From: Oceanispirochaeta sp.
GTDB lineage: Bacteria; Spirochaetota; Spirochaetia; DSM-2461
Direction of reading: 5' to 3'
DNA: 64,000 bases
NCBI GenBank assembly: GCA_963663385.2
Contig: CAXXXD010000004.1
Span: forward strand, 1,056,001-1,120,000
Below, piece by piece: positions 1 to 64,000 of this stretch. The position numbers and the translations under genes were made by a program. Position 1 is the stretch's first letter. The number at the start of each line of letters is the position of its first letter. The notes under the pieces were generated by a model. That model ran no database searches and was not told the DNA's origin. It saw only the letters and a list, made by a program, of their open reading frames with translations.

Positions 1-1615
1 GATCTGTCAGGGAGAACTGGTGCCAGTAGGCTGACTGAATCAAACCGGCCTGAAACATCTGACGGATTGTTTCCAGGGCATCTATCAGTTCCTGTTCATT
101 TTGACCGGGAAAGCCGTACATCAGGTAGCTGTGAACCATAATATCGGCATCCCGGAATGCTCTGGTAACTTCCACAACCTGTTTTACCGTTACCCCCTTA
201 TCCATCAGTTCCAGCATCCTGTCCGATGCCACTTCCAGGCCCCCGGAGACCGCGATACATCCCGATCGGGCCAGAAGGCGGCAGAGATCCGGAGTAAACT
301 GTTTTTCGTAGCGTATATTGGTCCACCAGGATACATTCATCCGGCGGCTCAGCAGCTCCAGGGCAAGTTCTTTCATCAGCCTGGGAGGAGCCGCTTCATC
401 TATAAAATGGAACCCCCTGTATCCGGTCTGTTCCAGAAGCTGTTCCATCTGATCTGCAATAACTTTCGCCGATGCCGGTTCATAGCGGCCTATGTAATCC
501 AGGGATGTATCGCAGAAAGCACAGCGATGCCAGTAGCAGCCGTGGGCCAGCATCATTTTTATCCAGGGCCCTTCGCTCCAGAGACGGTGCATGGGGTTCT
601 CCCTGTCCGAGAGGGACAGGTAAAAGTGCAGGGGAAGATCGGAATAGTCCGGCGCGGGTCTGTCACTGTGGCGGCACACTTCTCCTTCTGAATCGCTATA
701 GTAGAAAACATCCTTTTCCATATAGTAGGTTCTGACCAGCTTATCCGGGTTGAATTCTTTTCCCTGCATCTTATTCTGCAGCTGTTCTGTCAGGGCAGTC
801 ATGGCATCTTCCCCGTCATCCAGGGTGATGTAGTGGAAATAATCCATAATCCTGGAATCGTCCAGTTCCCTGAGTTCCGTGTTTATATACCCGCCGCCGG
901 CGCAGATTTTAATGGAGGGGTACTCTTCCCGGATGAACCGGGCCCCCTTGAGAGCCTGAAGAAGGTTTCCGGGAAAGGGGATGGAAAAGCCGACGAGATC
1001 AGGTTTGAATTCCCTGATATGCTCATTCAGAATAAGCACATGGTTCCTGTCTACAATCCCTTCGCTGTACTGGCAGAGGATATCCAGATTATCAAAGGAG
1101 GGGGGCGAAAGAGCCAGTTGTTCGGCATAGCGGCTGAATCCGAAATCCTCATCCACTACCCTGTTGATATAGTCTCCCAGATCTTCCAGGTAGAGGGTAC
1201 TGCGGTACCTGGCCAGATCGGTTATCCCCATCTTTCCGAAGGAATCATCATCCGGATTGTTCAGTATGAACCTTTCTCCTTCGGGAAGGTAGCCGGGCCG
1301 TGCCAGCAGGGTGGCAAGGCTGTTGTCCTGTCCCTGAAGGAAGCTGATAACCCCGTCGATTGTTTCAAGGTAACGGTCCTTCATATTGCGGATCCTGCGA
1401 ACAGAATCGGGTTCCTGTTCCGGAGTCAGTTCTGATGGCAGTTCGAAAATCTCTTCCAGACCGCTGCGGGAGAAGAGGGAGAGGAATACCTCCAGACCGG
1501 TATCCGCCTGACGGACCTGATGTCCTTCTTTCGTCAGCCAGGCTTTTAAAAAGGCTGTGGCCGGATAGGGGGTATTCAGTTGGCAGAAGGGGGGGGTGAC
1601 AAGTAGTATTTTCAT
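1..1615 (-). CDS. B12-binding domain radical SAM protein (3' end beyond left edge)
   Basis: Absent from the ORF track. Hand translation from ATG at 1615 gives MKILLVTPPFCQLNTPYPATAFLKAWL... with CYWHRCAFC (CxxxCxxC), HFIDEAAPP and SGGLEVAS; the frame stays open to base 1. Confidence 0.85.
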   Translation of the reverse strand, partial: MKILLVTPPFCQLNTPYPATAFLKAWLTKEGHQVRQADTGLEVFLSLFSRSGLEEIFELPSELTPEQEPDSVRRIRNMKDRYLETIDGVISFLQGQDNSLATLLARPGYLPEGERFILNNPDDDSFGKMGITDLARYRSTLYLEDLGDYINRVVDEDFGFSRYAEQLALSPPSFDNLDILCQYSEGIVDRNHVLILNEHIREFKPDLVGFSIPFPGNLLQALKGARFIREEYPSIKICAGGGYINTELRELDDSRIMDYFHYITLDDGEDAMTALTEQLQNKMQGKEFNPDKLVRTYYMEKDVFYYSDSEGEVCRHSDRPAPDYSDLPLHFYLSLSDRENPMHRLWSEGPWIKMMLAHGCYWHRCAFCDTSLDYIGRYEPASAKVIADQMEQLLEQTGYRGFHFIDEAAPPRLMKELALELLSRRMNVSWWTNIRYEKQFTPDLCRLLARSGCIAVSGGLEVASDRMLELMDKGVTVKQVVEVTRAFRDADIMVHSYLMYGFPGQNEQELIDALETIRQMFQAGLIQSAYWHQFSLTD

Positions 1616-1618
1616 ATT

Positions 1619-2122
1619 TTATCTGTTTAATGAAACTCCCGCACTGATCCGGTGACCGATTTCGTCTCCAAAGGTAAGGGAGTACTGGAAATAGCTGAAG
1701 AGAGCGTTAAGCCTTATTCCGGCAGTCGGATAGCTTCTGGTTTCGGCTGACTCTTCCTCTACAATGATGTCCTGAAACTCAATTCCTCCCAGAATGGTAA
1801 AGGTTATAAGTTTAAGTGCACTGATTTTCGCATAGGCCAGGGGGATATGGCTGTTCATGCTGACACTTAAACCGCTGAGGTCTTCATCAAACGCCCAGTT
1901 ATGGGCAAAACAGTACTCGCCCCCTAAGGATAAAAGAGGAAGAACTCCATAACCGATTCCCCCGAACAGGGATAATCCTATGGAAAATTCCGGGTGAACC
2001 GAGTCGTTTCCCGGAAAATAGCCATTATACCCGCCGCCCAGATGATAGTCCAAAGCCTCTGCATGTATAATGGAGGCTGACACTGTGAACAGTATAGCCA
2101 GAATAAAGGTACGCTTTTTCAT
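1619..2122 (-). CDS. Exported protein, probable small outer-membrane beta-barrel
   Basis: Signal peptide, alternating aromatic/Gly beta-strand pattern, overlaps the upstream gene stop. Confidence 0.6.
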   Translation of the reverse strand: MKKRTFILAILFTVSASIIHAEALDYHLGGGYNGYFPGNDSVHPEFSIGLSLFGGIGYGVLPLLSLGGEYCFAHNWAFDEDLSGLSVSMNSHIPLAYAKISALKLITFTILGGIEFQDIIVEEESAETRSYPTAGIRLNALFSYFQYSLTFGDEIGHRISAGVSLNR

Positions 2123-3396
2123 CTTCCTCTTCCTCTCTCAAGGCCGATCTGTCTGGTCTTCTCCCTGTAAGTATAAAGCATATCCTCCTCAAAATCTTCA
2201 TTGGAGGCATACTCCCGGCCGAAAACACCTTTCCAGAGGGATGGATCTTCCATACAGAGATAGAAGTAAACCCTGCCGTGCCAGGGGCTGAAAGCCTGAT
2301 ACCCTTCCCGGAAAATCTCTTCTTTCAACGCAAGGGGGTAGGACCATTTACCTGCCGCTTCTTCCAGGGGCATCTGCAGTATCTTTGTTTTAATGGGGCG
2401 TTTGCGTAACAGTTTCAGCACAGGTTTGATAAATGTAAGGGTGCCCATGGAAACTGTAACAACTTCTTCCGGGGAAAAACGGGATATCAGGTCACGGATC
2501 ATCTCCCTGTATTCTTCTTTCCAGTTTTTGTACCAGACCATGGGATGAAGGTGAAATCCTACGGGAATCCCTCTGTCAGCTACTGCGCGGGCCGCTTTGA
2601 GTCTGTTCTCCAGGGAGGCTGTCAGTCTCTCTTCCGATCGGATAACCGTTTGTGTATTAAGCGACCACGTAACAAGAACATTTGAAGGAACATCCAGCTT
2701 CAGAAGATCCGCAATATTATCAGACTTCGTCTTCAGTTCCAGTATGACATTGGGATTTTTCCGGGCAAAAGCAATCAGCTCCTCCAGCAAACCTTCCCTG
2801 TTTCCCCACATAAGGGAATCCGAAGACTGTCCTGTGCCTATATGCCAGGTTTTATCCGGATCCAGATCAAGGACAGCCAGTTTCTCTTTCAGATCCTTAT
2901 GAAACAGGATGTGATCATCATGGTAGAAGGACTGGATGGAACAGTAGGAGCAGTCGAAACCGCAATTAATGACAGCATCCAGTGTTTTAAGCTGACAACA
3001 GCGGGTTTTAGCTGAAGCCACCGGGCAGTCCCCCAGTATGGTCCGGTTATCCTCGAGGGCCAGAAAGCCCGGGGTATTGCTTTTTACCGCTTCGGTGCGA
3101 AAATGACTGTAGTCTTTGGGGGTCTCTTTCAGGGAATCCCACTCTTTCCGCAGCTGTCTGAAAAGCCTGCCCTTTTCGTTCCGGTTGCCTCTCATTTCAG
3201 GATTATCCTCTTTCCACAGGGAGGACAGGAAACCTTCATCCCAGGTCTCCAGATCACGGGCAATACGTATGAGTATCCGGATCTCCTGATGGCTGAGCTG
3301 CCAGTTCCGATCCAGTTCTTCCAGGAAAATTCTGTTTTCTTCTGTCAGGAGACGGTATTCCCCGTCTTCCAGAAATTGTGCTAATTTATTTGACAT
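2119..3396 (-). CDS. Spore photoproduct lyase-like (SplB family) radical SAM protein
   Basis: NCGFDCSYC motif, GTGQSSDSL, ELKTKS, WSLN, ERLTASLENRL. Start moved to MSNK (3396) to avoid overlap with the divergent rluA. Confidence 0.8.
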   Translation of the reverse strand: MSNKLAQFLEDGEYRLLTEENRIFLEELDRNWQLSHQEIRILIRIARDLETWDEGFLSSLWKEDNPEMRGNRNEKGRLFRQLRKEWDSLKETPKDYSHFRTEAVKSNTPGFLALEDNRTILGDCPVASAKTRCCQLKTLDAVINCGFDCSYCSIQSFYHDDHILFHKDLKEKLAVLDLDPDKTWHIGTGQSSDSLMWGNREGLLEELIAFARKNPNVILELKTKSDNIADLLKLDVPSNVLVTWSLNTQTVIRSEERLTASLENRLKAARAVADRGIPVGFHLHPMVWYKNWKEEYREMIRDLISRFSPEEVVTVSMGTLTFIKPVLKLLRKRPIKTKILQMPLEEAAGKWSYPLALKEEIFREGYQAFSPWHGRVYFYLCMEDPSLWKGVFGREYASNEDFEEDMLYTYREKTRQIGLERGRGR

Positions 3397-3429
3397 AGTT
3401 ATGAATGATACTACAGGAAAGCTTTTCCA

Positions 3430-4047
3430 ATGGAAATAATATACCGGGATGAATCCCTGATTATCTCTGAAAAACCGGCCGGTCTGCTCAGTGTTCCAGG
3501 CCGGGGGCCGGAAAAGGCGGATTGTCACTACTCCCGTCTTGCGGAAAAGATCCCGGACCTGAGGGTTGTTCACCGTCTGGATCAGGCCACCTCGGGGCTT
3601 ATGGTATGGGCTGTCGGTATTGAAGTTCAGAGAAATCTAAGCCGGCAGTTTGAGAAACGGCTGGTAAAAAAAGCCTATGAAGCTCTTGTCCTGGGGGTTC
3701 TTCCCGGAAAAAGCGGACGGATCAGTTTAAAACAGAGACTGGATCCGGATAACAGGCCCAGGCAGATAATCGATCCGGAACTGGGTAAAGAGGGGGTAAC
3801 GGACTGGGATTTTACAGGAGTCGATCCTCACGGTCTTCAGCGGGTACGCCTCTACCCGCAAACAGGCCGGACTCATCAGCTGCGGCTTCATCTCTCTTTC
3901 CTCAACTGTCCTATTGCCGGAGATACTCTATATGGAGAGGGGGGTGATGACCGCTTCGGGCGGATGTGCCTTCATGCCTGTTTCCTTGAGTTCATTCATC
4001 CTTTGAGCGGAGAGAAAATGGCTTTTCGGTCGAAAGTGCCATTCTGA
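3430..4047 (+). CDS. rluA: RluA-family pseudouridine synthase
   Basis: KPAGLLS, HRLDQATSG, TGRTHQLR, PIAGDTLYG, LHA motifs. Confidence 0.9.
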   Translation: MEIIYRDESLIISEKPAGLLSVPGRGPEKADCHYSRLAEKIPDLRVVHRLDQATSGLMVWAVGIEVQRNLSRQFEKRLVKKAYEALVLGVLPGKSGRISLKQRLDPDNRPRQIIDPELGKEGVTDWDFTGVDPHGLQRVRLYPQTGRTHQLRLHLSFLNCPIAGDTLYGEGGDDRFGRMCLHACFLEFIHPLSGEKMAFRSKVPF

Positions 4048-4054
4048 TTTTCTT

Positions 4055-4726
4055 CTAATCCAGGAATCCTTCTTCCTCGACATATTTCCGGGCCATTTCC
4101 AGGTCTTTCGGATCGATCAGAGGGGCATACCTGTCCAGAAAGTCATGGTCATATTTGGCTGCGCACCAGAGTAGGCTCCAGACGGAGTTGTTTTTTACAT
4201 CTCCCAGTTCCTTGTATATCCGGTAAACCTTCAGGTAGGACTTCAGGATCTCTTCCGTTTCAATGTCGGAATAGATATCCCCATTGCCCAGGCGGTTATA
4301 GATATCGATGATTTCCCTGGGGAATATCAGATCGGGATCATCGGAACGCATGTCGTTCCTGACGTATAAATCCGGCCAGAGGAAAATATCATCCCAGTAA
4401 TAACCGGTTACCAGAGAGAAGGATTCTCCCTCTTCAACAGTATGATGGCCTGTTACAAACCGTTCCGGTGCGGATGGTTCTGCCGGAGGAGCCGGCTTAA
4501 AAGCGGGGGGCTCCGGTTGTGCTGTCTCTTCTGCTGCTGCCGTTTCGGGTTGTTCTGTCTGGTTCCTGCCTTTATCCGTGCTTTTCCCGGGCGACTGGAC
4601 CATAACCGCATCATTTCTGCTGCTGATTTTATCGTGCTGCATATTGATATAGAAATAGGCACCAAGCAGCAGTATCAGCAGGAAGAAGAGGATAAAGAGT
4701 GTATTGCGAAGAGGTTTTCTTTCCAT
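4055..4726 (-). CDS. Membrane-anchored LysM peptidoglycan-binding protein
   Basis: N-terminal TM helix, Pro/Ala/Glu linker, HTVEEGESFS...WPDLYVRN...DPDLIFP LysM-like segment. Confidence 0.7.
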   Translation of the reverse strand: MERKPLRNTLFILFFLLILLLGAYFYINMQHDKISSRNDAVMVQSPGKSTDKGRNQTEQPETAAAEETAQPEPPAFKPAPPAEPSAPERFVTGHHTVEEGESFSLVTGYYWDDIFLWPDLYVRNDMRSDDPDLIFPREIIDIYNRLGNGDIYSDIETEEILKSYLKVYRIYKELGDVKNNSVWSLLWCAAKYDHDFLDRYAPLIDPKDLEMARKYVEEEGFLD

Positions 4727-4836
4727 CTCATTTAATTATCGGTGATTTCGGGGTAAAAATGAATATTTTGGTTTGGGATTTTTGATAAAAAAAGCCAGCA
4801 AAGCGCCTGATCTCATTGTATCCGGTGGGGATTGCT

Positions 4837-4868
4837 GTAGAGACGGGTCTGATTAAACCCTCCTCTAC
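4837..4868. repeat. GTAG-type REP-like imperfect palindrome
   Basis: GTAGAGACGGGT-ctgattaa-ACCCTCCTCTAC; starts with GTAG and ends with CTAC. Confidence 0.6.
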
Positions 4869-4903
4869 CGGTTATATTTAAAACTTGTTCGCCATCCCTT
4901 CGG

Positions 4904-5388
4904 GACGCGGAGGTTGGCATTTCTTTACTGATCAGTCCTTGAATGCTTTATGTTCTTTCTAACTTACTCTCCGTTGATTGCAATCAACCTCCGTCTCTAC
5001 GAGACGCGGAGGTTGGCATTTCTTTACTGATCAGTCCTTGAATGCTTTATGTTCTTTCTAACTTACTCTCCGTTGATTGCAATCAACCTCCGTCTCTACG
5101 AGACGCGGAGGTTGGCATTTCCTTACTGATCAGTCCTTTAATGCTTTATGTTCTTTCTAATTTACTCTCCGTTGATTGCAATCAACCTCCGTCTCTACGA
5201 GACGCGGAGGTTGGCATTTCTTTACTGATCAGTCCTTGAATGCTTTATGTTCTTTCTAACTTACTCTCCGTTGATTGCAATCAACCTCCGTCTCTACGAG
5301 ACGCGGAGGTTGGCATTTCCTTACTGATCAGTCCTTTAATGCTTTATGTTCTTTCTAACTTACTCTCCGTTGATTGCAATCAACCTCC
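4904..5388. repeat. 99-bp tandem repeat array, about 4.9 copies
   Basis: Units start at 4904, 5003, 5102, 5201 and 5300, with only 3 variable positions. Each carries the palindromes ACTGATCAGT and GTTGATTGCAATCAAC; the junction hairpin is CAACCTCCGTCTC-TAC-GAGACG(CG)GAGGTTG. Confidence 0.97.
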
Positions 5389-6049
5389 ACCCCTCTCTGT
5401 ATTCTCGGAAGTAGAAGATATGGGCTTCTCCGGGGAAGCCGATCTCTTTTTTGAATATATTGACGCCTTCCGGGGTGAGGTTGAGCTTTACGGTCCAGGC
5501 GGTCCCCTCTTTTTTGATAAAGTAGCGGTTGAAGCTGTAGATCAGGCTGGGATCTGTTGAGTCCAGAGGATATTTTTCAAAGGCTGCATTCAGGTATTTT
5601 TCGACTTCTTCTTTTGAAACACCCTGATCAAATCCGGGAAGGTAGAGTCTGGTACTAAGGAGGGAGATAACCTGGGAGGTATTCTCTGTAAATATACCTC
5701 TCAGGAGTTTTGAGAAGTAGTAGCGGACGGCAGAAGGCTCTGTTCCGCCGGGCCGTACAGGGACGGCTGCCTGCTGCTGAACGGCGGCGCTGTCCGGTTC
5801 CACCGCAGGTGCCAGTTTTCCAGATGCCCGGGATGCTTCTATTTCCGGGTAAACCTCAAGGGCAATTGCCCGGAAGGCGGCTGCCTTGTCGGATTCTCCC
5901 ATTTTTTTATAGTTTTCGGAAACCGCAAGATAGGCATCGGCAATCATGAGCCGCTCCGATTCGGGATAGGAGTCATAAAAGTTCTCAGCTGCTGCAGAAA
6001 AAGTGAGGCAAGTCAGTAGTAATATCGTAATCAGATGTCTCTTAATCAT
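5360..6049 (-). CDS. Secreted hypothetical protein (TPR-like helix pair, possible NTF2-like C-terminus)
   Basis: GGGAG RBS before ATG 6049, signal peptide MIKRHLITILLLTCLTFSAAA, ends EGWRLIAINGE; the last 29 nt lie inside the repeat array. Confidence 0.7.
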   Translation of the reverse strand: MIKRHLITILLLTCLTFSAAAENFYDSYPESERLMIADAYLAVSENYKKMGESDKAAAFRAIALEVYPEIEASRASGKLAPAVEPDSAAVQQQAAVPVRPGGTEPSAVRYYFSKLLRGIFTENTSQVISLLSTRLYLPGFDQGVSKEEVEKYLNAAFEKYPLDSTDPSLIYSFNRYFIKKEGTAWTVKLNLTPEGVNIFKKEIGFPGEAHIFYFREYREGWRLIAINGE

Positions 6050-6249
6050 TGTTTCTCTCCCGTTTATGGATGTTCCTTGGTATCTTACCATAAATATAAT
6101 CCTGTTAGCTTTAAAAGTAAATCATCAAGCAGTGATGAACACTCTCTTTCGCTATGGAGGAATCATTCCAGGCATTCCCTGCGGATTATAAGAGCTCATA
6201 AGCAGGATTTACGTTGATAGGATGAGAAAAAATCAGTACATTAATATGT

Positions 6250-6564
6250 ATGGCAGAAGGACAAAATCGCTTTGATGGTGAAATACTTGAGAAAGTGGAA
6301 GAAGGACTGAAAGAACCCGCCATGTACAGGGTTCTTTTACTGAATGATGATTATACAACACAGGATTTTGTAGTGGAGATACTGGTTACCGTTTTTCACA
6401 AACAGCCTGTAGACGCTACCAGAATCATGCTGGATGTACATAAAAAGGGCCGGGGAATTGTCGGTCTTTACCCCTACGATATCGCTTCGACAAAAGTTCA
6501 TCAGGTTAAAGAGATGGCGAAACAGAGGGAATTCCCTCTCAAGTGCGTAATGGAGAAAGCCTGA
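6250..6564 (+). CDS. clpS: ATP-dependent Clp protease adaptor ClpS
   Basis: YRVLLLNDDYT, IMLDVHKKGRG, EFPLKC. Confidence 0.95.
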   Translation: MAEGQNRFDGEILEKVEEGLKEPAMYRVLLLNDDYTTQDFVVEILVTVFHKQPVDATRIMLDVHKKGRGIVGLYPYDIASTKVHQVKEMAKQREFPLKCVMEKA

Positions 6565-6566
6565 GT

Positions 6567-8849
6567 ATGGATATCAGCCAGGAATTGCAGATAATAGTCA
6601 ATACGGCCTACCAGGAAGCCCGTAGCAGGAATCATGAGTATTTTACTCCCGAGCATCTCCTCTATACTTCAATGGAATTTACCGATCCCAGAGACCTGAT
6701 TGAATTCTGCGGAGCCGATCCGGATGAGATTAAAGTGGATCTTGAGGAGTATTTCTCCCGGTACATCTCTTCTGTATCCGGACCGGAACCCATTCAGACC
6801 GAAGGGCTTCAGAATGTGATCGAACGCAGTATGCTCCATATGACATCCGCAGGAAAGGATACCATAGAAATTGGAGATATCCTGATATCGATCCTGGATG
6901 AACCTGACAGTTTTGCTGCGTATTATATGAGAAAGTCCGGCGTGAGCCGCATGGACCTTCTGACAGCTGTTTCCCGGATGAAGAGGGACGCGGAGCTCGA
7001 TTATCCCGATGGGGAGGAAAATCCTGAAGACTTTGATGATTTTTCCGATCCTCAGACCCAGAGAGAGAAGAAGAAAAAAAACAAGTCGGCCCTTGATGCC
7101 TATACAACAGACCTGACTGCTCTGGCACAAAAGGGTAAACTGGAGCCCTTAATCGGACGCGAGGATATCCTTGAAAGGACTATTCAGGTTCTGAGCCGCC
7201 GGTTGAAAAACAATCCCGTACATGTGGGGGATCCCGGAGTCGGCAAAACCGCTATCACAGAAGGACTGGCCTGGCGGATTTATCAGGAGGAGGTCCCGAC
7301 TTTTCTGAAGGGCGCCAGGATCTTTTCGCTGGATATGGGAAGCCTGCTGGCCGGAACCCGTTACAGGGGCGATTTTGAAGAGAGGATAAAGCGGGTCCTG
7401 AAGGAACTGGAAGATATTGATAATGTTATCCTGTTTATCGATGAGATCCATACGATTATAGGAGCCGGTTCGGTTTCGGGCGGCAGTATGGATGCCAGTA
7501 ATCTGCTGAAACCTGCCCTGGTGAGGGGAAAACTCCGCTGTATAGGTTCCACCACCTACGACGAGTTTAAAAAGCATTTTGAAAAAGACCATGCCCTTGC
7601 CCGGCGTTTTCAGAAAATCGATGTGCCCGAAACGACTGTGGAGGAAACAAAGGAAATTCTGAAGGGACTGCAGAAGGTATATGAGGAACACCATGGTGTA
7701 ATCTATACGGAAGAAGCGATTGAGGCTGCTGTAACCCTGTCAGATCTTTATATTAATGAAAAACACCTGCCCGACAAGGCTATAGACCTGATAGACGAGG
7801 CGGGAGCCTGGAAGCGTCTGCAGGCAGAGAAAGAGGGGACCGCCGGAGAGGACCAGACCATTACGGACAGGGATGTGGAAAAGGTTGTTTCCACTATCGC
7901 CCGTATACCGGAAAAGAGTGTCTCTGCCAATGAAACTGACCGTCTGCGCGATCTGGACAGCGCTTTGAAAAAGAATCTCTTCGGTCAGGATGAAGCGGTG
8001 GATGCGGTTACCCTGGCAATCAGACGTTCCCGCGCGGGGTTCCGGCAGGAGAATAAGCCGATTGCCTCTTTTCTGTTTGTCGGTCCCACAGGAGTTGGAA
8101 AAACCGAGCTGGCAAGACTGCTGGCTTCCGAACTGGGGGTTTCCCTGCATCGGATTGATATGAGCGAATACCAGGAGAAACATACGGTCTCCCGCCTGAT
8201 CGGTTCGCCTCCGGGTTATGTAGGCTATGAAGAGGGGGGGCTGTTAACCGATACGATTCGCAAGAACCCCCATGCGGTTCTGCTCCTGGATGAAATTGAG
8301 AAAGCCCATCCGGATGTGTTCAATATCCTTCTGCAGATGATGGATTATGCCACGGTTACGGATAATATGGGGAGAAAGGCGGATTTCCGTCACGCCGTCA
8401 TTATTATGACTTCCAATGCGGGAGCCAGGGATATCGGAAAAGCCGTAATCGGGTTCGGAGATGAGACCATATCCACCGAAGCCGTAAACAGTGCTGTGAA
8501 CCGGATTTTTACTCCCGAGTTCAGAAACCGGCTGGATAAAATTATCAATTTCCACGGTCTGCCCGATGAAGTTGTACAGTCCATTGTCCGTAAGGAACTG
8601 AAAGCCTTTGAAGCTCAGCTCTCCGTCCGGGATGTTACCCTTGAAGTCTCGGACGAGTGTGTCCGATGGCTGGCTGAAAACGGCTACTCAAGGGAGTACG
8701 GGGCCCGTAATATCTCCCGGCTTGTGGATGATAAACTGAAAACCTTCTTTGTGGATCAGGTTCTTTTCGGAGATCTTTCCGGAGGGGGAAAAGCCTTTGC
8801 GGATATAAAGGACGACGATATTGTTATAGAGGTTCGGCAGGGTGAGTGA
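6567..8849 (+). CDS. clpA: ATP-dependent Clp protease ATP-binding subunit ClpA
   Basis: Clp N domain and two AAA modules ([26 protein letters not shown]), no ClpB middle domain, follows clpS; start set to ATG 6567. Confidence 0.95.
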
Positions 8850-9588
8850 TGACGCCTTCCCCTGGCTGGAAGTGCAGGACTTCTTTCCTTTTCCGCCCCC
8901 TGACAGCTGGGACGATGATATTGTCGGAGTGGGAGGCAATCTCTCTCCGGGGATGCTGATTTCAGCCTACGCCCAGGGGATCTTCCCCTGGTTCAACGAG
9001 GGAGAGGATATACTGTGGTGGAGTCTGGACCCGCGGTTTATTCTCTATCCGGGGAATCTGAAAATCTCCAAAAGCATGAAAAGGCTTATCAGATCCGGTC
9101 GTTTCACTCTCTCCGTAGACCGGGACTTTCCAGCAGTTATTTCCAGTTGCGGCACTGCATCAAGGAAGGGTGAGGACGGAACCTGGATCAGCGGCGATAT
9201 GAAAGAGGCCTATACCCGTCTGCATGATCTGGGATTTGCCCATTCCGTGGAAGTCCGGGAGCAGGGGGAACTGGCAGGAGGCTTGTACGGGATCTCTCTG
9301 GGGAGCTGTTTTTTCGGTGAATCCATGTTTGCCCGCCGTCCGAATGCATCAAAAACCGCTCTGATAGCCCTGACGCTCTGGCTGGAGGAACAGGGGTTCC
9401 CTTTTATCGACTGCCAGCAGCATACAGAGCATCTGGGGTCTATGGGAGCAGTGGATATAGACCGCGCCGTTTTTCTGAAGGAGTTGAAGAAGGCTCTTCA
9501 GGTTCCGACTATCCGGGGAAACTGGAGTGAGCTTTTTCCCGGCTTCCCCGATTCCTCCCGTTGGCAGTACCTGAAAGGGGACAGATAA
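8842..9588 (+). CDS. aat: Leucyl/phenylalanyl-tRNA--protein transferase
   Basis: AYAQGIFPW, WWSLDPR, HSVEV, GGLYG, FFGESMF, IDCQQ. Confidence 0.95.
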   Translation: MSDDAFPWLEVQDFFPFPPPDSWDDDIVGVGGNLSPGMLISAYAQGIFPWFNEGEDILWWSLDPRFILYPGNLKISKSMKRLIRSGRFTLSVDRDFPAVISSCGTASRKGEDGTWISGDMKEAYTRLHDLGFAHSVEVREQGELAGGLYGISLGSCFFGESMFARRPNASKTALIALTLWLEEQGFPFIDCQQHTEHLGSMGAVDIDRAVFLKELKKALQVPTIRGNWSELFPGFPDSSRWQYLKGDR

Positions 9589-9589
9589 T

Positions 9590-10648
9590 ATGGAGAAAAG
9601 TTTCTTCTTCCTGTTCCTGATGCTGATCCCTCTTACCCTGTTCGGCCAGACGAATGACAGTGATTCGGATATGCTGGAACGGCAGTACCATGTGGATACC
9701 ATGAAGAACAGAGCCCTTGAGGCTATGAGCCGGGGAGACTTTGAAGAGGCTTTGACTATTCTGGATACGGCTATTGCCCTTTCTCCCAAGGATCCGCTGC
9801 TTCGGGATCTGAAAGCTTCCATTCTGGAGCTGGAAATAATTACAGCCGGTTCGCCGGAACTGACAGGAGGGGAGACCCGGAAACCGGAGTTTTACGATCC
9901 GGAATCCATTGCCGGGAATGAAGGGGATGATTCGTCCGTTGTCGTTCCGGATTTTGAGGAGGAACTGATTGCCGGGAGACACTTCAGCGATCCTGTGCAG
10001 TTCCGGGAAGCCTTCTCTTCAACTCTGGCTTTACACCTGGGAGAGTCCAGGCCGGTTTATCTGGAAAACGACGGGTTCTATCAGCATGACGAAGTAGAGG
10101 AGCTGAGTACAAACTACGGGGTCTTTGGAGATTTTCAGTATTTTTTTAAAGGTATAGACCGGGCGCTGGGAGTCAATCTGAGGTATTATGGGAACCTCCT
10201 GAATCCTGAAGAGGGAAATATTCTGGTTCATCAAATGGATCTGGGTATTGTTTTAAGGGGATTCTTTCTGGAGAGCCCCGAAGCAAGATCTACTGTGGGG
10301 TTTCGTTTCGGAGCCAGTCTGCTCTATCTGAATGATTATGAACGATCCCGGTTTAAACCGGCTCTGGCTAATGCGCTGGGGTTTGGAGTTTACTATAACG
10401 ATGCGGTTTTACGGCTTCTGTTTCGGAAAAGGCCTTTCTTTCAGAGAATTGTATTTGATCTGGGAGTGGATTACTACTATCTGACTCAATCCGAAGACAG
10501 CTATATGATCCGCTATAACGGAGCCCTCACTTTTCAGGTAACTCCGGAATTCCGGGTGGGGCCGTTCATCCGTTCCTTTAATACGGCTCAGGATATTCAG
10601 ATCCTCAGCTCCTGGAGCACGGGGATGCTCCTGAACTACTCGCTGTAG
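9590..10648 (+). CDS. Exported TPR-containing probable outer-membrane protein
   Basis: Signal peptide, one TPR-like repeat, beta-strand-rich C-terminal half. Confidence 0.6.
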   Translation: MEKSFFFLFLMLIPLTLFGQTNDSDSDMLERQYHVDTMKNRALEAMSRGDFEEALTILDTAIALSPKDPLLRDLKASILELEIITAGSPELTGGETRKPEFYDPESIAGNEGDDSSVVVPDFEEELIAGRHFSDPVQFREAFSSTLALHLGESRPVYLENDGFYQHDEVEELSTNYGVFGDFQYFFKGIDRALGVNLRYYGNLLNPEEGNILVHQMDLGIVLRGFFLESPEARSTVGFRFGASLLYLNDYERSRFKPALANALGFGVYYNDAVLRLLFRKRPFFQRIVFDLGVDYYYLTQSEDSYMIRYNGALTFQVTPEFRVGPFIRSFNTAQDIQILSSWSTGMLLNYSL

Positions 10649-10673
10649 GATACAGGATTGCACTCAAGGGATG

Positions 10674-12233
10674 TCACACAGGCAGATCCTGCAATATATC
10701 AAGAAATACCTTGATCCGCCCCGGTTGGGCCCAGTTACAGGTACCCTGCATCTTATGGCTTTTGAGGATAGAGCCGATTACCGGTTTTTTGAGTTGTTTC
10801 AGAACTCTCAGGGCTTCTTCCTTTTCCCTGAAAGGACAGTAGGCCTGAAGGGATTGATTGGGAACCCAGGGTTTCCCGTTATTTTCAGAGAAGAGTATGG
10901 GAGTAAACTCATTTTTGCCGTAGGACTCCCAGACTACCTTCCAGGGAAAAAATGTATAGGGACCCACACCAAGCAGGCTCCAGTAGTATCCCCTTCTTAT
11001 CTGGCTCCTGAGCATAACCCCTTTCCGGCTCTCAAGAGAATCTTTATGTCTGTTAAGGTAATCCAGGGCACCCGGGTAGCTTTCCAGTTCCTTTTCTGTC
11101 AGAACTTTTCCGTTCTGTTTATAGGGCAGGAAGATATATTTATCCGCCTTCTGATTCCCCCTGAACTGTTTGGCCGTTATAAGCGGGAAAATCAGATCCT
11201 CCGGAAGAAGGGCTCTCTCATTTTTATTGGCCACTTCGCACAAACCTTTTGAAACCGGTTTGCAGCTTTCAAAAATAAAGAGAGAATTCCTGCCTCCCGT
11301 ATTGATGCCCTGACGGGGAAGGGAGTCCTGCCCGATGGGGATGCGGGGGATTTCCGGGGGAGTGGACTCAGCGGGGTTGTGAATCATATAGGCGCTTCCC
11401 CCTTCCCGGACAGGTGCTGCCAGATGTTCCTCCCACTCTCTCTTGTCAGTCATTATGTGATAGGGAAGAGCCTCTCTCATCTTCCGGTCACGCTGCATAT
11501 AAATCAGACCGCACCTTGTGGTTACACCGGGAAAGATTTCATTGCTGCCGTAATCCCATACCTCATTGATGGAGAAGGATGTCCCAGGCAGTTTACCCCG
11601 GCGGAAGGTGTTGTGGGCGCCTTCATTCAGGATAAGGGACAGGGGGCTGAAGAAGAAGGCGCTGCCCCGGGAATTCAGGTTGCTCTCCAGTGTTTTCATA
11701 ATAATAAGGGCCGCTATATCTATACGGGAATTCCCTAACAGGAGGTCTCCTGCCGATGCGGCCAGACCGAATCTGAGAAAACAGGGCTTTACAGTTTCTT
11801 TCTCCCCGGAAGGCAGGTCCGTATAGTTTACCCACGGAGGGTTCCCGAACAGGATATCTGCCCGGAAGTTACTCTTTTCCGACAAAATATCACCGGTTTG
11901 TATGGGATTGCTTTTGAAATCTATCCCGTAGGTGCTGTGGATCCGGTGGATGAAGTTCCGGGAGAACTCCTCCTCTCTCTCGATTCCCTTCAGTCTCTTC
12001 AGCATCTGACCGGTAAGGGGGATCCCGTCCTCCCGGCTGACTCTTATCAGCGATTCAAGCAGAGATCCCTTGCCTGCGGTGGGATCCAGGATGCTTGCTC
12101 CTTCAGCCCATTTATGGTGGAGGTCGTATTGCCGGACCATAAAATCCGCCTGGATATCCGGTGTGAAAAATGCGCCGATGGATTTTCTTCTCTCTCTGCT
12201 GAGAGCCTGTTCCTCTCCGGATATATCAGCCAT
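10674..12233 (-). CDS. N6-adenine DNA methyltransferase (gamma class, TaqI/Eco57I-like)
   Basis: GAFFTP, motif I ILDPTAGKG preceding motif IV GNPPW, C-terminal TRD-like region (QGINTG, KVVW). Confidence 0.8.
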   Translation of the reverse strand: MADISGEEQALSRERRKSIGAFFTPDIQADFMVRQYDLHHKWAEGASILDPTAGKGSLLESLIRVSREDGIPLTGQMLKRLKGIEREEEFSRNFIHRIHSTYGIDFKSNPIQTGDILSEKSNFRADILFGNPPWVNYTDLPSGEKETVKPCFLRFGLAASAGDLLLGNSRIDIAALIIMKTLESNLNSRGSAFFFSPLSLILNEGAHNTFRRGKLPGTSFSINEVWDYGSNEIFPGVTTRCGLIYMQRDRKMREALPYHIMTDKREWEEHLAAPVREGGSAYMIHNPAESTPPEIPRIPIGQDSLPRQGINTGGRNSLFIFESCKPVSKGLCEVANKNERALLPEDLIFPLITAKQFRGNQKADKYIFLPYKQNGKVLTEKELESYPGALDYLNRHKDSLESRKGVMLRSQIRRGYYWSLLGVGPYTFFPWKVVWESYGKNEFTPILFSENNGKPWVPNQSLQAYCPFREKEEALRVLKQLKKPVIGSILKSHKMQGTCNWAQPGRIKVFLDILQDLPV

Positions 12234-13452
12234 GGTTATCCAGGACCTGCCCGCTGCTTAAACCCTGCAGCGCCTCATCAAGGGCATCATCCAGAAGTTT
12301 GAATAACCTGTCCTCTCCCTGCAGCAGGGGATACTCTTTTTTTGTCAGGCTGCCGTATGCCAGCAGGCGCAGTACTTCCGTAAGGGGCTGTTTGTCCGGA
12401 GGTGTGGCAGGAACGTAGGCATCCTGTCTGGCACCCAGACGCACCCTGTGGATGAGCCTGGCATCAAGAAAAGGATCCAGCAGGAGCTCCACCTCCATCT
12501 CCGGGAGATTGAGATGCATGGAAAGTTCATGCAGCTGAGGAGGATCGTTCCTTTTTAAAAAGCGCTCCGAAATAGTCGAATAAAGGCGGAGGCTGTCTCT
12601 TATCCGTCCCCCCGGAAACTTCTCAGCGGTATCACGGAAGTAGCAGAATTCCCTGTGCTGATGGACATAGGTTATCTCTACCGCAAGCAGAATCGTAATC
12701 CATACCACATAGATCCATATCAGGATAAGGGGAACAAGGAAAAGGGAGCCGTATATGACAGATATCCTGACAGACTGATTCACCCAGGCGGAAAACAGCC
12801 TTTTGGCAATTTCCCAGAGAACGCTGCCGCTTGCCGCTCCGATCAGGGCGCTGGTAAAACGGATTTTCCCGGAAGGCATCAGGGTTATCAAAAGGAGAAG
12901 GGTGAGAAATATGAAAAGGAAAGAAGACACTTGCCTCATGAGATTCGTGCTGATCTGGCCGTTCCCGTAGGTTTCAAGCAGGGAATTAAACAGATTCCCT
13001 GAAAAAGTGATACTGGCGCCTATAAACAGACCGGCAAATACCAATACGGCCGTATAGGTGGTGAAACGGAGAATCAATGTCCGTTCCGTCCGCATCCTGA
13101 ATACCGTACTGAGGTGTATTTCAATATTGTTTAAAAGCATTACTATGGTAATGACAAAGATCAGAATCCCCATTGTTCCAAAGCGGCTGCTGTTTTCGGC
13201 AAAGTCGCTGAGGGCGGAGAGTATTGTTTCCTGACTTGTGGGCAGAAGTGTTTCCGCCAGAAACGTCTGGACCGTTTCACTCCGGATCAGGCTCCCTCCG
13301 AAACCGAGAAGAACTGTGAAAAGGGGGACGATGGCCAGGAGTGTGGTATAGGCCAGTCCCGCCGCCCTTTGAGGGCACCGGTTGGATAAAAACTCCTTTA
13401 CAACTTCTTCCAGAAAAGTATAGAGAGATTTCATATATGTGAGGGTTTTCAT
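12226..13452 (-). CDS. YihY/virulence factor BrkB family membrane protein with C-terminal extension
   Basis: AAGLAYTTLLAIVP, six TM segments, IYGS...PLILIWIY. Confidence 0.85.
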   Translation of the reverse strand: MKTLTYMKSLYTFLEEVVKEFLSNRCPQRAAGLAYTTLLAIVPLFTVLLGFGGSLIRSETVQTFLAETLLPTSQETILSALSDFAENSSRFGTMGILIFVITIVMLLNNIEIHLSTVFRMRTERTLILRFTTYTAVLVFAGLFIGASITFSGNLFNSLLETYGNGQISTNLMRQVSSFLFIFLTLLLLITLMPSGKIRFTSALIGAASGSVLWEIAKRLFSAWVNQSVRISVIYGSLFLVPLILIWIYVVWITILLAVEITYVHQHREFCYFRDTAEKFPGGRIRDSLRLYSTISERFLKRNDPPQLHELSMHLNLPEMEVELLLDPFLDARLIHRVRLGARQDAYVPATPPDKQPLTEVLRLLAYGSLTKKEYPLLQGEDRLFKLLDDALDEALQGLSSGQVLDNHG

Positions 13453-13928
13453 TCAACAGGGCTCCTGTTCGTCCTCTTTTCCATAAATACAAGAATCTGT
13501 TTTGGAGTCAGGGGTTTTTTCATCAGCTCAATATACCCGTGTTTTTTATAAAAATAAAGGTTCCTGCTGCTTTTATGTCCCGTGAACAGCTCATAGCGCT
13601 GCAGATGAAAAAAGCGGTTCTCTATTTCCTTCAGGAGGAGAGAACCGATACCCATGTTCTGGTATTCCGGATGGACGATCAATTTGGCGATATAGCAGGT
13701 TTCACCGTCTTCTTCCGCTCTGACTGATCCGATGATTCTGTCGTCTGAAATGGCTTTAAGAAAAATCCCCGCGCCGTACTCATGTATGATTTGATCCATA
13801 GTCTGCTGAAGAGGCGCTATTGTAAAGTCCTGACACAATTCCGCTTCGCTCAAGTAAGCTGTCTTCTGAAGAGCCAGGATATCAGGCAGATCTTCTATAC
13901 CTGCGTCACTGATCGTTACTTCCGGCAT
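13449..13928 (-). CDS. GNAT family N-acetyltransferase
   Basis: LIVHPEYQNMGIG acetyl-CoA motif and NLYFYKKHGY; start set to MPEV. Confidence 0.85.
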   Translation of the reverse strand: MPEVTISDAGIEDLPDILALQKTAYLSEAELCQDFTIAPLQQTMDQIIHEYGAGIFLKAISDDRIIGSVRAEEDGETCYIAKLIVHPEYQNMGIGSLLLKEIENRFFHLQRYELFTGHKSSRNLYFYKKHGYIELMKKPLTPKQILVFMEKRTNRSPVE

Positions 13929-13992
13929 AAATTCCCATCCTTGCTTTTGAAGATTATAGGTCAGGTTATCCGGGAGCACAAGGTGCCATTTC

Positions 13993-14033
13993 AAAAAAGG
14001 AGGGGCCGCCCTGTTAACAACAGGTCGGCCCCT
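13993..14033 (-). terminator. Intrinsic terminator after the aldo-keto reductase
   Basis: Minus strand AGGGGCCGACCTGTT-GTT-AACAGGGCGGCCCCT, then CC and T6. Confidence 0.75.
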
Positions 14034-14063
14034 GAAAGGAGAAAATTGAAAGAAAATCGATAA

Positions 14064-15104
14064 TTATGGAGGGGTTATCTCTCCATCCAGATCCCAGAGA
14101 TCTTCCCAGGTCTGTCCGTCTTTCCACAGGAATACCTGTCCTTTGATCAGACGGCAGTTCCTGTCGATTTTTGAGAGTTCTTCCATCTCTTCATCGGTCA
14201 GGGGATTTTCTACAGTCAGCTTGATATTGCTGAGGTATTCGTTCCGGTGAATGGAAAAGGGAATGGGAATCTGTCCCCTCTGTACAGCCCATTTAAGGCA
14301 GACCACAGCCGGGTGTGCACCCAGTCTGGCTGCAATTTTCTTAACAACGGGATCTTCGATATCAACCGTATCGGTCGAGGTTTTATCCCGATCAGGCCGT
14401 GTGGGAGAACCGATGGGGCAGAATCCTATGGGCTGAATATTGTTTTCCACAACAAAATCATACAGTTCAGGCTGCTGAAAATGGGGGTGGAGTTCCATCT
14501 CGTTACAGGCCGGCTGAATTCTGGCATCCCGCAGAATCAGTTTCAGTTTGGGAATGGAAACATTACAGGTCCCGATGTTTTTTACCAGTCCCATTTCGAC
14601 GAGCTGTTCCATCTGCCGCCATGTTTTCATAAAGTTTTCATGAATATAGGGTTTGGCATCGGGGCTTCTGGAATCAACATCACACCCGGGGGCATGGTAG
14701 TTGGGGAAGGGCCAGTGTACAAGAAACAGATCCAGGTAATCCAGCTGAAGGTCTTTCAGGGACTGTTTACAGGATTTGATAACGTCATCGTGCATGTCAT
14801 TCCATACTTTGGATGTAATCCAAAGTTCTTCCCGGGGGATGCCGCCTTTTATAATCGTCTGCAGAGCCTGTCCGATAAGAGCTTCGTTACCGTAAACCGA
14901 GGCACAGTCGAAGTGACGGAATCCGACTTCCGCGGCTCCAACAACAGCGTTGGCAATGTCTTCCGGGGCAAAACGGTCGGAACCGAATGTTCCCATACCT
15001 ATACCGGGCATTTCCGCTCCGTTGAATAATTTCCTTTTAGGTACAGCTTTGGGGTCTACTCCGTCAGCCGCTATGGAAAAGTCAGTTCTTATTTCAGCTG
15101 CCAT
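14064..15104 (-). CDS. Aldo/keto reductase
   Basis: GMGTF, FDCASVYGNE, ITSKVW, LDYLDLFLVHWP. Confidence 0.9.
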   Translation of the reverse strand: MAAEIRTDFSIAADGVDPKAVPKRKLFNGAEMPGIGMGTFGSDRFAPEDIANAVVGAAEVGFRHFDCASVYGNEALIGQALQTIIKGGIPREELWITSKVWNDMHDDVIKSCKQSLKDLQLDYLDLFLVHWPFPNYHAPGCDVDSRSPDAKPYIHENFMKTWRQMEQLVEMGLVKNIGTCNVSIPKLKLILRDARIQPACNEMELHPHFQQPELYDFVVENNIQPIGFCPIGSPTRPDRDKTSTDTVDIEDPVVKKIAARLGAHPAVVCLKWAVQRGQIPIPFSIHRNEYLSNIKLTVENPLTDEEMEELSKIDRNCRLIKGQVFLWKDGQTWEDLWDLDGEITPP

Positions 15105-15354
15105 AAAATACTCCTTAACAGTTTTAGTGTGTTAGAACACTTAATATGTATGATCATGTTATACTACGGTTTTGCAGGTTTGGCAAATGTTTTTGTAGGG
15201 AATTCGGTTATTTTTATTTAAAGAATGTGGATTTCTATATATAAATGAACCTTTGAATATTGTATGAAAATAATATATTGTAATAATTATTGGACGATGT
15301 ATATTTAATACCAGCTGGTAATATTTAATAAAAAACCTGTTTGAAGAGGGCTCT

Positions 15355-17070
15355 ATGAATTGGGATTTTTCAATTTTCGATGCGGTACAGCTGATGATTC
15401 CGGCGGCTTGTTCCCTGATGCTTATATGTATTATTGTGGCATACATTTTTCTGTACTCCCGTTTCAGGGAAACCCTTTATCTGGCCGGTCTGATAATAAG
15501 CGTCTGTGCTGCCGCCTACGTTTTGTTTGAATTTCTGGTAATTGTCTGCGGCTGGACAGACAGGATTGAGCTGGGACGTCTCTTTCATAGACTGGGGCAG
15601 CTGGCAGGTGCCTACTTCCTTTATGCGGTAATGAATTTTGCCTCTGCAATTATGTCAGAGGGGAGTGTGCTGAAAAAAATAACGACCTATATGTCCATGG
15701 GAGGGCTTGGTTTTGCCGTTTTTCTCACATTCGCCGCCTTTATCTTTCCCGAGTCCTTTATCTCTATAGCAAACGGGATTACAAGAGAGCTCCTTTCGCC
15801 GGGCGATTTCAGCCGCGGCCGGGTAGGCCCGCTCTACTCGGTAAGGGATGTGCTTCTTGGAATCTACCTCTCTTCCATGATTATCCTTTCTCTGGTTTCA
15901 CTTTTTCTGCATCACAGGGACCCGAAGACACTGATTATTATTCTCGGAACGGTTATTGCGGCGGTATCCGCCATTGATGATATCATGTTCTATCAGTTCG
16001 GCCGTAATTTCATACTTAATGCCTTCCGCTATTCCCGCATGTCCGTGGGGATCTCCTTTATGATTCTGTTTATTCTGACTGCCATTATTAACGAGTTTTT
16101 CAGAACCCAGCAGGAACTGAATGAAACCCATCGAAAATTGAAAGAGACCCATGATGAGCTGAAACTTACCCATAAAAAACTGAAAGTCTCGGAGCGCAAG
16201 TACAGGCATCTGTCGGAAGGAGCCGATCAGGCCATCTTCTCTCTCTCTCCGGATATGAAGTTCATGTCCATGAATCAGAAAGCCCGTTCCTATTTTGCTC
16301 TTCCCCGGGAATCAGAGGAGAAGCACTTTCTGGAGGTTATAAACCATAGCCACGGGGGGGATTCCAGGGTATCCAGGCAGATTATGAATGAAAACCTCAG
16401 GCAGCTCAGCTCCGACAAAGAATCGGTTACTTTTCATACCATTGTGGATGACCCCCGGACAGGAGAACCCGAAGAGTATGAGTTCCACTTTGATTACCTG
16501 GAAACGGATGAAAAAGAAGTTGAGTTCATCGGAAGGGCTTCCAAAATGAAAACTTCCAGACTGATGCGGAGCATTGAGTATGAAAAACTGAAACTGACTA
16601 TCGAAAACTATATCATTGCCATTGATGATGTAGCCACCAGGCTTACCCAGACCCTGAATAAATATATCGATCAGGGAACGGTCCTTTTGATCAAGATGGG
16701 GCTGCAGGAGATTATTATAAATGCCATAGAACACGGAAACCTGAATATATCCTTTGATGAGAAAACCCATGCCATGTCCGAAGGACGCTATCTGGATTTT
16801 ATCAGGGAAAGGCAGCAGGATCCCCGTTACAGGGACAGGCGGGTAACGATTGATTATATACTTACTTCCGACAGTGTTCAGTATAAGGTGACAGATCAGG
16901 GCGCAGGATTTGATTTTCATTCCACCATGAAGAAGGTTGAGACAAGCGTTGAAAAGGAGATGCTGACCCACGGCCGGGGCATAAATATGACCAGAGTGCT
17001 TTTTGACGAGGTCAAATACAATAAAAAGGGCAACCAGGTTCTTTTGATAAAGAATCTACAAACAGCGTAA
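15355..17070 (+). CDS. Multi-TM sensor with coiled coil, PAS and RsbW-like HATPase domain
   Basis: About 7 TM segments, SERKYRHL-PAS, EIIINAIEHGN (N box), DQGAGF, HGRGI; no HisKA H-box. Confidence 0.75.
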   Translation: MNWDFSIFDAVQLMIPAACSLMLICIIVAYIFLYSRFRETLYLAGLIISVCAAAYVLFEFLVIVCGWTDRIELGRLFHRLGQLAGAYFLYAVMNFASAIMSEGSVLKKITTYMSMGGLGFAVFLTFAAFIFPESFISIANGITRELLSPGDFSRGRVGPLYSVRDVLLGIYLSSMIILSLVSLFLHHRDPKTLIIILGTVIAAVSAIDDIMFYQFGRNFILNAFRYSRMSVGISFMILFILTAIINEFFRTQQELNETHRKLKETHDELKLTHKKLKVSERKYRHLSEGADQAIFSLSPDMKFMSMNQKARSYFALPRESEEKHFLEVINHSHGGDSRVSRQIMNENLRQLSSDKESVTFHTIVDDPRTGEPEEYEFHFDYLETDEKEVEFIGRASKMKTSRLMRSIEYEKLKLTIENYIIAIDDVATRLTQTLNKYIDQGTVLLIKMGLQEIIINAIEHGNLNISFDEKTHAMSEGRYLDFIRERQQDPRYRDRRVTIDYILTSDSVQYKVTDQGAGFDFHSTMKKVETSVEKEMLTHGRGINMTRVLFDEVKYNKKGNQVLLIKNLQTA

Positions 17071-17112
17071 AATTCCATTTTTCTTCGGATACCGTTTTGA
17101 CCGAAATCCCTT

Positions 17113-17307
17113 TCAGGCCAGAAGATCCACGCGGACTCCCATATAGGAGGGCAGTTCGGCCCTCTCTTCATTCCGCTTCTCTTTCTCCAACCGGTTTTTT
17201 TCCTGCTTCTTCAGCTCATTGAACCGGCGAACTTCTTCCATTTCTGTACGATATCTCTCCGCTTCCAGTTCTTCCAGGTGCCTGAACGGTATCGCTACCA
17301 TATCCAT
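17113..17307 (-). CDS. Small hypothetical charged protein
   Basis: 64 aa, GAGG RBS, fills the gap between genes. Confidence 0.5.
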   Translation of the reverse strand: MDMVAIPFRHLEELEAERYRTEMEEVRRFNELKKQEKNRLEKEKRNEERAELPSYMGVRVDLLA

Positions 17308-17384
17308 GACAGACCTCTACTGTATTATTCTATCAGATATCTGTGGTTCTCTTATGAAGATGAGGTTGCATTTTTATGGCCATA

Positions 17385-18554
17385 TCAGAATTTAAAGCCG
17401 AAATTCTCAGGAATAACCCGTCTGCGGAACTCTTCATTGAAGTATCGGTCTGTCATATTGGCAATATAATCCACCGCTATCCGCTCGGGGGCGGTTTTTC
17501 TGCTGTATTCGGGAATCATCTTTCCGGTAACCCAGCGATTGATGTAGGAATCTTCCCGGTCACGGAGTTCCTTCAGGAATGACTGATAGAGGTGGCGGAA
17601 CATCTGTTCTATCTTGCCGTCTTCGGTTTTCTTTTCCGGATTCAGGTAGATATTCTTATAGTTGTAGTTCATCAGTTTTTTCAGGGCCTGAAAGATGTCC
17701 GGGCTGAACCCGAGCCAGGATTTTCCGGCGCTCTGCTCTATCAGATTATAGGACAGGGTTTGGACGATTTTGTCGTTTCGGTCTCCCAGAACGGCGCTGA
17801 TCTCTCCGGGCAGATCCTCCCGTTTCATCATTCCCAGGGTTATGGCATCCTCAATATCCCGGCCGATATAGGCAATGATATCGGATATCCGGACCACGCA
17901 GCCCTCCAGGGTCATGGGCTTTATAGTGCGGGAGAAATTCTCCGTTTGAAAACACTGCTCGTATTCGTGGATAATCTGATCGGCTTTTTTGGATTTATCC
18001 GGGGCGTACTCTTCCTCCAGGAGTTCTCCGTTATGGCAGAGAATCCCGTCCAGTACCTGGATGGTCAGATTCAGTCCCCGGCCGTTATTCTCCAGTTCCA
18101 GGAGGGTTCTGACACTCTGGGCGTTATGGACAAAGAGGCCGCATCCCTGCTCTTTGCATATGCCGTTCAGATAACGTTCTCCGTCATGGCCGTAGGGAAC
18201 GTGCCCCAGATCGTGCCCCAGGGCAATAGCTTCTATCAGATCTTCATTCAGCTGAAGGGCGCGGCCTATCATACGGGCTATTTTGGATACCAGCTGCACA
18301 TGGAGGACCCTGTGGGTAATGTGATCGTTCTGGAACAGGTAGAAAACCTGGGTTTTATCTATATAACGGGTGTAGGCCCGGGAGTGAATAATCCGGTCCG
18401 TATCGCGGGAAAAGGACGACCGGATATCCGGCTGCGTTTGCTTTTCAATCTGAATACGGGTTCCGCGGCTGCTGTAACAGGCTTCAGAAGAGAAGCTTAT
18501 CTCCTCTCTTTTCTTGTTATGGGCCAGTATATCTGATATCAGTTTCGGATTCAT
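17385..18554 (-). CDS. dGTP triphosphohydrolase-like HD-domain protein
   Basis: FSRDTDRIIHS, KTQVF, GHDLGHVPYGHDGE, TLEG, DIIAY..DIED, DYIANMTD. Confidence 0.85.
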   Translation of the reverse strand: MNPKLISDILAHNKKREEISFSSEACYSSRGTRIQIEKQTQPDIRSSFSRDTDRIIHSRAYTRYIDKTQVFYLFQNDHITHRVLHVQLVSKIARMIGRALQLNEDLIEAIALGHDLGHVPYGHDGERYLNGICKEQGCGLFVHNAQSVRTLLELENNGRGLNLTIQVLDGILCHNGELLEEEYAPDKSKKADQIIHEYEQCFQTENFSRTIKPMTLEGCVVRISDIIAYIGRDIEDAITLGMMKREDLPGEISAVLGDRNDKIVQTLSYNLIEQSAGKSWLGFSPDIFQALKKLMNYNYKNIYLNPEKKTEDGKIEQMFRHLYQSFLKELRDREDSYINRWVTGKMIPEYSRKTAPERIAVDYIANMTDRYFNEEFRRRVIPENFGFKF

Positions 18555-19249
18555 GGTGCTTCTCCTGTTTTTTGCAGTTCCTCTCTGTACAGGCTGAGGA
18601 ATTCCTCTTTTCTTTTTAAGCGGTACTGCATAACCCAGCGGGGGTGGGGGAGGGGTTTCACTTCGTCAAAAAAGGCGTGTTCCCTGTTCAGTTCCTTCAG
18701 AATTTTATAGTTTTTTCCCTGTCCCAGGGAGAAGGCCACCCGCCTGTCAGCTCCCAGATCCAGCTGTTCCCGGAAGGTTTTTACAATCCAGGGTTTCAGA
18801 TCAGCCAGAAGAGCCGGCGTATCGTAGTAATTCCTGTTCTTTCCCTGCCAGGTAAACCCCAGGGGAGAAAGGGCCGTCAGAAAGTAGCGGCTGTAGAAGG
18901 CTTCCGCTCCGCCCATAAATTCCACCAGGTCGTAGATAAAACGGGAAGAGAGTTCATGCTTTTTCTGAAATCCGTTTGCAATGCCGCAGTATCTTTCCAG
19001 GTTGATGGGATCCGTAAAGGGGATCCCCGTAATCCCTGCTCCGAAACGGCCGGGATTGATCCCGATCAGAAAAATACGGGCGTTGTTATCAGAATAATAC
19101 CTGCTGTAAAAATCCCGGAGTACGGTCTGAACCTCTCTGTTATCATAGGGATCTATCACATCGGTCTGATCGGGGAGGGGATGATCAAATTTTAAAGAAG
19201 ACAGAAAAGCCAGATACTTTTCTGAAAACATCTCTTTCGGGGACTCCAT
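18551..19249 (-). CDS. Uracil-DNA glycosylase superfamily protein (SMUG2/DUF4918-like)
   Basis: GINPGRFGAGITGIPFTD and LPHPRWVMQY motifs. Confidence 0.8.
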   Translation of the reverse strand: MESPKEMFSEKYLAFLSSLKFDHPLPDQTDVIDPYDNREVQTVLRDFYSRYYSDNNARIFLIGINPGRFGAGITGIPFTDPINLERYCGIANGFQKKHELSSRFIYDLVEFMGGAEAFYSRYFLTALSPLGFTWQGKNRNYYDTPALLADLKPWIVKTFREQLDLGADRRVAFSLGQGKNYKILKELNREHAFFDEVKPLPHPRWVMQYRLKRKEEFLSLYREELQKTGEAP

Positions 19250-19422
19250 ACTCTTTTTTATAGGATTTTTGTCTCCTTGACCAGAGTTCGGTGTTATGTT
19301 TTATAAAGCCGGATATCATGTCGGCCCGGGGAGCTGCCTCTGATGGACGAGGTATACTATAAACCCTGATTATGCTATTTTAATCTGCAGAATATTTTTT
19401 GAATCAGGGAGTCTTTTTCATT

Positions 19423-20181
19423 ATGCCCTTTAAAATCCTGACAGTGTTTCTCGTGTTCTTTACCCTTTCTGCAGCCTATTCCGAGAGCGGCTTTTCTCTG
19501 AATCCGGTTGTAGACGGTGTGACCGCTGCGGCGTCGCTGGGGGTGTTCCTGCCCTCTCAGTTTCTCGATTCCGGATCGGAAAAAAACAGAGAACGTTCTG
19601 ATATTAACGGTTTTGACAGGCCCTTGATGTACGGTTACAGCGAGTCCCTTGATACGGTTGGAACGGTTATTTCCCTCTCGGCTCTGATGCTGCCGGGTGT
19701 GACTATGCTGGAGGAAAAGGGCCGGGAGAACTGGCTGACCTATGGGGTCATGTATACGGAAGCTTTTCTTCTGACAGCGGGAACCAAGGATCTGCTGAAA
19801 GGGCTGGTCCCCCGGAACAGACCCTTCAGTTATATGGATGACAGTATTCCCGGGGGAGAAGAGGATGATTACTATAACAGTTTCCCTTCGGGTCATACGG
19901 CTTATGCTTTTCTGGGGTCTACTTTTCTGACAACGGTTCTGCTCGAGGATTATGCCGCCTCTCCCTGGACGAAGCCCCTGATTGCGGGCAGCTACACACT
20001 CGCCGCGGGCGTCGCGGCCCTCCGGGTTGCGGCGGGCTGCCACTTTGTCAGCGATGTGCTTGCCGGGGCGGCTATCGGATCCTTCTTCGGATGGGTTGTT
20101 CCAACCCTTCATGTCAGCGATGACAGGGCGATTGCGATTGCGCCCTTATATAACGGATTAACTTTTACATACTACTATTAG
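19423..20181 (+). CDS. PAP2 family phosphatase
   Basis: KGLVPRNRP, SFPSGH, RVAAGCHFVSDV; signal peptide. Confidence 0.9.
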   Translation: MPFKILTVFLVFFTLSAAYSESGFSLNPVVDGVTAAASLGVFLPSQFLDSGSEKNRERSDINGFDRPLMYGYSESLDTVGTVISLSALMLPGVTMLEEKGRENWLTYGVMYTEAFLLTAGTKDLLKGLVPRNRPFSYMDDSIPGGEEDDYYNSFPSGHTAYAFLGSTFLTTVLLEDYAASPWTKPLIAGSYTLAAGVAALRVAAGCHFVSDVLAGAAIGSFFGWVVPTLHVSDDRAIAIAPLYNGLTFTYYY

Positions 20182-20182
20182 G

Positions 20183-21013
20183 ATGAATCCAATGAAAAAA
20201 ATAACGGTTATGATCAGTATTCTGCTTGCACAAATGGTTCTGTCTGTTTCCCTTGCCGCCGAAACACCGGATAAGTATCCCACCCTGGGTGAATTACTAA
20301 TCCATATCGATCCCGATACAAGGGCAGTTCTGATGAATGAGAAAGAGGCTGTAGTTTTCCACGACGGCCCTCTGGTTCCGGAAGTACTTCCTTTCTCCGG
20401 GTTTACAGAGCCTATCAGGCAGGAAATTGCAGATGGCGGACTGACCCTGGGGATGGAGGGGCTGTATCTTCTGGGCGACCTGCCCCCGGGCTACCGGAAC
20501 AGTCCGTCCCGGGAGAGAACTCTGAAAATTTATAATATTCTGCGATCGGTAAGCACTCTCAAGGGGCTTGAGTATTATTCGGAAACGTCCAATAAAATGA
20601 AAACCCTTTTTGAGGACAGCTGGGCCATAGACGGTTTTGAATCGAAGAATAAGATACCTGATCCTCTTGTTTCGGAGCTGAAGCCTTATGACAGTATCTC
20701 GATTTATCAGAAGGATAACAGGTTTTCCAAAAACCAGTACACCATGTCTTTCCGGAATGAAGAAGCCAATCTCTCCACCAGTATAATCAACCACACCCCC
20801 CTTAAGGTCTCGGGGGTTATCAAAATGGTTGATCCGGAAGAAATGCAGATACACATTGCCATTATGCCCTATCAGGAGGGGCTGGCAGTTTATGTGATGA
20901 TGGCGGCCGCAACGGATACAAGATCTTTCCGCAGCAAGGCCCAGCAGTCTTTTGGCAATAGGGCTATCGCTCTGAAGAACTGGTTTGAACAGCGGATGGG
21001 CGAGGAGTTTTAG
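20183..21013 (+). CDS. Exported hypothetical protein
   Basis: Signal peptide; translationally coupled to the PAP2 gene. Confidence 0.6.
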   Translation: MNPMKKITVMISILLAQMVLSVSLAAETPDKYPTLGELLIHIDPDTRAVLMNEKEAVVFHDGPLVPEVLPFSGFTEPIRQEIADGGLTLGMEGLYLLGDLPPGYRNSPSRERTLKIYNILRSVSTLKGLEYYSETSNKMKTLFEDSWAIDGFESKNKIPDPLVSELKPYDSISIYQKDNRFSKNQYTMSFRNEEANLSTSIINHTPLKVSGVIKMVDPEEMQIHIAIMPYQEGLAVYVMMAAATDTRSFRSKAQQSFGNRAIALKNWFEQRMGEEF

Positions 21014-22107
21014 CGATCCACCCTTGCACCGCCGCCCCCGACAATCTTCTCTACTTCCGCGAGGCTGGCCATTGTGGTATCACCGGGCGTTGTCATAGCC
21101 AGAGCACCGTGAGCCGCTCCATAGTTAACCGCTTTATCCGCATCGTTGAAAGTCAGGAATCCGTAAATCAGACCCGAGGCAAAACTGTCTCCGCCGCCAA
21201 CCCTGTCCATAATTTCCAGACCGGGTCTATGTTCTGCTACAGAAATTTTTCCGTCATACCAGGATATGGCGCCCCAGTCATTGACTGTGGCGGTTTTAAC
21301 TCCCCTGAGGGTGGTTGCGGTGGCTTTGAAGTTGGGGTATTCCCCAATGGCTTTCTGTATCATTTTTTTGAAGTTTTCCGTTTCCAGATCGGTCAGGTTG
21401 TCATCGGTTCCTTCTACTTCAAAACCGAGACAGGCGGTAAAGTCCTCTTCGTTGCCGATCATAACATCCACGTATGTGGCAATTTCCCTGTTTACCTCCT
21501 GTGCTTTTGCCTCACCTCCGATGGCTTTCCATAGGGAAGGGCGGTAGTTCAGGTCGTAGGAGATAACGGTTCCGTACTTTTTGGCAGCCTTCATGGCTTC
21601 AATCACAACACCGGGTGTTGTTTCGGAGAGGGCGGCAAAGATTCCTCCGGTATGAAACCAGCGGACCCCCCGGGAAAAAATCCCCTCCCAGTCAATATCT
21701 CCCTCTTTAAGCTGAGATACTGCGGTATGCCCTCTGTCTGAGCAGCCTACAGCTCCGCGGATACCAAAGCCTCTCTCTGTAAAGTTCAGTCCGTTACGGG
21801 TTTCCCGTCCGCAGCCGTCGTACCCGGCCCATTTGATCAATCCGGTATCCACACCGCCTTGCAGAATCAGATCTTCCACCAGGCGTCCCACAGGGTTGTC
21901 TGCCAAAGCGGTTACTACAGCGGCGCGCATGCCAAAGCAGCGTCTTAATCCTCTGGCTACATTGTACTCTCCGCCCCCTTCCCAGGCCTGAAACTGCCGT
22001 GTGGTATGAATCCTTCCTTCGCCGGGGTCCAGCCGGAGCATCACCTCGCCCAGGGACAGTATGTCGTATCTGCACTCATCTGCAGGTTTAATTATAAGTT
22101 TTGCCAT
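21010..22107 (-). CDS. kdgK: 2-keto-3-deoxygluconate kinase (PfkB family), copy 1
   Basis: SLGEVMLRL, GGGEYNVA, SYDLNYR, DRVGGGDSF. Confidence 0.9.
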   Translation of the reverse strand: MAKLIIKPADECRYDILSLGEVMLRLDPGEGRIHTTRQFQAWEGGGEYNVARGLRRCFGMRAAVVTALADNPVGRLVEDLILQGGVDTGLIKWAGYDGCGRETRNGLNFTERGFGIRGAVGCSDRGHTAVSQLKEGDIDWEGIFSRGVRWFHTGGIFAALSETTPGVVIEAMKAAKKYGTVISYDLNYRPSLWKAIGGEAKAQEVNREIATYVDVMIGNEEDFTACLGFEVEGTDDNLTDLETENFKKMIQKAIGEYPNFKATATTLRGVKTATVNDWGAISWYDGKISVAEHRPGLEIMDRVGGGDSFASGLIYGFLTFNDADKAVNYGAAHGALAMTTPGDTTMASLAEVEKIVGGGGARVDR

Positions 22108-22320
22108 TGTAATATTTCCTTTCCCTTATTCTATCTGGAAATCAACTCCACGGCTTCTTTTACAAGTGCCGTTATTCTGTTCCAGTTGCCTTCCTCAATA
22201 TCGGCTGCTTTTCCAACCCATGTCCCTCCGGCACAGGGGATCTGGGGAATAGCCAGATACTCTTTCAGGTTTCCGGTGTTCACTCCGCCTGTGGGCATAA
22301 TATTAATCCCCAGGTGTTTA
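21010..22320. repeat. Direct repeat, copy A (kdgK plus 3' part of eda)
   Basis: Near-identical to 28774-30084 at an offset of 7764 bp. Confidence 0.95.
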
Positions 22321-22787
22321 TAGGGCGCAATGATATTTGACAGCATTTTTGTTCCCCCCATAGCCTCGGCGGGAAAGAACTTAACCATATGTATGCCAAA
22401 GTGCATTATCTGCTCCAGCTCCGAGGGGGTGCAGAATCCCGGGAAAAAAGGATATTCCGATTTTACCGCTTCCTCAACAATAACAGGATTAAAGCCGGGG
22501 GCTACTGCAAAGTCGGCGCCCGCATCAAAAGCCCGATGAAGATCTTCCGTATTGAGAACCGTTCCGGCGCCCAGAAGAAGATCAGGAAACAGCTTTGAGG
22601 CTTCTTTAATGATTCCCTCTGCCGCCTGTGTCCGGAATGTAATTTCCGCGGCCATCAGGCCGCATTCATTCAGGATTTCACACATTTTAACCCCGTCATC
22701 TACTTTCTCTATTGCCAGAACGGGGATTACTTTTACTTTGCCCATTTTTTCGACTATCTGATTACATTTCTGCTGATATGAATTCAT
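22131..22787 (-). CDS. eda: KDPG/KHG aldolase, copy 1
   Basis: EITFRT, GAGTV, KFFPAE, PTGGV. Confidence 0.92.
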   Translation of the reverse strand: MNSYQQKCNQIVEKMGKVKVIPVLAIEKVDDGVKMCEILNECGLMAAEITFRTQAAEGIIKEASKLFPDLLLGAGTVLNTEDLHRAFDAGADFAVAPGFNPVIVEEAVKSEYPFFPGFCTPSELEQIMHFGIHMVKFFPAEAMGGTKMLSNIIAPYKHLGINIMPTGGVNTGNLKEYLAIPQIPCAGGTWVGKAADIEEGNWNRITALVKEAVELISR

Positions 22788-22809
22788 ATAATTTCTCCTT
22801 AAATTATTA

Positions 22810-22946
22810 TTAGAATCCGAAATTACATTCGGTATAGCTGTATCGATTGTTTATTATTGCGATTCACGGTAGATTCAGATCCATGGGAATCGGCCCCTTT
22901 TCCATGTTCTTTCCCGGAAATCGCAGAGAATCTATCTGAAATATTC
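22810..22946 (-). pseudogene. uxaC: Decayed 3' remnant of uronate isomerase
   Basis: Reads EYFR*ILC / GKNMEKGPIPMDLNL ... FGF*, versus intact EYFRRILC..GRDMEKGLIPMDFNL...FGFR* at 30571-30710. Confidence 0.8.
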
Positions 22947-23006
22947 CGGGAATGGGCTTCCATCAAGAAACAGTTGAACTTTACATAGAAGACTTAAATA
23001 CCCGTA

Positions 23007-23756
23007 CTAGAAAAACATAGTACATTCACTAAAATATCTTTTATTATATTCTCTCCAATAATTTGTAGTATCAGAAAGCTTGAAGTACTGTTGATAATCC
23101 GTAGAAACAAGATCATTCATTCTTCTTAAACCGTTATTGAGATGTGAACCGAGGATGGGGAAAATTGCAGAGCTATCACCTTTCTTTATTGCTTCAATAA
23201 TTTTCTCGTGATCTTCGATTATTTCATGATATTTCAGGGTAACAACAAAATCCAGCATTCTAAACCGTATATATTCTACAAGCTGCATTTGTATCATTTC
23301 CCAGATATATTCACAGTGGGTTTCTCTAAACCAGATTTCATGAAGCTCACTATCTTTCTTGAAATATTCTTTTTCATCTACAACCGGTTGATCAACTATT
23401 AGTTTCTGAAATCTTAGATTATGTTCAAGTTCTTCAATTATAAAACAGTTAGGTTTGCTTTCGATAAAATCTTTAATCACCTGACTTTCAAGAATTACTC
23501 TCATATGGATTATTTGATATATCTTATTCAAATCCAGAAGAGTAGCTGTTACGCCTTTATAGGGAACAATATCCACCAGTCTCATATCACTTAATCTCTT
23601 AAAAGCGGATCTCACAGGAGGTCTGGTTACATTATATAAATCACATATCTCACTCTCAACAATCAGTTCTCCCGGTTTAATAATCAAATTTGTCAGTTTT
23701 GATTTTAAATCTTCAAATATTTTGTTGCTCAAATCATTCTGTTTCTTATTTGCCAC
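23007..23756 (-). CDS. GntR-family transcriptional regulator (FCD domain)
   Basis: wHTH (PGE..E..YNVTRPPVRSA) plus FCD; AT-rich. Confidence 0.88.
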   Translation of the reverse strand: MANKKQNDLSNKIFEDLKSKLTNLIIKPGELIVESEICDLYNVTRPPVRSAFKRLSDMRLVDIVPYKGVTATLLDLNKIYQIIHMRVILESQVIKDFIESKPNCFIIEELEHNLRFQKLIVDQPVVDEKEYFKKDSELHEIWFRETHCEYIWEMIQMQLVEYIRFRMLDFVVTLKYHEIIEDHEKIIEAIKKGDSSAIFPILGSHLNNGLRRMNDLVSTDYQQYFKLSDTTNYWREYNKRYFSECTMFF

Positions 23757-23825
23757 GTGTAAAATCCCTTAAAAAAGTTCTAGTTCGGGCAATATATCAA
23801 TACCCGAATCATATATTAAGTATTA

Positions 23826-24614
23826 TTATTTTTTTGTTTCTTTTATATTCATTTGCAGCGTTGCCAGTGCCTGCTGAAAATACATCATATCATTACCTAA
23901 AATAAGCATAGTGATACCACGATCTATTGCAGCTTTAATATCTTGAGGAGATGACGGGACAACAGGAGCAAGAATTCCAATTCCTCTTTTAGCCGCTTCT
24001 TCCTTTAAAAGTTTATATGCATCATTTACTCTATTATCATTAGAGTTATAGCCTACTTCAGCACCGATACTTAATGAATAGTCTACAGGACCGAAATTGA
24101 TAGCATCAATCCCTGGTGTATTGAGAATCTCTTCAATATTATCTGAGAACTCGAAATCTTCGTCCATGGGAATAACAAGAGTGTCTTCATTCGCTTTTTG
24201 CGTATATTCCTTCCATGAAAATCCCGGACCACCATAGTTTGCAGACCTTACACAAGATTCTCCTCCTCTTCTACCCTCTGGAGGGAATTTTGCGCCTTTC
24301 ATTATCTCATCAATATCATCTTTGGTTCTGCAATGGGGAACAATTACACCTTCAGCCCCCATTTCCAGGACTTTCCTGATTTCAACTTCATTTATATCAC
24401 TAACCCGAACTAAAGGAGAGACGCCGCTGTGTTTTGCAGCCAGGATCAATTTTTCCATATGCACTAACCCATCTAAAGGACAATGCTCAAGATCGAGATA
24501 TACAAAATCAAAACCATAATTTCCAATAGCTTCAACCGCAGCAACAGCTCCAGTATAGCAGACAACTCCAAAGACAGGACCATTTTTCATTTTTTCACGT
24601 AATTTCATCATCAT
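23826..24614 (-). CDS. HpcH/HpaI class II pyruvate aldolase family protein
   Basis: DLEH, LVRV, GAEGVIVP, PPEGRRG, GPVDYS. Confidence 0.85.
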   Translation of the reverse strand: MMMKLREKMKNGPVFGVVCYTGAVAAVEAIGNYGFDFVYLDLEHCPLDGLVHMEKLILAAKHSGVSPLVRVSDINEVEIRKVLEMGAEGVIVPHCRTKDDIDEIMKGAKFPPEGRRGGESCVRSANYGGPGFSWKEYTQKANEDTLVIPMDEDFEFSDNIEEILNTPGIDAINFGPVDYSLSIGAEVGYNSNDNRVNDAYKLLKEEAAKRGIGILAPVVPSSPQDIKAAIDRGITMLILGNDMMYFQQALATLQMNIKETKK

Positions 24615-24624
24615 TTCCTTATAC

Positions 24625-25905
24625 CTAAAGAAGAACCTGTGGCAGCCATAAACTGATAGCAGGAATAAAAGTTACTAATAATAAAATAACTATATTACAC
24701 ATTAAAAAGGGAAGAGCATCTTTGAACACTTCAATAATTGAAAGTCCGGAAATTTTTGCTCCCACATTTAAACACATCCCGACTGGCGGAGTAACAAGAC
24801 CGATAGCCAAACCAACCACCATGATGATGCCAAATTGTAATTCGTCCATTCCAATAGTCCTCATTACAGGCATTAGAATTGGTGCTATCAGTAAAATACA
24901 GGGTACAACATCAAGAAAAGTCCCTAACAACAATATAAGCAGATCAAACATCAACAATAGTCCCCAATAGGGAATACTCGTTGTCAGAACAAAGTCTGCA
25001 AGTTGTGTGGGGATCTGTTCTACAGCAAGAATCCAGGTGAAAATCATTGTAAATCCACCGATAATCATAATAGATGCTGTTATGATTGAGGTTTTCTTTA
25101 AACTTGATATTAAATGTTTACCTTTTAGTTCTTTATATATAAAAAAGCCTAAAACCAGTGCGTATAAAACAGCAATTCCTGCGGATTCACTTGCAGTACA
25201 TATTCCTACCGTAACTGTAACAAGAATCATTACAGGCATTAATATTGCCAGAATTCCATCTTTAGCAGTTTTCAGGTTTTCTTTTCTGGTACTAATGCTC
25301 TGATTCTTATGGTAACCATTCTTTCTGGAGATTATCCATGTGATAACCAATTGTGTCGCGCCAATCATAATTCCAGGGATAACACCGGCAAGAAAAAGCT
25401 TTCCCACACTAACTCCGCTTACCATTGCAAACATGAGCATAGGAATACTTGGGGGAATTATCATACCGACAGTTGATGATGCAACAGTAACACCTGTTGA
25501 AAAACCTTTTGAATACCCTTTCTCGATCATATCAGGAATTAAGATGCTGCCTAATGCTGATGTGTCTGCTACAGATGAGCCGGTAATACCGCCGAAGATC
25601 ATTGAGGAGACAACATTGACTTCACCTAACCCGCCTCTTAACGGCTTAACTAATAAAAGTGAAAAGTTTATCAATCTTCTTGTCAGTCCCCCATGATTCA
25701 TCAGTTCACCGCTTAACATGAATAAAGGCATGGCAATTATCAGGAAGCTGTTACATCCACTCCATATACGTTGCGGAAATGACATTAGAAAAGATGGATT
25801 TGTTAGCAAAATATATAATATTCCAGACCCCCCAAGAGCAAAAGCAATAGGCAGACCAATTATTAACAATACAATTAGAGCTGCAAACATTATTGTTAAA
25901 TACAT
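24625..25905 (-). CDS. dctM: TRAP transporter large permease
   Basis: GGITGSSVAD, IIPPSI, TPPVG. Confidence 0.92.
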   Translation of the reverse strand: MYLTIMFAALIVLLIIGLPIAFALGGSGILYILLTNPSFLMSFPQRIWSGCNSFLIIAMPLFMLSGELMNHGGLTRRLINFSLLLVKPLRGGLGEVNVVSSMIFGGITGSSVADTSALGSILIPDMIEKGYSKGFSTGVTVASSTVGMIIPPSIPMLMFAMVSGVSVGKLFLAGVIPGIMIGATQLVITWIISRKNGYHKNQSISTRKENLKTAKDGILAILMPVMILVTVTVGICTASESAGIAVLYALVLGFFIYKELKGKHLISSLKKTSIITASIMIIGGFTMIFTWILAVEQIPTQLADFVLTTSIPYWGLLLMFDLLILLLGTFLDVVPCILLIAPILMPVMRTIGMDELQFGIIMVVGLAIGLVTPPVGMCLNVGAKISGLSIIEVFKDALPFLMCNIVILLLVTFIPAISLWLPQVLL

Positions 25906-26423
25906 ATTGTAATTTCCTCTGGTAACTCGGAATCATCTGTATATCCAGTTTGAGCAGGTTTAATATCAATGAAATTATTTAATATATCTACCACGCAATA
26001 TAAAATGGTCAAACAGAAAGAGATCGGTACAACCGCGTAAAAAAAACCGGTTTTTATGCCCGATGCAGGAGATACTGTCGTTCCTACCACAGAAATCCAT
26101 TTTATTGAATATTGAATGATTACTGAGGAGACAAAAATAATGATAACCATTATAAGAATATCTACAATTTTACGTTTTTTTTCAGATAGAGAATCTTTAA
26201 ATATTGAAATTCCGATATGATGTTTTTCCCGAATACATAAAGCAGACCCTAAAAAAATAATGGCAGCAAATGCTATAGTGAGCAGTTCTTCTACTGAGCT
26301 GAAAGATAATCCGAACAGATATCGAAGTAATACTGTAAGTATAATCCCGATAGCAAGAACTGCTACAAGTGCTGATAACACAAAAGATAATACTTTATCT
26401 GTCATTCTTAGAATTTTATCCAT
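25896..26423 (-). CDS. dctQ: TRAP transporter small permease
   Basis: Four TM segments, VLLRYLF..EEL, located between dctP and dctM. Confidence 0.88.
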   Translation of the reverse strand: MDKILRMTDKVLSFVLSALVAVLAIGIILTVLLRYLFGLSFSSVEELLTIAFAAIIFLGSALCIREKHHIGISIFKDSLSEKKRKIVDILIMVIIIFVSSVIIQYSIKWISVVGTTVSPASGIKTGFFYAVVPISFCLTILYCVVDILNNFIDIKPAQTGYTDDSELPEEITICI

Positions 26424-26484
26424 AATAACCTCAAAAAGAAATCTTCAGAAAAACCTCAGTTAATCTGAAGATTTCTATTCATAA

Positions 26485-27495
26485 TTAATTTCGGGTCACT
26501 TCCAGAGCTTCATTCAATTCATCTTTTGAAAAAGCCCCACTATCAATAAATTCATCATATACATGCGCAACGGCTTCCCTGAAAAGGTCAGCCTCCTGCT
26601 CTGTAGGAGTATAAATCTGAACGCCGCTATCCTTAATAGTGTTGTAGAAGGTATTATCTGTTTCCAGGCGAAGCTCATTGATTTTTTCTGCAAAAGCCCA
26701 GGCTCCATCATCACAGATCTTCTGTAAATCAGCAGGAAGGCTATTATAGAAATCAAGATTCATACTGAGAACCTCCGGATGAAATTGATAATTAATAACG
26801 GTCATGTATTTCTGAACTTCATAAAATTTCATATCTACGATGTTAGCCATAGGGTTTTCCTCACCATCAGCTACACCGGTTTTTAATGCCATATACGTAT
26901 CTGCATAAGGAATTGAAACCGGATTGGCACCTAAAGCTTTCATACTTGAAATGATTGTCTGCATAGGAGGAGTTCTCAGCTTAAGTCCCTGCATATCTGC
27001 CGGACTTTTAATTTCTTTTATGTTATTTGTTATTTGTCTCGATCCTGCATTACCAAAAGCCAGAATTTTAATATTATTCTTCTCTGCATCTTTCATAATA
27101 GATTTTCCAAGATCACTTTTAGCAAGAGCAATCATATCATTCTGACTGTCAAAAAGAAAAGGCATTAATATCAGTGATAATTTAGGAGTTAACGCATCAA
27201 AGGGACCTCCATCGTATGCCTCGAGGGTTCCCATTTTCATCGATTCAATCATCTCAGGTTCTTTTCCCAGAACCCCCGCAGGAAAGACCTGTACTTCTAT
27301 CCTTCCAGCTGCTTCTTTTTCAACGTATTCTTTAAAAGCCAGTACAGCCTGATTCCTGGGACTTTCCGCTGAAAAAGCATGACCAACCTTAATGGTATAG
27401 ACCTTTTCTGATGAACTGTCTTCGGATTGACCATTTGCAAATACAGCACCGGCAGTTACTATTAAACCCAGCAACAAAACTAAAACCTTTTTCAT
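26485..27495 (-). CDS. dctP: TRAP substrate-binding protein
   Basis: Signal peptide, GLKLRTP, TGVADGEENP, KFYEVQKY. Confidence 0.92.
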   Translation of the reverse strand: MKKVLVLLLGLIVTAGAVFANGQSEDSSSEKVYTIKVGHAFSAESPRNQAVLAFKEYVEKEAAGRIEVQVFPAGVLGKEPEMIESMKMGTLEAYDGGPFDALTPKLSLILMPFLFDSQNDMIALAKSDLGKSIMKDAEKNNIKILAFGNAGSRQITNNIKEIKSPADMQGLKLRTPPMQTIISSMKALGANPVSIPYADTYMALKTGVADGEENPMANIVDMKFYEVQKYMTVINYQFHPEVLSMNLDFYNSLPADLQKICDDGAWAFAEKINELRLETDNTFYNTIKDSGVQIYTPTEQEADLFREAVAHVYDEFIDSGAFSKDELNEALEVTRN

Positions 27496-27552
27496 TTTCC
27501 CTTCCTTCTCTCAATTATTTGAGATTACAATCCCTTTATATTGAAAACTTAC

Positions 27553-28350
27553 TTATGCTGGCTGTTTACCTATATAAGCAAGGATTCCACCATCAACATA
27601 CAGAATCTGACCGTTTACAAAATCAGAAGCTCCGCTAGCTAAAAATACAGCCGGCCCCTGGATATCTTCCGGATTACCCCATCTTGCAGCAGGAGTTTTC
27701 GCGAGAATAAATGCATCGAATGGGTGACGTGAACCATCCTCGTTTCTTTCTCTTAACGGTGCTGTCTGTGGTGTTGCAATATAACCGGGCCCGATCCCAT
27801 TGCACTGAATGTTATATTGACCATATTCACTGCAGATATTTCTGGTTAGCATTTTAAGACCACCTTTAGCGGCGGCATAAGCAGAAACAGTCTCTCTTCC
27901 CAACTCGCTCATCATTGAACATATATTAATAATTTTCCCATGGCCCTTTTTAATCATACCGGGAAGTACAGCTTTGGAAACAATAAAAGGAGCATTCAGG
28001 TCAATATCAATGACTTTTCGAAAATCTTCAGCTTCCATTTCAATCATAGGAATTCTTTTAATAATTCCTGCATTGTTTACCAATATATCAACAGAACCCA
28101 GGTCTTCAGTAATACATTTAACACATTCCTGAACGGCTTTATCATCGGTTACATCACAAACATAACCTTTAGCATCGATTCCTATTTCGGAATAGGCTTT
28201 TAATCCTTTATCGACGAGGTCCTGATTAATATCATTAAATGCTATTTTTGCACCATTCTGGGCATACGCAGTCGCTATCCCAAAACCGATTCCATAAGAA
28301 CCACCTGTAATCCAGGCAACTTTTCCTTCCAGGGGTAATTCCTTACTCAT
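27553..28350 (-). CDS. SDR dehydrogenase, KduD/gluconate 5-dehydrogenase type
   Basis: TGGSYGIG, NNAGI, YAAAK, ends GGILAYIGKQP. Confidence 0.85.
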   Translation of the reverse strand: MSKELPLEGKVAWITGGSYGIGFGIATAYAQNGAKIAFNDINQDLVDKGLKAYSEIGIDAKGYVCDVTDDKAVQECVKCITEDLGSVDILVNNAGIIKRIPMIEMEAEDFRKVIDIDLNAPFIVSKAVLPGMIKKGHGKIINICSMMSELGRETVSAYAAAKGGLKMLTRNICSEYGQYNIQCNGIGPGYIATPQTAPLRERNEDGSRHPFDAFILAKTPAARWGNPEDIQGPAVFLASGASDFVNGQILYVDGGILAYIGKQPA

Positions 28351-28442
28351 CTTAATTTCTCCCTAAACATAAATAATAATCAGCAAATTTTATAAATCGC
28401 TTATTTAGAATTCACAACCCTTATCTGATACACAATCGATGA

Positions 28443-28456
28443 ATGTGATATCACAT
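28443..28456. promoter_or_regulatory. Palindromic candidate operator upstream of the cassette operon
   Basis: Perfect 14-bp palindrome ATGTGATATCACAT about 95 bp upstream of the SDR start. Confidence 0.5.
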
Positions 28457-28773
28457 ATGCTTAGGTTATATCAGAATTATAGATCGGTCAACTTTTTTAT
28501 TTATAATTTGTTAAATTTTTATCTTATCAGATTGCGGAATCCCCTCACTTTAATAGAGATCCGACAGATGCAGAATGAGAAGAATATGTTATGGATTAGT
28601 AAAGATTCATAGAGAGATTTAATCAGGAAGGGAGCTGGTAGAAAAAACCGTAATTTGTTCATTACTAGAGACTTAATAAGTGAATAAATTTGGTTTAAAA
28701 ATACCCGCGGAGTATCAGGAAAAATAGAAGAGATCCGATACTCCACAGGGGCTCAAGGTCTTAATAAAATAGT

Positions 28774-29871
28774 TTAACGATCGACTCTCGCTCCGCCGCC
28801 GCCTACGATCTTCTCCACTTCAGCCAGGCTGGCCATAGTGGTATCACCGGGCGTTGTCATAGCCAGAGCACCGTGAGCCGCTCCATAGTTAACCGCTTTA
28901 TCCGCATCGTTGAAAGTCAGGAATCCGTAAATCAGACCCGAGGCAAAACTGTCTCCGCCGCCAACCCTGTCCATAATTTCCAGACCGGGTCTATGTTCTG
29001 CTACAGAAATTTTTCCGTCATACCAGGATATGGCGCCCCAGTCATTGACTGTGGCGGTTTTAACTCCCCTGAGGGTGGTTGCGGTGGCTTTGAAGTTGGG
29101 GTATTCCCCAATGGCTTTCTGTATCATTTTTTTGAAGTTTTCCGTTTCCAGGTCGGTCAGATTTTCATCGGTTCCTTCCACCTCAAATCCGAGACAGGCG
29201 GTAAAGTCCTCTTCGTTGCCGATCATAACATCCACGTATGTGGCAATTTCCCTGTTTACCTCCTGTGCTTTTGCCTCACCTCCGATGGCTTTCCATAGGG
29301 AAGGGCGGTAGTTCAGGTCGTAGGAGATAACGGTTCCGTACTTTTTGGCAGCCTTCATGGCTTCAATCACAACACCGGGTGTTGTTTCGGAGAGGGCGGC
29401 AAAGATTCCTCCGGTATGAAACCAGCGGACCCCCCGGGAAAAAATCCCCTCCCAGTCAATATCTCCCTCTTTAAGCTGAGATACTGCGGTATGCCCTCTG
29501 TCTGAGCAGCCTACAGCTCCGCGGATACCAAAGCCTCTCTCTGTAAAGTTCAGTCCGTTACGGGTTTCCCGTCCGCAGCCGTCGTACCCGGCCCATTTGA
29601 TCAATCCGGTATCCACACCGCCTTGCAGAATCAGATCTTCCACCAGGCGTCCCACAGGGTTGTCTGCCAAAGCGGTTACTACAGCGGCGCGCATGCCAAA
29701 GCAGCGTCTTAATCCTCTGGCTACATTGTACTCTCCGCCCCCTTCCCAGGCCTGAAACTGCCGTGTGGTATGAATCCTTCCTTCGCCGGGGTCCAGCCGG
29801 AGCATCACCTCTCCCAGGGACAGTATGTCGTATCTGCACTCATCTGCAGGTTTAATTATAAGTTTTGCCAT
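28774..29871 (-). CDS. kdgK: 2-keto-3-deoxygluconate kinase, copy 2
   Basis: Differs from copy 1 by one residue in the translations (GTDEN vs GTDDN). Confidence 0.9.
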   Translation of the reverse strand: MAKLIIKPADECRYDILSLGEVMLRLDPGEGRIHTTRQFQAWEGGGEYNVARGLRRCFGMRAAVVTALADNPVGRLVEDLILQGGVDTGLIKWAGYDGCGRETRNGLNFTERGFGIRGAVGCSDRGHTAVSQLKEGDIDWEGIFSRGVRWFHTGGIFAALSETTPGVVIEAMKAAKKYGTVISYDLNYRPSLWKAIGGEAKAQEVNREIATYVDVMIGNEEDFTACLGFEVEGTDENLTDLETENFKKMIQKAIGEYPNFKATATTLRGVKTATVNDWGAISWYDGKISVAEHRPGLEIMDRVGGGDSFASGLIYGFLTFNDADKAVNYGAAHGALAMTTPGDTTMASLAEVEKIVGGGGARVDR

Positions 29872-30084
29872 TGTAATATTTCCTTTCCCTTATTCTATCT
29901 GGAAATCAACTCCACGGCTTCTTTTACAAGTGCCGTTATTCTGTTCCAGTTGCCTTCCTCAATATCGGCTGCTTTTCCAACCCATGTCCCTCCGGCACAG
30001 AGGATCTGGGGAATAGCCAGATACTCTTTCAGGTTTCCGGTGTTCACTCCGCCTGTGGGCATAATATTAATCTCCAGGTGTTTG
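28774..30084. repeat. Direct repeat, copy B (kdgK plus 3' part of eda)
   Basis: Near-identical to 21010-22320. Confidence 0.95.
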
Positions 30085-30551
30085 TAAGGGGCGATAATAT
30101 TGGAAAGCATTTTTGTTCCTCCCATTGCCTCGGCAGGGAAGAACTTCACCATTTTGATGTCGAACTGCATTATCTGCTCCAGCTCCGAGGGGGTGCAGAA
30201 TCCCGGAAAAAAAGGATACTCCGATTTTACCGCTTCCTCAACAATAACAGGATTAAATCCCGGAGCTACCGCAAAACTGGCTCCTGCCTCAAAGGCCCGA
30301 TGGAGATCCCGGCTGTTTAGCACTGTTCCGGCTCCCAGTAGAAGGTCGGGAAACTGCCGGGCCGCCTCCTTAATGATTCCTTCGGCTGCTTTTGTTCGAA
30401 AGGTAATTTCCGCAGCCATCAAGCCGCTCTCGTTCAGAATCTCACACATCTTTATCCCGTCTTTGACGTCCTCTATTGCCAGAACGGGTATGACTTTAAC
30501 TTTTCCAAGTCTGTCTACAATTTTATCACACTTCTGTTTATATGAATCCAT
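29895..30551 (-). CDS. eda: KDPG/KHG aldolase, copy 2
   Basis: Same motifs as copy 1; start set to MDSYKQ behind the GAGGAG RBS. Confidence 0.92.
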   Translation of the reverse strand: MDSYKQKCDKIVDRLGKVKVIPVLAIEDVKDGIKMCEILNESGLMAAEITFRTKAAEGIIKEAARQFPDLLLGAGTVLNSRDLHRAFEAGASFAVAPGFNPVIVEEAVKSEYPFFPGFCTPSELEQIMQFDIKMVKFFPAEAMGGTKMLSNIIAPYKHLEINIMPTGGVNTGNLKEYLAIPQILCAGGTWVGKAADIEEGNWNRITALVKEAVELISR

Positions 30552-30570
30552 TTCATTTCTCCTCAGATGT

Positions 30571-31968
30571 CTACCTGAACCCGAAATAGTTATTGGCGTT
30601 ATTAAAACAGATATTTTCCACCATGGTACCAACCAGGTTGAAATCCATAGGTATCAGGCCTTTTTCCATGTCCCTACCCAGAACATTACAGAGGATTCTT
30701 CTGAAGTACTCATGCCTTGTATAGGAGAGGAAAGACCGGCTGTCTGTCAGCATTCCCACAAAACGGCTGAAAAGACCCAGCTGGGAAAGGGATTCCATCA
30801 TACGTTCCATACCGTCTTTCTGATCCAGAAACCACCAGCCTGAACCCATCTGGATTTTACCGGCAACGCTGCCGTCCTGGAAATTCCCCAGCATGGTGGC
30901 GATCACTTCGTTATCCCGTGGATTCAGGTTGTAGATAATGGTCTTGGGAAGTTTGTTCTCCCTGTCCAGCATATCCATATACGCTGCCAGAGGACGGGCA
31001 AAGTTCTGATCGTCTATAGAGTCATATCCCGTATCAGGACCGAGCTGTGCAAAAAAACGGGAGTTGTTGTTTCTCAGAGCTCCGATATGGAGTTGTTTGG
31101 TCCATCCCTTTTCTGCATCCATCCGGCCGAATTCCAGCATCATGGCGGTTTTAAACTGATCCGCTTCTTTCGGTGAAACATCGCCGCCGGAACGGGCTTT
31201 GTTAAAAATGGATGTGATTTCCGTATCTGTATAATCAGAGGCATAGACCGTATCCAGTCCATGGTCAGAGAGACGGCATCCCGCATCATGGAAATACTGA
31301 TGCCGCAGCCGAAGAGCTTCGATCAGATCGGTGTAGGAACTGATGTTTTTATCTGCCGCAACGGCCAGCTCATCAATGTAGGCGTTCCAGAAATCCTTGT
31401 CGATGGCCATGGATTTATCAGGTCTCCAGGCCGGCAGGATCTGAACTTCAAACCCCTCTTCTTTCAGGGCTTTATGATGCTCCAGGGAGTCAACGGGATC
31501 ATCGGTGGTACAGGATGTGACAACATTGCTCCGGATCATCAGTTCCCGTGCGGAAAGTCCGCTTTTGAGGACCTCCGAGGTTCTGTTCCAGATCTCTTCC
31601 GCTGTTTCACCAGAGAGGAGAGTATCATCCACATTAAAATATCGGGCCAGTTCCAGATGGCTCCAGTGGTACATGGGATTCCGGAGAAGGAAGGGCATGG
31701 TTTCGGCAAATTTCTGAAACTTTTCCCGGTCCGGCTTATTTCCTGTACAGAACTCTTCACTTATCCCATTGCTTCGCATGGTGCGCCATTTGTAATGGTC
31801 CCCATAGAGCCATACCTGGGTAATATTCTCCCAGGAGATATCATCCCGGATTTCCTTTGGATTCAGATGACAGTGATAATCAATAATCGGCTGATGTTCT
31901 GCATAGTCGTGATAGAGCCTTTTGGCAAAAGTATTGTCCAGTAGAAAATCATCATGTATGAATTTCAT
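30571..31968 (-). CDS. uxaC: Uronate isomerase
   Basis: PIIDYHCH, GDHYKWR, CTTDDP, GSGWWF, GMLTDSRSFLSY. Confidence 0.95.
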   Translation of the reverse strand: MKFIHDDFLLDNTFAKRLYHDYAEHQPIIDYHCHLNPKEIRDDISWENITQVWLYGDHYKWRTMRSNGISEEFCTGNKPDREKFQKFAETMPFLLRNPMYHWSHLELARYFNVDDTLLSGETAEEIWNRTSEVLKSGLSARELMIRSNVVTSCTTDDPVDSLEHHKALKEEGFEVQILPAWRPDKSMAIDKDFWNAYIDELAVAADKNISSYTDLIEALRLRHQYFHDAGCRLSDHGLDTVYASDYTDTEITSIFNKARSGGDVSPKEADQFKTAMMLEFGRMDAEKGWTKQLHIGALRNNNSRFFAQLGPDTGYDSIDDQNFARPLAAYMDMLDRENKLPKTIIYNLNPRDNEVIATMLGNFQDGSVAGKIQMGSGWWFLDQKDGMERMMESLSQLGLFSRFVGMLTDSRSFLSYTRHEYFRRILCNVLGRDMEKGLIPMDFNLVGTMVENICFNNANNYFGFR

Positions 31969-31988
31969 ATATTTATCTCTCCCCGTAT

Positions 31989-33494
31989 TTATAAAGTGAC
32001 ACCATCTTTAAAAATGGCGATTTCCCGTATCCCGCTTTTTTCGGCAGCCGTTTCTTCTCCGTTTATAACCCTCAGTATTTTATCCAGCAGGATTTCACCA
32101 GCTTCTGCCATATTTGAAGAGCCGTCTTCAATAATTCCTGCATTAAAGTCGATCCACTTCTTCTTATGTTCCGCCAGAGCCGTATTGCTGGCTATCTTAA
32201 GAGTGGGAATAAACCCACCCAGAGGGGTCCCCCTTCCGGTTGAAAAAAGGACAAGCTGGCATCCTGCTGTTCCTAGGGCTGTGGTCGCAACAATATCGTT
32301 CCCGGGAGCATACAGGAGGTTGAGTCCTTTCTTTTTGATCATTCCGTCCATTTTGACAACATCCACAATCTCTGATTTTCCGGATTTTCTGATGCATCCC
32401 AGAGATTTATCTTCCAACGTGGTAATCCCTCCGGCTTTGTTGCCCGGAGAAGGATTCTCATATACAGGCTGATTATTGTCCCTGTAGTAACCCTTATAGG
32501 TCTCTATCATATCTTTCGTCATTTCAAAGATCGACTCATCGGCGCACTGTTTCATCAGAACATTTTCCGCTCCGAACATTTCCGGGACTTCAGTCAGAAC
32601 GGCCGATCCCCCGGATTTAATTATCCTGTCAGAAACAGATCCGATCAGAGGATTGGCGGTTATACCGGAAAAGGCATCCGAACCGCCGCATTCCAGGCCG
32701 ATTATAAGATCGGCCCAGGATCCGTCTGTTCTTACATCTTTTGATGCCGCTTCCAGCAGCTCTTCCAGGAAGGCAATTCCGGCTTCTATTTCATCCGCCT
32801 CTTCCTGGGCTTCCAGGTATCTGATCCTTGCGGGATCAGGCTCTTCCGGCATAGTCTCCCGAAAGGCTTTTATCTGGTTGTTTTCACAGCCCAGTCCAAG
32901 AATCAGAACTCCTCCCGCATTGGGGTGAAGGGCTATATTCTGCAGTAGATTCCGGGTCCTTTCATGGTCTTCTCCAAGTTGAGAACAGCCGTAGGGATGT
33001 GTGAAACAGTAAACCCCGTCAACACCGGATAGTCCTTCTTCTCCCTTCTTCATCAGGAATCTCTGGAGAATCTGCTGCGCTGTTCCGTTGACACAGCCAA
33101 CAGTTGGAAGAATCCATAGTTCATTGCGAATCCCGGCTTTCCCGTTTTTCCGTTTAAATAATCGGGGAACTGTAGAAAGGGGAATGATATCAGAGCTGTT
33201 TTCCGACGGTTCGTATCTATATTCAGACTGCTCTGACAGACCGGTTTTTATATTATGAATATGGACATGATCTCCCACAGGGATATCTTTGAGAGCATAG
33301 CCGATTACTGCACCATATTTCAGGACAGCTTCGCCCTTACCAATCTTTTCTACGGCAACTTTATGCCCTTTGGGAATATCTTTCAAAACCTGGATTTCAC
33401 TCTGATGGGCATCTACGGTCATCCCGGGTTTCAGGTCGGAAAAGGTTATTCCCACATTATCTTTTTCATCAAGGAAAAACAGGGAGGGGTTCAA
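31989..33494 (-). CDS. uxaA: Altronate dehydratase
   Basis: SAF domain (GHKVA, HVHIHN), HPYGCSQ, GLGCE, CGGSD, PSPGNKAGG. Confidence 0.92.
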   Translation of the reverse strand: MNPSLFFLDEKDNVGITFSDLKPGMTVDAHQSEIQVLKDIPKGHKVAVEKIGKGEAVLKYGAVIGYALKDIPVGDHVHIHNIKTGLSEQSEYRYEPSENSSDIIPLSTVPRLFKRKNGKAGIRNELWILPTVGCVNGTAQQILQRFLMKKGEEGLSGVDGVYCFTHPYGCSQLGEDHERTRNLLQNIALHPNAGGVLILGLGCENNQIKAFRETMPEEPDPARIRYLEAQEEADEIEAGIAFLEELLEAASKDVRTDGSWADLIIGLECGGSDAFSGITANPLIGSVSDRIIKSGGSAVLTEVPEMFGAENVLMKQCADESIFEMTKDMIETYKGYYRDNNQPVYENPSPGNKAGGITTLEDKSLGCIRKSGKSEIVDVVKMDGMIKKKGLNLLYAPGNDIVATTALGTAGCQLVLFSTGRGTPLGGFIPTLKIASNTALAEHKKKWIDFNAGIIEDGSSNMAEAGEILLDKILRVINGEETAAEKSGIREIAIFKDGVTL

Positions 33495-34972
33495 AGGTAC
33501 TCCTCCAGTGTATTTTTCATGCCATTTGTCACAATCTTCATAATATATTCCGCCACTTTCTCATGGAGTCCATCAAGGCTTTTAAGAGAGACTCCCCAGT
33601 GATCATCCAGAGAGAGAATCCTGTCTGCAATGGCCATGGCATCGTCCAGGGATTCAGGGGCTTTCTTCCAGAGTTCTTTATAGAGCTCCAGAAATTCCTT
33701 ATCGTCCTTAACCGGATACTCTTTGCCGTCCAGAGTTCCTCTGTAGAAACAGATCAGGGCGGCCAGAGAGAGAGACATCAGCGGTGGAACCGTAGAATTT
33801 GTTTTATAATACCCCAGGAACTGAGGCAGTAGACGGGTTTTGAACTTGGTCATGGAATTCAGAGAGATGGAAAGCAATTGATGATTAATAAAGGGATTTC
33901 GGAAACGGTTTAAAACGGTTTCCGCATAATCTTTCAGATAGTCTTCAGGCATCCCCAGGTTGGGAATAATCTCATTGTCCAGCAGATTCTGGACAAATAG
34001 GGCGATATTATTATTTTCTACCGCATCTTTAACAAGCTCGATCCCGCACAGATAGGCTACCGGAACCAGAGCCGTATGACAGCCGTTCAGAATCCCGACT
34101 TTTCTCTGTTTGTAAGGTTTCAGATCTTCCACCAGTTTTATGTTCAGTCCGCTGTTTTCCAGATGAAGCTCTTCCGCTACAAATTGGGGCCCCTGGATGA
34201 CAAACAGATGAAAGTACTCTCCTGTTGTAATAAAGCTGTCCTTATATCCCAGTTCCTTTACCAGTTCTTCCACTTCATCTCCGGGATAACCCGTTACAAT
34301 TCGGTCCACAAGGGTTGAACAGAAAGTATTGTCCTTTTTGATCCAGGAGATGAAATCCTGTCCCAGGTTCCAGAGGTGCGCATATTTCAGGACAATTTCT
34401 TTAAGGGCCTCTCCGTTATAATCAATCAGCTCACAGGGAATCAGAATAAAACCGGAATCTGAGGCACCGTTGAATTCCTTATATCGTTCATGGAGGAAAC
34501 GGGTCAGTTTCCCGGGATAGGAAGAGGGGGGACGATCGTCATAATTATCTTCCGGATTATAGGCAATACCTGCTTCAGTCGTATTGGATACGATAAACCG
34601 CAATTGAGGATTTTCCGCCAGCGACAGGAACTGATCATATTCTTTATAGACGGGAATTTCCCGGTCGATGCAGGAAATCAGGCGTTTCTCGTTTTTCAGT
34701 TTTCCCTTATTATCATAGCCCCGTATGATGGAGGTATAAATACCATCCTGTGTATCCAGTAGAGGAGGGAAGTCTGTATCTATGGGGCGTACCACTACAA
34801 CACCGGCATCCAGGCCTTTTTGTTCATTAAGAATATCCACCTGCCAGTCAATGAAACAGCGCAGAAAATTCCCTTCTCCAAACTGAAGGATTTTTAGCGG
34901 TCGTTTCTGTTTTATGCAGCCGTTTCGGGCGGCTACAGATTTATTTAATGCTGTATCTTCTGTATTGCTCAT
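33491..34972 (-). CDS. uxaB: Altronate oxidoreductase (tagaturonate reductase)
   Basis: QFGEGNFLR, SNTTEAGI, PCELI, TLVDRIV, RFRNPFI. Confidence 0.93.
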   Translation of the reverse strand: MSNTEDTALNKSVAARNGCIKQKRPLKILQFGEGNFLRCFIDWQVDILNEQKGLDAGVVVVRPIDTDFPPLLDTQDGIYTSIIRGYDNKGKLKNEKRLISCIDREIPVYKEYDQFLSLAENPQLRFIVSNTTEAGIAYNPEDNYDDRPPSSYPGKLTRFLHERYKEFNGASDSGFILIPCELIDYNGEALKEIVLKYAHLWNLGQDFISWIKKDNTFCSTLVDRIVTGYPGDEVEELVKELGYKDSFITTGEYFHLFVIQGPQFVAEELHLENSGLNIKLVEDLKPYKQRKVGILNGCHTALVPVAYLCGIELVKDAVENNNIALFVQNLLDNEIIPNLGMPEDYLKDYAETVLNRFRNPFINHQLLSISLNSMTKFKTRLLPQFLGYYKTNSTVPPLMSLSLAALICFYRGTLDGKEYPVKDDKEFLELYKELWKKAPESLDDAMAIADRILSLDDHWGVSLKSLDGLHEKVAEYIMKIVTNGMKNTLEEYL

Positions 34973-35015
34973 TATTATCTCCTGATAATTGTTTTTGTAT
35001 CTGATAAAAGGAGTC

Positions 35016-35756
35016 TTACTCCCTCTGGTCTTCTGGGAAAACCCGTTTTAATGCCCAGTTTCTGTGCTGAACCATCGCTTCTTCAGCCAGATCGGGATCA
35101 CCCTGCCGGATAGCTTCCATGATTCTTATATGTTCCAGGGGAATTCTGGAGAAATCTTTATCCTTCTGTTTCAGATGAGGCTGATCCTGCATAACGATTC
35201 GCGGAGTCAACTGGCTGAACAGGGATACCAGGACATGGTTCCCTGTAGCATGAGCTATGGCCAGGTGAAAGAGGTAGTCTTCCTCCAGATAATCTTCTTT
35301 GCCGTAGAAGCGGGCCAGAAACTCCTCCTGCCTGGTTTCAATCAGATCCAGATCCGTTTCTGTGCGTCTCTCGGCGGCCAGTCTGGCACACTGAACATCC
35401 AGAATAAACCTGGCTTCCATCAAGTCTGCCATCTTCTGGTTTCGGCTGACAGGTATGGACTGCATCAGCTGCTCCACTGTACCGGCATGCATATTGGCAA
35501 TACGGGTGCCGCTTTGAGGGGAGATCTCAACAAGACCATAGAAGTCCAGTTTCTGCAGAGCTTTTCGGATCGTTCCCCTTGTGGTTTCCATTTTTTCCGC
35601 CAGGGCTCTTTCCGATGGGAGCCTGGCTCCGGGCTGTAGCTGTCCGGAGACCACTAATTCCCTGATTCTTGTGAGAATGAAATCTTCCGGTTCACGGTCA
35701 TTGCCGCTATTTTCAAAAAGTTCAATGGATATGACTGATTTATTATCCGGTTCCAT
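35016..35756 (-). CDS. FadR/GntR-family regulator (likely hexuronate repressor)
   Basis: PGARLPSER wHTH plus FCD; lies directly upstream of uxaB. Confidence 0.88.
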   Translation of the reverse strand: MEPDNKSVISIELFENSGNDREPEDFILTRIRELVVSGQLQPGARLPSERALAEKMETTRGTIRKALQKLDFYGLVEISPQSGTRIANMHAGTVEQLMQSIPVSRNQKMADLMEARFILDVQCARLAAERRTETDLDLIETRQEEFLARFYGKEDYLEEDYLFHLAIAHATGNHVLVSLFSQLTPRIVMQDQPHLKQKDKDFSRIPLEHIRIMEAIRQGDPDLAEEAMVQHRNWALKRVFPEDQRE

Positions 35757-35787
35757 GTAAATCCCCTTGTCTTCTTATTTTAAATTT

Positions 35788-36314
35788 TTATTTACAGGAT
35801 TTGCATTGTCCTTCCATAGTCATTTGCTGTGCATAATTCCAGAAATCATCGGCCAGAGTGCTGTCCCCGAGCCCGTTTCCCGGGAGAATGAAGGCCCGGG
35901 ACCGGGTTATATAAAGGTAAAAATACTCCTTATACCTGAAAACCCGGTGGACGAAGCTCCATTCAAACTGTTGCTGTTCATTCCGGTTTGATACTTCGAT
36001 CTTTTCTTTCTCAAAGCGGGTAGTGTAAATCAGATGCCTTTCGGCGAGTTTATTTTTTTTATCTGATTCCGGAGGCTGATCCTGTAGGAGAGTATATACA
36101 ATCCGGGAGTCACCAGAGCCAGTACAAGGAATAAGCGGAACAGAAAAGGACTCCCCGTTACCAGATTCAAGACACCCAATCCTGACATAACCAGAGGAAA
36201 CAGCATGAGACTGATCCACCGGCCATGGAGCAGAAAACTGTTAAAGAAGGCGAAGTCTCTGAATGTTTTAACATCCACATATGTATCAAACTGATATATT
36301 CTGCTTTGCCCCAT
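35788..36314 (-). pseudogene. YcxB-like membrane protein split by a frameshift in an A8 tract
   Basis: A two-TM N-half (MGQSRIY...NQIKK) and a YcxB-like C-half (FEWS...KEYFYLY...AFILP) join if one A is added at 36053-36060. Confidence 0.7.
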
Positions 36315-36339
36315 CTTATATCCTTTTTCTATCCTGGAT

Positions 36340-36389
36340 TGGTTGACCACATATTTAATTTATACAACTGGTTAACCAGTTGTGTCAAT
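36340..36389 (-). promoter_or_regulatory. Sigma70-type promoter with FadR-type operators
   Basis: Minus strand TTGACA-N18-TATAAA; the perfect 20-bp palindrome ACAACTGGTTAACCAGTTGT (36364-36383) spans the spacer; a second site TGGTTGACCA lies at about 36340-36349. Confidence 0.75.
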
Positions 36390-36477
36390 GAATTCCCTGA
36401 TTATTTAACAGATTCCTTCAGGGGATATACGAAAAAAATACTCATACTGTAGCTTTTTATGGTACTATACAGCGGTT

Positions 36478-38388
36478 ATGCCCCTTTTTGAAATCTTCGG
36501 AAACATTATTATACCGGTTCTATCCGGGATTTTTCTCTTTACCTACTTTCTCTATTTTGCGCTTATTGAGGAATCAAAAACCAGTTCGATCCGATACTTT
36601 ACAGTATTTCTCATTTCTTTCTGTGTTTTTCTGTTCGGGCGGCCTGTTCAGATACTTTCAGGGGGGCATCCTTCGCCCCTGATTATCAATAATATCCGTT
36701 CTTTCGTTCTCAGTTCTGTTACCATCCCTATGGTGATCCTTGCAGATTTCTCCCGTCCGGAAAAAGACCGGAGAGACCGGTTTTGGCCTTTGATTATAAT
36801 GGGAGTTCTGGTTGGTGTTGTTTATACAGTATTCAATACTCTGACTACCACCGGAGCGGAAGTTATTTTTACCATAGGAAGCTTTAATGTATACGATTCG
36901 ATAACTCCCAGCCATACAGGACCCTTCTACGGAAGAGAGGTTACCATTGCAATTTATCTTGTTCTGGCCATTATCCTCTTTCTGGATTCCCTGAGTAAAA
37001 TACAACGGGCGAGACACTACAAGGGGATAGGAGAGTTATTCAGAAAGAGGATCTATCTTTATAACACTGGGAAAATGATCTTTGCGTTTACATTTTTCTG
37101 TGGTGCACTGATTCATATGTGGTGGATCTATTATGTAGGCTCCCTGATAGGAGTCTCCTTTCTGGGTTACGGAGTTGCCCTCGATATCAGGGAAAACCGG
37201 AAAAGGATGCAGAAAGTTATTGCCTATATCAGAGAAGATCTGATTCAGGATCTGTCACTGGATGTTCAGATGCATCAACAGGTATCGGATATGCTGAAAC
37301 TGTTGCATATTCCCGAAGACATCAACACCTTTGTTGTGCTTAAAGAAAATCTACATGGAAGGGGTAAAACCAGCAGCAATAATCTGAATGACTCTCTGTT
37401 CAGGGAAGCTGGAAATATTCTGGATAAAATCCTCGGCAGGAATCATTACATACTGATGCCAATGGGCACAGATATGTTCGGGCTCTGTCTTCCTGTTGCT
37501 TCGGAGACAGAGATCTGCCGCAGTACTACAATCAGGGTATGTGAAACACTGAAAAATTCACTGGCTGCCCTTCAGAATTATGATTTTGGCATCGGCCGAT
37601 CCTATAAAGGACTGGAAGACCTTAAAAGCTCCTACCATGAAGCCGTAACGGCTGTGGAATATGCCAACCGGATAGAGGGGGGGCAGGTTATTCATATCAC
37701 GGATATTCAGGATGAAGAACCCCGGAGAGAGTATCCCCTGAAAGAGAAGAGTGCTTTTCTTGCGGCTATCCGTATGGGAGAAAGTGCGAAAGCGCAGGAA
37801 CAGCTTCAGCGTTTAACGGGGCTGCTTTTCAGCTATGGCAGTGAAACTGACAATCTACAGAAAGTCCGTACATATGAGCTTCTGGGCACCATGGTTGAAT
37901 CCGCAATTGCCGGGGGAGGAGATGTGGATGAGCTGCTTGAGATCAGTGAAAAACTGTTTTCTGAATCAGCTATAATCCGTAGTCAGGGGCAGCTGCTGGA
38001 GTGGCTTAAATCCCGTACCGATGAGATCATCCTGATTGTATCCCGTTCTCATTCAAATCGGTATAAAAATCTGGTGATCAGGGCAAAAGAGTATATAAAT
38101 GAGCATTATGCGGAAGCTATCACCGTGCGGGATGTCGCGGATGCCGTCTGTATCAGCGAATCCTATTTTAAAACAATTTTCAAAAAAAGCAGCGGATACT
38201 CCTATTCGGAATATTTAACCATAGTCAGAATGAATCAGGCAAAGAATCTTCTAAATAAAACTGAAAAATCCGTAACCGAGATAGCCCTTGATGTGGGGTA
38301 TCAGACCCCGAACTCCTTCAGTTCCCTTTTTAAAAGAGAAACCGGATTGACTCCCACGCAGTTCAAGAACAGCAGTAAAAAAAACTGA
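36478..38388 (+). CDS. AraC-family regulator with N-terminal multi-TM sensor domain
   Basis: About 7 TM segments, CdaR-like middle region (GIGRSY..L..SY.EA), C-terminal AraC HTH (IALDVGY..FSSLFKRETGLTP). Confidence 0.85.
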   Translation: MPLFEIFGNIIIPVLSGIFLFTYFLYFALIEESKTSSIRYFTVFLISFCVFLFGRPVQILSGGHPSPLIINNIRSFVLSSVTIPMVILADFSRPEKDRRDRFWPLIIMGVLVGVVYTVFNTLTTTGAEVIFTIGSFNVYDSITPSHTGPFYGREVTIAIYLVLAIILFLDSLSKIQRARHYKGIGELFRKRIYLYNTGKMIFAFTFFCGALIHMWWIYYVGSLIGVSFLGYGVALDIRENRKRMQKVIAYIREDLIQDLSLDVQMHQQVSDMLKLLHIPEDINTFVVLKENLHGRGKTSSNNLNDSLFREAGNILDKILGRNHYILMPMGTDMFGLCLPVASETEICRSTTIRVCETLKNSLAALQNYDFGIGRSYKGLEDLKSSYHEAVTAVEYANRIEGGQVIHITDIQDEEPRREYPLKEKSAFLAAIRMGESAKAQEQLQRLTGLLFSYGSETDNLQKVRTYELLGTMVESAIAGGGDVDELLEISEKLFSESAIIRSQGQLLEWLKSRTDEIILIVSRSHSNRYKNLVIRAKEYINEHYAEAITVRDVADAVCISESYFKTIFKKSSGYSYSEYLTIVRMNQAKNLLNKTEKSVTEIALDVGYQTPNSFSSLFKRETGLTPTQFKNSSKKN

Positions 38389-38565
38389 TTTTTTCCCTGT
38401 TTTATACAATTTAATAGTTAGAAAGTACAATCGAATAGTCATAAAGTACAAATTCAGAGAAAGTCAAAATCTTCCATAGAGCGGTATTACGATTCCCGTC
38501 ATAGCATTTAACAGTCATTTGATAATTACTTATCGAGTGATGTAAATACCAAATGGAGGATTCTT

Positions 38566-39591
38566 GTGAAAAAAAGAATTGTTTTACTTTCTGCTGTATT
38601 AATGATGGTCTCTGCCATGGCATGGTCTAATGGTCAGAGTGAAGGTGATGCTGCCGGGGATGGTGAAAAAAAAAGCTACACTTTCAAATTTGCTGAACTC
38701 AACCCCAAAGGCCATATTATGGAACAGGTGGATTCCAGGTTCGCAGAGCTGGTTTATGAAAAATCAGATGGTCGTATTAAAATTGAGGTTTTCCCTGCTG
38801 GTCAGTTAGGTGATGAAAAAACCATGTATCAGTCCCTTCAAATGGGTGGTGGCGCTATCGATATGTGCCGTGGCAACACCAACTCGCTGGGTGATTTCGG
38901 TGTAAAAAAACTAACCCTTTTCGGTCTTCCCTTTATTTTCAGGGACAGAGAACATTTATGGAATGTTCTGAACAGTGAAATCGGAAAAGAGTTCCTGAGA
39001 GAACCTCAGGAAACCGGTACCGGTATGGTTGGTTTGTTCTACCTGGATGAAGGTGCCCGTCATATTTTTACCAAACCCGGTATTGAGATACATAATGTAA
39101 ATGATCTGAAAGGACTGAAACTCAGAGTCCCCACGACCCAGTTGATGTCTGAAACTTTCCAGGCCCTAGGCGTACAGCCTACCCCCATCAGTTTCGGTGA
39201 ACTGTATTCCGCTCTTCAGGCCGGTACCGTTGATGGTGCTGAACAGCCTTACTCCGGTTATTTTTCCAACAACTTCTTTGAAGTGGCTCCCAACTACACC
39301 CTCTCGGGACATACATACAGTCCCTCTATCGTTCTTATGAGTGAAGCGGTATTCAACAAACTGGATGCCGAGGATCAGGCTATTATCATGGAAGCCGGAA
39401 AAGAGGCTGAACAGTATAACCTTTCTTCTATCGAAAAGCTTGACGGCGAATTGATTGAAAAGATCAAAGCCGCCGGTGCCGGTGTCAGTGAAGTTTCTGA
39501 TAAGGTAGCTTATGTTGATCTGGCCAAGCCTGTTGTTATGAAATACATCGAAGGCCTGGAAAGCTATTACGAAGCAATCCTCTCCAAGTAA
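38566..39591 (+). CDS. dctP: TRAP substrate-binding protein
   Basis: Signal peptide, QLGDEK, GLKLRVP, ALQAGTVDGAEQP. Confidence 0.92.
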   Translation: MKKRIVLLSAVLMMVSAMAWSNGQSEGDAAGDGEKKSYTFKFAELNPKGHIMEQVDSRFAELVYEKSDGRIKIEVFPAGQLGDEKTMYQSLQMGGGAIDMCRGNTNSLGDFGVKKLTLFGLPFIFRDREHLWNVLNSEIGKEFLREPQETGTGMVGLFYLDEGARHIFTKPGIEIHNVNDLKGLKLRVPTTQLMSETFQALGVQPTPISFGELYSALQAGTVDGAEQPYSGYFSNNFFEVAPNYTLSGHTYSPSIVLMSEAVFNKLDAEDQAIIMEAGKEAEQYNLSSIEKLDGELIEKIKAAGAGVSEVSDKVAYVDLAKPVVMKYIEGLESYYEAILSK

Positions 39592-39599
39592 TTGAAAAA

Positions 39600-39625
39600 G
39601 CATACCTCCCATAGGGGAGGTATGC
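39600..39625 (+). terminator. Stem-loop after dctP (terminator or mRNA stabiliser)
   Basis: GCATACCTCCC-ATAG-GGGAGGTATGC; weak U tail on +. Confidence 0.6.
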
Positions 39626-39645
39626 CGTTCCCTGATTGACTATCC

Positions 39646-39718
39646 CCTGACTCCTCTCGGTCTCCCCGAGGGGGAGAGGTTAATTCTCCCCTCCTTCGGA
39701 GGGCGGGGGGAGGCCAGC
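39646..39718. repeat. REP-doublet-like GC-rich inverted repeat
   Basis: Two short hairpin-forming arms (TCTCCCCGAGGGGGAGA and CCCTCC-TTC-GGAGGG) in inverted arrangement. Confidence 0.5.
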
Positions 39719-39800
39719 CTGAAAAGGTTCGATTATGGAAAGGCCTTAAGGGAATCTATATCTATTCTGAGAGAGGATTCAGTGGGAGAGAGGAGTTCAA

Positions 39801-40376
39801 ATGAAAGCAGTTAAAAAATTTTTTGATATGGTTTACTGGGTATTTCTGACAATCTGTAAAATCGGTTTTATTGGAATGATTGTTATTACAACCTGGGTTA
39901 TTATCAACCGCTATTTCATCAAATCACCCATGACATGGGGTGAACCGGTTGTTCTTATGTTTATGGTTTACATGTCACTTATAAGCGCTGCTCTGGCAAT
40001 CCGGAAAGACACTCATATCCGAATGCAGATTATCGACTTCCTGGTTCCGGAAAAAGTTATGCCGGTTATAAGAGCTTTCGGGCAGGTTCTCATGTTCGGT
40101 TTCGGACTTTTTTTATTTATATACGGCAGCAAATTCTTAAACATTGCCAAACGGAATATCATCACTGGAATGTCTATCAAGTCAAGCTGGCTTTTTTTGG
40201 CCGGGCCCGTTTCAGGGGCCGCCATTATGCTGATGGAAATAGAACGTTTTATTAACTTCTGGCACCGTGTAGTTACTGGGCAAAAGCTTGAAATAACCCG
40301 ATGCCAGGAAGAAGAAGCGGAAGCCCTTGTGGAAGATGCAGCAGAAATCATCCAACACTGCGAGGATAATAAATAA
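39801..40376 (+). CDS. dctQ: TRAP transporter small permease
   Basis: Four TM segments, NRYF..WGE, HIRM. Confidence 0.88.
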   Translation: MKAVKKFFDMVYWVFLTICKIGFIGMIVITTWVIINRYFIKSPMTWGEPVVLMFMVYMSLISAALAIRKDTHIRMQIIDFLVPEKVMPVIRAFGQVLMFGFGLFLFIYGSKFLNIAKRNIITGMSIKSSWLFLAGPVSGAAIMLMEIERFINFWHRVVTGQKLEITRCQEEEAEALVEDAAEIIQHCEDNK

Positions 40377-41686
40377 TGGATCATAATACTATAGCCACCC
40401 TCATTCTGGTGGGATCATTTTTTGTCTTTCTGGTTCTGAGAGTCCCTATCGCATTTGCTATTGGTGTCTCCAGTATTGTGACAACTATCTATCTGGGACT
40501 TCCTATCATGCAGATAGCCCAGCTCATGGTAAAAGGTGTGAATGTCTACACCCTTATGGCTGTTCCGTTTTTTATTATTGCAGGAGAGCTTATGGGGGCC
40601 GGGGGAATCTCAAACCGCCTTATTAAACTCTCCAATGCCATCATAGGATGGATGCGCGGAGGTCTTGCCACGGTAAATGTTATGGCTTCCATGTTTTTCG
40701 GAGGAATCTCCGGATCTTCCACTGCAGACACCGCGTCCCTGGGAACAATTTTGATTCCCATGATGGCCAAAGAAGGGTACGACAAGGAATTCGCCACTAA
40801 TATTACTATGGCCAGTTCCGTTCAGGGGCTGCTTATTCCTCCCAGCCATAATATGGTCATGTATGCCATGGTTGCAGGAGGTGTTTCTGTAGGCCGTCTG
40901 TTCCTGGGGGGGATTATTCCCGGAGTTTTCCTTGGTATTGCCTTGATGGTGTTCAGCTATATCGAAGCTGTCCGTCATAAATACCCCAAAGGTGATCCTT
41001 TCAATTTCAGGACACTGGTCAAAACTCTGGGAGACTCCATATGGGGACTGATCACTGTTCTGATCGTTGTTGTCGGTGTTGTCAGCGGTGTCTTTACCGC
41101 TACCGAGTCTGCGGCGATTGCCGTTGTCTGGGCGATCCTTGTGGGAATCATCGTCTACAAGGAACTCACGCCGGTTAAAATCTGGCATTTGATGGAACGG
41201 TCCCTTAATACTCTGGCTATTGTTATGATCCTGATTTCCACCTCCCAGGTATTCGGATGGCTGCTGACCTATCTCCACATGCCGGAGCTGGTCGCCAACG
41301 GGATTCTCAGTTTTACACAGAACAGGATTGTTATAATGATCATTCTAAATATTGTTATGCTCGTTTTGGGAACCATTATGGATATGTCTGCCATTATTCT
41401 TGTTGCCACTCCGATTCTCCTGCCGATTGCCTGTACAATAGGGATGGACCCGGTACATTTCGGCGTGGTTATGATTCTGAACCTTGGTATCGGACTGATT
41501 ACCCCTCCGGTGGGTGGGACTCTCTTTGTGGGATCTGCTGTTTCGGGTGTGCCCATTGAGAAGCTCGTAAAAAAGCTGCTGCCTTTCTTTATGATTATGA
41601 TTGCAGTACTTCTGATCATATCCTATGCGCCGGATATTGTGATGTTCCTTCCGGATAAACTGATGCCCCTTGCTGCAGGAAACTGA
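40376..41686 (+). CDS. dctM: TRAP transporter large permease
   Basis: GGISGSSTAD, LIPPSH, ITPPVG. Confidence 0.92.
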   Translation: MDHNTIATLILVGSFFVFLVLRVPIAFAIGVSSIVTTIYLGLPIMQIAQLMVKGVNVYTLMAVPFFIIAGELMGAGGISNRLIKLSNAIIGWMRGGLATVNVMASMFFGGISGSSTADTASLGTILIPMMAKEGYDKEFATNITMASSVQGLLIPPSHNMVMYAMVAGGVSVGRLFLGGIIPGVFLGIALMVFSYIEAVRHKYPKGDPFNFRTLVKTLGDSIWGLITVLIVVVGVVSGVFTATESAAIAVVWAILVGIIVYKELTPVKIWHLMERSLNTLAIVMILISTSQVFGWLLTYLHMPELVANGILSFTQNRIVIMIILNIVMLVLGTIMDMSAIILVATPILLPIACTIGMDPVHFGVVMILNLGIGLITPPVGGTLFVGSAVSGVPIEKLVKKLLPFFMIMIAVLLIISYAPDIVMFLPDKLMPLAAGN

Positions 41687-41714
41687 TTGTGAACATTTTT
41701 TATGGGGATTGCCT

Positions 41715-42482
41715 ATGACTCCTGCAGAAACTCTCATGGACGCCTTATCCTCTTTTCCTGTTGTGCAGAATCCCCGGGGAGCTGTCATTATCTGTCCTGG
41801 CGGAGGATACGAGATGCTGGCAGACAGAGAGGCCGAACCGGTCGCAGCGGCATTTGCCGACAGCGGCTGGCAGCCCTTTGTGCTCCGGTATCCCATAAAA
41901 GAAGAATCCGGATCTGCTCCGCTTTTATCAGGGCCTCTAAAGTCGCTGGGCCGGGCTGTTTCCATAGTGAGGAGAAAAGATTTTTCCTCTGTGGTTCTCT
42001 GTGGTTTTTCTGCGGGGGGACATCTGGCTGCTTCCCTGGGGGTGCATTGGCCGGACCTGGTCGATCAGTTCGGTGACTGTCGTCCGGATGCTCTCATCCT
42101 CAGTTATCCTGTGATCTCCATGAAAAGCCACTTTCATGAGGGCTCTATGCTGAATCTGACAGGGGCTGACCCGGAATGGCGGGATTACTTCTCTCTGGAA
42201 AATCAGGCTGGTCCGGACTCGGTTCCCGCTTTTCTCTGGCATACCTGTGATGACAGGGATGTCCCGGTGGAAAACTCCCTGATGTTCTTTTCCGCTCTCA
42301 GATCAGCAGGCGTTACCAGTGAACTGCATATTTTCCCCAGGGGCGAGCATGGCCTGTCTCTGGCTACGCCAGAGGTGGACCAACCGGAAAAGAACCGCTA
42401 TGCGGATTCTCATGTGGCGAAGTGGTTTTCTCTCTCTATCGGATGGCTTGAGGAAATTCTGGGAACTCCTGCAGGTCAGTGA
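41715..42482 (+). CDS. Alpha/beta hydrolase (carbohydrate esterase-like)
   Basis: CPGGGY, GFSAGGHLA, D..VPVENS, GEHG catalytic triad. Confidence 0.85.
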   Translation: MTPAETLMDALSSFPVVQNPRGAVIICPGGGYEMLADREAEPVAAAFADSGWQPFVLRYPIKEESGSAPLLSGPLKSLGRAVSIVRRKDFSSVVLCGFSAGGHLAASLGVHWPDLVDQFGDCRPDALILSYPVISMKSHFHEGSMLNLTGADPEWRDYFSLENQAGPDSVPAFLWHTCDDRDVPVENSLMFFSALRSAGVTSELHIFPRGEHGLSLATPEVDQPEKNRYADSHVAKWFSLSIGWLEEILGTPAGQ

Positions 42483-42511
42483 TTAAATACAAGAAACTTA
42501 TGGATTAAAAA

Positions 42512-43639
42512 ATGAAAGATGAATTCAATACAACATTAGCGGACTCTCAGGGTACATCTGTTACTCCTCTTGCTGCAGAAGATTTTAACCTGGAAGCATT
42601 TGCCGATTACGAAGCGTCGCTTCTGGATGGGTGTGGAAAATTCTGGCAGGCAGAAGACGGCGTAGCCGTTTACCGGAGGGTCAGAGTTCCCGAAGTATTT
42701 TCATGGGCATGCCGGGATAGAAAAACTTCTCTGGAACTTCAGCTGGCGGGGTTGAAGAAAAGTATGGCATACAAAGCGGATATTCCCAATTTTCTGGAAC
42801 CCTGGTACGGGATCGGAGTTGTCTCCAGTGCCTTCGGGGTCCCCTATATCTGGAAAGACGGGCAGGCTCCGGCTGTGGAAGGGCCTTATAAAACCGCTAG
42901 AGAAGCCATTAATTGCTGCAGGACCTCTGTGAAAGAGAGTCCCGAGGGGAAACGGGTTCTGGAGATGATTGAGTACTTTCTGGATCAGACCGGAGGGAAA
43001 ATCCCTCTCAGCCCGGGAGATACTCAATCTCCTCTCAATATTGTTTCCTCCTATCTGATGGACTCCTCAGCCTTTATGTTTGAGATTTTTGATCATCCCG
43101 ATGATCTGAAAGAACTGATTGATACTGTTGCGGAACTGGAAAAGGATTTTCTGGATGAACAGATCAAACTGATTGGTGATGCGCTGGTTAAACCGGGGCA
43201 TGGATTTGCCTCCTGCCGGTCTTTTGAAGGGATCGGGTTCAGTGATGACAATATTCTTATGTTCAGTGATGATGACTACAGCCATCTTGGTATTCCATCC
43301 ATGACGGCGGCCTCCGGATCTTTCGAAGGATCTGTATTTCATTCCTGCGGAGACTGGTCTCCGAGAGCTGATCTGGTTAAATCCATTCCTTCTCTGCTTA
43401 TGGCTGACGGGGCTGTGGGAAATCAGACCGATCCCTCGCCCAATGATCCGGAAACTCTGGGAAAAGCCTTTGCCCGTTCCGGTAAGGTTCTGCATGTGAG
43501 AATTGTCGGCTCTGCCGAAACGGTGCTCGAATATTACGGAAGATTGAAACGGGAAGGGCTGAAATGTATTGTTACAACCTATTGCGAGACTCCGCCAGAT
43601 CAGGAAAAAGTGTACAGAGGGATTCATGAGTCTGCCTGA
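42512..43639 (+). CDS. Uroporphyrinogen decarboxylase/MtaA-like fold protein
   Basis: DTQSPLNI, FDHPDDLKEL, SDD, FHSCG metal-binding motif. Confidence 0.7.
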   Translation: MKDEFNTTLADSQGTSVTPLAAEDFNLEAFADYEASLLDGCGKFWQAEDGVAVYRRVRVPEVFSWACRDRKTSLELQLAGLKKSMAYKADIPNFLEPWYGIGVVSSAFGVPYIWKDGQAPAVEGPYKTAREAINCCRTSVKESPEGKRVLEMIEYFLDQTGGKIPLSPGDTQSPLNIVSSYLMDSSAFMFEIFDHPDDLKELIDTVAELEKDFLDEQIKLIGDALVKPGHGFASCRSFEGIGFSDDNILMFSDDDYSHLGIPSMTAASGSFEGSVFHSCGDWSPRADLVKSIPSLLMADGAVGNQTDPSPNDPETLGKAFARSGKVLHVRIVGSAETVLEYYGRLKREGLKCIVTTYCETPPDQEKVYRGIHESA

Positions 43640-43700
43640 CAGGACCCTCTGTTTCATTGATCAGGAAGTATAATTTGAAACTGAAATAAGGAACAGGTCT

Positions 43701-44741
43701 ATGAAATATGATATAACATTCCATCCCTCCTGGTGGAATCAGAAGCTGGGAATCAGGTTTACAGAAAAATTCTTTGATGATCCGGAATATAGAATCGCTT
43801 CGGATGTGAAAATGCGCCGGTTTCTTTTTGAGAAATTCGGAGAATGGGGAATCGGGGAGGAACATCCCGAACCCAGACCCCTCCTGGGGAGTGATCTCAT
43901 TGCCAGCGGTTATCTCTATTCCGGAATCCTGGGTTGTGACATTCGTTTCAGTGAGGAGGCTCCCCCGGAAGTGATCTGCGCTGCCCTGTCAGAAAAGGAT
44001 GCTTTGGATTTTGCTGCCCCCTCCCTGGAAAGCAGTCCCGACTGGCAGATTGTGGAAAAGCAGATCGCATGGCTTCAGAAAGAGTACGGATACGTCCATT
44101 CTGCGATTAATCTGCAGGGTATACTGAATCTTGCCCTGGATATCAGGGGAGATTCCATCTTTATTGATATGTATCAGAATGAAAAGGGCGCCAGAAATCT
44201 TTTTGACCAGTGTTTTAACCTTTCTGTACAGGTGGGAAGAAGGCTGTCCGAGGTCTCAGACTACTTGTCCGGAGGCGTTACGGCCATTACCAATTTTCTG
44301 GATATTTCAAAACTCTATGTTCATTCAAACTGCTCCGTGGAAATGATCTCTCTGGACAGCTACCGGGAATTCCTTCTGGAATATGACAAAAAGCTTTCCG
44401 GAATTTTTCAGCCATACGGGATTCACCACTGCGGTCAGTCCATGGAACATGTGGCAGAAGGTTATGCGGAAATTCCAGATCTGGTTTTTGCCGAAGTGGG
44501 TGCCGGATCGGATATTGCCAAGGTTAGAAATGTACTGTCCGGCTGCCGGCTGAATTTGCGCTATTCTCCAGTGAAATTGGCAGATGTGAATGAAGAGGTG
44601 TTGAGGGAAGACCTTTGCAGGATGGTTAAGGACGCCGGAGGAGGGGATCCCTCTGTATCTGTTTCCTGTGTGGGAATTGACAAATCTGTTCCGGATTCTC
44701 ATATTGTAAAATTTCTGGAGATACTCAAGGATCAAGTGTAG
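43701..44741 (+). CDS. Uroporphyrinogen decarboxylase/MtaA-like fold protein
   Basis: LQGILNLALDIRG, NCS.EMIS, IHHCG, SCVG. Confidence 0.65.
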   Translation: MKYDITFHPSWWNQKLGIRFTEKFFDDPEYRIASDVKMRRFLFEKFGEWGIGEEHPEPRPLLGSDLIASGYLYSGILGCDIRFSEEAPPEVICAALSEKDALDFAAPSLESSPDWQIVEKQIAWLQKEYGYVHSAINLQGILNLALDIRGDSIFIDMYQNEKGARNLFDQCFNLSVQVGRRLSEVSDYLSGGVTAITNFLDISKLYVHSNCSVEMISLDSYREFLLEYDKKLSGIFQPYGIHHCGQSMEHVAEGYAEIPDLVFAEVGAGSDIAKVRNVLSGCRLNLRYSPVKLADVNEEVLREDLCRMVKDAGGGDPSVSVSCVGIDKSVPDSHIVKFLEILKDQV

Positions 44742-44793
44742 TCAGCTCAACCATTTTATTCTAAAGAATGGTTTGCATCTCTGCTGTCAATTG

Positions 44794-45912
44794 TCATTGA
44801 ACCAGGCGGTTCAACACCATCAGGCTGTTTCCGGAATAACCGGGGAATGGCCGGGGATGGAGTATTCGGATTTTATCCATAATATAGTCCCTTTTTTCCC
44901 TGTTGAGGATCACTTTCCGAAGGGATGTTCCCGGAATCTCATCATAGTGATAACCGATCGGTGCTGTTGAGGGAGAGAGTCTTTGCCTGTCGTACCAGTA
45001 AACCAGCTGTATTTCCTCTTCATGTATCTCTATAGCGGTAATTCCCCGTTTTCCTATGGCGCAGCCGGAATTGAAAAGACAGGGCAGCAGTTCGTCCGAG
45101 CTGTACAGCTCGCTGATATGAAACTCGCTTTTATGCTTCATTTCCCGCAGCTCTTCCTGGTATTGAAAAATCTCCTTTCTTATCCTGAGCTGTTCCGGAG
45201 AGCCGGCTTCCCTATAGCGGCGGACCAGATCCTCTATTCTGTATTTCAGGCTGTCCCGTTTTGAATGGGACTCAAACAGGGGCCTGTGGGTATGACCGAT
45301 TATGGAGATCAGTCCCAGCTCACGGGAAGCTTCATAGGCTTTTACTTCCGTTTTGATTTTCTTTCTGCTGTCAGGCGACTTGGAAAAATTCATAATGCCC
45401 AGGGGGTAGGCAATAAACTGCAATGTAAGCTTGCAGAGGGTTTCAAATCGCTGCAGGAGCTCTGAAAACTGATGGCCGTGATAAACAAGAATCGAGTCCT
45501 GATCCTTATGCAGTTCCAGGCTTTCATATATGGGAAAGGGATAATCGAAATTGGGATTTGAAAGAATCAGATCGTGATTTCCGACAGTTTTATGAAGCCT
45601 TCCTGAATTCTGAAACTGTTCAAAGACGGAATAGAGGTCTTTCCACTGTTTCCATATCTGTTCCCAGCGAAATTTATGAAGTTCTTCAATATCTCCATTA
45701 AGGATAAGGTCATAGTTCCGGGGCAGGTAGTAATCTGTCAGAATCTTCTGAAACCAGATGCCGTTTTCGGCAAAATCATCCCTGGATCCCCCGTTGCCCA
45801 TATGCAGATCACTGAAGATCACAAATCTTTTATCAGAAAGGGGGATTCTTAAGGCTTTCTCTCTGGTTTCCTGTAACAGAGATACACTGTGTATCCGGGG
45901 ATTATATTCCAT
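44794..45912 (-). CDS. Metallophosphoesterase (LpxH/PlcP-like calcineurin fold)
   Basis: SDLH, NGDIEE, GNHD, HGH, GHTH, NSG. Confidence 0.85.
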   Translation of the reverse strand: MEYNPRIHSVSLLQETREKALRIPLSDKRFVIFSDLHMGNGGSRDDFAENGIWFQKILTDYYLPRNYDLILNGDIEELHKFRWEQIWKQWKDLYSVFEQFQNSGRLHKTVGNHDLILSNPNFDYPFPIYESLELHKDQDSILVYHGHQFSELLQRFETLCKLTLQFIAYPLGIMNFSKSPDSRKKIKTEVKAYEASRELGLISIIGHTHRPLFESHSKRDSLKYRIEDLVRRYREAGSPEQLRIRKEIFQYQEELREMKHKSEFHISELYSSDELLPCLFNSGCAIGKRGITAIEIHEEEIQLVYWYDRQRLSPSTAPIGYHYDEIPGTSLRKVILNREKRDYIMDKIRILHPRPFPGYSGNSLMVLNRLVQ

Positions 45913-46006
45913 ATATCATTCAGTCTAGGGGCTGCTTCATTGGCTAGTCATGAAAAAAGTGTTAGGAATCGGCTAAAATACCGATTCCCTTATTACCCGG
46001 CCTCAA

Positions 46007-47089
46007 TCAGGCCGTCAATTCTCTGATCTTCCTGATCCGTTCAGGAATATAGTTGAAAAAACTGCAGCTGACGCGGGGCGATAATTTTTTCCCGGATGTT
46101 TCGGTTGTAAAAAAATACCGAATGATTGACGCGGTTTTTTCCGTGTCGTCACCGGTTCGGAATGTATGAAAAGGATCGGCTTTAAAGGGGAACCGGGGGA
46201 GATCCTCCAGAAAGGCGGTCAGGTCCTCTCGCAGCCTTTTCATTTCTGTCTGGCGCCCCCAGCCGCTGGCTTTCAGCATCCGGGCATTGAGCCTCTGTTC
46301 ATACTGCCCCTGCTGGGGAATGGCCAGAACCGGTTTTTTGAGAAACAGGGCTTCCGACAGGAGCTGGTGTCCCGCCGGGGCAAGAACTCCGGCGCATCCG
46401 GCTAAAGATGTCACAAAGTCTTTATCGGGACCGGGAAAGATATGAAACTCCCTGTCCGGATAATCTCCCAGTATTTCCCTTATCTCATCGGCGGAGGATT
46501 TTTTAACATAAACCAGAATATAGTCTCCCTTTTCGGGGACAGCCTGTCGAACCTCTTTTCTTAGAATAGGGCCGACATCTCCATCATAAAAAGAACAGAT
46601 CAGGTTTTTCTGCGCCGGAGGAGTCATGAAGGACGCTACAGCTTTTGCGCTGACAGCGTCGGGAAGAATCGAGAATGAACGGCGGACAACCGCCGGATGG
46701 TTCAGATTGATCAGGGGAATTTCAGCCTTGGCAGAGGCGACTGCCGTAAAGGGCTCAAAATCGCTGATCACTCCCTGAATATCATTATCTTTCATTTCCC
46801 GGGCCATTTGATCGGTAATTTTATTGAATCGGCCGATGAGGGGCATATTCATGACTATAGTTCCCCAGTAATCCACTCTATGCTTTTGAAGAGAGAAGTG
46901 GAGTCCCGGAATGGTACTGATTCGGATATCCTGACACTTCTCATACAGAAATGATTGTATGGATTCAGGGCTCCAAACGGTTATATCCAGATCTTGCCTC
47001 AGTTCCGGCCAGAGAGCGGCCGTTCGGGCGGCATGCCCCCGTCCTTCCCCATTGCATCCATAGATAATTTTCATCTTTTTATTCACCAT
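46007..47089 (-). CDS. GT-B glycosyltransferase (MJ1255/MurG-like)
   Basis: GEGRGHAAR, ISDFEP, AGHQLLSEA, QYEQRLNA. Confidence 0.85.
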   Translation of the reverse strand: MVNKKMKIIYGCNGEGRGHAARTAALWPELRQDLDITVWSPESIQSFLYEKCQDIRISTIPGLHFSLQKHRVDYWGTIVMNMPLIGRFNKITDQMAREMKDNDIQGVISDFEPFTAVASAKAEIPLINLNHPAVVRRSFSILPDAVSAKAVASFMTPPAQKNLICSFYDGDVGPILRKEVRQAVPEKGDYILVYVKKSSADEIREILGDYPDREFHIFPGPDKDFVTSLAGCAGVLAPAGHQLLSEALFLKKPVLAIPQQGQYEQRLNARMLKASGWGRQTEMKRLREDLTAFLEDLPRFPFKADPFHTFRTGDDTEKTASIIRYFFTTETSGKKLSPRVSCSFFNYIPERIRKIRELTA

Positions 47090-47141
47090 ACCCCTTTCTA
47101 CATGGGAGATGTGAAATTTCAATATGAATCGGGTTATATTT

Positions 47142-49181
47142 TTATTTGTTTTCTTCCCTTTCATAAAGTGACTTGAGGGCATTCCATCCCTTTTTGGGGA
47201 TTCTGTAGGCGGAGCAGACTCCTTTCAGGTTGTAATTGGGGATCGGGTTGTCGGGAAACCAGACATTGTAAAAATCACAGAGGACCCAGGGGGATACACC
47301 GCAGATCCAGTTGAAATCCCGGGCCTGGTTCCAGTACTCTTTCAGGATCTGTTCCTGATACTCCTCTGAGTAGGTTCGCTTAAAGTATACTCTTTCGGCT
47401 TTCCAGTATCCGTCAGTCTCCTCTCGGTCGGGAGCCGCTCCGGCTCCGTATTCCGAGAGAATCAGAGGTCTCCCCGGCCAGCGGAGACGGATTTTTTCCA
47501 GATAACGTTTCAAATCCTCCGGTTTTCCATAGTACCAGCCGTAATAACTGTTTACCGAGAGAATATCTGCTCCTTCCCAACCTCTCTTTCTTTTATCCAG
47601 CATATCCATCCGGTAGGTCACTTCTACGACGGAAACCGGCCTGGAGGGGTCGTATTCACGGGCCACCTCTTTCAGCCAGCGGAAAATCCGGCCGCTCCGG
47701 CGCCCCAGGGTGTAGTTTTCATTTCCCAGACTCCAGAAAAGCAGAGAGGGCCTGTGCCGGTCCCTTTCTATCATTTCGATCAGCTGTCTGCGTGCATTGA
47801 GCAGGAGTTTCCTTCGGCTCAGATGCCGGATTCCTGCCAGGGTTAAGGGAAACTCACAGAGGGGCCTTCTTTCCTGTAACCATGTAAGAAATCCCATCCC
47901 GCACTGATAAAGGGGCAGTTCCTGGCTGCAGAAAAGCCCTCTCTTCTCTGCGGCAGCCAGGAACTTCCTGTCATGAGGGTAGTGGGCCAGACGGATGTAA
48001 TTGGCATGCATCCCCTGGATCAGATCAAGGTCCTCCCGGATCAGGGACGGGCTCTCCGTCGCTCCCAGCCGGGGATGATCTTCATGGCGGCTGATCCCTT
48101 TCAGGAACAGCTTCTGATCGTTCAGTTTCAGCGATTCCGGAGACACTTCCAATGTTCGGATTCCCAGATCAAGGTTCACCCTGTCTCCATGAAAACAGGT
48201 TTCCAGGGTATAATACCGGAGATTCTCCGGACTCCAGAGGCAGGGATTTTTCAACCGGAAGGTGAAGGTATGGCTTTGCATCTTTGTTTCCGGCCATTTC
48301 CGATCCTTCTGCTTTTCCAACAGCCGGCCCCGGACAGGATGATTATCCGGGTTTTTCAGGGTTAGCTGAACTGCAGATTTCTCGCCGCCTCCGCAGGTGA
48401 GGACCGAGATTTTCAACTGCATCTGATTTTTTGTGAGATACTCGTTTTCCGAGAGGATTTTTACAATATAGCTGCGGGATATCTTCTCTATCCGTACGTC
48501 CCTGTATATTCCGCCGTAGGTATGCCATCCCGGGTTATGAGCCTGCATCAATTTCGGAGGAAGAGAGTCCTTTTTCAGTTTGTTGGAGCACCGCACAGCC
48601 AGAAGGTTCTCTGTTTTCAGGTTACCTGACAGGTCAAAAAAGATTCCCGTATACCCTCCGTCAAAGTGACCGAGACTCCTTCCGTTCAGCCATACCTGTC
48701 CCCGGAGAAGAATGCCTTCAAAACAGAGGCGGTAAAAGAATCTGTCTCTATCGGTCAGCTCTTTTTCGGTCAGCTGAAATTCCTTCCAGTACCAGATTGT
48801 GCCGGTGTAATCGGTGAGTCCGCTTTCGGCGGAATTGAAACAGGAGGGAACCTCCTGAACCGTTTTCCTGTTGTCTTTTCTGTACCATTTTTTTCTCATC
48901 CCCTTTTTTCGGGGATCCAGGCGGAACCCCCAGGGACCGTTAAGGTTATAGGCAGACCGATTTGACCGGTCAAATCGGCCGGGATAGGGAAGGGCGCCGA
49001 CCATCAGCCAAGGGACGGAGCCTGTTTTCTGCAGGCTGTGGGGAACCTTGCCCGAGCGGATTTCCCGTGGCAGCCGCTGGAGGGAAAGGATGCGGAGCGG
49101 GATCAGCAGGAGTAGGAGGATTGTCAGCAGGAGTCCCGACAGGGCTATCGGGAACAATATCAATTTTATCAGGATAATCAT
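47142..49181 (-). CDS. GH2 beta-glucuronidase/beta-galactosidase with N-terminal membrane anchor
   Basis: LNGPWGF, YGGIYRDV, KGISRHED, IRLAHYP, WSLGNE, LSEYG, NLKG. Confidence 0.88.
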   Translation of the reverse strand: MIILIKLILFPIALSGLLLTILLLLLIPLRILSLQRLPREIRSGKVPHSLQKTGSVPWLMVGALPYPGRFDRSNRSAYNLNGPWGFRLDPRKKGMRKKWYRKDNRKTVQEVPSCFNSAESGLTDYTGTIWYWKEFQLTEKELTDRDRFFYRLCFEGILLRGQVWLNGRSLGHFDGGYTGIFFDLSGNLKTENLLAVRCSNKLKKDSLPPKLMQAHNPGWHTYGGIYRDVRIEKISRSYIVKILSENEYLTKNQMQLKISVLTCGGGEKSAVQLTLKNPDNHPVRGRLLEKQKDRKWPETKMQSHTFTFRLKNPCLWSPENLRYYTLETCFHGDRVNLDLGIRTLEVSPESLKLNDQKLFLKGISRHEDHPRLGATESPSLIREDLDLIQGMHANYIRLAHYPHDRKFLAAAEKRGLFCSQELPLYQCGMGFLTWLQERRPLCEFPLTLAGIRHLSRRKLLLNARRQLIEMIERDRHRPSLLFWSLGNENYTLGRRSGRIFRWLKEVAREYDPSRPVSVVEVTYRMDMLDKRKRGWEGADILSVNSYYGWYYGKPEDLKRYLEKIRLRWPGRPLILSEYGAGAAPDREETDGYWKAERVYFKRTYSEEYQEQILKEYWNQARDFNWICGVSPWVLCDFYNVWFPDNPIPNYNLKGVCSAYRIPKKGWNALKSLYEREENK

Positions 49182-49199
49182 GATAATCCACAGGAAACT

Positions 49200-50369
49200 T
49201 TAATCCCGAAGGTAGAGATCCCGTGTATAGACTTTCTCTTCCACATCAATCAGATCATTATGGAACCTGTTGGCAACAATCAGATCCGCCTTTTTTTTGA
49301 ATTTCTCCAGATTACGGTAGACCCTGGAGTTAAAAAAACGGTCCTTCTTAAAGACCGGTTCATAAACTATAACCTTAATACCCCTGGCCTTTATCCGTTT
49401 CATGATCCCCTGTACAGAGGAATCTCTGAAATTGTCTGACCCCGATTTCATGGTAAGGCGATAGATCCCAACAGTTTCAGGTTTCATTTTTATAATGGAC
49501 GCGGCAATATGGTCCTTTCTGGTCGTGTTCGCATCCACGATAGCCTGAATAATATTGTTGGGAACATCATTGTAATTGGCCAGCAGCTGTTTTGTATCCT
49601 TGGGAAGACAGTAGCCTCCGTAACCAAAGGAGGGGTTGTTGTAGAAGTCTCCGATACGCGGATCCAGGGCTACTCCCTGAATAATGGATTTGGTATTCAG
49701 TTTATGAACTTCCGCATAGGTATCCAGTTCGTTGAAGTAAGCAACCCTCAATGCCAGATAGGTATTGGAAAAGAGCTTGATAGCCTCCGCTTCGGTGGGA
49801 TCCGTATAAAGGATTTCTATATCCCTCTTCAGTGCTCCGTCTCTTAACAGGGCGGCTATCGTACCGGCCCGTTCCGATTGCTCTCCGATAATTATACGGC
49901 TGGGATAGAGGTTGTCATAGAGAGCCTTTCCCTCTCTCAGGAACTCCGGGGAGAATAAAATTTTTTTAGTTTTAAAACGATTTCGGACTTCTTTGACAAA
50001 CCCTACAGGGATTGTGGATTTGATGATGATAACCGCCTCCGGGTTAATTCTCCTAATATCTTCTATGGCACTTTCCACTGTGCCGGTGTCAAAGGAGTTC
50101 TTTTCCGGATCGTAGTTTGTCGGTGTGCAGACAAATACATACTCCGCTTCCTTATAGGCTTTTTTCTTTTTCTGCGTAACAAACAGATCAAGGTTTTTAT
50201 TGGCCAGGTAATCCTGGATGTCCCTGTCTTCCAGGGGGGATATCCCGTTATTTACAAGGGCGCCTTTCTTCTCATCCGGTTCGTAGGCGATAACCTTGTT
50301 TTTCTGTGACAGGAGGACAGACAGGGACAGTCCGACGTAGCCGATTCCGGCAATAGCGATTTGTGGCAT
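49200..50369 (-). CDS. ugd: UDP-glucose 6-dehydrogenase
   Basis: [31 protein letters not shown]. Confidence 0.95.
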
Positions 50370-50532
50370 ACCCCCATATTTCTTCACAAATACGAGGATT
50401 TGGTTTCTGTTTGATTAGAATCCGATTTAAGAGTGTTATATTTGCTTTTTCCAGTTAAATCAATAAAAAATTAATAATAAACAATCCTCTGATCAGGCCG
50501 TTTTTTGAAACTTGACAGGTTTGTAATAATAA

Positions 50533-52746
<2,214 letters not shown>

Positions 52747-52781
52747 TTCTCTGAACGGGAAAAGGAGTGCGGGATGGTTAA

Positions 52782-53183
52782 ATGAAAAAGATACTACTTG
52801 TTACAGCCGGAAATCTCTCATTATCTCTTGGGATTGCAGGGATATTTCTTCCTGTTTTGCCAACCACTCCTTTCCTGCTCCTATCAGCCGCATGTTATGT
52901 GAGAAGCTCAAAGAAGCTTTATTTATGGTTGATTCACCATAGGGTCTTTGGACTCTATATCCGTTCTTATATTCTGTATAAAGCTATCTCTCTCAGGGCT
53001 AAAATAATCTCTATTTCGGCTTTGTGGATTGTCATGGTTTCGACGATTTTTTTCTTCATCAGTTTGTCCTGGCTGAGAATTCTGCTGTTCTGTATCGGTA
53101 TCGGTGTTACGGTTTATCTGGTGTATTTAAAAACTCTGACGAAAGAGATGATTGAAATGGAGAAAAAAGAGATAAGAGAGTAG
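52782..53183 (+). CDS. YbaN/DUF454 family membrane protein
   Basis: GIFLPVLPTTPFLLL motif. Confidence 0.88.
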   Translation: MKKILLVTAGNLSLSLGIAGIFLPVLPTTPFLLLSAACYVRSSKKLYLWLIHHRVFGLYIRSYILYKAISLRAKIISISALWIVMVSTIFFFISLSWLRILLFCIGIGVTVYLVYLKTLTKEMIEMEKKEIRE

Positions 53184-53238
53184 ATCTTTAGGGCGTACTG
53201 TTTTTATCGTTTTGTAATTTTTTTTCAGGGAGGATTTT

Positions 53239-53289
53239 ATGGGAATTAAAGGTAAGGAAATAGTCAGAATGAATCAATGTCCAAACTAA
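53239..53289 (+). pseudogene. Short ORF resembling the N-terminus of a DpsL/ferritin-like protein
   Basis: GGAGG RBS then MGIKGKEIVRMNQCPN*; family similarity is from recall only. Confidence 0.4.
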
Positions 53290-53390
53290 ATGCTTCTATA
53301 GTATTCTTCATTTACTGTACATATAGGACAGATTTAAACTTCACGTCATACATTAAATATAGACTAGAATTAAGGATAGTATAGAGGTTT

Positions 53391-54176
53391 ATGGAAGGAA
53401 TGAAAGAACAGCAGGAAATCTTCGGTAAAAAAATAGTATTTGTTCATCCTCCTGAACTGGTAAAACAGCACATTATGGAAATCCTTTCTGAGAATGAGTA
53501 TGAAGCATACATTCTGAAAAACCATGAAAAAGTAAGTTTTATAGCAAACTCCTACCCGGAAACTCTATTCTTTATCAACCTGGATGCCGGGTTAAGCGAG
53601 TCTGAGTGGGAAGTGTTCATATTGAAAGTAAAAAAGGATATATCAGCTCTCCAATTGGGCCTTCTCTCTTTTAATATTTCCAGCCCGGATCAGATCCAGC
53701 ATTATATTCTGGATGTCGGGGTTAGCTGCGGCTTTATTCAATTGAAACAAGGGGCTAAGGTTGCAGAGGAAATGATGCTGAAGATACTGCATGCCAACGA
53801 AGCTAAAGGGCGGAGAAAATATATCCGGTATATCTGCAGAGAGTCGGATCATGTCTCTCTGAATATGAAAATTGGGGATGCTGCGATACAGGGTTCCATT
53901 CAGGATATCAGTTCCATTGGAATGGCCTGCCAGTTGTTATCATCCGAGGTTTCTCTTGTTAAAAACCAGATGGTGAAAGATATTCAGATGCGTCTCCGGG
54001 GCGCCATCATCAGTACCGGCGGTGTGGTTCTGGGTCTGCGGGATATGCCGGACGGTTCGGTAAAATATGTTATCCTCTTTACAGGCGATAAAACGGATAA
54101 AACGAAGCAGAAAATTCGTTCCTTTATACACCATTCCTATCAGAAGCGGTTTGATGAGGAATTTCAGTTAAATTAG
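53391..54176 (+). CDS. PilZ-domain c-di-GMP receptor protein
   Basis: RRKYIR (RxxxR) and DISSIG (DxSxxG). Confidence 0.82.
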   Translation: MEGMKEQQEIFGKKIVFVHPPELVKQHIMEILSENEYEAYILKNHEKVSFIANSYPETLFFINLDAGLSESEWEVFILKVKKDISALQLGLLSFNISSPDQIQHYILDVGVSCGFIQLKQGAKVAEEMMLKILHANEAKGRRKYIRYICRESDHVSLNMKIGDAAIQGSIQDISSIGMACQLLSSEVSLVKNQMVKDIQMRLRGAIISTGGVVLGLRDMPDGSVKYVILFTGDKTDKTKQKIRSFIHHSYQKRFDEEFQLN

Positions 54177-54261
54177 AATTCACCAAATATAAATTAGCAT
54201 ATACTCATAATATAAATTAAAATTACTTTATTGAACCATAATAAAGGAGCCTCATGGATTT

Positions 54262-54930
54262 ATGAAAAAGTATATCTGTTCAATCTGCGGTTATATCTAT
54301 GATGAAGCATCCGGTTATCCGGAGGGAAATATTCCTCCGGGAACAGCCTGGGCGGATGTTCCATCTTCATTTGTCTGCCCCCTGTGCGGCGCTTCAAAAG
54401 CTGAATTCCATGAAAAGGAAGGGGAGCCTCCCAGGACTGCAGCTTCAGCATCAGATACTCCCTCTCTGCCGGATGATATCAGCTATTCGGCAGCAGAACT
54501 GTCAGCCGTCTTTTCAAATCTGGCAAAGGGCTGTGAAAAACAGTACGATCCTGAAATGTCCGAACTCTATAATGAATTGGCATTTTATTACAATCTGAAG
54601 TCGGAAAAAGTCCGAAAGCCGGATTTCAAGAGCCTGAAAGCCCTTCTTCAAACAGATCTCTCATCCCATTTTGCCGTGGCTAATGAAGTTGCCGGTAAGA
54701 ACCATGACCGCGGGGCTCTTCGTGCTTTGAAATGGGCGGAGCAGGTTTCCCGGATGATTAATTCCCATCTGAATAAGGCTGAATCCGGTTCTGCCGATTT
54801 TCTGAAAGATACGAATATCTACGTCTGTGATATCTGCGGATTCATCTATGTGGGAGATGAAAAGCCGGAAATCTGTCCGGTCTGCAAGGTTCCGAGCATG
54901 AAAATGACACAGGTCAGAAGGAGCGCCTGA
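54262..54930 (+). CDS. Rubredoxin-domain protein with helical core and C-terminal rubredoxin-like site
   Basis: CSICGYIYD...CPLC at the N-terminus and CDICG...CPVC at the C-terminus. Confidence 0.85.
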
Positions 54931-54931
54931 T

Positions 54932-56107
54932 ATGCATGCAGTAAGAAATATCCGGTTATGTACGAAAGACTGTCTCTGCCTTTATGTCTGTCCCACCGGG
55001 GCTACTGATACGGAAACAGGTCAAATTGATGCGGAAAAGTGTCTGAGCGGGTGCCGGTTGTGTGTCGATGCCTGCCCCTCCCATGCCATCTCTCTGGTTC
55101 CCGGGGAATTCCCTGTTCAGCAGAAGACGTCTGATGATGTCAAAAAGGCTCTTGGTATTCTTTCGAAAAGCAAGACAGAACAGGAAATTATCGCCTGCGG
55201 AATTGAGACGCAATCCGAAAACCCTCTTGCGAAACAACTGGCAAAAGCTGTTGGTATGTCAAACCGTATCATGGCGGAAGACCTTTTAAGAGAAGCAGGT
55301 TTTATGCTTCCCCAGAGCGGGGAAGTTCTGAATCTTTTAAAAACTCTGGCAGAATCTGAAAAGTCTGATGATTTTCCGAAAGAAACTGCCAAAAAACTTA
55401 TACAGAAACTTAAGAAAATTAATTCAACTGCGGAGGAAAAGAAAATGAAAAGATATCGTTGTACCGTTTGCGGATATATCCATGAAGGAGAACTGACTCC
55501 GGATTTTAAATGTCCAAGATGTAAACAGCCCGCTTCGGCATTCGAACTGATTGTAGAGAATGAACCCCCGGTCAACAAATATGAAGGAACAAGAACAGAA
55601 AAGAATCTGATGGAAGCTTTTTCCGGAGAAAGCCAGGCTCGCAATAAATATACCTATTTTGCCAATATTGCTCAGAGAGAAGGCTACGACCAACTGTCGG
55701 AACTCTTTCTGAAAACAGCCCGTAATGAGCAGGAACATGCCCGTATCTGGTACGAAGAACTGGGGAATCTGGGATCTACTGCCGAGAATCTGCTTCATGC
55801 CGCAGAAGGGGAAAACTACGAGTGGACCGATATGTACGCCCGCTTTGCCAAAGATGCCGAAGAGGAAGGCTTTGCGGATCTGGCTGCACGGTTCCGCCGT
55901 ATCGGTGCCATAGAAAAAGCTCATGAGGAACGGTACAGGGCTCTTCTGAATAATCTTGAGATGCAGAAGGTTTTTGAAAAAGGGGAAGAAACCATGTGGG
56001 AATGCCGTGTCTGCGGTCATCTGGTAATGGGGAAAAAAGCTCCTGAAGTCTGTCCGGTCTGTAAATATTCTCAAAGTTATTTTGAGGTGAGAAAAGAAAA
56101 CTACTAA
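54932..56107 (+). CDS. rbr: 4Fe-4S dicluster / rubredoxin / rubrerythrin fusion
   Basis: Ferredoxin Cys clusters, [37 protein letters not shown]. Confidence 0.85.
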
Positions 56108-56132
56108 ATCTTTTCCAGCTTTGTTATAAAAT

Positions 56133-56159
56133 AATATCCCGGTTTGACCGGGATATTTT
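56133..56159 (+). terminator. Intrinsic terminator after rbr
   Basis: AATATCCCGG-TTTGA-CCGGGATATT with T tail. Confidence 0.7.
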
Positions 56160-56293
56160 GAATTTGAGGATATACTCTTTTTTTTTATGCCCCTAGGGTG
56201 TATTCAATGGCAGCAAGAGCCTAACGTTGATTTAAAAGCATATATGATCTTTTTAACCTTGTAAAAAAAGGAGAATAATCCAAAAATTACAAT

Positions 56294-56407
56294 ATGAGAA
56301 GGGCTTTATATGTAGATTTGGTACAATGGAAAAACTCCTGTCAAAGAAAACCTTTGCTTCTCAAAGGGGCCAGGCAGGTTGGAAAAACCTGGCTGATTAA
56401 AGAATAA
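56294..56407 (+). pseudogene. Truncated AAA+ ATPase (AAA_14/DUF4143-type) N-terminus
   Basis: MRRALYVDLVQWKNSCQRKPLLLKGARQVGKTWLIKE*; stops just after Walker A. Confidence 0.75.
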
Positions 56408-56469
56408 GGGCATAACAATTTCTCCTGCTATGATCAGAATAACAGGATATAATAGAGTATAAGACAATA

Positions 56470-56847
56470 TCAGAACTTTCTGAAAAATACCCACTCAATA
56501 TCCTCCGGTCTGTCCTTCTTGGTATGTAATTTCCTCATCCTGAGCTCATTATCACCGTTCATTCTGAAGATATAAATTATGTCACCCTGTGGTTCTGAAA
56601 CAATCTCCCCTGATCTGAATGTACATACCAATTTAAGTGTTTGTCCGTCGTATTTAATCTCTATTAAATATTGTTTAGCCAGATAGAGTATCTTTACTGA
56701 TTCATAATCTTTCGAATTCGACCAATATTGAAACTCACCTTCAAAGGGGATACCAGGAGTCCCCGGATCAATCAAGGCAATATCTTCTGCGTAGAGATAA
56801 AGAGAACCCGTTAGAGTTACTATCAGTAAAAGGATAAATCTCTTCAT
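56470..56847 (-). CDS. Exported hypothetical protein, AT-rich
   Basis: Signal peptide MKRFILLLIVTLTGSLYLYA. Confidence 0.6.
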   Translation of the reverse strand: MKRFILLLIVTLTGSLYLYAEDIALIDPGTPGIPFEGEFQYWSNSKDYESVKILYLAKQYLIEIKYDGQTLKLVCTFRSGEIVSEPQGDIIYIFRMNGDNELRMRKLHTKKDRPEDIEWVFFRKF

Positions 56848-56971
56848 AGGGATCAGTATAAAAAAAATCTACAATTGTATATAGATGAGCGGCTGTTAGA
56901 TTTACTTTATGCCAATGAGAATGATACAGCCCTATACTGGTATAAGGGTACTGTACAAGTAGTGGTCCCAC

Positions 56972-57000
56972 AAAAAATCCCGGCCAAAAGCCGGGATTTT
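56972..57000 (-). terminator. Intrinsic (bidirectional-type) terminator after asd
   Basis: AAAAAATCCCGGC-CAAAA-GCCGGGATTTT. Confidence 0.8.
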
Positions 57001-57024
57001 CGAATTCACTTATTCAGCTTAAAC

Positions 57025-58146
57025 TCAGCTATTCAAATACTCCAGCGTAATCTGCAGCATCCGTCTGACCGGCTCGGCCGCACCCCACAGGAGCTGATCT
57101 CCCACGGTAAACGCCGTAATATAATCTTCGCCCATATTAAGTTTCCGGACCCGTCCCACAGGAACATCCAGGGTTCCCGAAACAGCTGCCGGAGTCAGTC
57201 CTTTCAGGGACGCTTCCTTGTTGTTGGGTATGAACTTCGCCCAGTCCGTACTGGAAGCGATAATATCTTCCACCTCATCCAGGGGAACGTTTTTATTCAT
57301 CTTGATGGTCAGCGCCTGGCTGTGGCAGCGCATGGAACCGATCCTGACACAGAGTCCGTCGATGGGAACAGCGGGATCATTCTGCAGAATCTTGTTGGTT
57401 TCCGCAAATCCCTTCCATTCCTCTTTGGTCATACCGTTGTCCATGGCCTTGTCGATCCAGGGGATCAGGCTGCCGCCCAGGGGAGCGCCGAACTGCTCCG
57501 TGGGGAACGCATCGGAACGGATGGTGTCCGTAATCTTGCGGTCCAGATCCAGGATGGCGGAAGAAGGATCCAGCAGGCCCTCTCCGGCTTTGCCGAGAAC
57601 ATCCATCTGGGCAATCAGTTCCCTCATATTCCGGGCACCCGCACCGGACGCCGCCTGGTAGGTCATGGAGGTCATCCATTCCACCAGGTTCTCCCGGAAC
57701 AGACCGCCCAGGCCCATCAGCATAAGGCTGACGGTGCAGTTTCCGCCGGCATAGGTTTTGATTCCCCTTGCCAGGCCGTTATCAAGTACATCCCTGTTTA
57801 CAGGGTCCAGGACAATCAGGCTGTCCTCTTTCATGCGGAGGGTGGAAGCGGCATCTATCCAGTAACCCTTCCATCCGCTTTTACGGAGTTCCGTGTAGTA
57901 TTTTTCTGTATAGGAACCGCCCTGGCATGTAAGGATAATATCCTGTTTTTTCAGTTGTTCCAGATCATGTGCATCTGCCAGCGGTGGCAGATCTCTGCCG
58001 ATTTCCGGAGCTTTCTGTCCGGCCTGGGAGGTAGAGAAGAATAGGGGCTCCATATCTTTGGTCGCGAAATCATTTTCCGCCTGCATACGCTCCAGCAGAA
58101 CTGATCCGACCATACCTCTCCAACCGATAATCCCGACTTTTTTCAC
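57025..58146 (-). CDS. asd: Aspartate-semialdehyde dehydrogenase (E. coli type)
   Basis: [37 protein letters not shown] start behind AGGAG. Confidence 0.96.
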
Positions 58147-58483
58147 GGTTCTCTCCTGTTTGATAGTTTGCAAAAATATAGACAAAAATCCTGTTTCTGT
58201 AAATAAGATCGTATCCCTGAAAAAGGGAGTTAAAAGAGCGGGAAACGGGCTGAAAACGGCGACTAGTGTAAAAATAGTCTCATCTTCACCAGGAATTCAC
58301 AGGGAATTCAGAGAAAATCTTTGACGGTTGGGTGTTTTATAGGGCATTATGGGGACACGCTGAGTGTGATACCCGGTGTGATTACAAGATAGGAAACAGA
58401 TCCCGGGGGGCAGCCCCTGATTCATATTAAAGGGGACGTTACCTGTTCTGATGTTTCTCTTATTATTAAAGGAGAATGAATAT

Positions 58484-60187
58484 ATGGCAGATCTATTAAA
58501 CAAATTGACATTAAGCGAAGCCTGGAAACGCAGCCGGGCAAAATATACATCTCTGGACTTTCTGGGATACGCCGGTGAGAAAGCCGTCACATATGGACAG
58601 GCCGACCGGATCGTTTTCGGCATTCAGGCCTATCTGAAAGATCAGGGCATAAAACCCGGTGACAAGGTTGCCCTGATCAGCGAAAGCCGTCCCGAGTGGG
58701 GGCTGGCCTATCTGGCTGTTACGACCATGGGCGCCGTTGTCGTTCCTGTTATGGTCGATTTCTCGGCAGAACAGATCGGGAATATCATGGACCACTCCGA
58801 ATCCTGTTTCATGTTTGCTTCCGAGAAAGCCCTGAATAAACTGGCTGATACTCCCTTTGTCCGCGACAGCAGGCTTATCCTGCTGCAGGAAGGTCTGAAA
58901 ACAGGGACCTGCTCCATCGACGGGGACGCAGTTGTTTTTAAAACGGATGGCCGCAACTTCTTTCTGGAAGGGGCGGAGGCCCGTCCGGATGAACTCTCTC
59001 CTGAAAATCTGATAGTCGATGTGGCGGAGGATGAGCCGGCTGCCATACTGTATACCTCGGGAACAACAGGATCTTCCAAAGGGGTTATGCTCTCCCATAA
59101 AAACATAACCCATAATGCCATGGTGGGGCTTCCCATACCCGGTACAGAAGCGGGACACCGTTTTTTATCGGTACTGCCTCTGGCTCACTCCTATGAGTGT
59201 ACCCTCGGGTTTGTCCTGCCCCTTATAGCTGGCGCTCAGGTCTGCTATATCAAAGGCGCTCCCACCGCCCGTATCATGCTAAAAGCCCTTGGTCTCGTAA
59301 AACCACAGCATATGCTGACCGTTCCCATTCTGATGGAAAAAATCTACAGAACCAGTATCCTTCCCAAGTTAACAGGTTCTCCTTTGTTAAAAGTATTGTA
59401 TAAAAACCGTGTTCTTCGGTTTCTGCTGAACCGCTATGTGGCCGGGAAAAAGCTGAAAGCTCTTTTCGGAGGGAATATTCAGTTTTTCGGCATCGGCGGA
59501 GCTCCCCTTGCTCCGGATGTAGAGAGTTTCCTCCGGGATGCGAAATTCCCCTATTCCGTTGGGTACGGATTGACGGAAACCGCTCCCTGTCTGGCGGGAT
59601 CAAAACCGGCTGATACAATTTTCCGCTCTATCGGACCGGCCTTCCGGGATGTGGAGCTGCGGATTTGTGATGTTAATCCCGAGACGGGGCATGGCGAAAT
59701 CCAGGCCAAAGGACCGAATATTATGCTGGGGTACTATAAGGATGAGTTAAAAACAGCAGAAGTATTTACACAGGACGGCTGGTTTAAAACGGGAGATCTG
59801 GGATTCCTGGACAAGAAAAATAATCTGTTTATCAAGGGCCGTCTGAAAAATATGATTCTTGGTCCCAATGGAGAGAATATCTATCCTGAAGAGATAGAAG
59901 CTGTTTTGAACAGAGATCCTTTTGTGGCGGAGTCACTGGTTACAAGAATGGGAAACAGCCTGGTTGCCCGTATTCAGTTCAATACGGAAAAACTGGATGA
60001 GTTTATTCAGAATCTCAAAGCCTCACCGGAGGAGCTGGGCAGGATTAAAACGGAGATGCTGGAGACTATACGTAAAACGGCCAATGACAGACTGAGTGTC
60101 TTATCCCGATTAAGCGAGATGATTGAGCAGGTTGAACCTTTCGAAAAGACCCCATCTCTTAAAATAAAGCGTTTTCTCTATACCTGA
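58484..60187 (+). CDS. Long-chain fatty acid--CoA ligase (AMP-binding)
   Basis: YTSGTTGSSKG, GYGLTE, TGDLG, GRLKN; start set to MADL. Confidence 0.9.
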   Translation: MADLLNKLTLSEAWKRSRAKYTSLDFLGYAGEKAVTYGQADRIVFGIQAYLKDQGIKPGDKVALISESRPEWGLAYLAVTTMGAVVVPVMVDFSAEQIGNIMDHSESCFMFASEKALNKLADTPFVRDSRLILLQEGLKTGTCSIDGDAVVFKTDGRNFFLEGAEARPDELSPENLIVDVAEDEPAAILYTSGTTGSSKGVMLSHKNITHNAMVGLPIPGTEAGHRFLSVLPLAHSYECTLGFVLPLIAGAQVCYIKGAPTARIMLKALGLVKPQHMLTVPILMEKIYRTSILPKLTGSPLLKVLYKNRVLRFLLNRYVAGKKLKALFGGNIQFFGIGGAPLAPDVESFLRDAKFPYSVGYGLTETAPCLAGSKPADTIFRSIGPAFRDVELRICDVNPETGHGEIQAKGPNIMLGYYKDELKTAEVFTQDGWFKTGDLGFLDKKNNLFIKGRLKNMILGPNGENIYPEEIEAVLNRDPFVAESLVTRMGNSLVARIQFNTEKLDEFIQNLKASPEELGRIKTEMLETIRKTANDRLSVLSRLSEMIEQVEPFEKTPSLKIKRFLYT

Positions 60188-60207
60188 TCCATGATAAAAT
60201 AGCCCTG

Positions 60208-60600
60208 ATGATTGATTTTGATGTATTAAACAGAGCAAATGATCTCATAGATGACCTTAAGATTGAAGCGGTTCTGGATACGACAGGTAATCAGGATCGT
60301 ATCCTCATTCGCCTGCAGGGTGTTCTGGGTCATCTGAATACAGTCGAATTTGCCGACCGGATTATTGAGTTTTTTCAGGGGGACTGGAAAGGAATTCCGA
60401 TTATTATTGACCTGAAAGATCTTCAATATATATCCTCAAGCGGTATCGGCACTTTTACCACAATCAGAATGCAGGCGGACCATAAAAATTCTGACTTATA
60501 TCTGTTAAAGATGAATCAGAAGGTAAGGCAGGTTTTTGATCAGCTGGGTTTCTCTTCCTTTTTCAGACTGATTGATTCTTTAGAGGAACTTCAGGAATGA
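60208..60600 (+). CDS. STAS-domain anti-sigma factor antagonist
   Basis: DLKDLQYISSSGIG phospho-Ser motif. Confidence 0.88.
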   Translation: MIDFDVLNRANDLIDDLKIEAVLDTTGNQDRILIRLQGVLGHLNTVEFADRIIEFFQGDWKGIPIIIDLKDLQYISSSGIGTFTTIRMQADHKNSDLYLLKMNQKVRQVFDQLGFSSFFRLIDSLEELQE

Positions 60601-61214
60601 ATCAGCATAATTCCGGAAAATGGTACCATGATATTCGGTCTTCATTAAACGGAGTTATCTGTATGGGAAGTCTGCTGGAAGAGACTGAACTGACAAACGA
60701 ACAGAGGGAACTCCTTTCCTATATGATTCATTCAGCGAATAAAACTGTCGAAATGCTGGAGGCAGGGAGAACTGATATAAAACACGAAAAGGGAACAGAA
60801 GGTCCGGCCGGTGAAAAAGCCGCTGCCGAGAACGGCGTCTCGTCCAGAATCCTTGTGGCAGAAGACGATGATATCAATCGGCTCTATCTTTCCACCCTAC
60901 TGAAACGCAGAAACTGGGAGATTCATGAGGCCGTTGACGGACTGCAGGCCGTAGAGCTTTGCAGGCAGAACAGTTACAGGATTATTCTGATGGATGTAAG
61001 CATGCCCGGGCTGGATGGTTTTCAGGCGGCCAGACAGATACGTGATTCCGGAAATAATACCCCTATAATTGCCATTACGGCTCACAGCCTGCTGGATCTG
61101 CAGAAGAATCTGGCAGGCACAGGTGTGGATAATATCCTCAGAAAACCTTTTAATGAGGAAAATTTACTGAAGGCCATACATAAACTTGCCGGTGATATTT
61201 CCAGCGCTTCATAA
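60597..61214 (+). CDS. Response regulator receiver protein with N-terminal HisKA-like helix pair
   Basis: HDIRSSLNGV H-box, then ILVAEDD, LMDVSMP, AITA, KP. Confidence 0.82.
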   Translation: MNQHNSGKWYHDIRSSLNGVICMGSLLEETELTNEQRELLSYMIHSANKTVEMLEAGRTDIKHEKGTEGPAGEKAAAENGVSSRILVAEDDDINRLYLSTLLKRRNWEIHEAVDGLQAVELCRQNSYRIILMDVSMPGLDGFQAARQIRDSGNNTPIIAITAHSLLDLQKNLAGTGVDNILRKPFNEENLLKAIHKLAGDISSAS

Positions 61215-61249
61215 AAAAAGAGGACTGTCACAACGTAACAGCCCCCTCT
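61213..61249 (-). terminator. Intrinsic terminator on the minus strand
   Basis: AGAGGGGGCTGT...ACAGTCCTC followed by T7. Confidence 0.6.
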
Positions 61250-61445
61250 AATGGAGAAAGTAAAATGAAAAAATCTTCAACCAGCTTTAATCTGTGTCTT
61301 TGCTCTTGAAGTAATATCTAATTAACAATATAAACCGGTTACTGTTACAGAATATAGTGTTATATTGTGTGAATCCTGTGATTTCAGGATGATCTTTCGT
61401 TGTGCTATTGCAGTATAACTTATTAATCAACGGCAACTTAACGCT

Positions 61446-62432
61446 CTAGGCCGCCGCTCGGAGAATCTTTTTCCTGTTAAAGAACGCTGGTGAAATTTTA
61501 ACATACCAGGTTGACAGCTGTATTTGAATAATATAACCCAATGCGATAATCAGGGCAATCCCGGAGCCTTCCGGACCGAAAGATGTCATGGCAATGGCCA
61601 GGGCTATGGACAGGTTTCTGAGTACTGTCCCGTAAACCAGAGCCAATCCGTCTTCCCTGTTAAAATGCTTTCTGGCAATAACAGTACTTAAGATAATATT
61701 GATTCCATACAGCAGCAGCAGAGGGGGGATCAGTTTAAAGAACGAGACAGGGTCGGCCATTATGGACCTGGACTTCAGAGCCATGGCAATAAAGACAATG
61801 GACAGGACTCCGATGGTTGAGATCGGCGGAAAGCGCTTTTTTATATCTTTCCGGTACTTTTCCCTGCCGTATTTTCTTATAAGCAGGTTCTGGGTAACTC
61901 CCCCGAGAAGCATGGGGAGCAGTACGATTACAAGTATCTGCAGGAAGATCTTGGCCATGGGGATGGAGATGACTGCGCCCATCAGCATCTTGATATAGAC
62001 GGGGGTCAGAAAGGATCCGAAGAGCAGTCCGAATATGGTCATTTTTACAGCTGCTTCCATATTTCCCCCGGACATCCCGGTCCAGGATATGGTCATTCCG
62101 GAAGTGGGAAGGAGGGATACCAGAAGGATGCCCAGCTGCAGATAGGGGTTAGCAGCAAAAAAGATCTTCCCCAGCAGCAGGGCTATAAAGGGAATAATGC
62201 CGAAATTGATAATCTGCGTGGCTATCTGTACTTTTGTATCTCCCTTCTCCAGAATTTTCCTGAACTGCATGGTCACCATCATGGGGTAGACCATAAGAAA
62301 GGTAAAAGGAAGTATAAGGTTCTTCAGGACGGAAATATTATTTACAGTCAGCCCTGTAAGGAAACCGGCTATCATAAAGACCGGTACGGCTAATATCAGT
62401 TTCTTTTGTATTAGTGCAAGAAAATTCCACAT
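61446..62432 (-). CDS. Acr3/bile acid:Na+ symporter family transporter
   Basis: About 10 TM segments, LMVYPMM, PTSGMTISWT, RNLSIALAIA. Confidence 0.82.
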   Translation of the reverse strand: MWNFLALIQKKLILAVPVFMIAGFLTGLTVNNISVLKNLILPFTFLMVYPMMVTMQFRKILEKGDTKVQIATQIINFGIIPFIALLLGKIFFAANPYLQLGILLVSLLPTSGMTISWTGMSGGNMEAAVKMTIFGLLFGSFLTPVYIKMLMGAVISIPMAKIFLQILVIVLLPMLLGGVTQNLLIRKYGREKYRKDIKKRFPPISTIGVLSIVFIAMALKSRSIMADPVSFFKLIPPLLLLYGINIILSTVIARKHFNREDGLALVYGTVLRNLSIALAIAMTSFGPEGSGIALIIALGYIIQIQLSTWYVKISPAFFNRKKILRAAA

Positions 62433-62557
62433 AAAGTCCTCCTGTTATGGGAATATGTTAAATATTTAAATTAATATATATAGATAATCATATTATGTAA
62501 AGGGGATATTGCTGGAAAATCCGACACTCTCTGCCCGGGGGCCGCTATCCGTATATC

Positions 62558-63817
62558 CTATGGCATGGCCAGCGCTGTCGGTAAATCCTGCCAGCGGGTG
62601 GTGTAGCAGGGGGAGAGGTTTTCTCTTTTCATCTGCCAGCTGCTGTTCTGCCGTTTGGGCTGGCAGTGGATGGTTTGACGGCCGTAGCGGCTGTTTATTT
62701 TGTCGACCGCCTCCATAACCGCCGTATACCTGGTGTCGGTTTGATAGAACAGGTCCAGCTGCTGCCGTCCTGCTGCCTCTATCTCTGTCAGAAATACGGT
62801 GATTTTCTTGTAGCGGAACCCCGGACGGAAAAGCTGTTCCAGTTGGCGGCGTACAATCCCCACTATCCGGGGAGGGTAATCTACCGGATGGGAGAGCTCT
62901 TCTGTTACGCCCCGGGCGTACTGACGGTCTCCCTGCCGGAAGGGGTTGGTGGTAATCGAGGTATGGATGACCCGGCAGGCGGACTTCTGGTTTCTCATCT
63001 TCTCTGCCGCCTGTGAGGCGTAATCCGCTCCGGCTTCCAGAATATCCTCCAGCTCGGTGACTGGTTTGCCGAAACTGCGGGATGAGATGATTCCCTTTTT
63101 GGGCGGCGGTACGTCTTCCATAGAGAAGGACGGCTTTCCGTTAAGCTCCCAGAGGGTCTTCAGTCCCACCAGGGTCATATGTTTTTTTACCCAGCTTTCC
63201 GGGCAGCCCTGCAGATCCGCCGCTGTGTGAATCCCATTGCTGTGAAGCATTCTGCCGTACTGGCGTCCCACGCCCCATATGTCGAAGACATCCGTCTCCG
63301 ACAGCAGCCGGTCCCACTCCTTACGGGTGGGCAGACAGACTCCGTCCTGTCTTTTTTTTCCGCAGGACCCGGCTATTTTGGCCAGGGTTTTCGTTGCCCC
63401 GATTCCTACGGAAACCGGTACCCCGACCCATTTCTCCACAGTCCTTGTAATCTCGCCTGCCTGGATTTGAAGCTCCTCCCGACTGCCTTTCAGGTGTAGA
63501 AAGGCCTCATCTATGGAGTAGACTTCCAGCCGGGGGGTAAAAGTCTGCAGGATATCCATAATTCTCCGGGAAAGGTCATCGTAAAGGGCGTAGTTGGAGG
63601 AGAAGATTTCCGCCCCCGCCTCCTCCAGGCGGTTTCTGACCTTGAACAGGGGGGCGCCACGGGGGATATCCAGTTCTTTTGCCTCCCTGCTCATGGCAAC
63701 AATACAGCCGTCGTTATTGGACAGAACAACAACAGGCCTGTTCCTCAGATCCGGGCGGAACACCTTTTCGCAGGAGGCGTAGAAACTGTTGCAGTCTACC
63801 AGCGCTGTTGCCGTCAC
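62558..63817 (-). CDS. umuC: Y-family DNA polymerase, UmuC type
   Basis: VDCNSFYASCE, SNNDGC, YSIDE, LSPCYTTRW; GTG start overlaps the umuD stop (GTGA). Confidence 0.93.
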   Translation of the reverse strand: MTATALVDCNSFYASCEKVFRPDLRNRPVVVLSNNDGCIVAMSREAKELDIPRGAPLFKVRNRLEEAGAEIFSSNYALYDDLSRRIMDILQTFTPRLEVYSIDEAFLHLKGSREELQIQAGEITRTVEKWVGVPVSVGIGATKTLAKIAGSCGKKRQDGVCLPTRKEWDRLLSETDVFDIWGVGRQYGRMLHSNGIHTAADLQGCPESWVKKHMTLVGLKTLWELNGKPSFSMEDVPPPKKGIISSRSFGKPVTELEDILEAGADYASQAAEKMRNQKSACRVIHTSITTNPFRQGDRQYARGVTEELSHPVDYPPRIVGIVRRQLEQLFRPGFRYKKITVFLTEIEAAGRQQLDLFYQTDTRYTAVMEAVDKINSRYGRQTIHCQPKRQNSSWQMKRENLSPCYTTRWQDLPTALAMP

Positions 63818-64000
63818 GGCAGGCAGTGGTGGATGACATGGGTCACCACGCCCCATACCTGAAAATCCATATCCAGTTCTATCCGTATCGGTTCGTAGGC
63901 GGGGTTGCCGGGATAGAGCCAGTATCGGCCTTCCTTAAAGACAAGCTTTTTGACGGTAAACTCCCCGTACAGGATGGCGACCACGATGCTTCCTTTGCCC
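63814..64000 (-). CDS. umuD: UmuD/LexA-like S24 peptidase, 3' part (5' end beyond right edge)
   Basis: Hand translation GSIVVAILYGEFTVKKL...PGNPAYEPI...VWGVVTHVIH; TGA at 63816-63814. Confidence 0.88.
   Translation of the reverse strand, partial: GKGSIVVAILYGEFTVKKLVFKEGRYWLYPGNPAYEPIRIELDMDFQVWGVVTHVIHHCLP

Follow-up and report, generated by a model that had tools for sequence, protein, structure and literature searches.

The locus described here raises the question of why a sugar-acid uptake system, an esterase and two proteins of the URO-D/MtaA fold (UD1 and UD2) should be encoded opposite a hexuronate operon. The answer that we tentatively prefer, while giving it somewhat less than an even chance, is that these genes form a conserved module that imports a modified uronate and O-demethylates it by corrinoid-dependent chemistry; we infer both the substrate and the chemistry. 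If true, B12-linked removal of methyl groups from modified uronic acids would be a step undescribed for oxygen-free bacteria.

Organization of the locus

In the window (the whole stretch of 64,000 nucleotides analysed), the ORF list and Pfam place seven co-oriented plus-strand genes at the expected coordinates, 36478-44741, divergent from a gntR-uxaB-uxaA-uxaC-kdgA-kdgK set. This is the arrangement claimed in the first-pass annotation, and its statement that haem-synthesis neighbours are absent also holds, no such gene being seen among the annotated ORFs of the window.

36478-38388, +, AraC-family regulator, 636 aa (Pfam HTH_18 2.7e-22, HTH_AraC 3.1e-20, GGDEF_2 2.6e-7)
38566-39591, +, DctP, TRAP solute-binding protein (PF03480, 7.4e-72)
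39801-40376, +, DctQ, TRAP small permease (PF04290, 7.5e-24)
40376-41686, +, DctM, TRAP large permease (PF06808, 9.1e-114; TIGR00786, 411 bits, above cut-off)
41670-42482, +, alpha/beta-hydrolase esterase (Pfam Peptidase_S9 and Abhydrolase_3)
42512-43639, +, UD1, URO-D/MtaA-fold protein, 375 aa (URO-D 1.6e-9, 37.7 bits)
43701-44741, +, UD2, URO-D/MtaA-fold protein, 346 aa (URO-D 3.3e-4, 20.2 bits)
35016-35756, -, GntR/FCD regulator heading the divergent hexuronate operon (Pfam)
33491-34972, -, UxaB, tagaturonate reductase (NF002969, 674.8 bits against a cut-off of 359)
31989-33494, -, UxaA-type altronate/galactarate dehydratase family protein (GD_AH_C, 3.1e-93)
30571-31968, -, UxaC, uronate isomerase (PF02614, 4.1e-201)
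29895-30632, -, KDPG/KHG aldolase, pathway end (Pfam)
28774-29871, -, PfkB-family kinase, KdgK-like, pathway end (Pfam)
Minus strand, YcxB-like gene, also in the divergent set (Pfam)

The AraC-family regulator consists of an N-terminal polytopic membrane part (the first ~240 residues, a run of hydrophobic segments read by eye on the translation), a central GGDEF_2-like domain and an HTH at the C-terminus. Its family also precedes TRAP-UD1 genes in loci L001, L004 and L005. The GntR/FCD regulator matches both UxuR and ExuR in NCBIfam, in each case below the cut-off.

Predicted uptake and de-esterification

The solved chains closest to DctP are 4n8y (2.1e-52) and 4x8r (5.7e-50), which the available text of one source gives as galacturonate- and glucuronate-bound proteins (PMC11668362). 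The DctP ligand is predicted to be of the hexuronate type, in line with the original proposal of a TRAP system importing an organic (sugar) acid. The esterase has a GFSAG nucleophile elbow and no signal peptide evident in its sequence, and is read as cytoplasmic. Its TTG start overlaps dctM, with an alternative ATG possible 45 bases downstream, and its NCBIfam matches (lp_1002 arylesterase, 8.5e-47; PaeX, 9.4e-31; AxeA1, 1.4e-28) all lie below the equivalog cut-offs. GH28 has no match in this genome (98% complete), so the organism is likely a scavenger of monomers, which agrees with a TRAP uptake system. The uronate-related DctP and the full pathway encoded divergently resemble the classical combination of a hexuronate TRAP transporter with the Ashwell pathway (UxaC/UxaB/UxaA/KdgK/KdgA). 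However, the esterase and the URO-D-fold proteins are additions here, unneeded in the classical system.

Two families of the URO-D/MtaA fold

Both proteins are remote from named enzymes. The URO-D match of UD1 covers only profile positions 29-199 of 346 (Pfam), that of UD2 stays below the Pfam cut-off (20.2 against 23.9 bits), and the HemE model TIGR01464 matches neither at E<=0.01. NCBIfam gives matches to MtaA/MtbA/CmuA models alone, at 19-22 bits where the cut-offs are 235-600. By these scores UD1 and UD2 are not HemE: they share its fold and Pfam family name but fail the model cut-offs and lack a haem context. The difference from HemE, on which the earlier interpretation could have foundered, is thus borne out by scores far below the HemE cut-off. 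That the two are true uroporphyrinogen decarboxylases or inactive remnants has next to no probability, even though Pfam puts both in URO-D and public sources name their relatives 'uroporphyrinogen decarboxylase family protein'. Against it stand the scores (that of UD1 being partial), the unmatched equivalog model, the lack of haem genes nearby, the 29 URO-D matches of this genome, which make the proteins members of a large set of paralogues, and the cross-phylum identity and invariant columns given below, which argue for a selected, different function. Scores, context and conservation refute this identity for practical purposes. HemE, unlike UD1 and UD2, is not known to have a conserved Cys-rich metal motif.

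In UD1 this motif is FHSCG (H277, C279) with a distal C358, and in UD2 it is HHCG (H243, C244) with a distal C323, the distal Cys lying exactly 79 residues past the motif Cys in both. The HxCG and the distal Cys are invariant in each family (54-sequence alignments, one per family), as are H230 and R55/R56/R58 in UD1 and H242, C211 and C79 in UD2; the same alignments contain about 57 (UD1) and about 53 (UD2) invariant columns. The motif is therefore conserved rather than a chance tripeptide, and the initial observation that both proteins keep HxCG extends family-wide. Moreover, the HxC and distal Cys of UD1 and UD2 align with the HxC and G-C of MtaA-like proteins (hhalign, 97.0% and 98.5%), which themselves align with LHICG...PGC of 4ay7, so that the MtaA-type His-x-Cys motif first suggested is in register.

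Searches of PDB sequences by phmmer and by profile with UD1 and UD2 returned no significant match. Structure prediction, a check proposed at the outset, gave a URO-D/MtaA fold with high confidence (AlphaFold2 pLDDT 95.4 for UD1 and 95.9 for UD2), and the top Foldseek match of both models was Methanosarcina (M.) mazei MtaA (4ay7/4ay8; E 6.5e-11 and 1.1e-11), followed by UroD and then MetE. On sequence comparison, UD1 and UD2 constitute two conserved unnamed families, with about 50% identity across phyla and only a distant relationship to each other.

The best structural match is thus with MtaA/MtbA/MtsA, the methylcobamide:coenzyme M methyltransferases (MT2) of methanogens (4AY7/4AY8). The His-x-Cys...Cys is the same, with a spacing of 77 in 4ay7 and 79 in UD1 and UD2, and in register by profile alignment. 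However, identity is only 13-15%, no corrinoid protein is adjacent, and UD1 and UD2 occur in a sugar-acid uptake setting, either paired or fused. Unlike the methanogens that carry MtaA, the hosts of UD1 and UD2 are fermentative bacteria, in which coenzyme M is unexpected.

Pairing and fusion of UD1 and UD2

UD1 forms the core of the conserved module, and UD2 lies within 10 kb of it in 34 of 80 UD1 loci. Among 46 longer UD1 relatives, 44 occur as natural UD2-UD1 fusions, 724-763 aa long, with UD2 at the N-terminus, and none has a B12-binding domain fused to UD1. Each half of the fusions keeps HxCG, and direct reading of a Bacteroidales genome showed one such fusion. In 7 of the 16 genomes whose UD1 locus is without UD2, UD2 is missing altogether, so the pair is not obligatory.

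The two-barrel fusion recalls the cobalamin-independent MetE, an observation that runs against a B12-dependent reading. MetE is a related barrel that performs zinc-thiolate alkyl transfer and likewise has two barrels per ~750 aa chain, but its Foldseek E-values are only 1e-4 to 1e-5 and UD1 and UD2 have no Meth_synt Pfam match. The metal motif of MetE is known only from the C-terminal barrel, whereas both halves of the UD2-UD1 fusion carry one. A parallel for the unfused pair is CdmB, a homodimer without zinc according to the available text of PMC13222342, which makes a UD1-UD2 heterodimer plausible; UD1 and UD2, by contrast, keep their Cys-rich motif.

Possible corrinoid partners

B12-binding_2 has no match in the window, and the sole B12-binding match there (791-1024) is sub-threshold, so the view that the window encodes no corrinoid protein still holds. 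Elsewhere, this genome contains an orphan hub of corrinoid protein, RACo activator and PocR-AraC with no methyltransferase beside it, and a relative has the same hub synteny. Locus L066 encodes an ABC transporter-LacI-UxaC-UD1-UD2-RACo-corrinoid protein-MtaA-like series in a single stretch, and L072 a UD1-MFS-corrinoid-MtaA-like series, yet a corrinoid gene lies within 10 kb in only 2 of 80 UD1 loci. An MtaC-type, non-MetH corrinoid module occurs in 44 of 46 UD1 genomes examined, and in a Bacteroidales sample (n=201) in 4/4 UD1-positive against 41/197 (21%) UD1-negative genomes; this co-occurrence is confounded, as other URO-D paralogues could be the real partners of the corrinoid protein and many UD1 genomes are mutually related. 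Of 5 UD1 genomes, 2 (both of them Bacteroidales drafts) gave no RACo match. In one Alistipes genome, a MetH-activation-domain-like gene adjoins the corrinoid protein in place of RACo. The orphan hub, the genome-level co-occurrence and the presence of all components in L066 together support the earlier option that the corrinoid protein acts in trans.

A cobamide-independent, MetE-like mechanism, in which the two-barrel UD2-UD1 unit would move a methyl group (ether or methyl ester) directly from the methylated uronate to a zinc-activated thiol, for instance homocysteine, is unlikely. MtaA surpasses MetE as a structural match, although MetE structures are significant in Foldseek for both models, and the prevalence of two-barrel fusions with HxCG in each half has to be set against the excess of corrinoid modules in UD1 genomes. 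The lack of B12-binding fusions, the 78 of 80 loci without a corrinoid neighbour and the absence of a stand-alone methyl-THF methyltransferase from this genome favour such a mechanism; in L066, however, RACo, the corrinoid protein and the MtaA-like gene directly follow UD1-UD2. Displacing a sugar alkoxide directly with a thiolate would, in addition, be demanding chemistry.

The corrinoid-dependent reading has its own precedents. In UroD-superfamily MT I enzymes, the substrate methyl passes to a corrinoid protein kept reduced by a RACo-type activator (available text of PMC13222342 and PMC10418091). The MT I proteins OdmB, VdmB, MtvB, MtoB and CdmB of three-component O-demethylases and dehalogenases belong to the same superfamily as UD1 and UD2 (OdmB, VdmB and MtoB being likened by description), and all components of such systems are present in this genome and side by side in L066. 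However, the known systems act on aryl methyl ethers and halomethanes, sugars not being among their substrates, and are compact operons, whereas carrier and activator here form a remote shared hub.

Recurrent neighbours of UD1

Genome-neighbourhood analysis, also advised initially, revealed that the association with uxa/pectin genes and esterases recurs across phyla. A clustered transporter family is present in 51 of 80 UD1 loci (within 2.6 kb in 37), the commonest MFS neighbour belonging to the D-galactonate (acid-sugar) subfamily. Pectin or hexuronate genes (GH28, UxaE, UxaABC or GH88/105) occur in 27 of the 80, the other 53 having no recognised uronate gene; in some loci, FucP or alpha-fucosidase takes the place of such genes. 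The esterases that turn up repeatedly are of three unrelated types (alpha/beta BD-FAE-like, AXE1/DLH-like and GDSL). KduI adjoins UD2 in L024, and L066 and L074 have UxaC, UD1 and UD2 in an unbroken series.

Since UxaE, UxaC or KduI stands directly beside UD1 in several loci, most loci are without corrinoid genes, and both proteins are far removed from every characterised member, UD1 and UD2 might instead perform non-methyl chemistry: zinc in the TIM barrel would act as a Lewis acid in a step such as isomerising, epimerising, hydrating or decarboxylating the imported sugar acid. We consider this rather improbable: the full UxaC/UxaB/UxaA/KdgK/KdgA route is already encoded in the window and at several other loci, so no core step is missing, and UD1 co-occurs with corrinoid modules. 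Non-methyl chemistry is also disfavoured by what is known of the URO-D superfamily: in its known members the invariant His-x-Cys...Cys triad goes with alkyl transfer, and UroD, the decarboxylase of the fold, is not known to need a metal.

The same triad, which we take to be the motif of MT2 enzymes (thiol methylation), also counts against the preferred O-demethylation, as it differs from the motif reported for MT1 enzymes, which take ether methyls. It would suit corrinoid-dependent proteins with a substrate other than a sugar acid, namely MT2-type methylcorrinoid:thiol methyltransferases or other small-compound demethylases, their uronate neighbours reflecting co-regulation. The loci devoid of uronate genes and those with FucP or alpha-fucosidase point the same way, but an acid-sugar transporter (TRAP with uronate-like DctP, or ACS-family MFS) adjoins in most informative loci, three unrelated esterase families have been recruited independently, and UxaC is contiguous with UD1-UD2 in two loci, all of which leaves this possibility little weight.

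Proposed pathway

In the preferred corrinoid-dependent O-demethylation, the membrane-anchored AraC protein would turn on the operon in response to the substrate, the TRAP system would take up a hexuronate-type acid, and the cytoplasmic esterase would de-acylate the modified uronic acid. UD1 and UD2, with their His-x-Cys...Cys zinc motifs and acting as one unit (a heterodimer here, a fusion elsewhere), would be the substrate-specific methyltransferase that transfers the methyl of an O-methylated uronate, for which 4-O-methylglucuronate is the obvious candidate, to Co(I) of the shared corrinoid protein, kept active by RACo. The methyl might then pass to a thiol or homocysteine via an MtaA-like paralogue of the genome, the least supported step, and the unblocked uronate would enter the divergent UxaC/UxaB/UxaA pathway. 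Of the pathway originally envisaged, uronate-type import, the esterase, the MtaA-like motif and a corrinoid protein in trans gain support; decarboxylation gains none.

Among enzymes described as removing a methyl ether from a sugar, the literature search returned, as far as the available text of the source goes, a single case, a cytochrome P450 of aerobic marine bacteria that demethylates 6-O-methyl-D-galactose (PMC6292453). As described there, it has the same logical role of unblocking a methylated sugar for catabolism, but the P450 is oxygen-dependent, has an unrelated fold and acts on a neutral sugar.

An operon facing the galacturonate genes

Seven co-oriented genes run divergently from the uxa genes, as the first-pass annotation described and as the ORF list and the Pfam and NCBIfam scans bear out. 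They are spaced as in an operon: two gaps measure 30 and 62 bases, and two neighbouring pairs overlap.

Genes of the operon, with the model collections that match them
36478-38388, + strand: AraC-type regulator (Pfam)
38566-39591, + strand: DctP (Pfam/NCBIfam)
39801-40376, + strand: DctQ (Pfam)
40376-41686, + strand: DctM (Pfam/NCBIfam)
41670-42482, + strand: alpha/beta-hydrolase esterase (Pfam/NCBIfam)
42512-43639, + strand: UD1, URO-D-related protein, 375 aa (Pfam/NCBIfam)
43701-44741, + strand: UD2, URO-D-related protein, 346 aa (Pfam/NCBIfam)

The regulator carries a C-terminal AraC/XylS double HTH (Pfam HTH_18 79.3 bits, HTH_AraC 72.2 bits, both above cut-offs). Its residues 1 to ~240, judged by eye from the translation, form a string of hydrophobic stretches, which fits the earlier description of a membrane-sensing AraC protein. 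The TRAP set is complete (PF03480 242.5, PF04290 84.5 and PF06808 380.9 bits, all above curated cut-offs), and the NCBIfam TRAP models TIGR00787 and TIGR00786 are exceeded as well. The solved chains nearest to DctP are 4n8y (E 2.1e-52) and 4x8r (E 5.7e-50), described as galacturonate- and glucuronate-bound (PMC11668362). The esterase is a related alpha/beta hydrolase with a GxSxG elbow that stays below the equivalog cut-offs of the models for lp_1002 arylesterase, pectin acetylesterase PaeX and acetylxylan esterase AxeA1 (scores of 159.7 vs 300, 107 vs 550 and 99.5 vs 700 bits).

The divergent genes encode a YcxB-like ORF, a GntR/FCD regulator, UxaB (tagaturonate reductase, above its NCBIfam cut-off), UxaA, UxaC, KDPG aldolase and a PfkB kinase, and this set is a complete galacturonate route; UxuA is encoded elsewhere in the genome. 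Since the core uronate steps are all encoded already, UD1 and UD2 are an addition, most simply one that pre-treats a modified uronate. A role for UD1 as a substitute for UxaC or a dehydratase is ruled out by the presence of UxaC beside UD1 in the window and in two loci of other genomes (L066, L074), and of UxaA and UxaB in the window. No GH28 gene is found in the genome (98% completeness), so the organism is probably a scavenger of monomers.

A scan of 35700-45000 returns 20 promoter-like sites where 14.2 would be expected, and 14 terminator-like sites for an expected 10.3; neither count is above chance. A 12-pair GC-rich hairpin (39599-39626, scored on the - strand) lies directly 3' of dctP, inside the gap of 210 bases that separates it from dctQ; such structures are often seen downstream of binding-protein genes.

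UD1 and UD2 belong to no named family

Neither UD1 nor UD2 matches the HemE equivalog TIGR01464 at E<=0.01. PF01208 covers UD1 only over profile positions 29-199, half of the profile (37.7 bits), and on UD2 remains below its cut-off (20.2 vs 23.9 bits). The absence of haem-synthesis neighbours noted from the sequence holds for the annotated ORFs throughout the 64-kb window, which include no tetrapyrrole or haem genes, and the genome has 29 URO-D matches in all. These observations speak against HemE, an identity that we regard as next to impossible. The only NCBIfam models matched are of the MtaA/MtbA/CmuA type, at 19-22 bits against cut-offs of 235-600; for the MtaA/CmuA model TIGR01463 (cut-off 235.4 bits), UD1 reaches 19.4 and UD2 21.0. 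PDB sequences give no significant match to either protein by phmmer or profile search. UD1 and UD2 thus belong to no named family.

Each nevertheless represents a large family under tight conservation. At E<=0.001, UD1 has 1823 relatives among 5521 candidates and UD2 445 among 3692, and identity is still ~48-50% in the best 120 relatives of each. Relatives with a named organism come from Spirochaetota, Planctomycetota, Latescibacterota and Bacillota, and further from Bacteroidales, KSB1 and Cloacimonadota. Profile comparison shows UD1 and UD2 to be homologues (hhalign 96.6%, E 5e-10) with aligned motifs. Both keep the HxCG motif read from the sequence at first pass, as FHSCG in UD1 and HHCG in UD2. 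Alignments of 54 sequences show, among their invariant columns, H230, H277, C279 and C358 of UD1, and H242, H243, C244, C323, C211 and C79 of UD2; in both proteins, 79 residues separate the motif Cys from the distal one.

Fold comparison succeeds where the PDB sequence searches failed. The AlphaFold2 models (pLDDT 95.4 for UD1 and 95.9 for UD2) have the URO-D/MtaA (beta/alpha)8 fold, and Foldseek ranks Methanosarcina mazei MtaA (4ay7/4ay8) first for both (E 6.5e-11 for UD1 and 1.1e-11 for UD2; TM 0.59-0.68), followed by uroporphyrinogen decarboxylases and then MetE. A canonical MtaA-like paralogue from the same genome links these models to 4ay7, which it matches at E 3.5e-35 with its HICG and G-C over LHICG and PGC. 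When this paralogue is aligned with further MtaA-like neighbours of UD1, the alignment scores 98.5% against the profile of UD2 and 97.0% against that of UD1, and His-x-Cys and the distal Cys fall in register. The His-x-Cys-x(n)-Cys motif is therefore invariant in both families and in register with the MtaA-like proteins and the 4ay7 sequence. We take these residues to be the zinc ligands of MtaA, and a metal site is accordingly predicted, from sequence, in UD1 and UD2. Among 28 aligned URO-D-like ORFs of the genome, about 20 keep HxC and 6 have HxD, and in many of them His replaces Cys at the distal position.

The UroD superfamily covers UroD, MetE, epoxide CoM transferase and O-, S- and halogen-demethylases (PMC10418091). 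Within it, CdmB is a homodimeric zinc-free MT I (the substrate-side methyltransferase of a corrinoid system), zinc is present in some O-demethylases, and uncharacterised clades exist (PMC13222342). Chemistry that does not involve a methyl group at all would be compatible with the remoteness of both proteins from characterised members; the complete uronate route in the window and the motif shared with MtaA-like proteins speak against it, and we consider such chemistry distinctly unlikely.

Pairing and natural fusions

Eighty UD1 loci, many of them on short contigs, were taken from species-representative genomes and searched with HMMs. UD2 occurs in 34 of the 80, an MtaA-like third paralogue (UROD3) in 12, and one or the other in 40; where at least 5 kb is available on both sides, UD2 is found in 23 of 46. 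Among 16 genomes without UD2 at the UD1 locus, nine have a UD2-like gene elsewhere and seven have none. The pairing is frequent, not obligatory.

Of 46 longer relatives of UD1, 44 are fusions that join UD2 to UD1 in one chain of 724-763 aa and have HxCG in each half; in the other two only the UD1 domain is visible, and a B12-binding domain is present in none of the 46. One fusion, read directly in a Bacteroidales genome, has 731 aa, with an N-terminal half 37% identical to UD2 and a C-terminal half 46% identical to UD1, and is followed by an MFS transporter gene. These natural fusions argue that UD1 and UD2 may work together.

Transporters, pectin genes and esterases around UD1

The first-pass annotation had proposed a genome-neighbourhood comparison, and over the 80 UD1 loci this finds transporters at 51 or more and pectin or hexuronate genes at 27 or more. 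For the comparison, 1026 ORFs were called (80 loci plus the window segment) and clustered, and representatives of the 54 commonest clusters were annotated; because only clustered families were named, the counts are lower bounds.

Gene families near UD1 (number of the 80 loci)
Clustered transporter family: at least 51, of which at least 37 within 2.6 kb
Any of GH28, UxaE, UxaA/B/C, GH88/105: at least 27
GH28: at least 14
UxaA/B/C: at least 8
UxaE: at least 7
Esterase: at least 9
Corrinoid protein: at least 2

Four kinds of transporter occur (TRAP, MFS, SSF and ABC), a variety that suggests an enzyme of the cytoplasm working on whatever is taken in. Among MFS neighbours, the commonest is of the D-galactonate (acid-sugar) subfamily; another is FucP. 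The GH28 representative is nearest to a rhamnogalacturonidase model, and in one locus (L024) UD2 is followed by KduI. Esterases are of three unrelated types: BD-FAE/PaeX-like in the window and its nearest relative, AXE1/DLH-like in Planctomycetota, and GDSL, encoded between UD1 and UD2, in Geosporobacter. That they were recruited independently suggests de-acylation as a step of the pathway. A corrinoid enzyme whose substrate is something other than the sugar acid would agree with the loci that show no recognised uronate gene and with FucP at some of them; the acid-sugar carriers, the recurrent esterases and the loci where UxaC adjoins UD1 and UD2 speak for the sugar acid, and we judge that alternative unlikely.

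Corrinoid proteins: absent from the window, present in the genome

The window holds no corrinoid protein gene, in keeping with the initial reading; of the 80 UD1 loci, 2 have such a gene within 10 kb. A B12-binding match at 791-1024 (- strand; 28.7 bits, below the 32.1 cut-off) falls in a 724-aa frame that extends beyond the start of the window; the B12-binding_2 cap is missing, and a role as methyl carrier is improbable.

B12-binding_2 has three matches in the genome: MetH, a 301-aa ORF and a 269-aa corrinoid protein. The last is an orphan at a separate hub (G000:C3:249143-253320; L081 5143-9320), where the corrinoid gene (C3:249143-249952) is accompanied by a PocR-AraC regulator and a 613-aa RACo/AcsV-type activator (RACo, C3:251479-253320). 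By NCBIfam, the carrier groups with MtgC/MtbC-type proteins and the activator with AcsV/RamA. The hub is flanked by genes for an aldose 1-epimerase and an ankyrin-repeat protein, no methyltransferase gene lies beside it at this locus, and its synteny is repeated in a MAG of an Oceanispirochaeta relative (L109).

Candidates for the acceptor-side methyltransferase (MT II) are the genome's four canonical MtaA-like paralogues. One MtaA-like paralogue (L085:5480-6841) precedes a CobW-family GTPase gene. The pterin-binding side is represented only by a FolP-like ORF and MetH, and the genome has no stand-alone pterin-binding methyltransferase. Of 23 regions around its URO-D paralogues, 13 were fully annotated (L082-L094) and L095 in part, with L096-L104 left out; in 10 of the 13, uptake genes of the ABC or MFS type are present, accompanied as a rule by sugar kinases and by regulators of the AraC or two-component type.

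In two UD1 loci of other genomes, the components stand together, with the corrinoid protein gene translationally coupled to an MtaA-like gene. A Bacillota MAG contig (L066) encodes an ABC transporter, LacI, UxaC, UD1, UD2, RACo (on the opposite strand), the corrinoid protein and the MtaA-like protein; a Bacteroidales MAG (L072) encodes UD1, an acid-sugar MFS carrier, the corrinoid protein and the MtaA-like protein. About 2 kb from these genes, the latter also has a 609-aa fusion of ETF and MTHFR domains (L072:3972-5801, - strand).

At the level of genomes, a B12-binding_2 ORF of non-MetH size is present in all five UD1 genomes first examined. Of 40 further ones, 34 encode a 208-270-aa corrinoid protein; two have, besides MetH-sized ORFs, only a 604-608-aa fusion, two others have only a 958-988-aa fusion, and no corrinoid protein is found in two, both incomplete (MAG/SAG). 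With the window's genome, 44 of 46 UD1 genomes have a corrinoid module. RACo is present in three of five UD1 genomes examined, and in neither of the two Bacteroidales drafts among them. Background was estimated in 201 sampled Bacteroidales, where PF02607 matched 171, mostly via MetH, and, being uninformative, was replaced by TIGR02370 at E<=1e-44. The latter matches 45 of the 201: all four that are UD1-positive and 41 of the 197 UD1-negative (21%). By our hypergeometric arithmetic, uncorrected for relatedness, the chance of four of four is ~0.002. The association is not specific to UD1, because UD1 genomes hold other URO-D paralogues too.

Cobamide-independent transfer of the MetE kind would account for loci that lack a corrinoid gene, and MetE does appear in the Foldseek order. 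Its resemblance to UD1 and UD2 is structural only (Foldseek E 1e-4 to 1e-5), with no Meth_synt_1 or Meth_synt_2 Pfam match, and the genomes concerned mostly have a corrinoid module; we hold such transfer to be unlikely.

A possible fate of the methyl group

Two Bacteroidales that carry UD1 have their corrinoid module at the C-terminal end of a longer chain, of 956 aa (P0289, L111:3550-6420) or 1249 aa (L110:2110-5859). The middle of both is the MetH homocysteine-binding domain (PF02574, 5.9e-81 and 6.2e-96), an unassigned domain of the first ~400 residues replaces the MetH pterin-binding module, and the corrinoid domain is of the MtgC type. By domain composition, these proteins are candidate methionine synthases with a methyl source other than methyl-THF. 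Genes for a pectate lyase and for a rhamnogalacturonan lyase of family PL11 adjoin one of the two genes, and an SSF transporter gene adjoins the other. By eye, their N-terminal domain resembles that of a 601-aa corrinoid fusion in Phocaeicola coprophilus (L106:3126-4931), encoded between GH31 and an SSF transporter, and the latter domain matches MtaA-like profiles weakly (hhalign 73%, E 3e-5). In an Alistipes locus (L107), a 227-aa corrinoid gene lies beside GH141 and GH31 genes, with a MetH-activation-domain-like protein ~1 kb downstream. GH141 and GH31 in this context (L106/L107) presumably fit the breakdown of rhamnogalacturonan-II side chains, releasing 2-O-methylxylose. Together, these arrangements hint that glycan-derived methyl groups may end on homocysteine in these Bacteroidales.

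A proposed route for O-methylated uronates

The reading that we favour, with somewhat less than even confidence, starts from import of a modified hexuronate by the TRAP system. The esterase would then take off acyl groups, UD1-UD2, as a putative zinc enzyme, would pass an O-methyl group to the shared corrinoid carrier, and the UxaC pathway would receive the free uronate. Import through DctP-type proteins or acid-sugar MFS carriers generally requires a free carboxylate on the ligand. A methyl-esterified monomer is therefore rejected as TRAP substrate, and such an ester could simply be hydrolysed; since esters need no B12 chemistry, an ether is the likelier target. Candidate substrates are 4-O-methylglucuronate and other methyl-etherified uronates of arabinogalactan, xylan and rhamnogalacturonan II, and methyl-etherified sugars (4-O-methylglucuronate, 2-O-methylxylose, 2-O-methylfucose) are common in plant and algal glycans.

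A wider and more doubtful reading joins these elements. UD2-UD1 would be a two-barrel zinc enzyme (heterodimer or fusion) found in at least six phyla, carrying out O2-free demethylation of methyl-ether uronates such as 4-O-methylglucuronate. It would form one spoke of a hub network in which a single corrinoid carrier and one activator serve about two dozen substrate-specific URO-D-fold methyltransferases across sugar loci. The methyl group would pass to homocysteine, yielding methionine from plant-wall methyl, an end point suggested by the Bacteroidales fusions of URO-D-like, MetH homocysteine and corrinoid domains near pectin lyases.

The literature searched in full text includes no paper tying URO-D-fold proteins to sugar or uronate loci and nothing on anaerobic sugar demethylation, gut and sediment anaerobes included; the only sugar demethylase met there is an oxygen-dependent P450 (PMC6292453). 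What is new here is the UD2-UD1 family with its fusions, the link from this family to the uptake and catabolism of hexuronates, the locus of the Bacillota contig that unites the components (L066), and a co-occurrence count set against a background. The system offers a testable candidate, with a defined transporter, an enzyme pair conserved at ~50% identity from Spirochaetota to Bacteroidales, and carrier and activator in one genome. If the proposal is true, corrinoid methyltransferases gain a new substrate class, many misannotated 'uroporphyrinogen decarboxylase family' genes of sugar loci are explained, and cobamide availability is tied to fibre degradation. If it is false, UD2-UD1 remains a widespread, conserved, uncharacterised zinc-motif enzyme family of uronate metabolism.

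Other clusters in the window

A second sugar-acid cluster (21010-28350, - strand) has a low GC content (0.38 vs ~0.47). It encodes an SDR near gluconate 5-dehydrogenase/KduD, a second TRAP DctPQM set, a GntR regulator and an HpcH/GarL-like aldolase, the KDPG aldolase and the 365-aa PfkB kinase each occur there in a second copy, and it looks like an acquired island duplicating the end of the pathway. Convergent on UD2 (44794-50387, - strand) are genes for a metallophosphoesterase-like ORF, an MJ1255-family glycosyltransferase, UDP-glucose 6-dehydrogenase and a GH2 enzyme. The GH2 enzyme comes nearest to models of beta-glucuronidase (204.7 bits, cut-off 544) and might supply the operon with glucuronides. 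Farther on (50548-56107, + strand), a catalase-peroxidase-like gene with two peroxidase domains precedes rubredoxin and rubrerythrin genes, together an oxidative-stress cluster; the organism's other genes point to anaerobic life.
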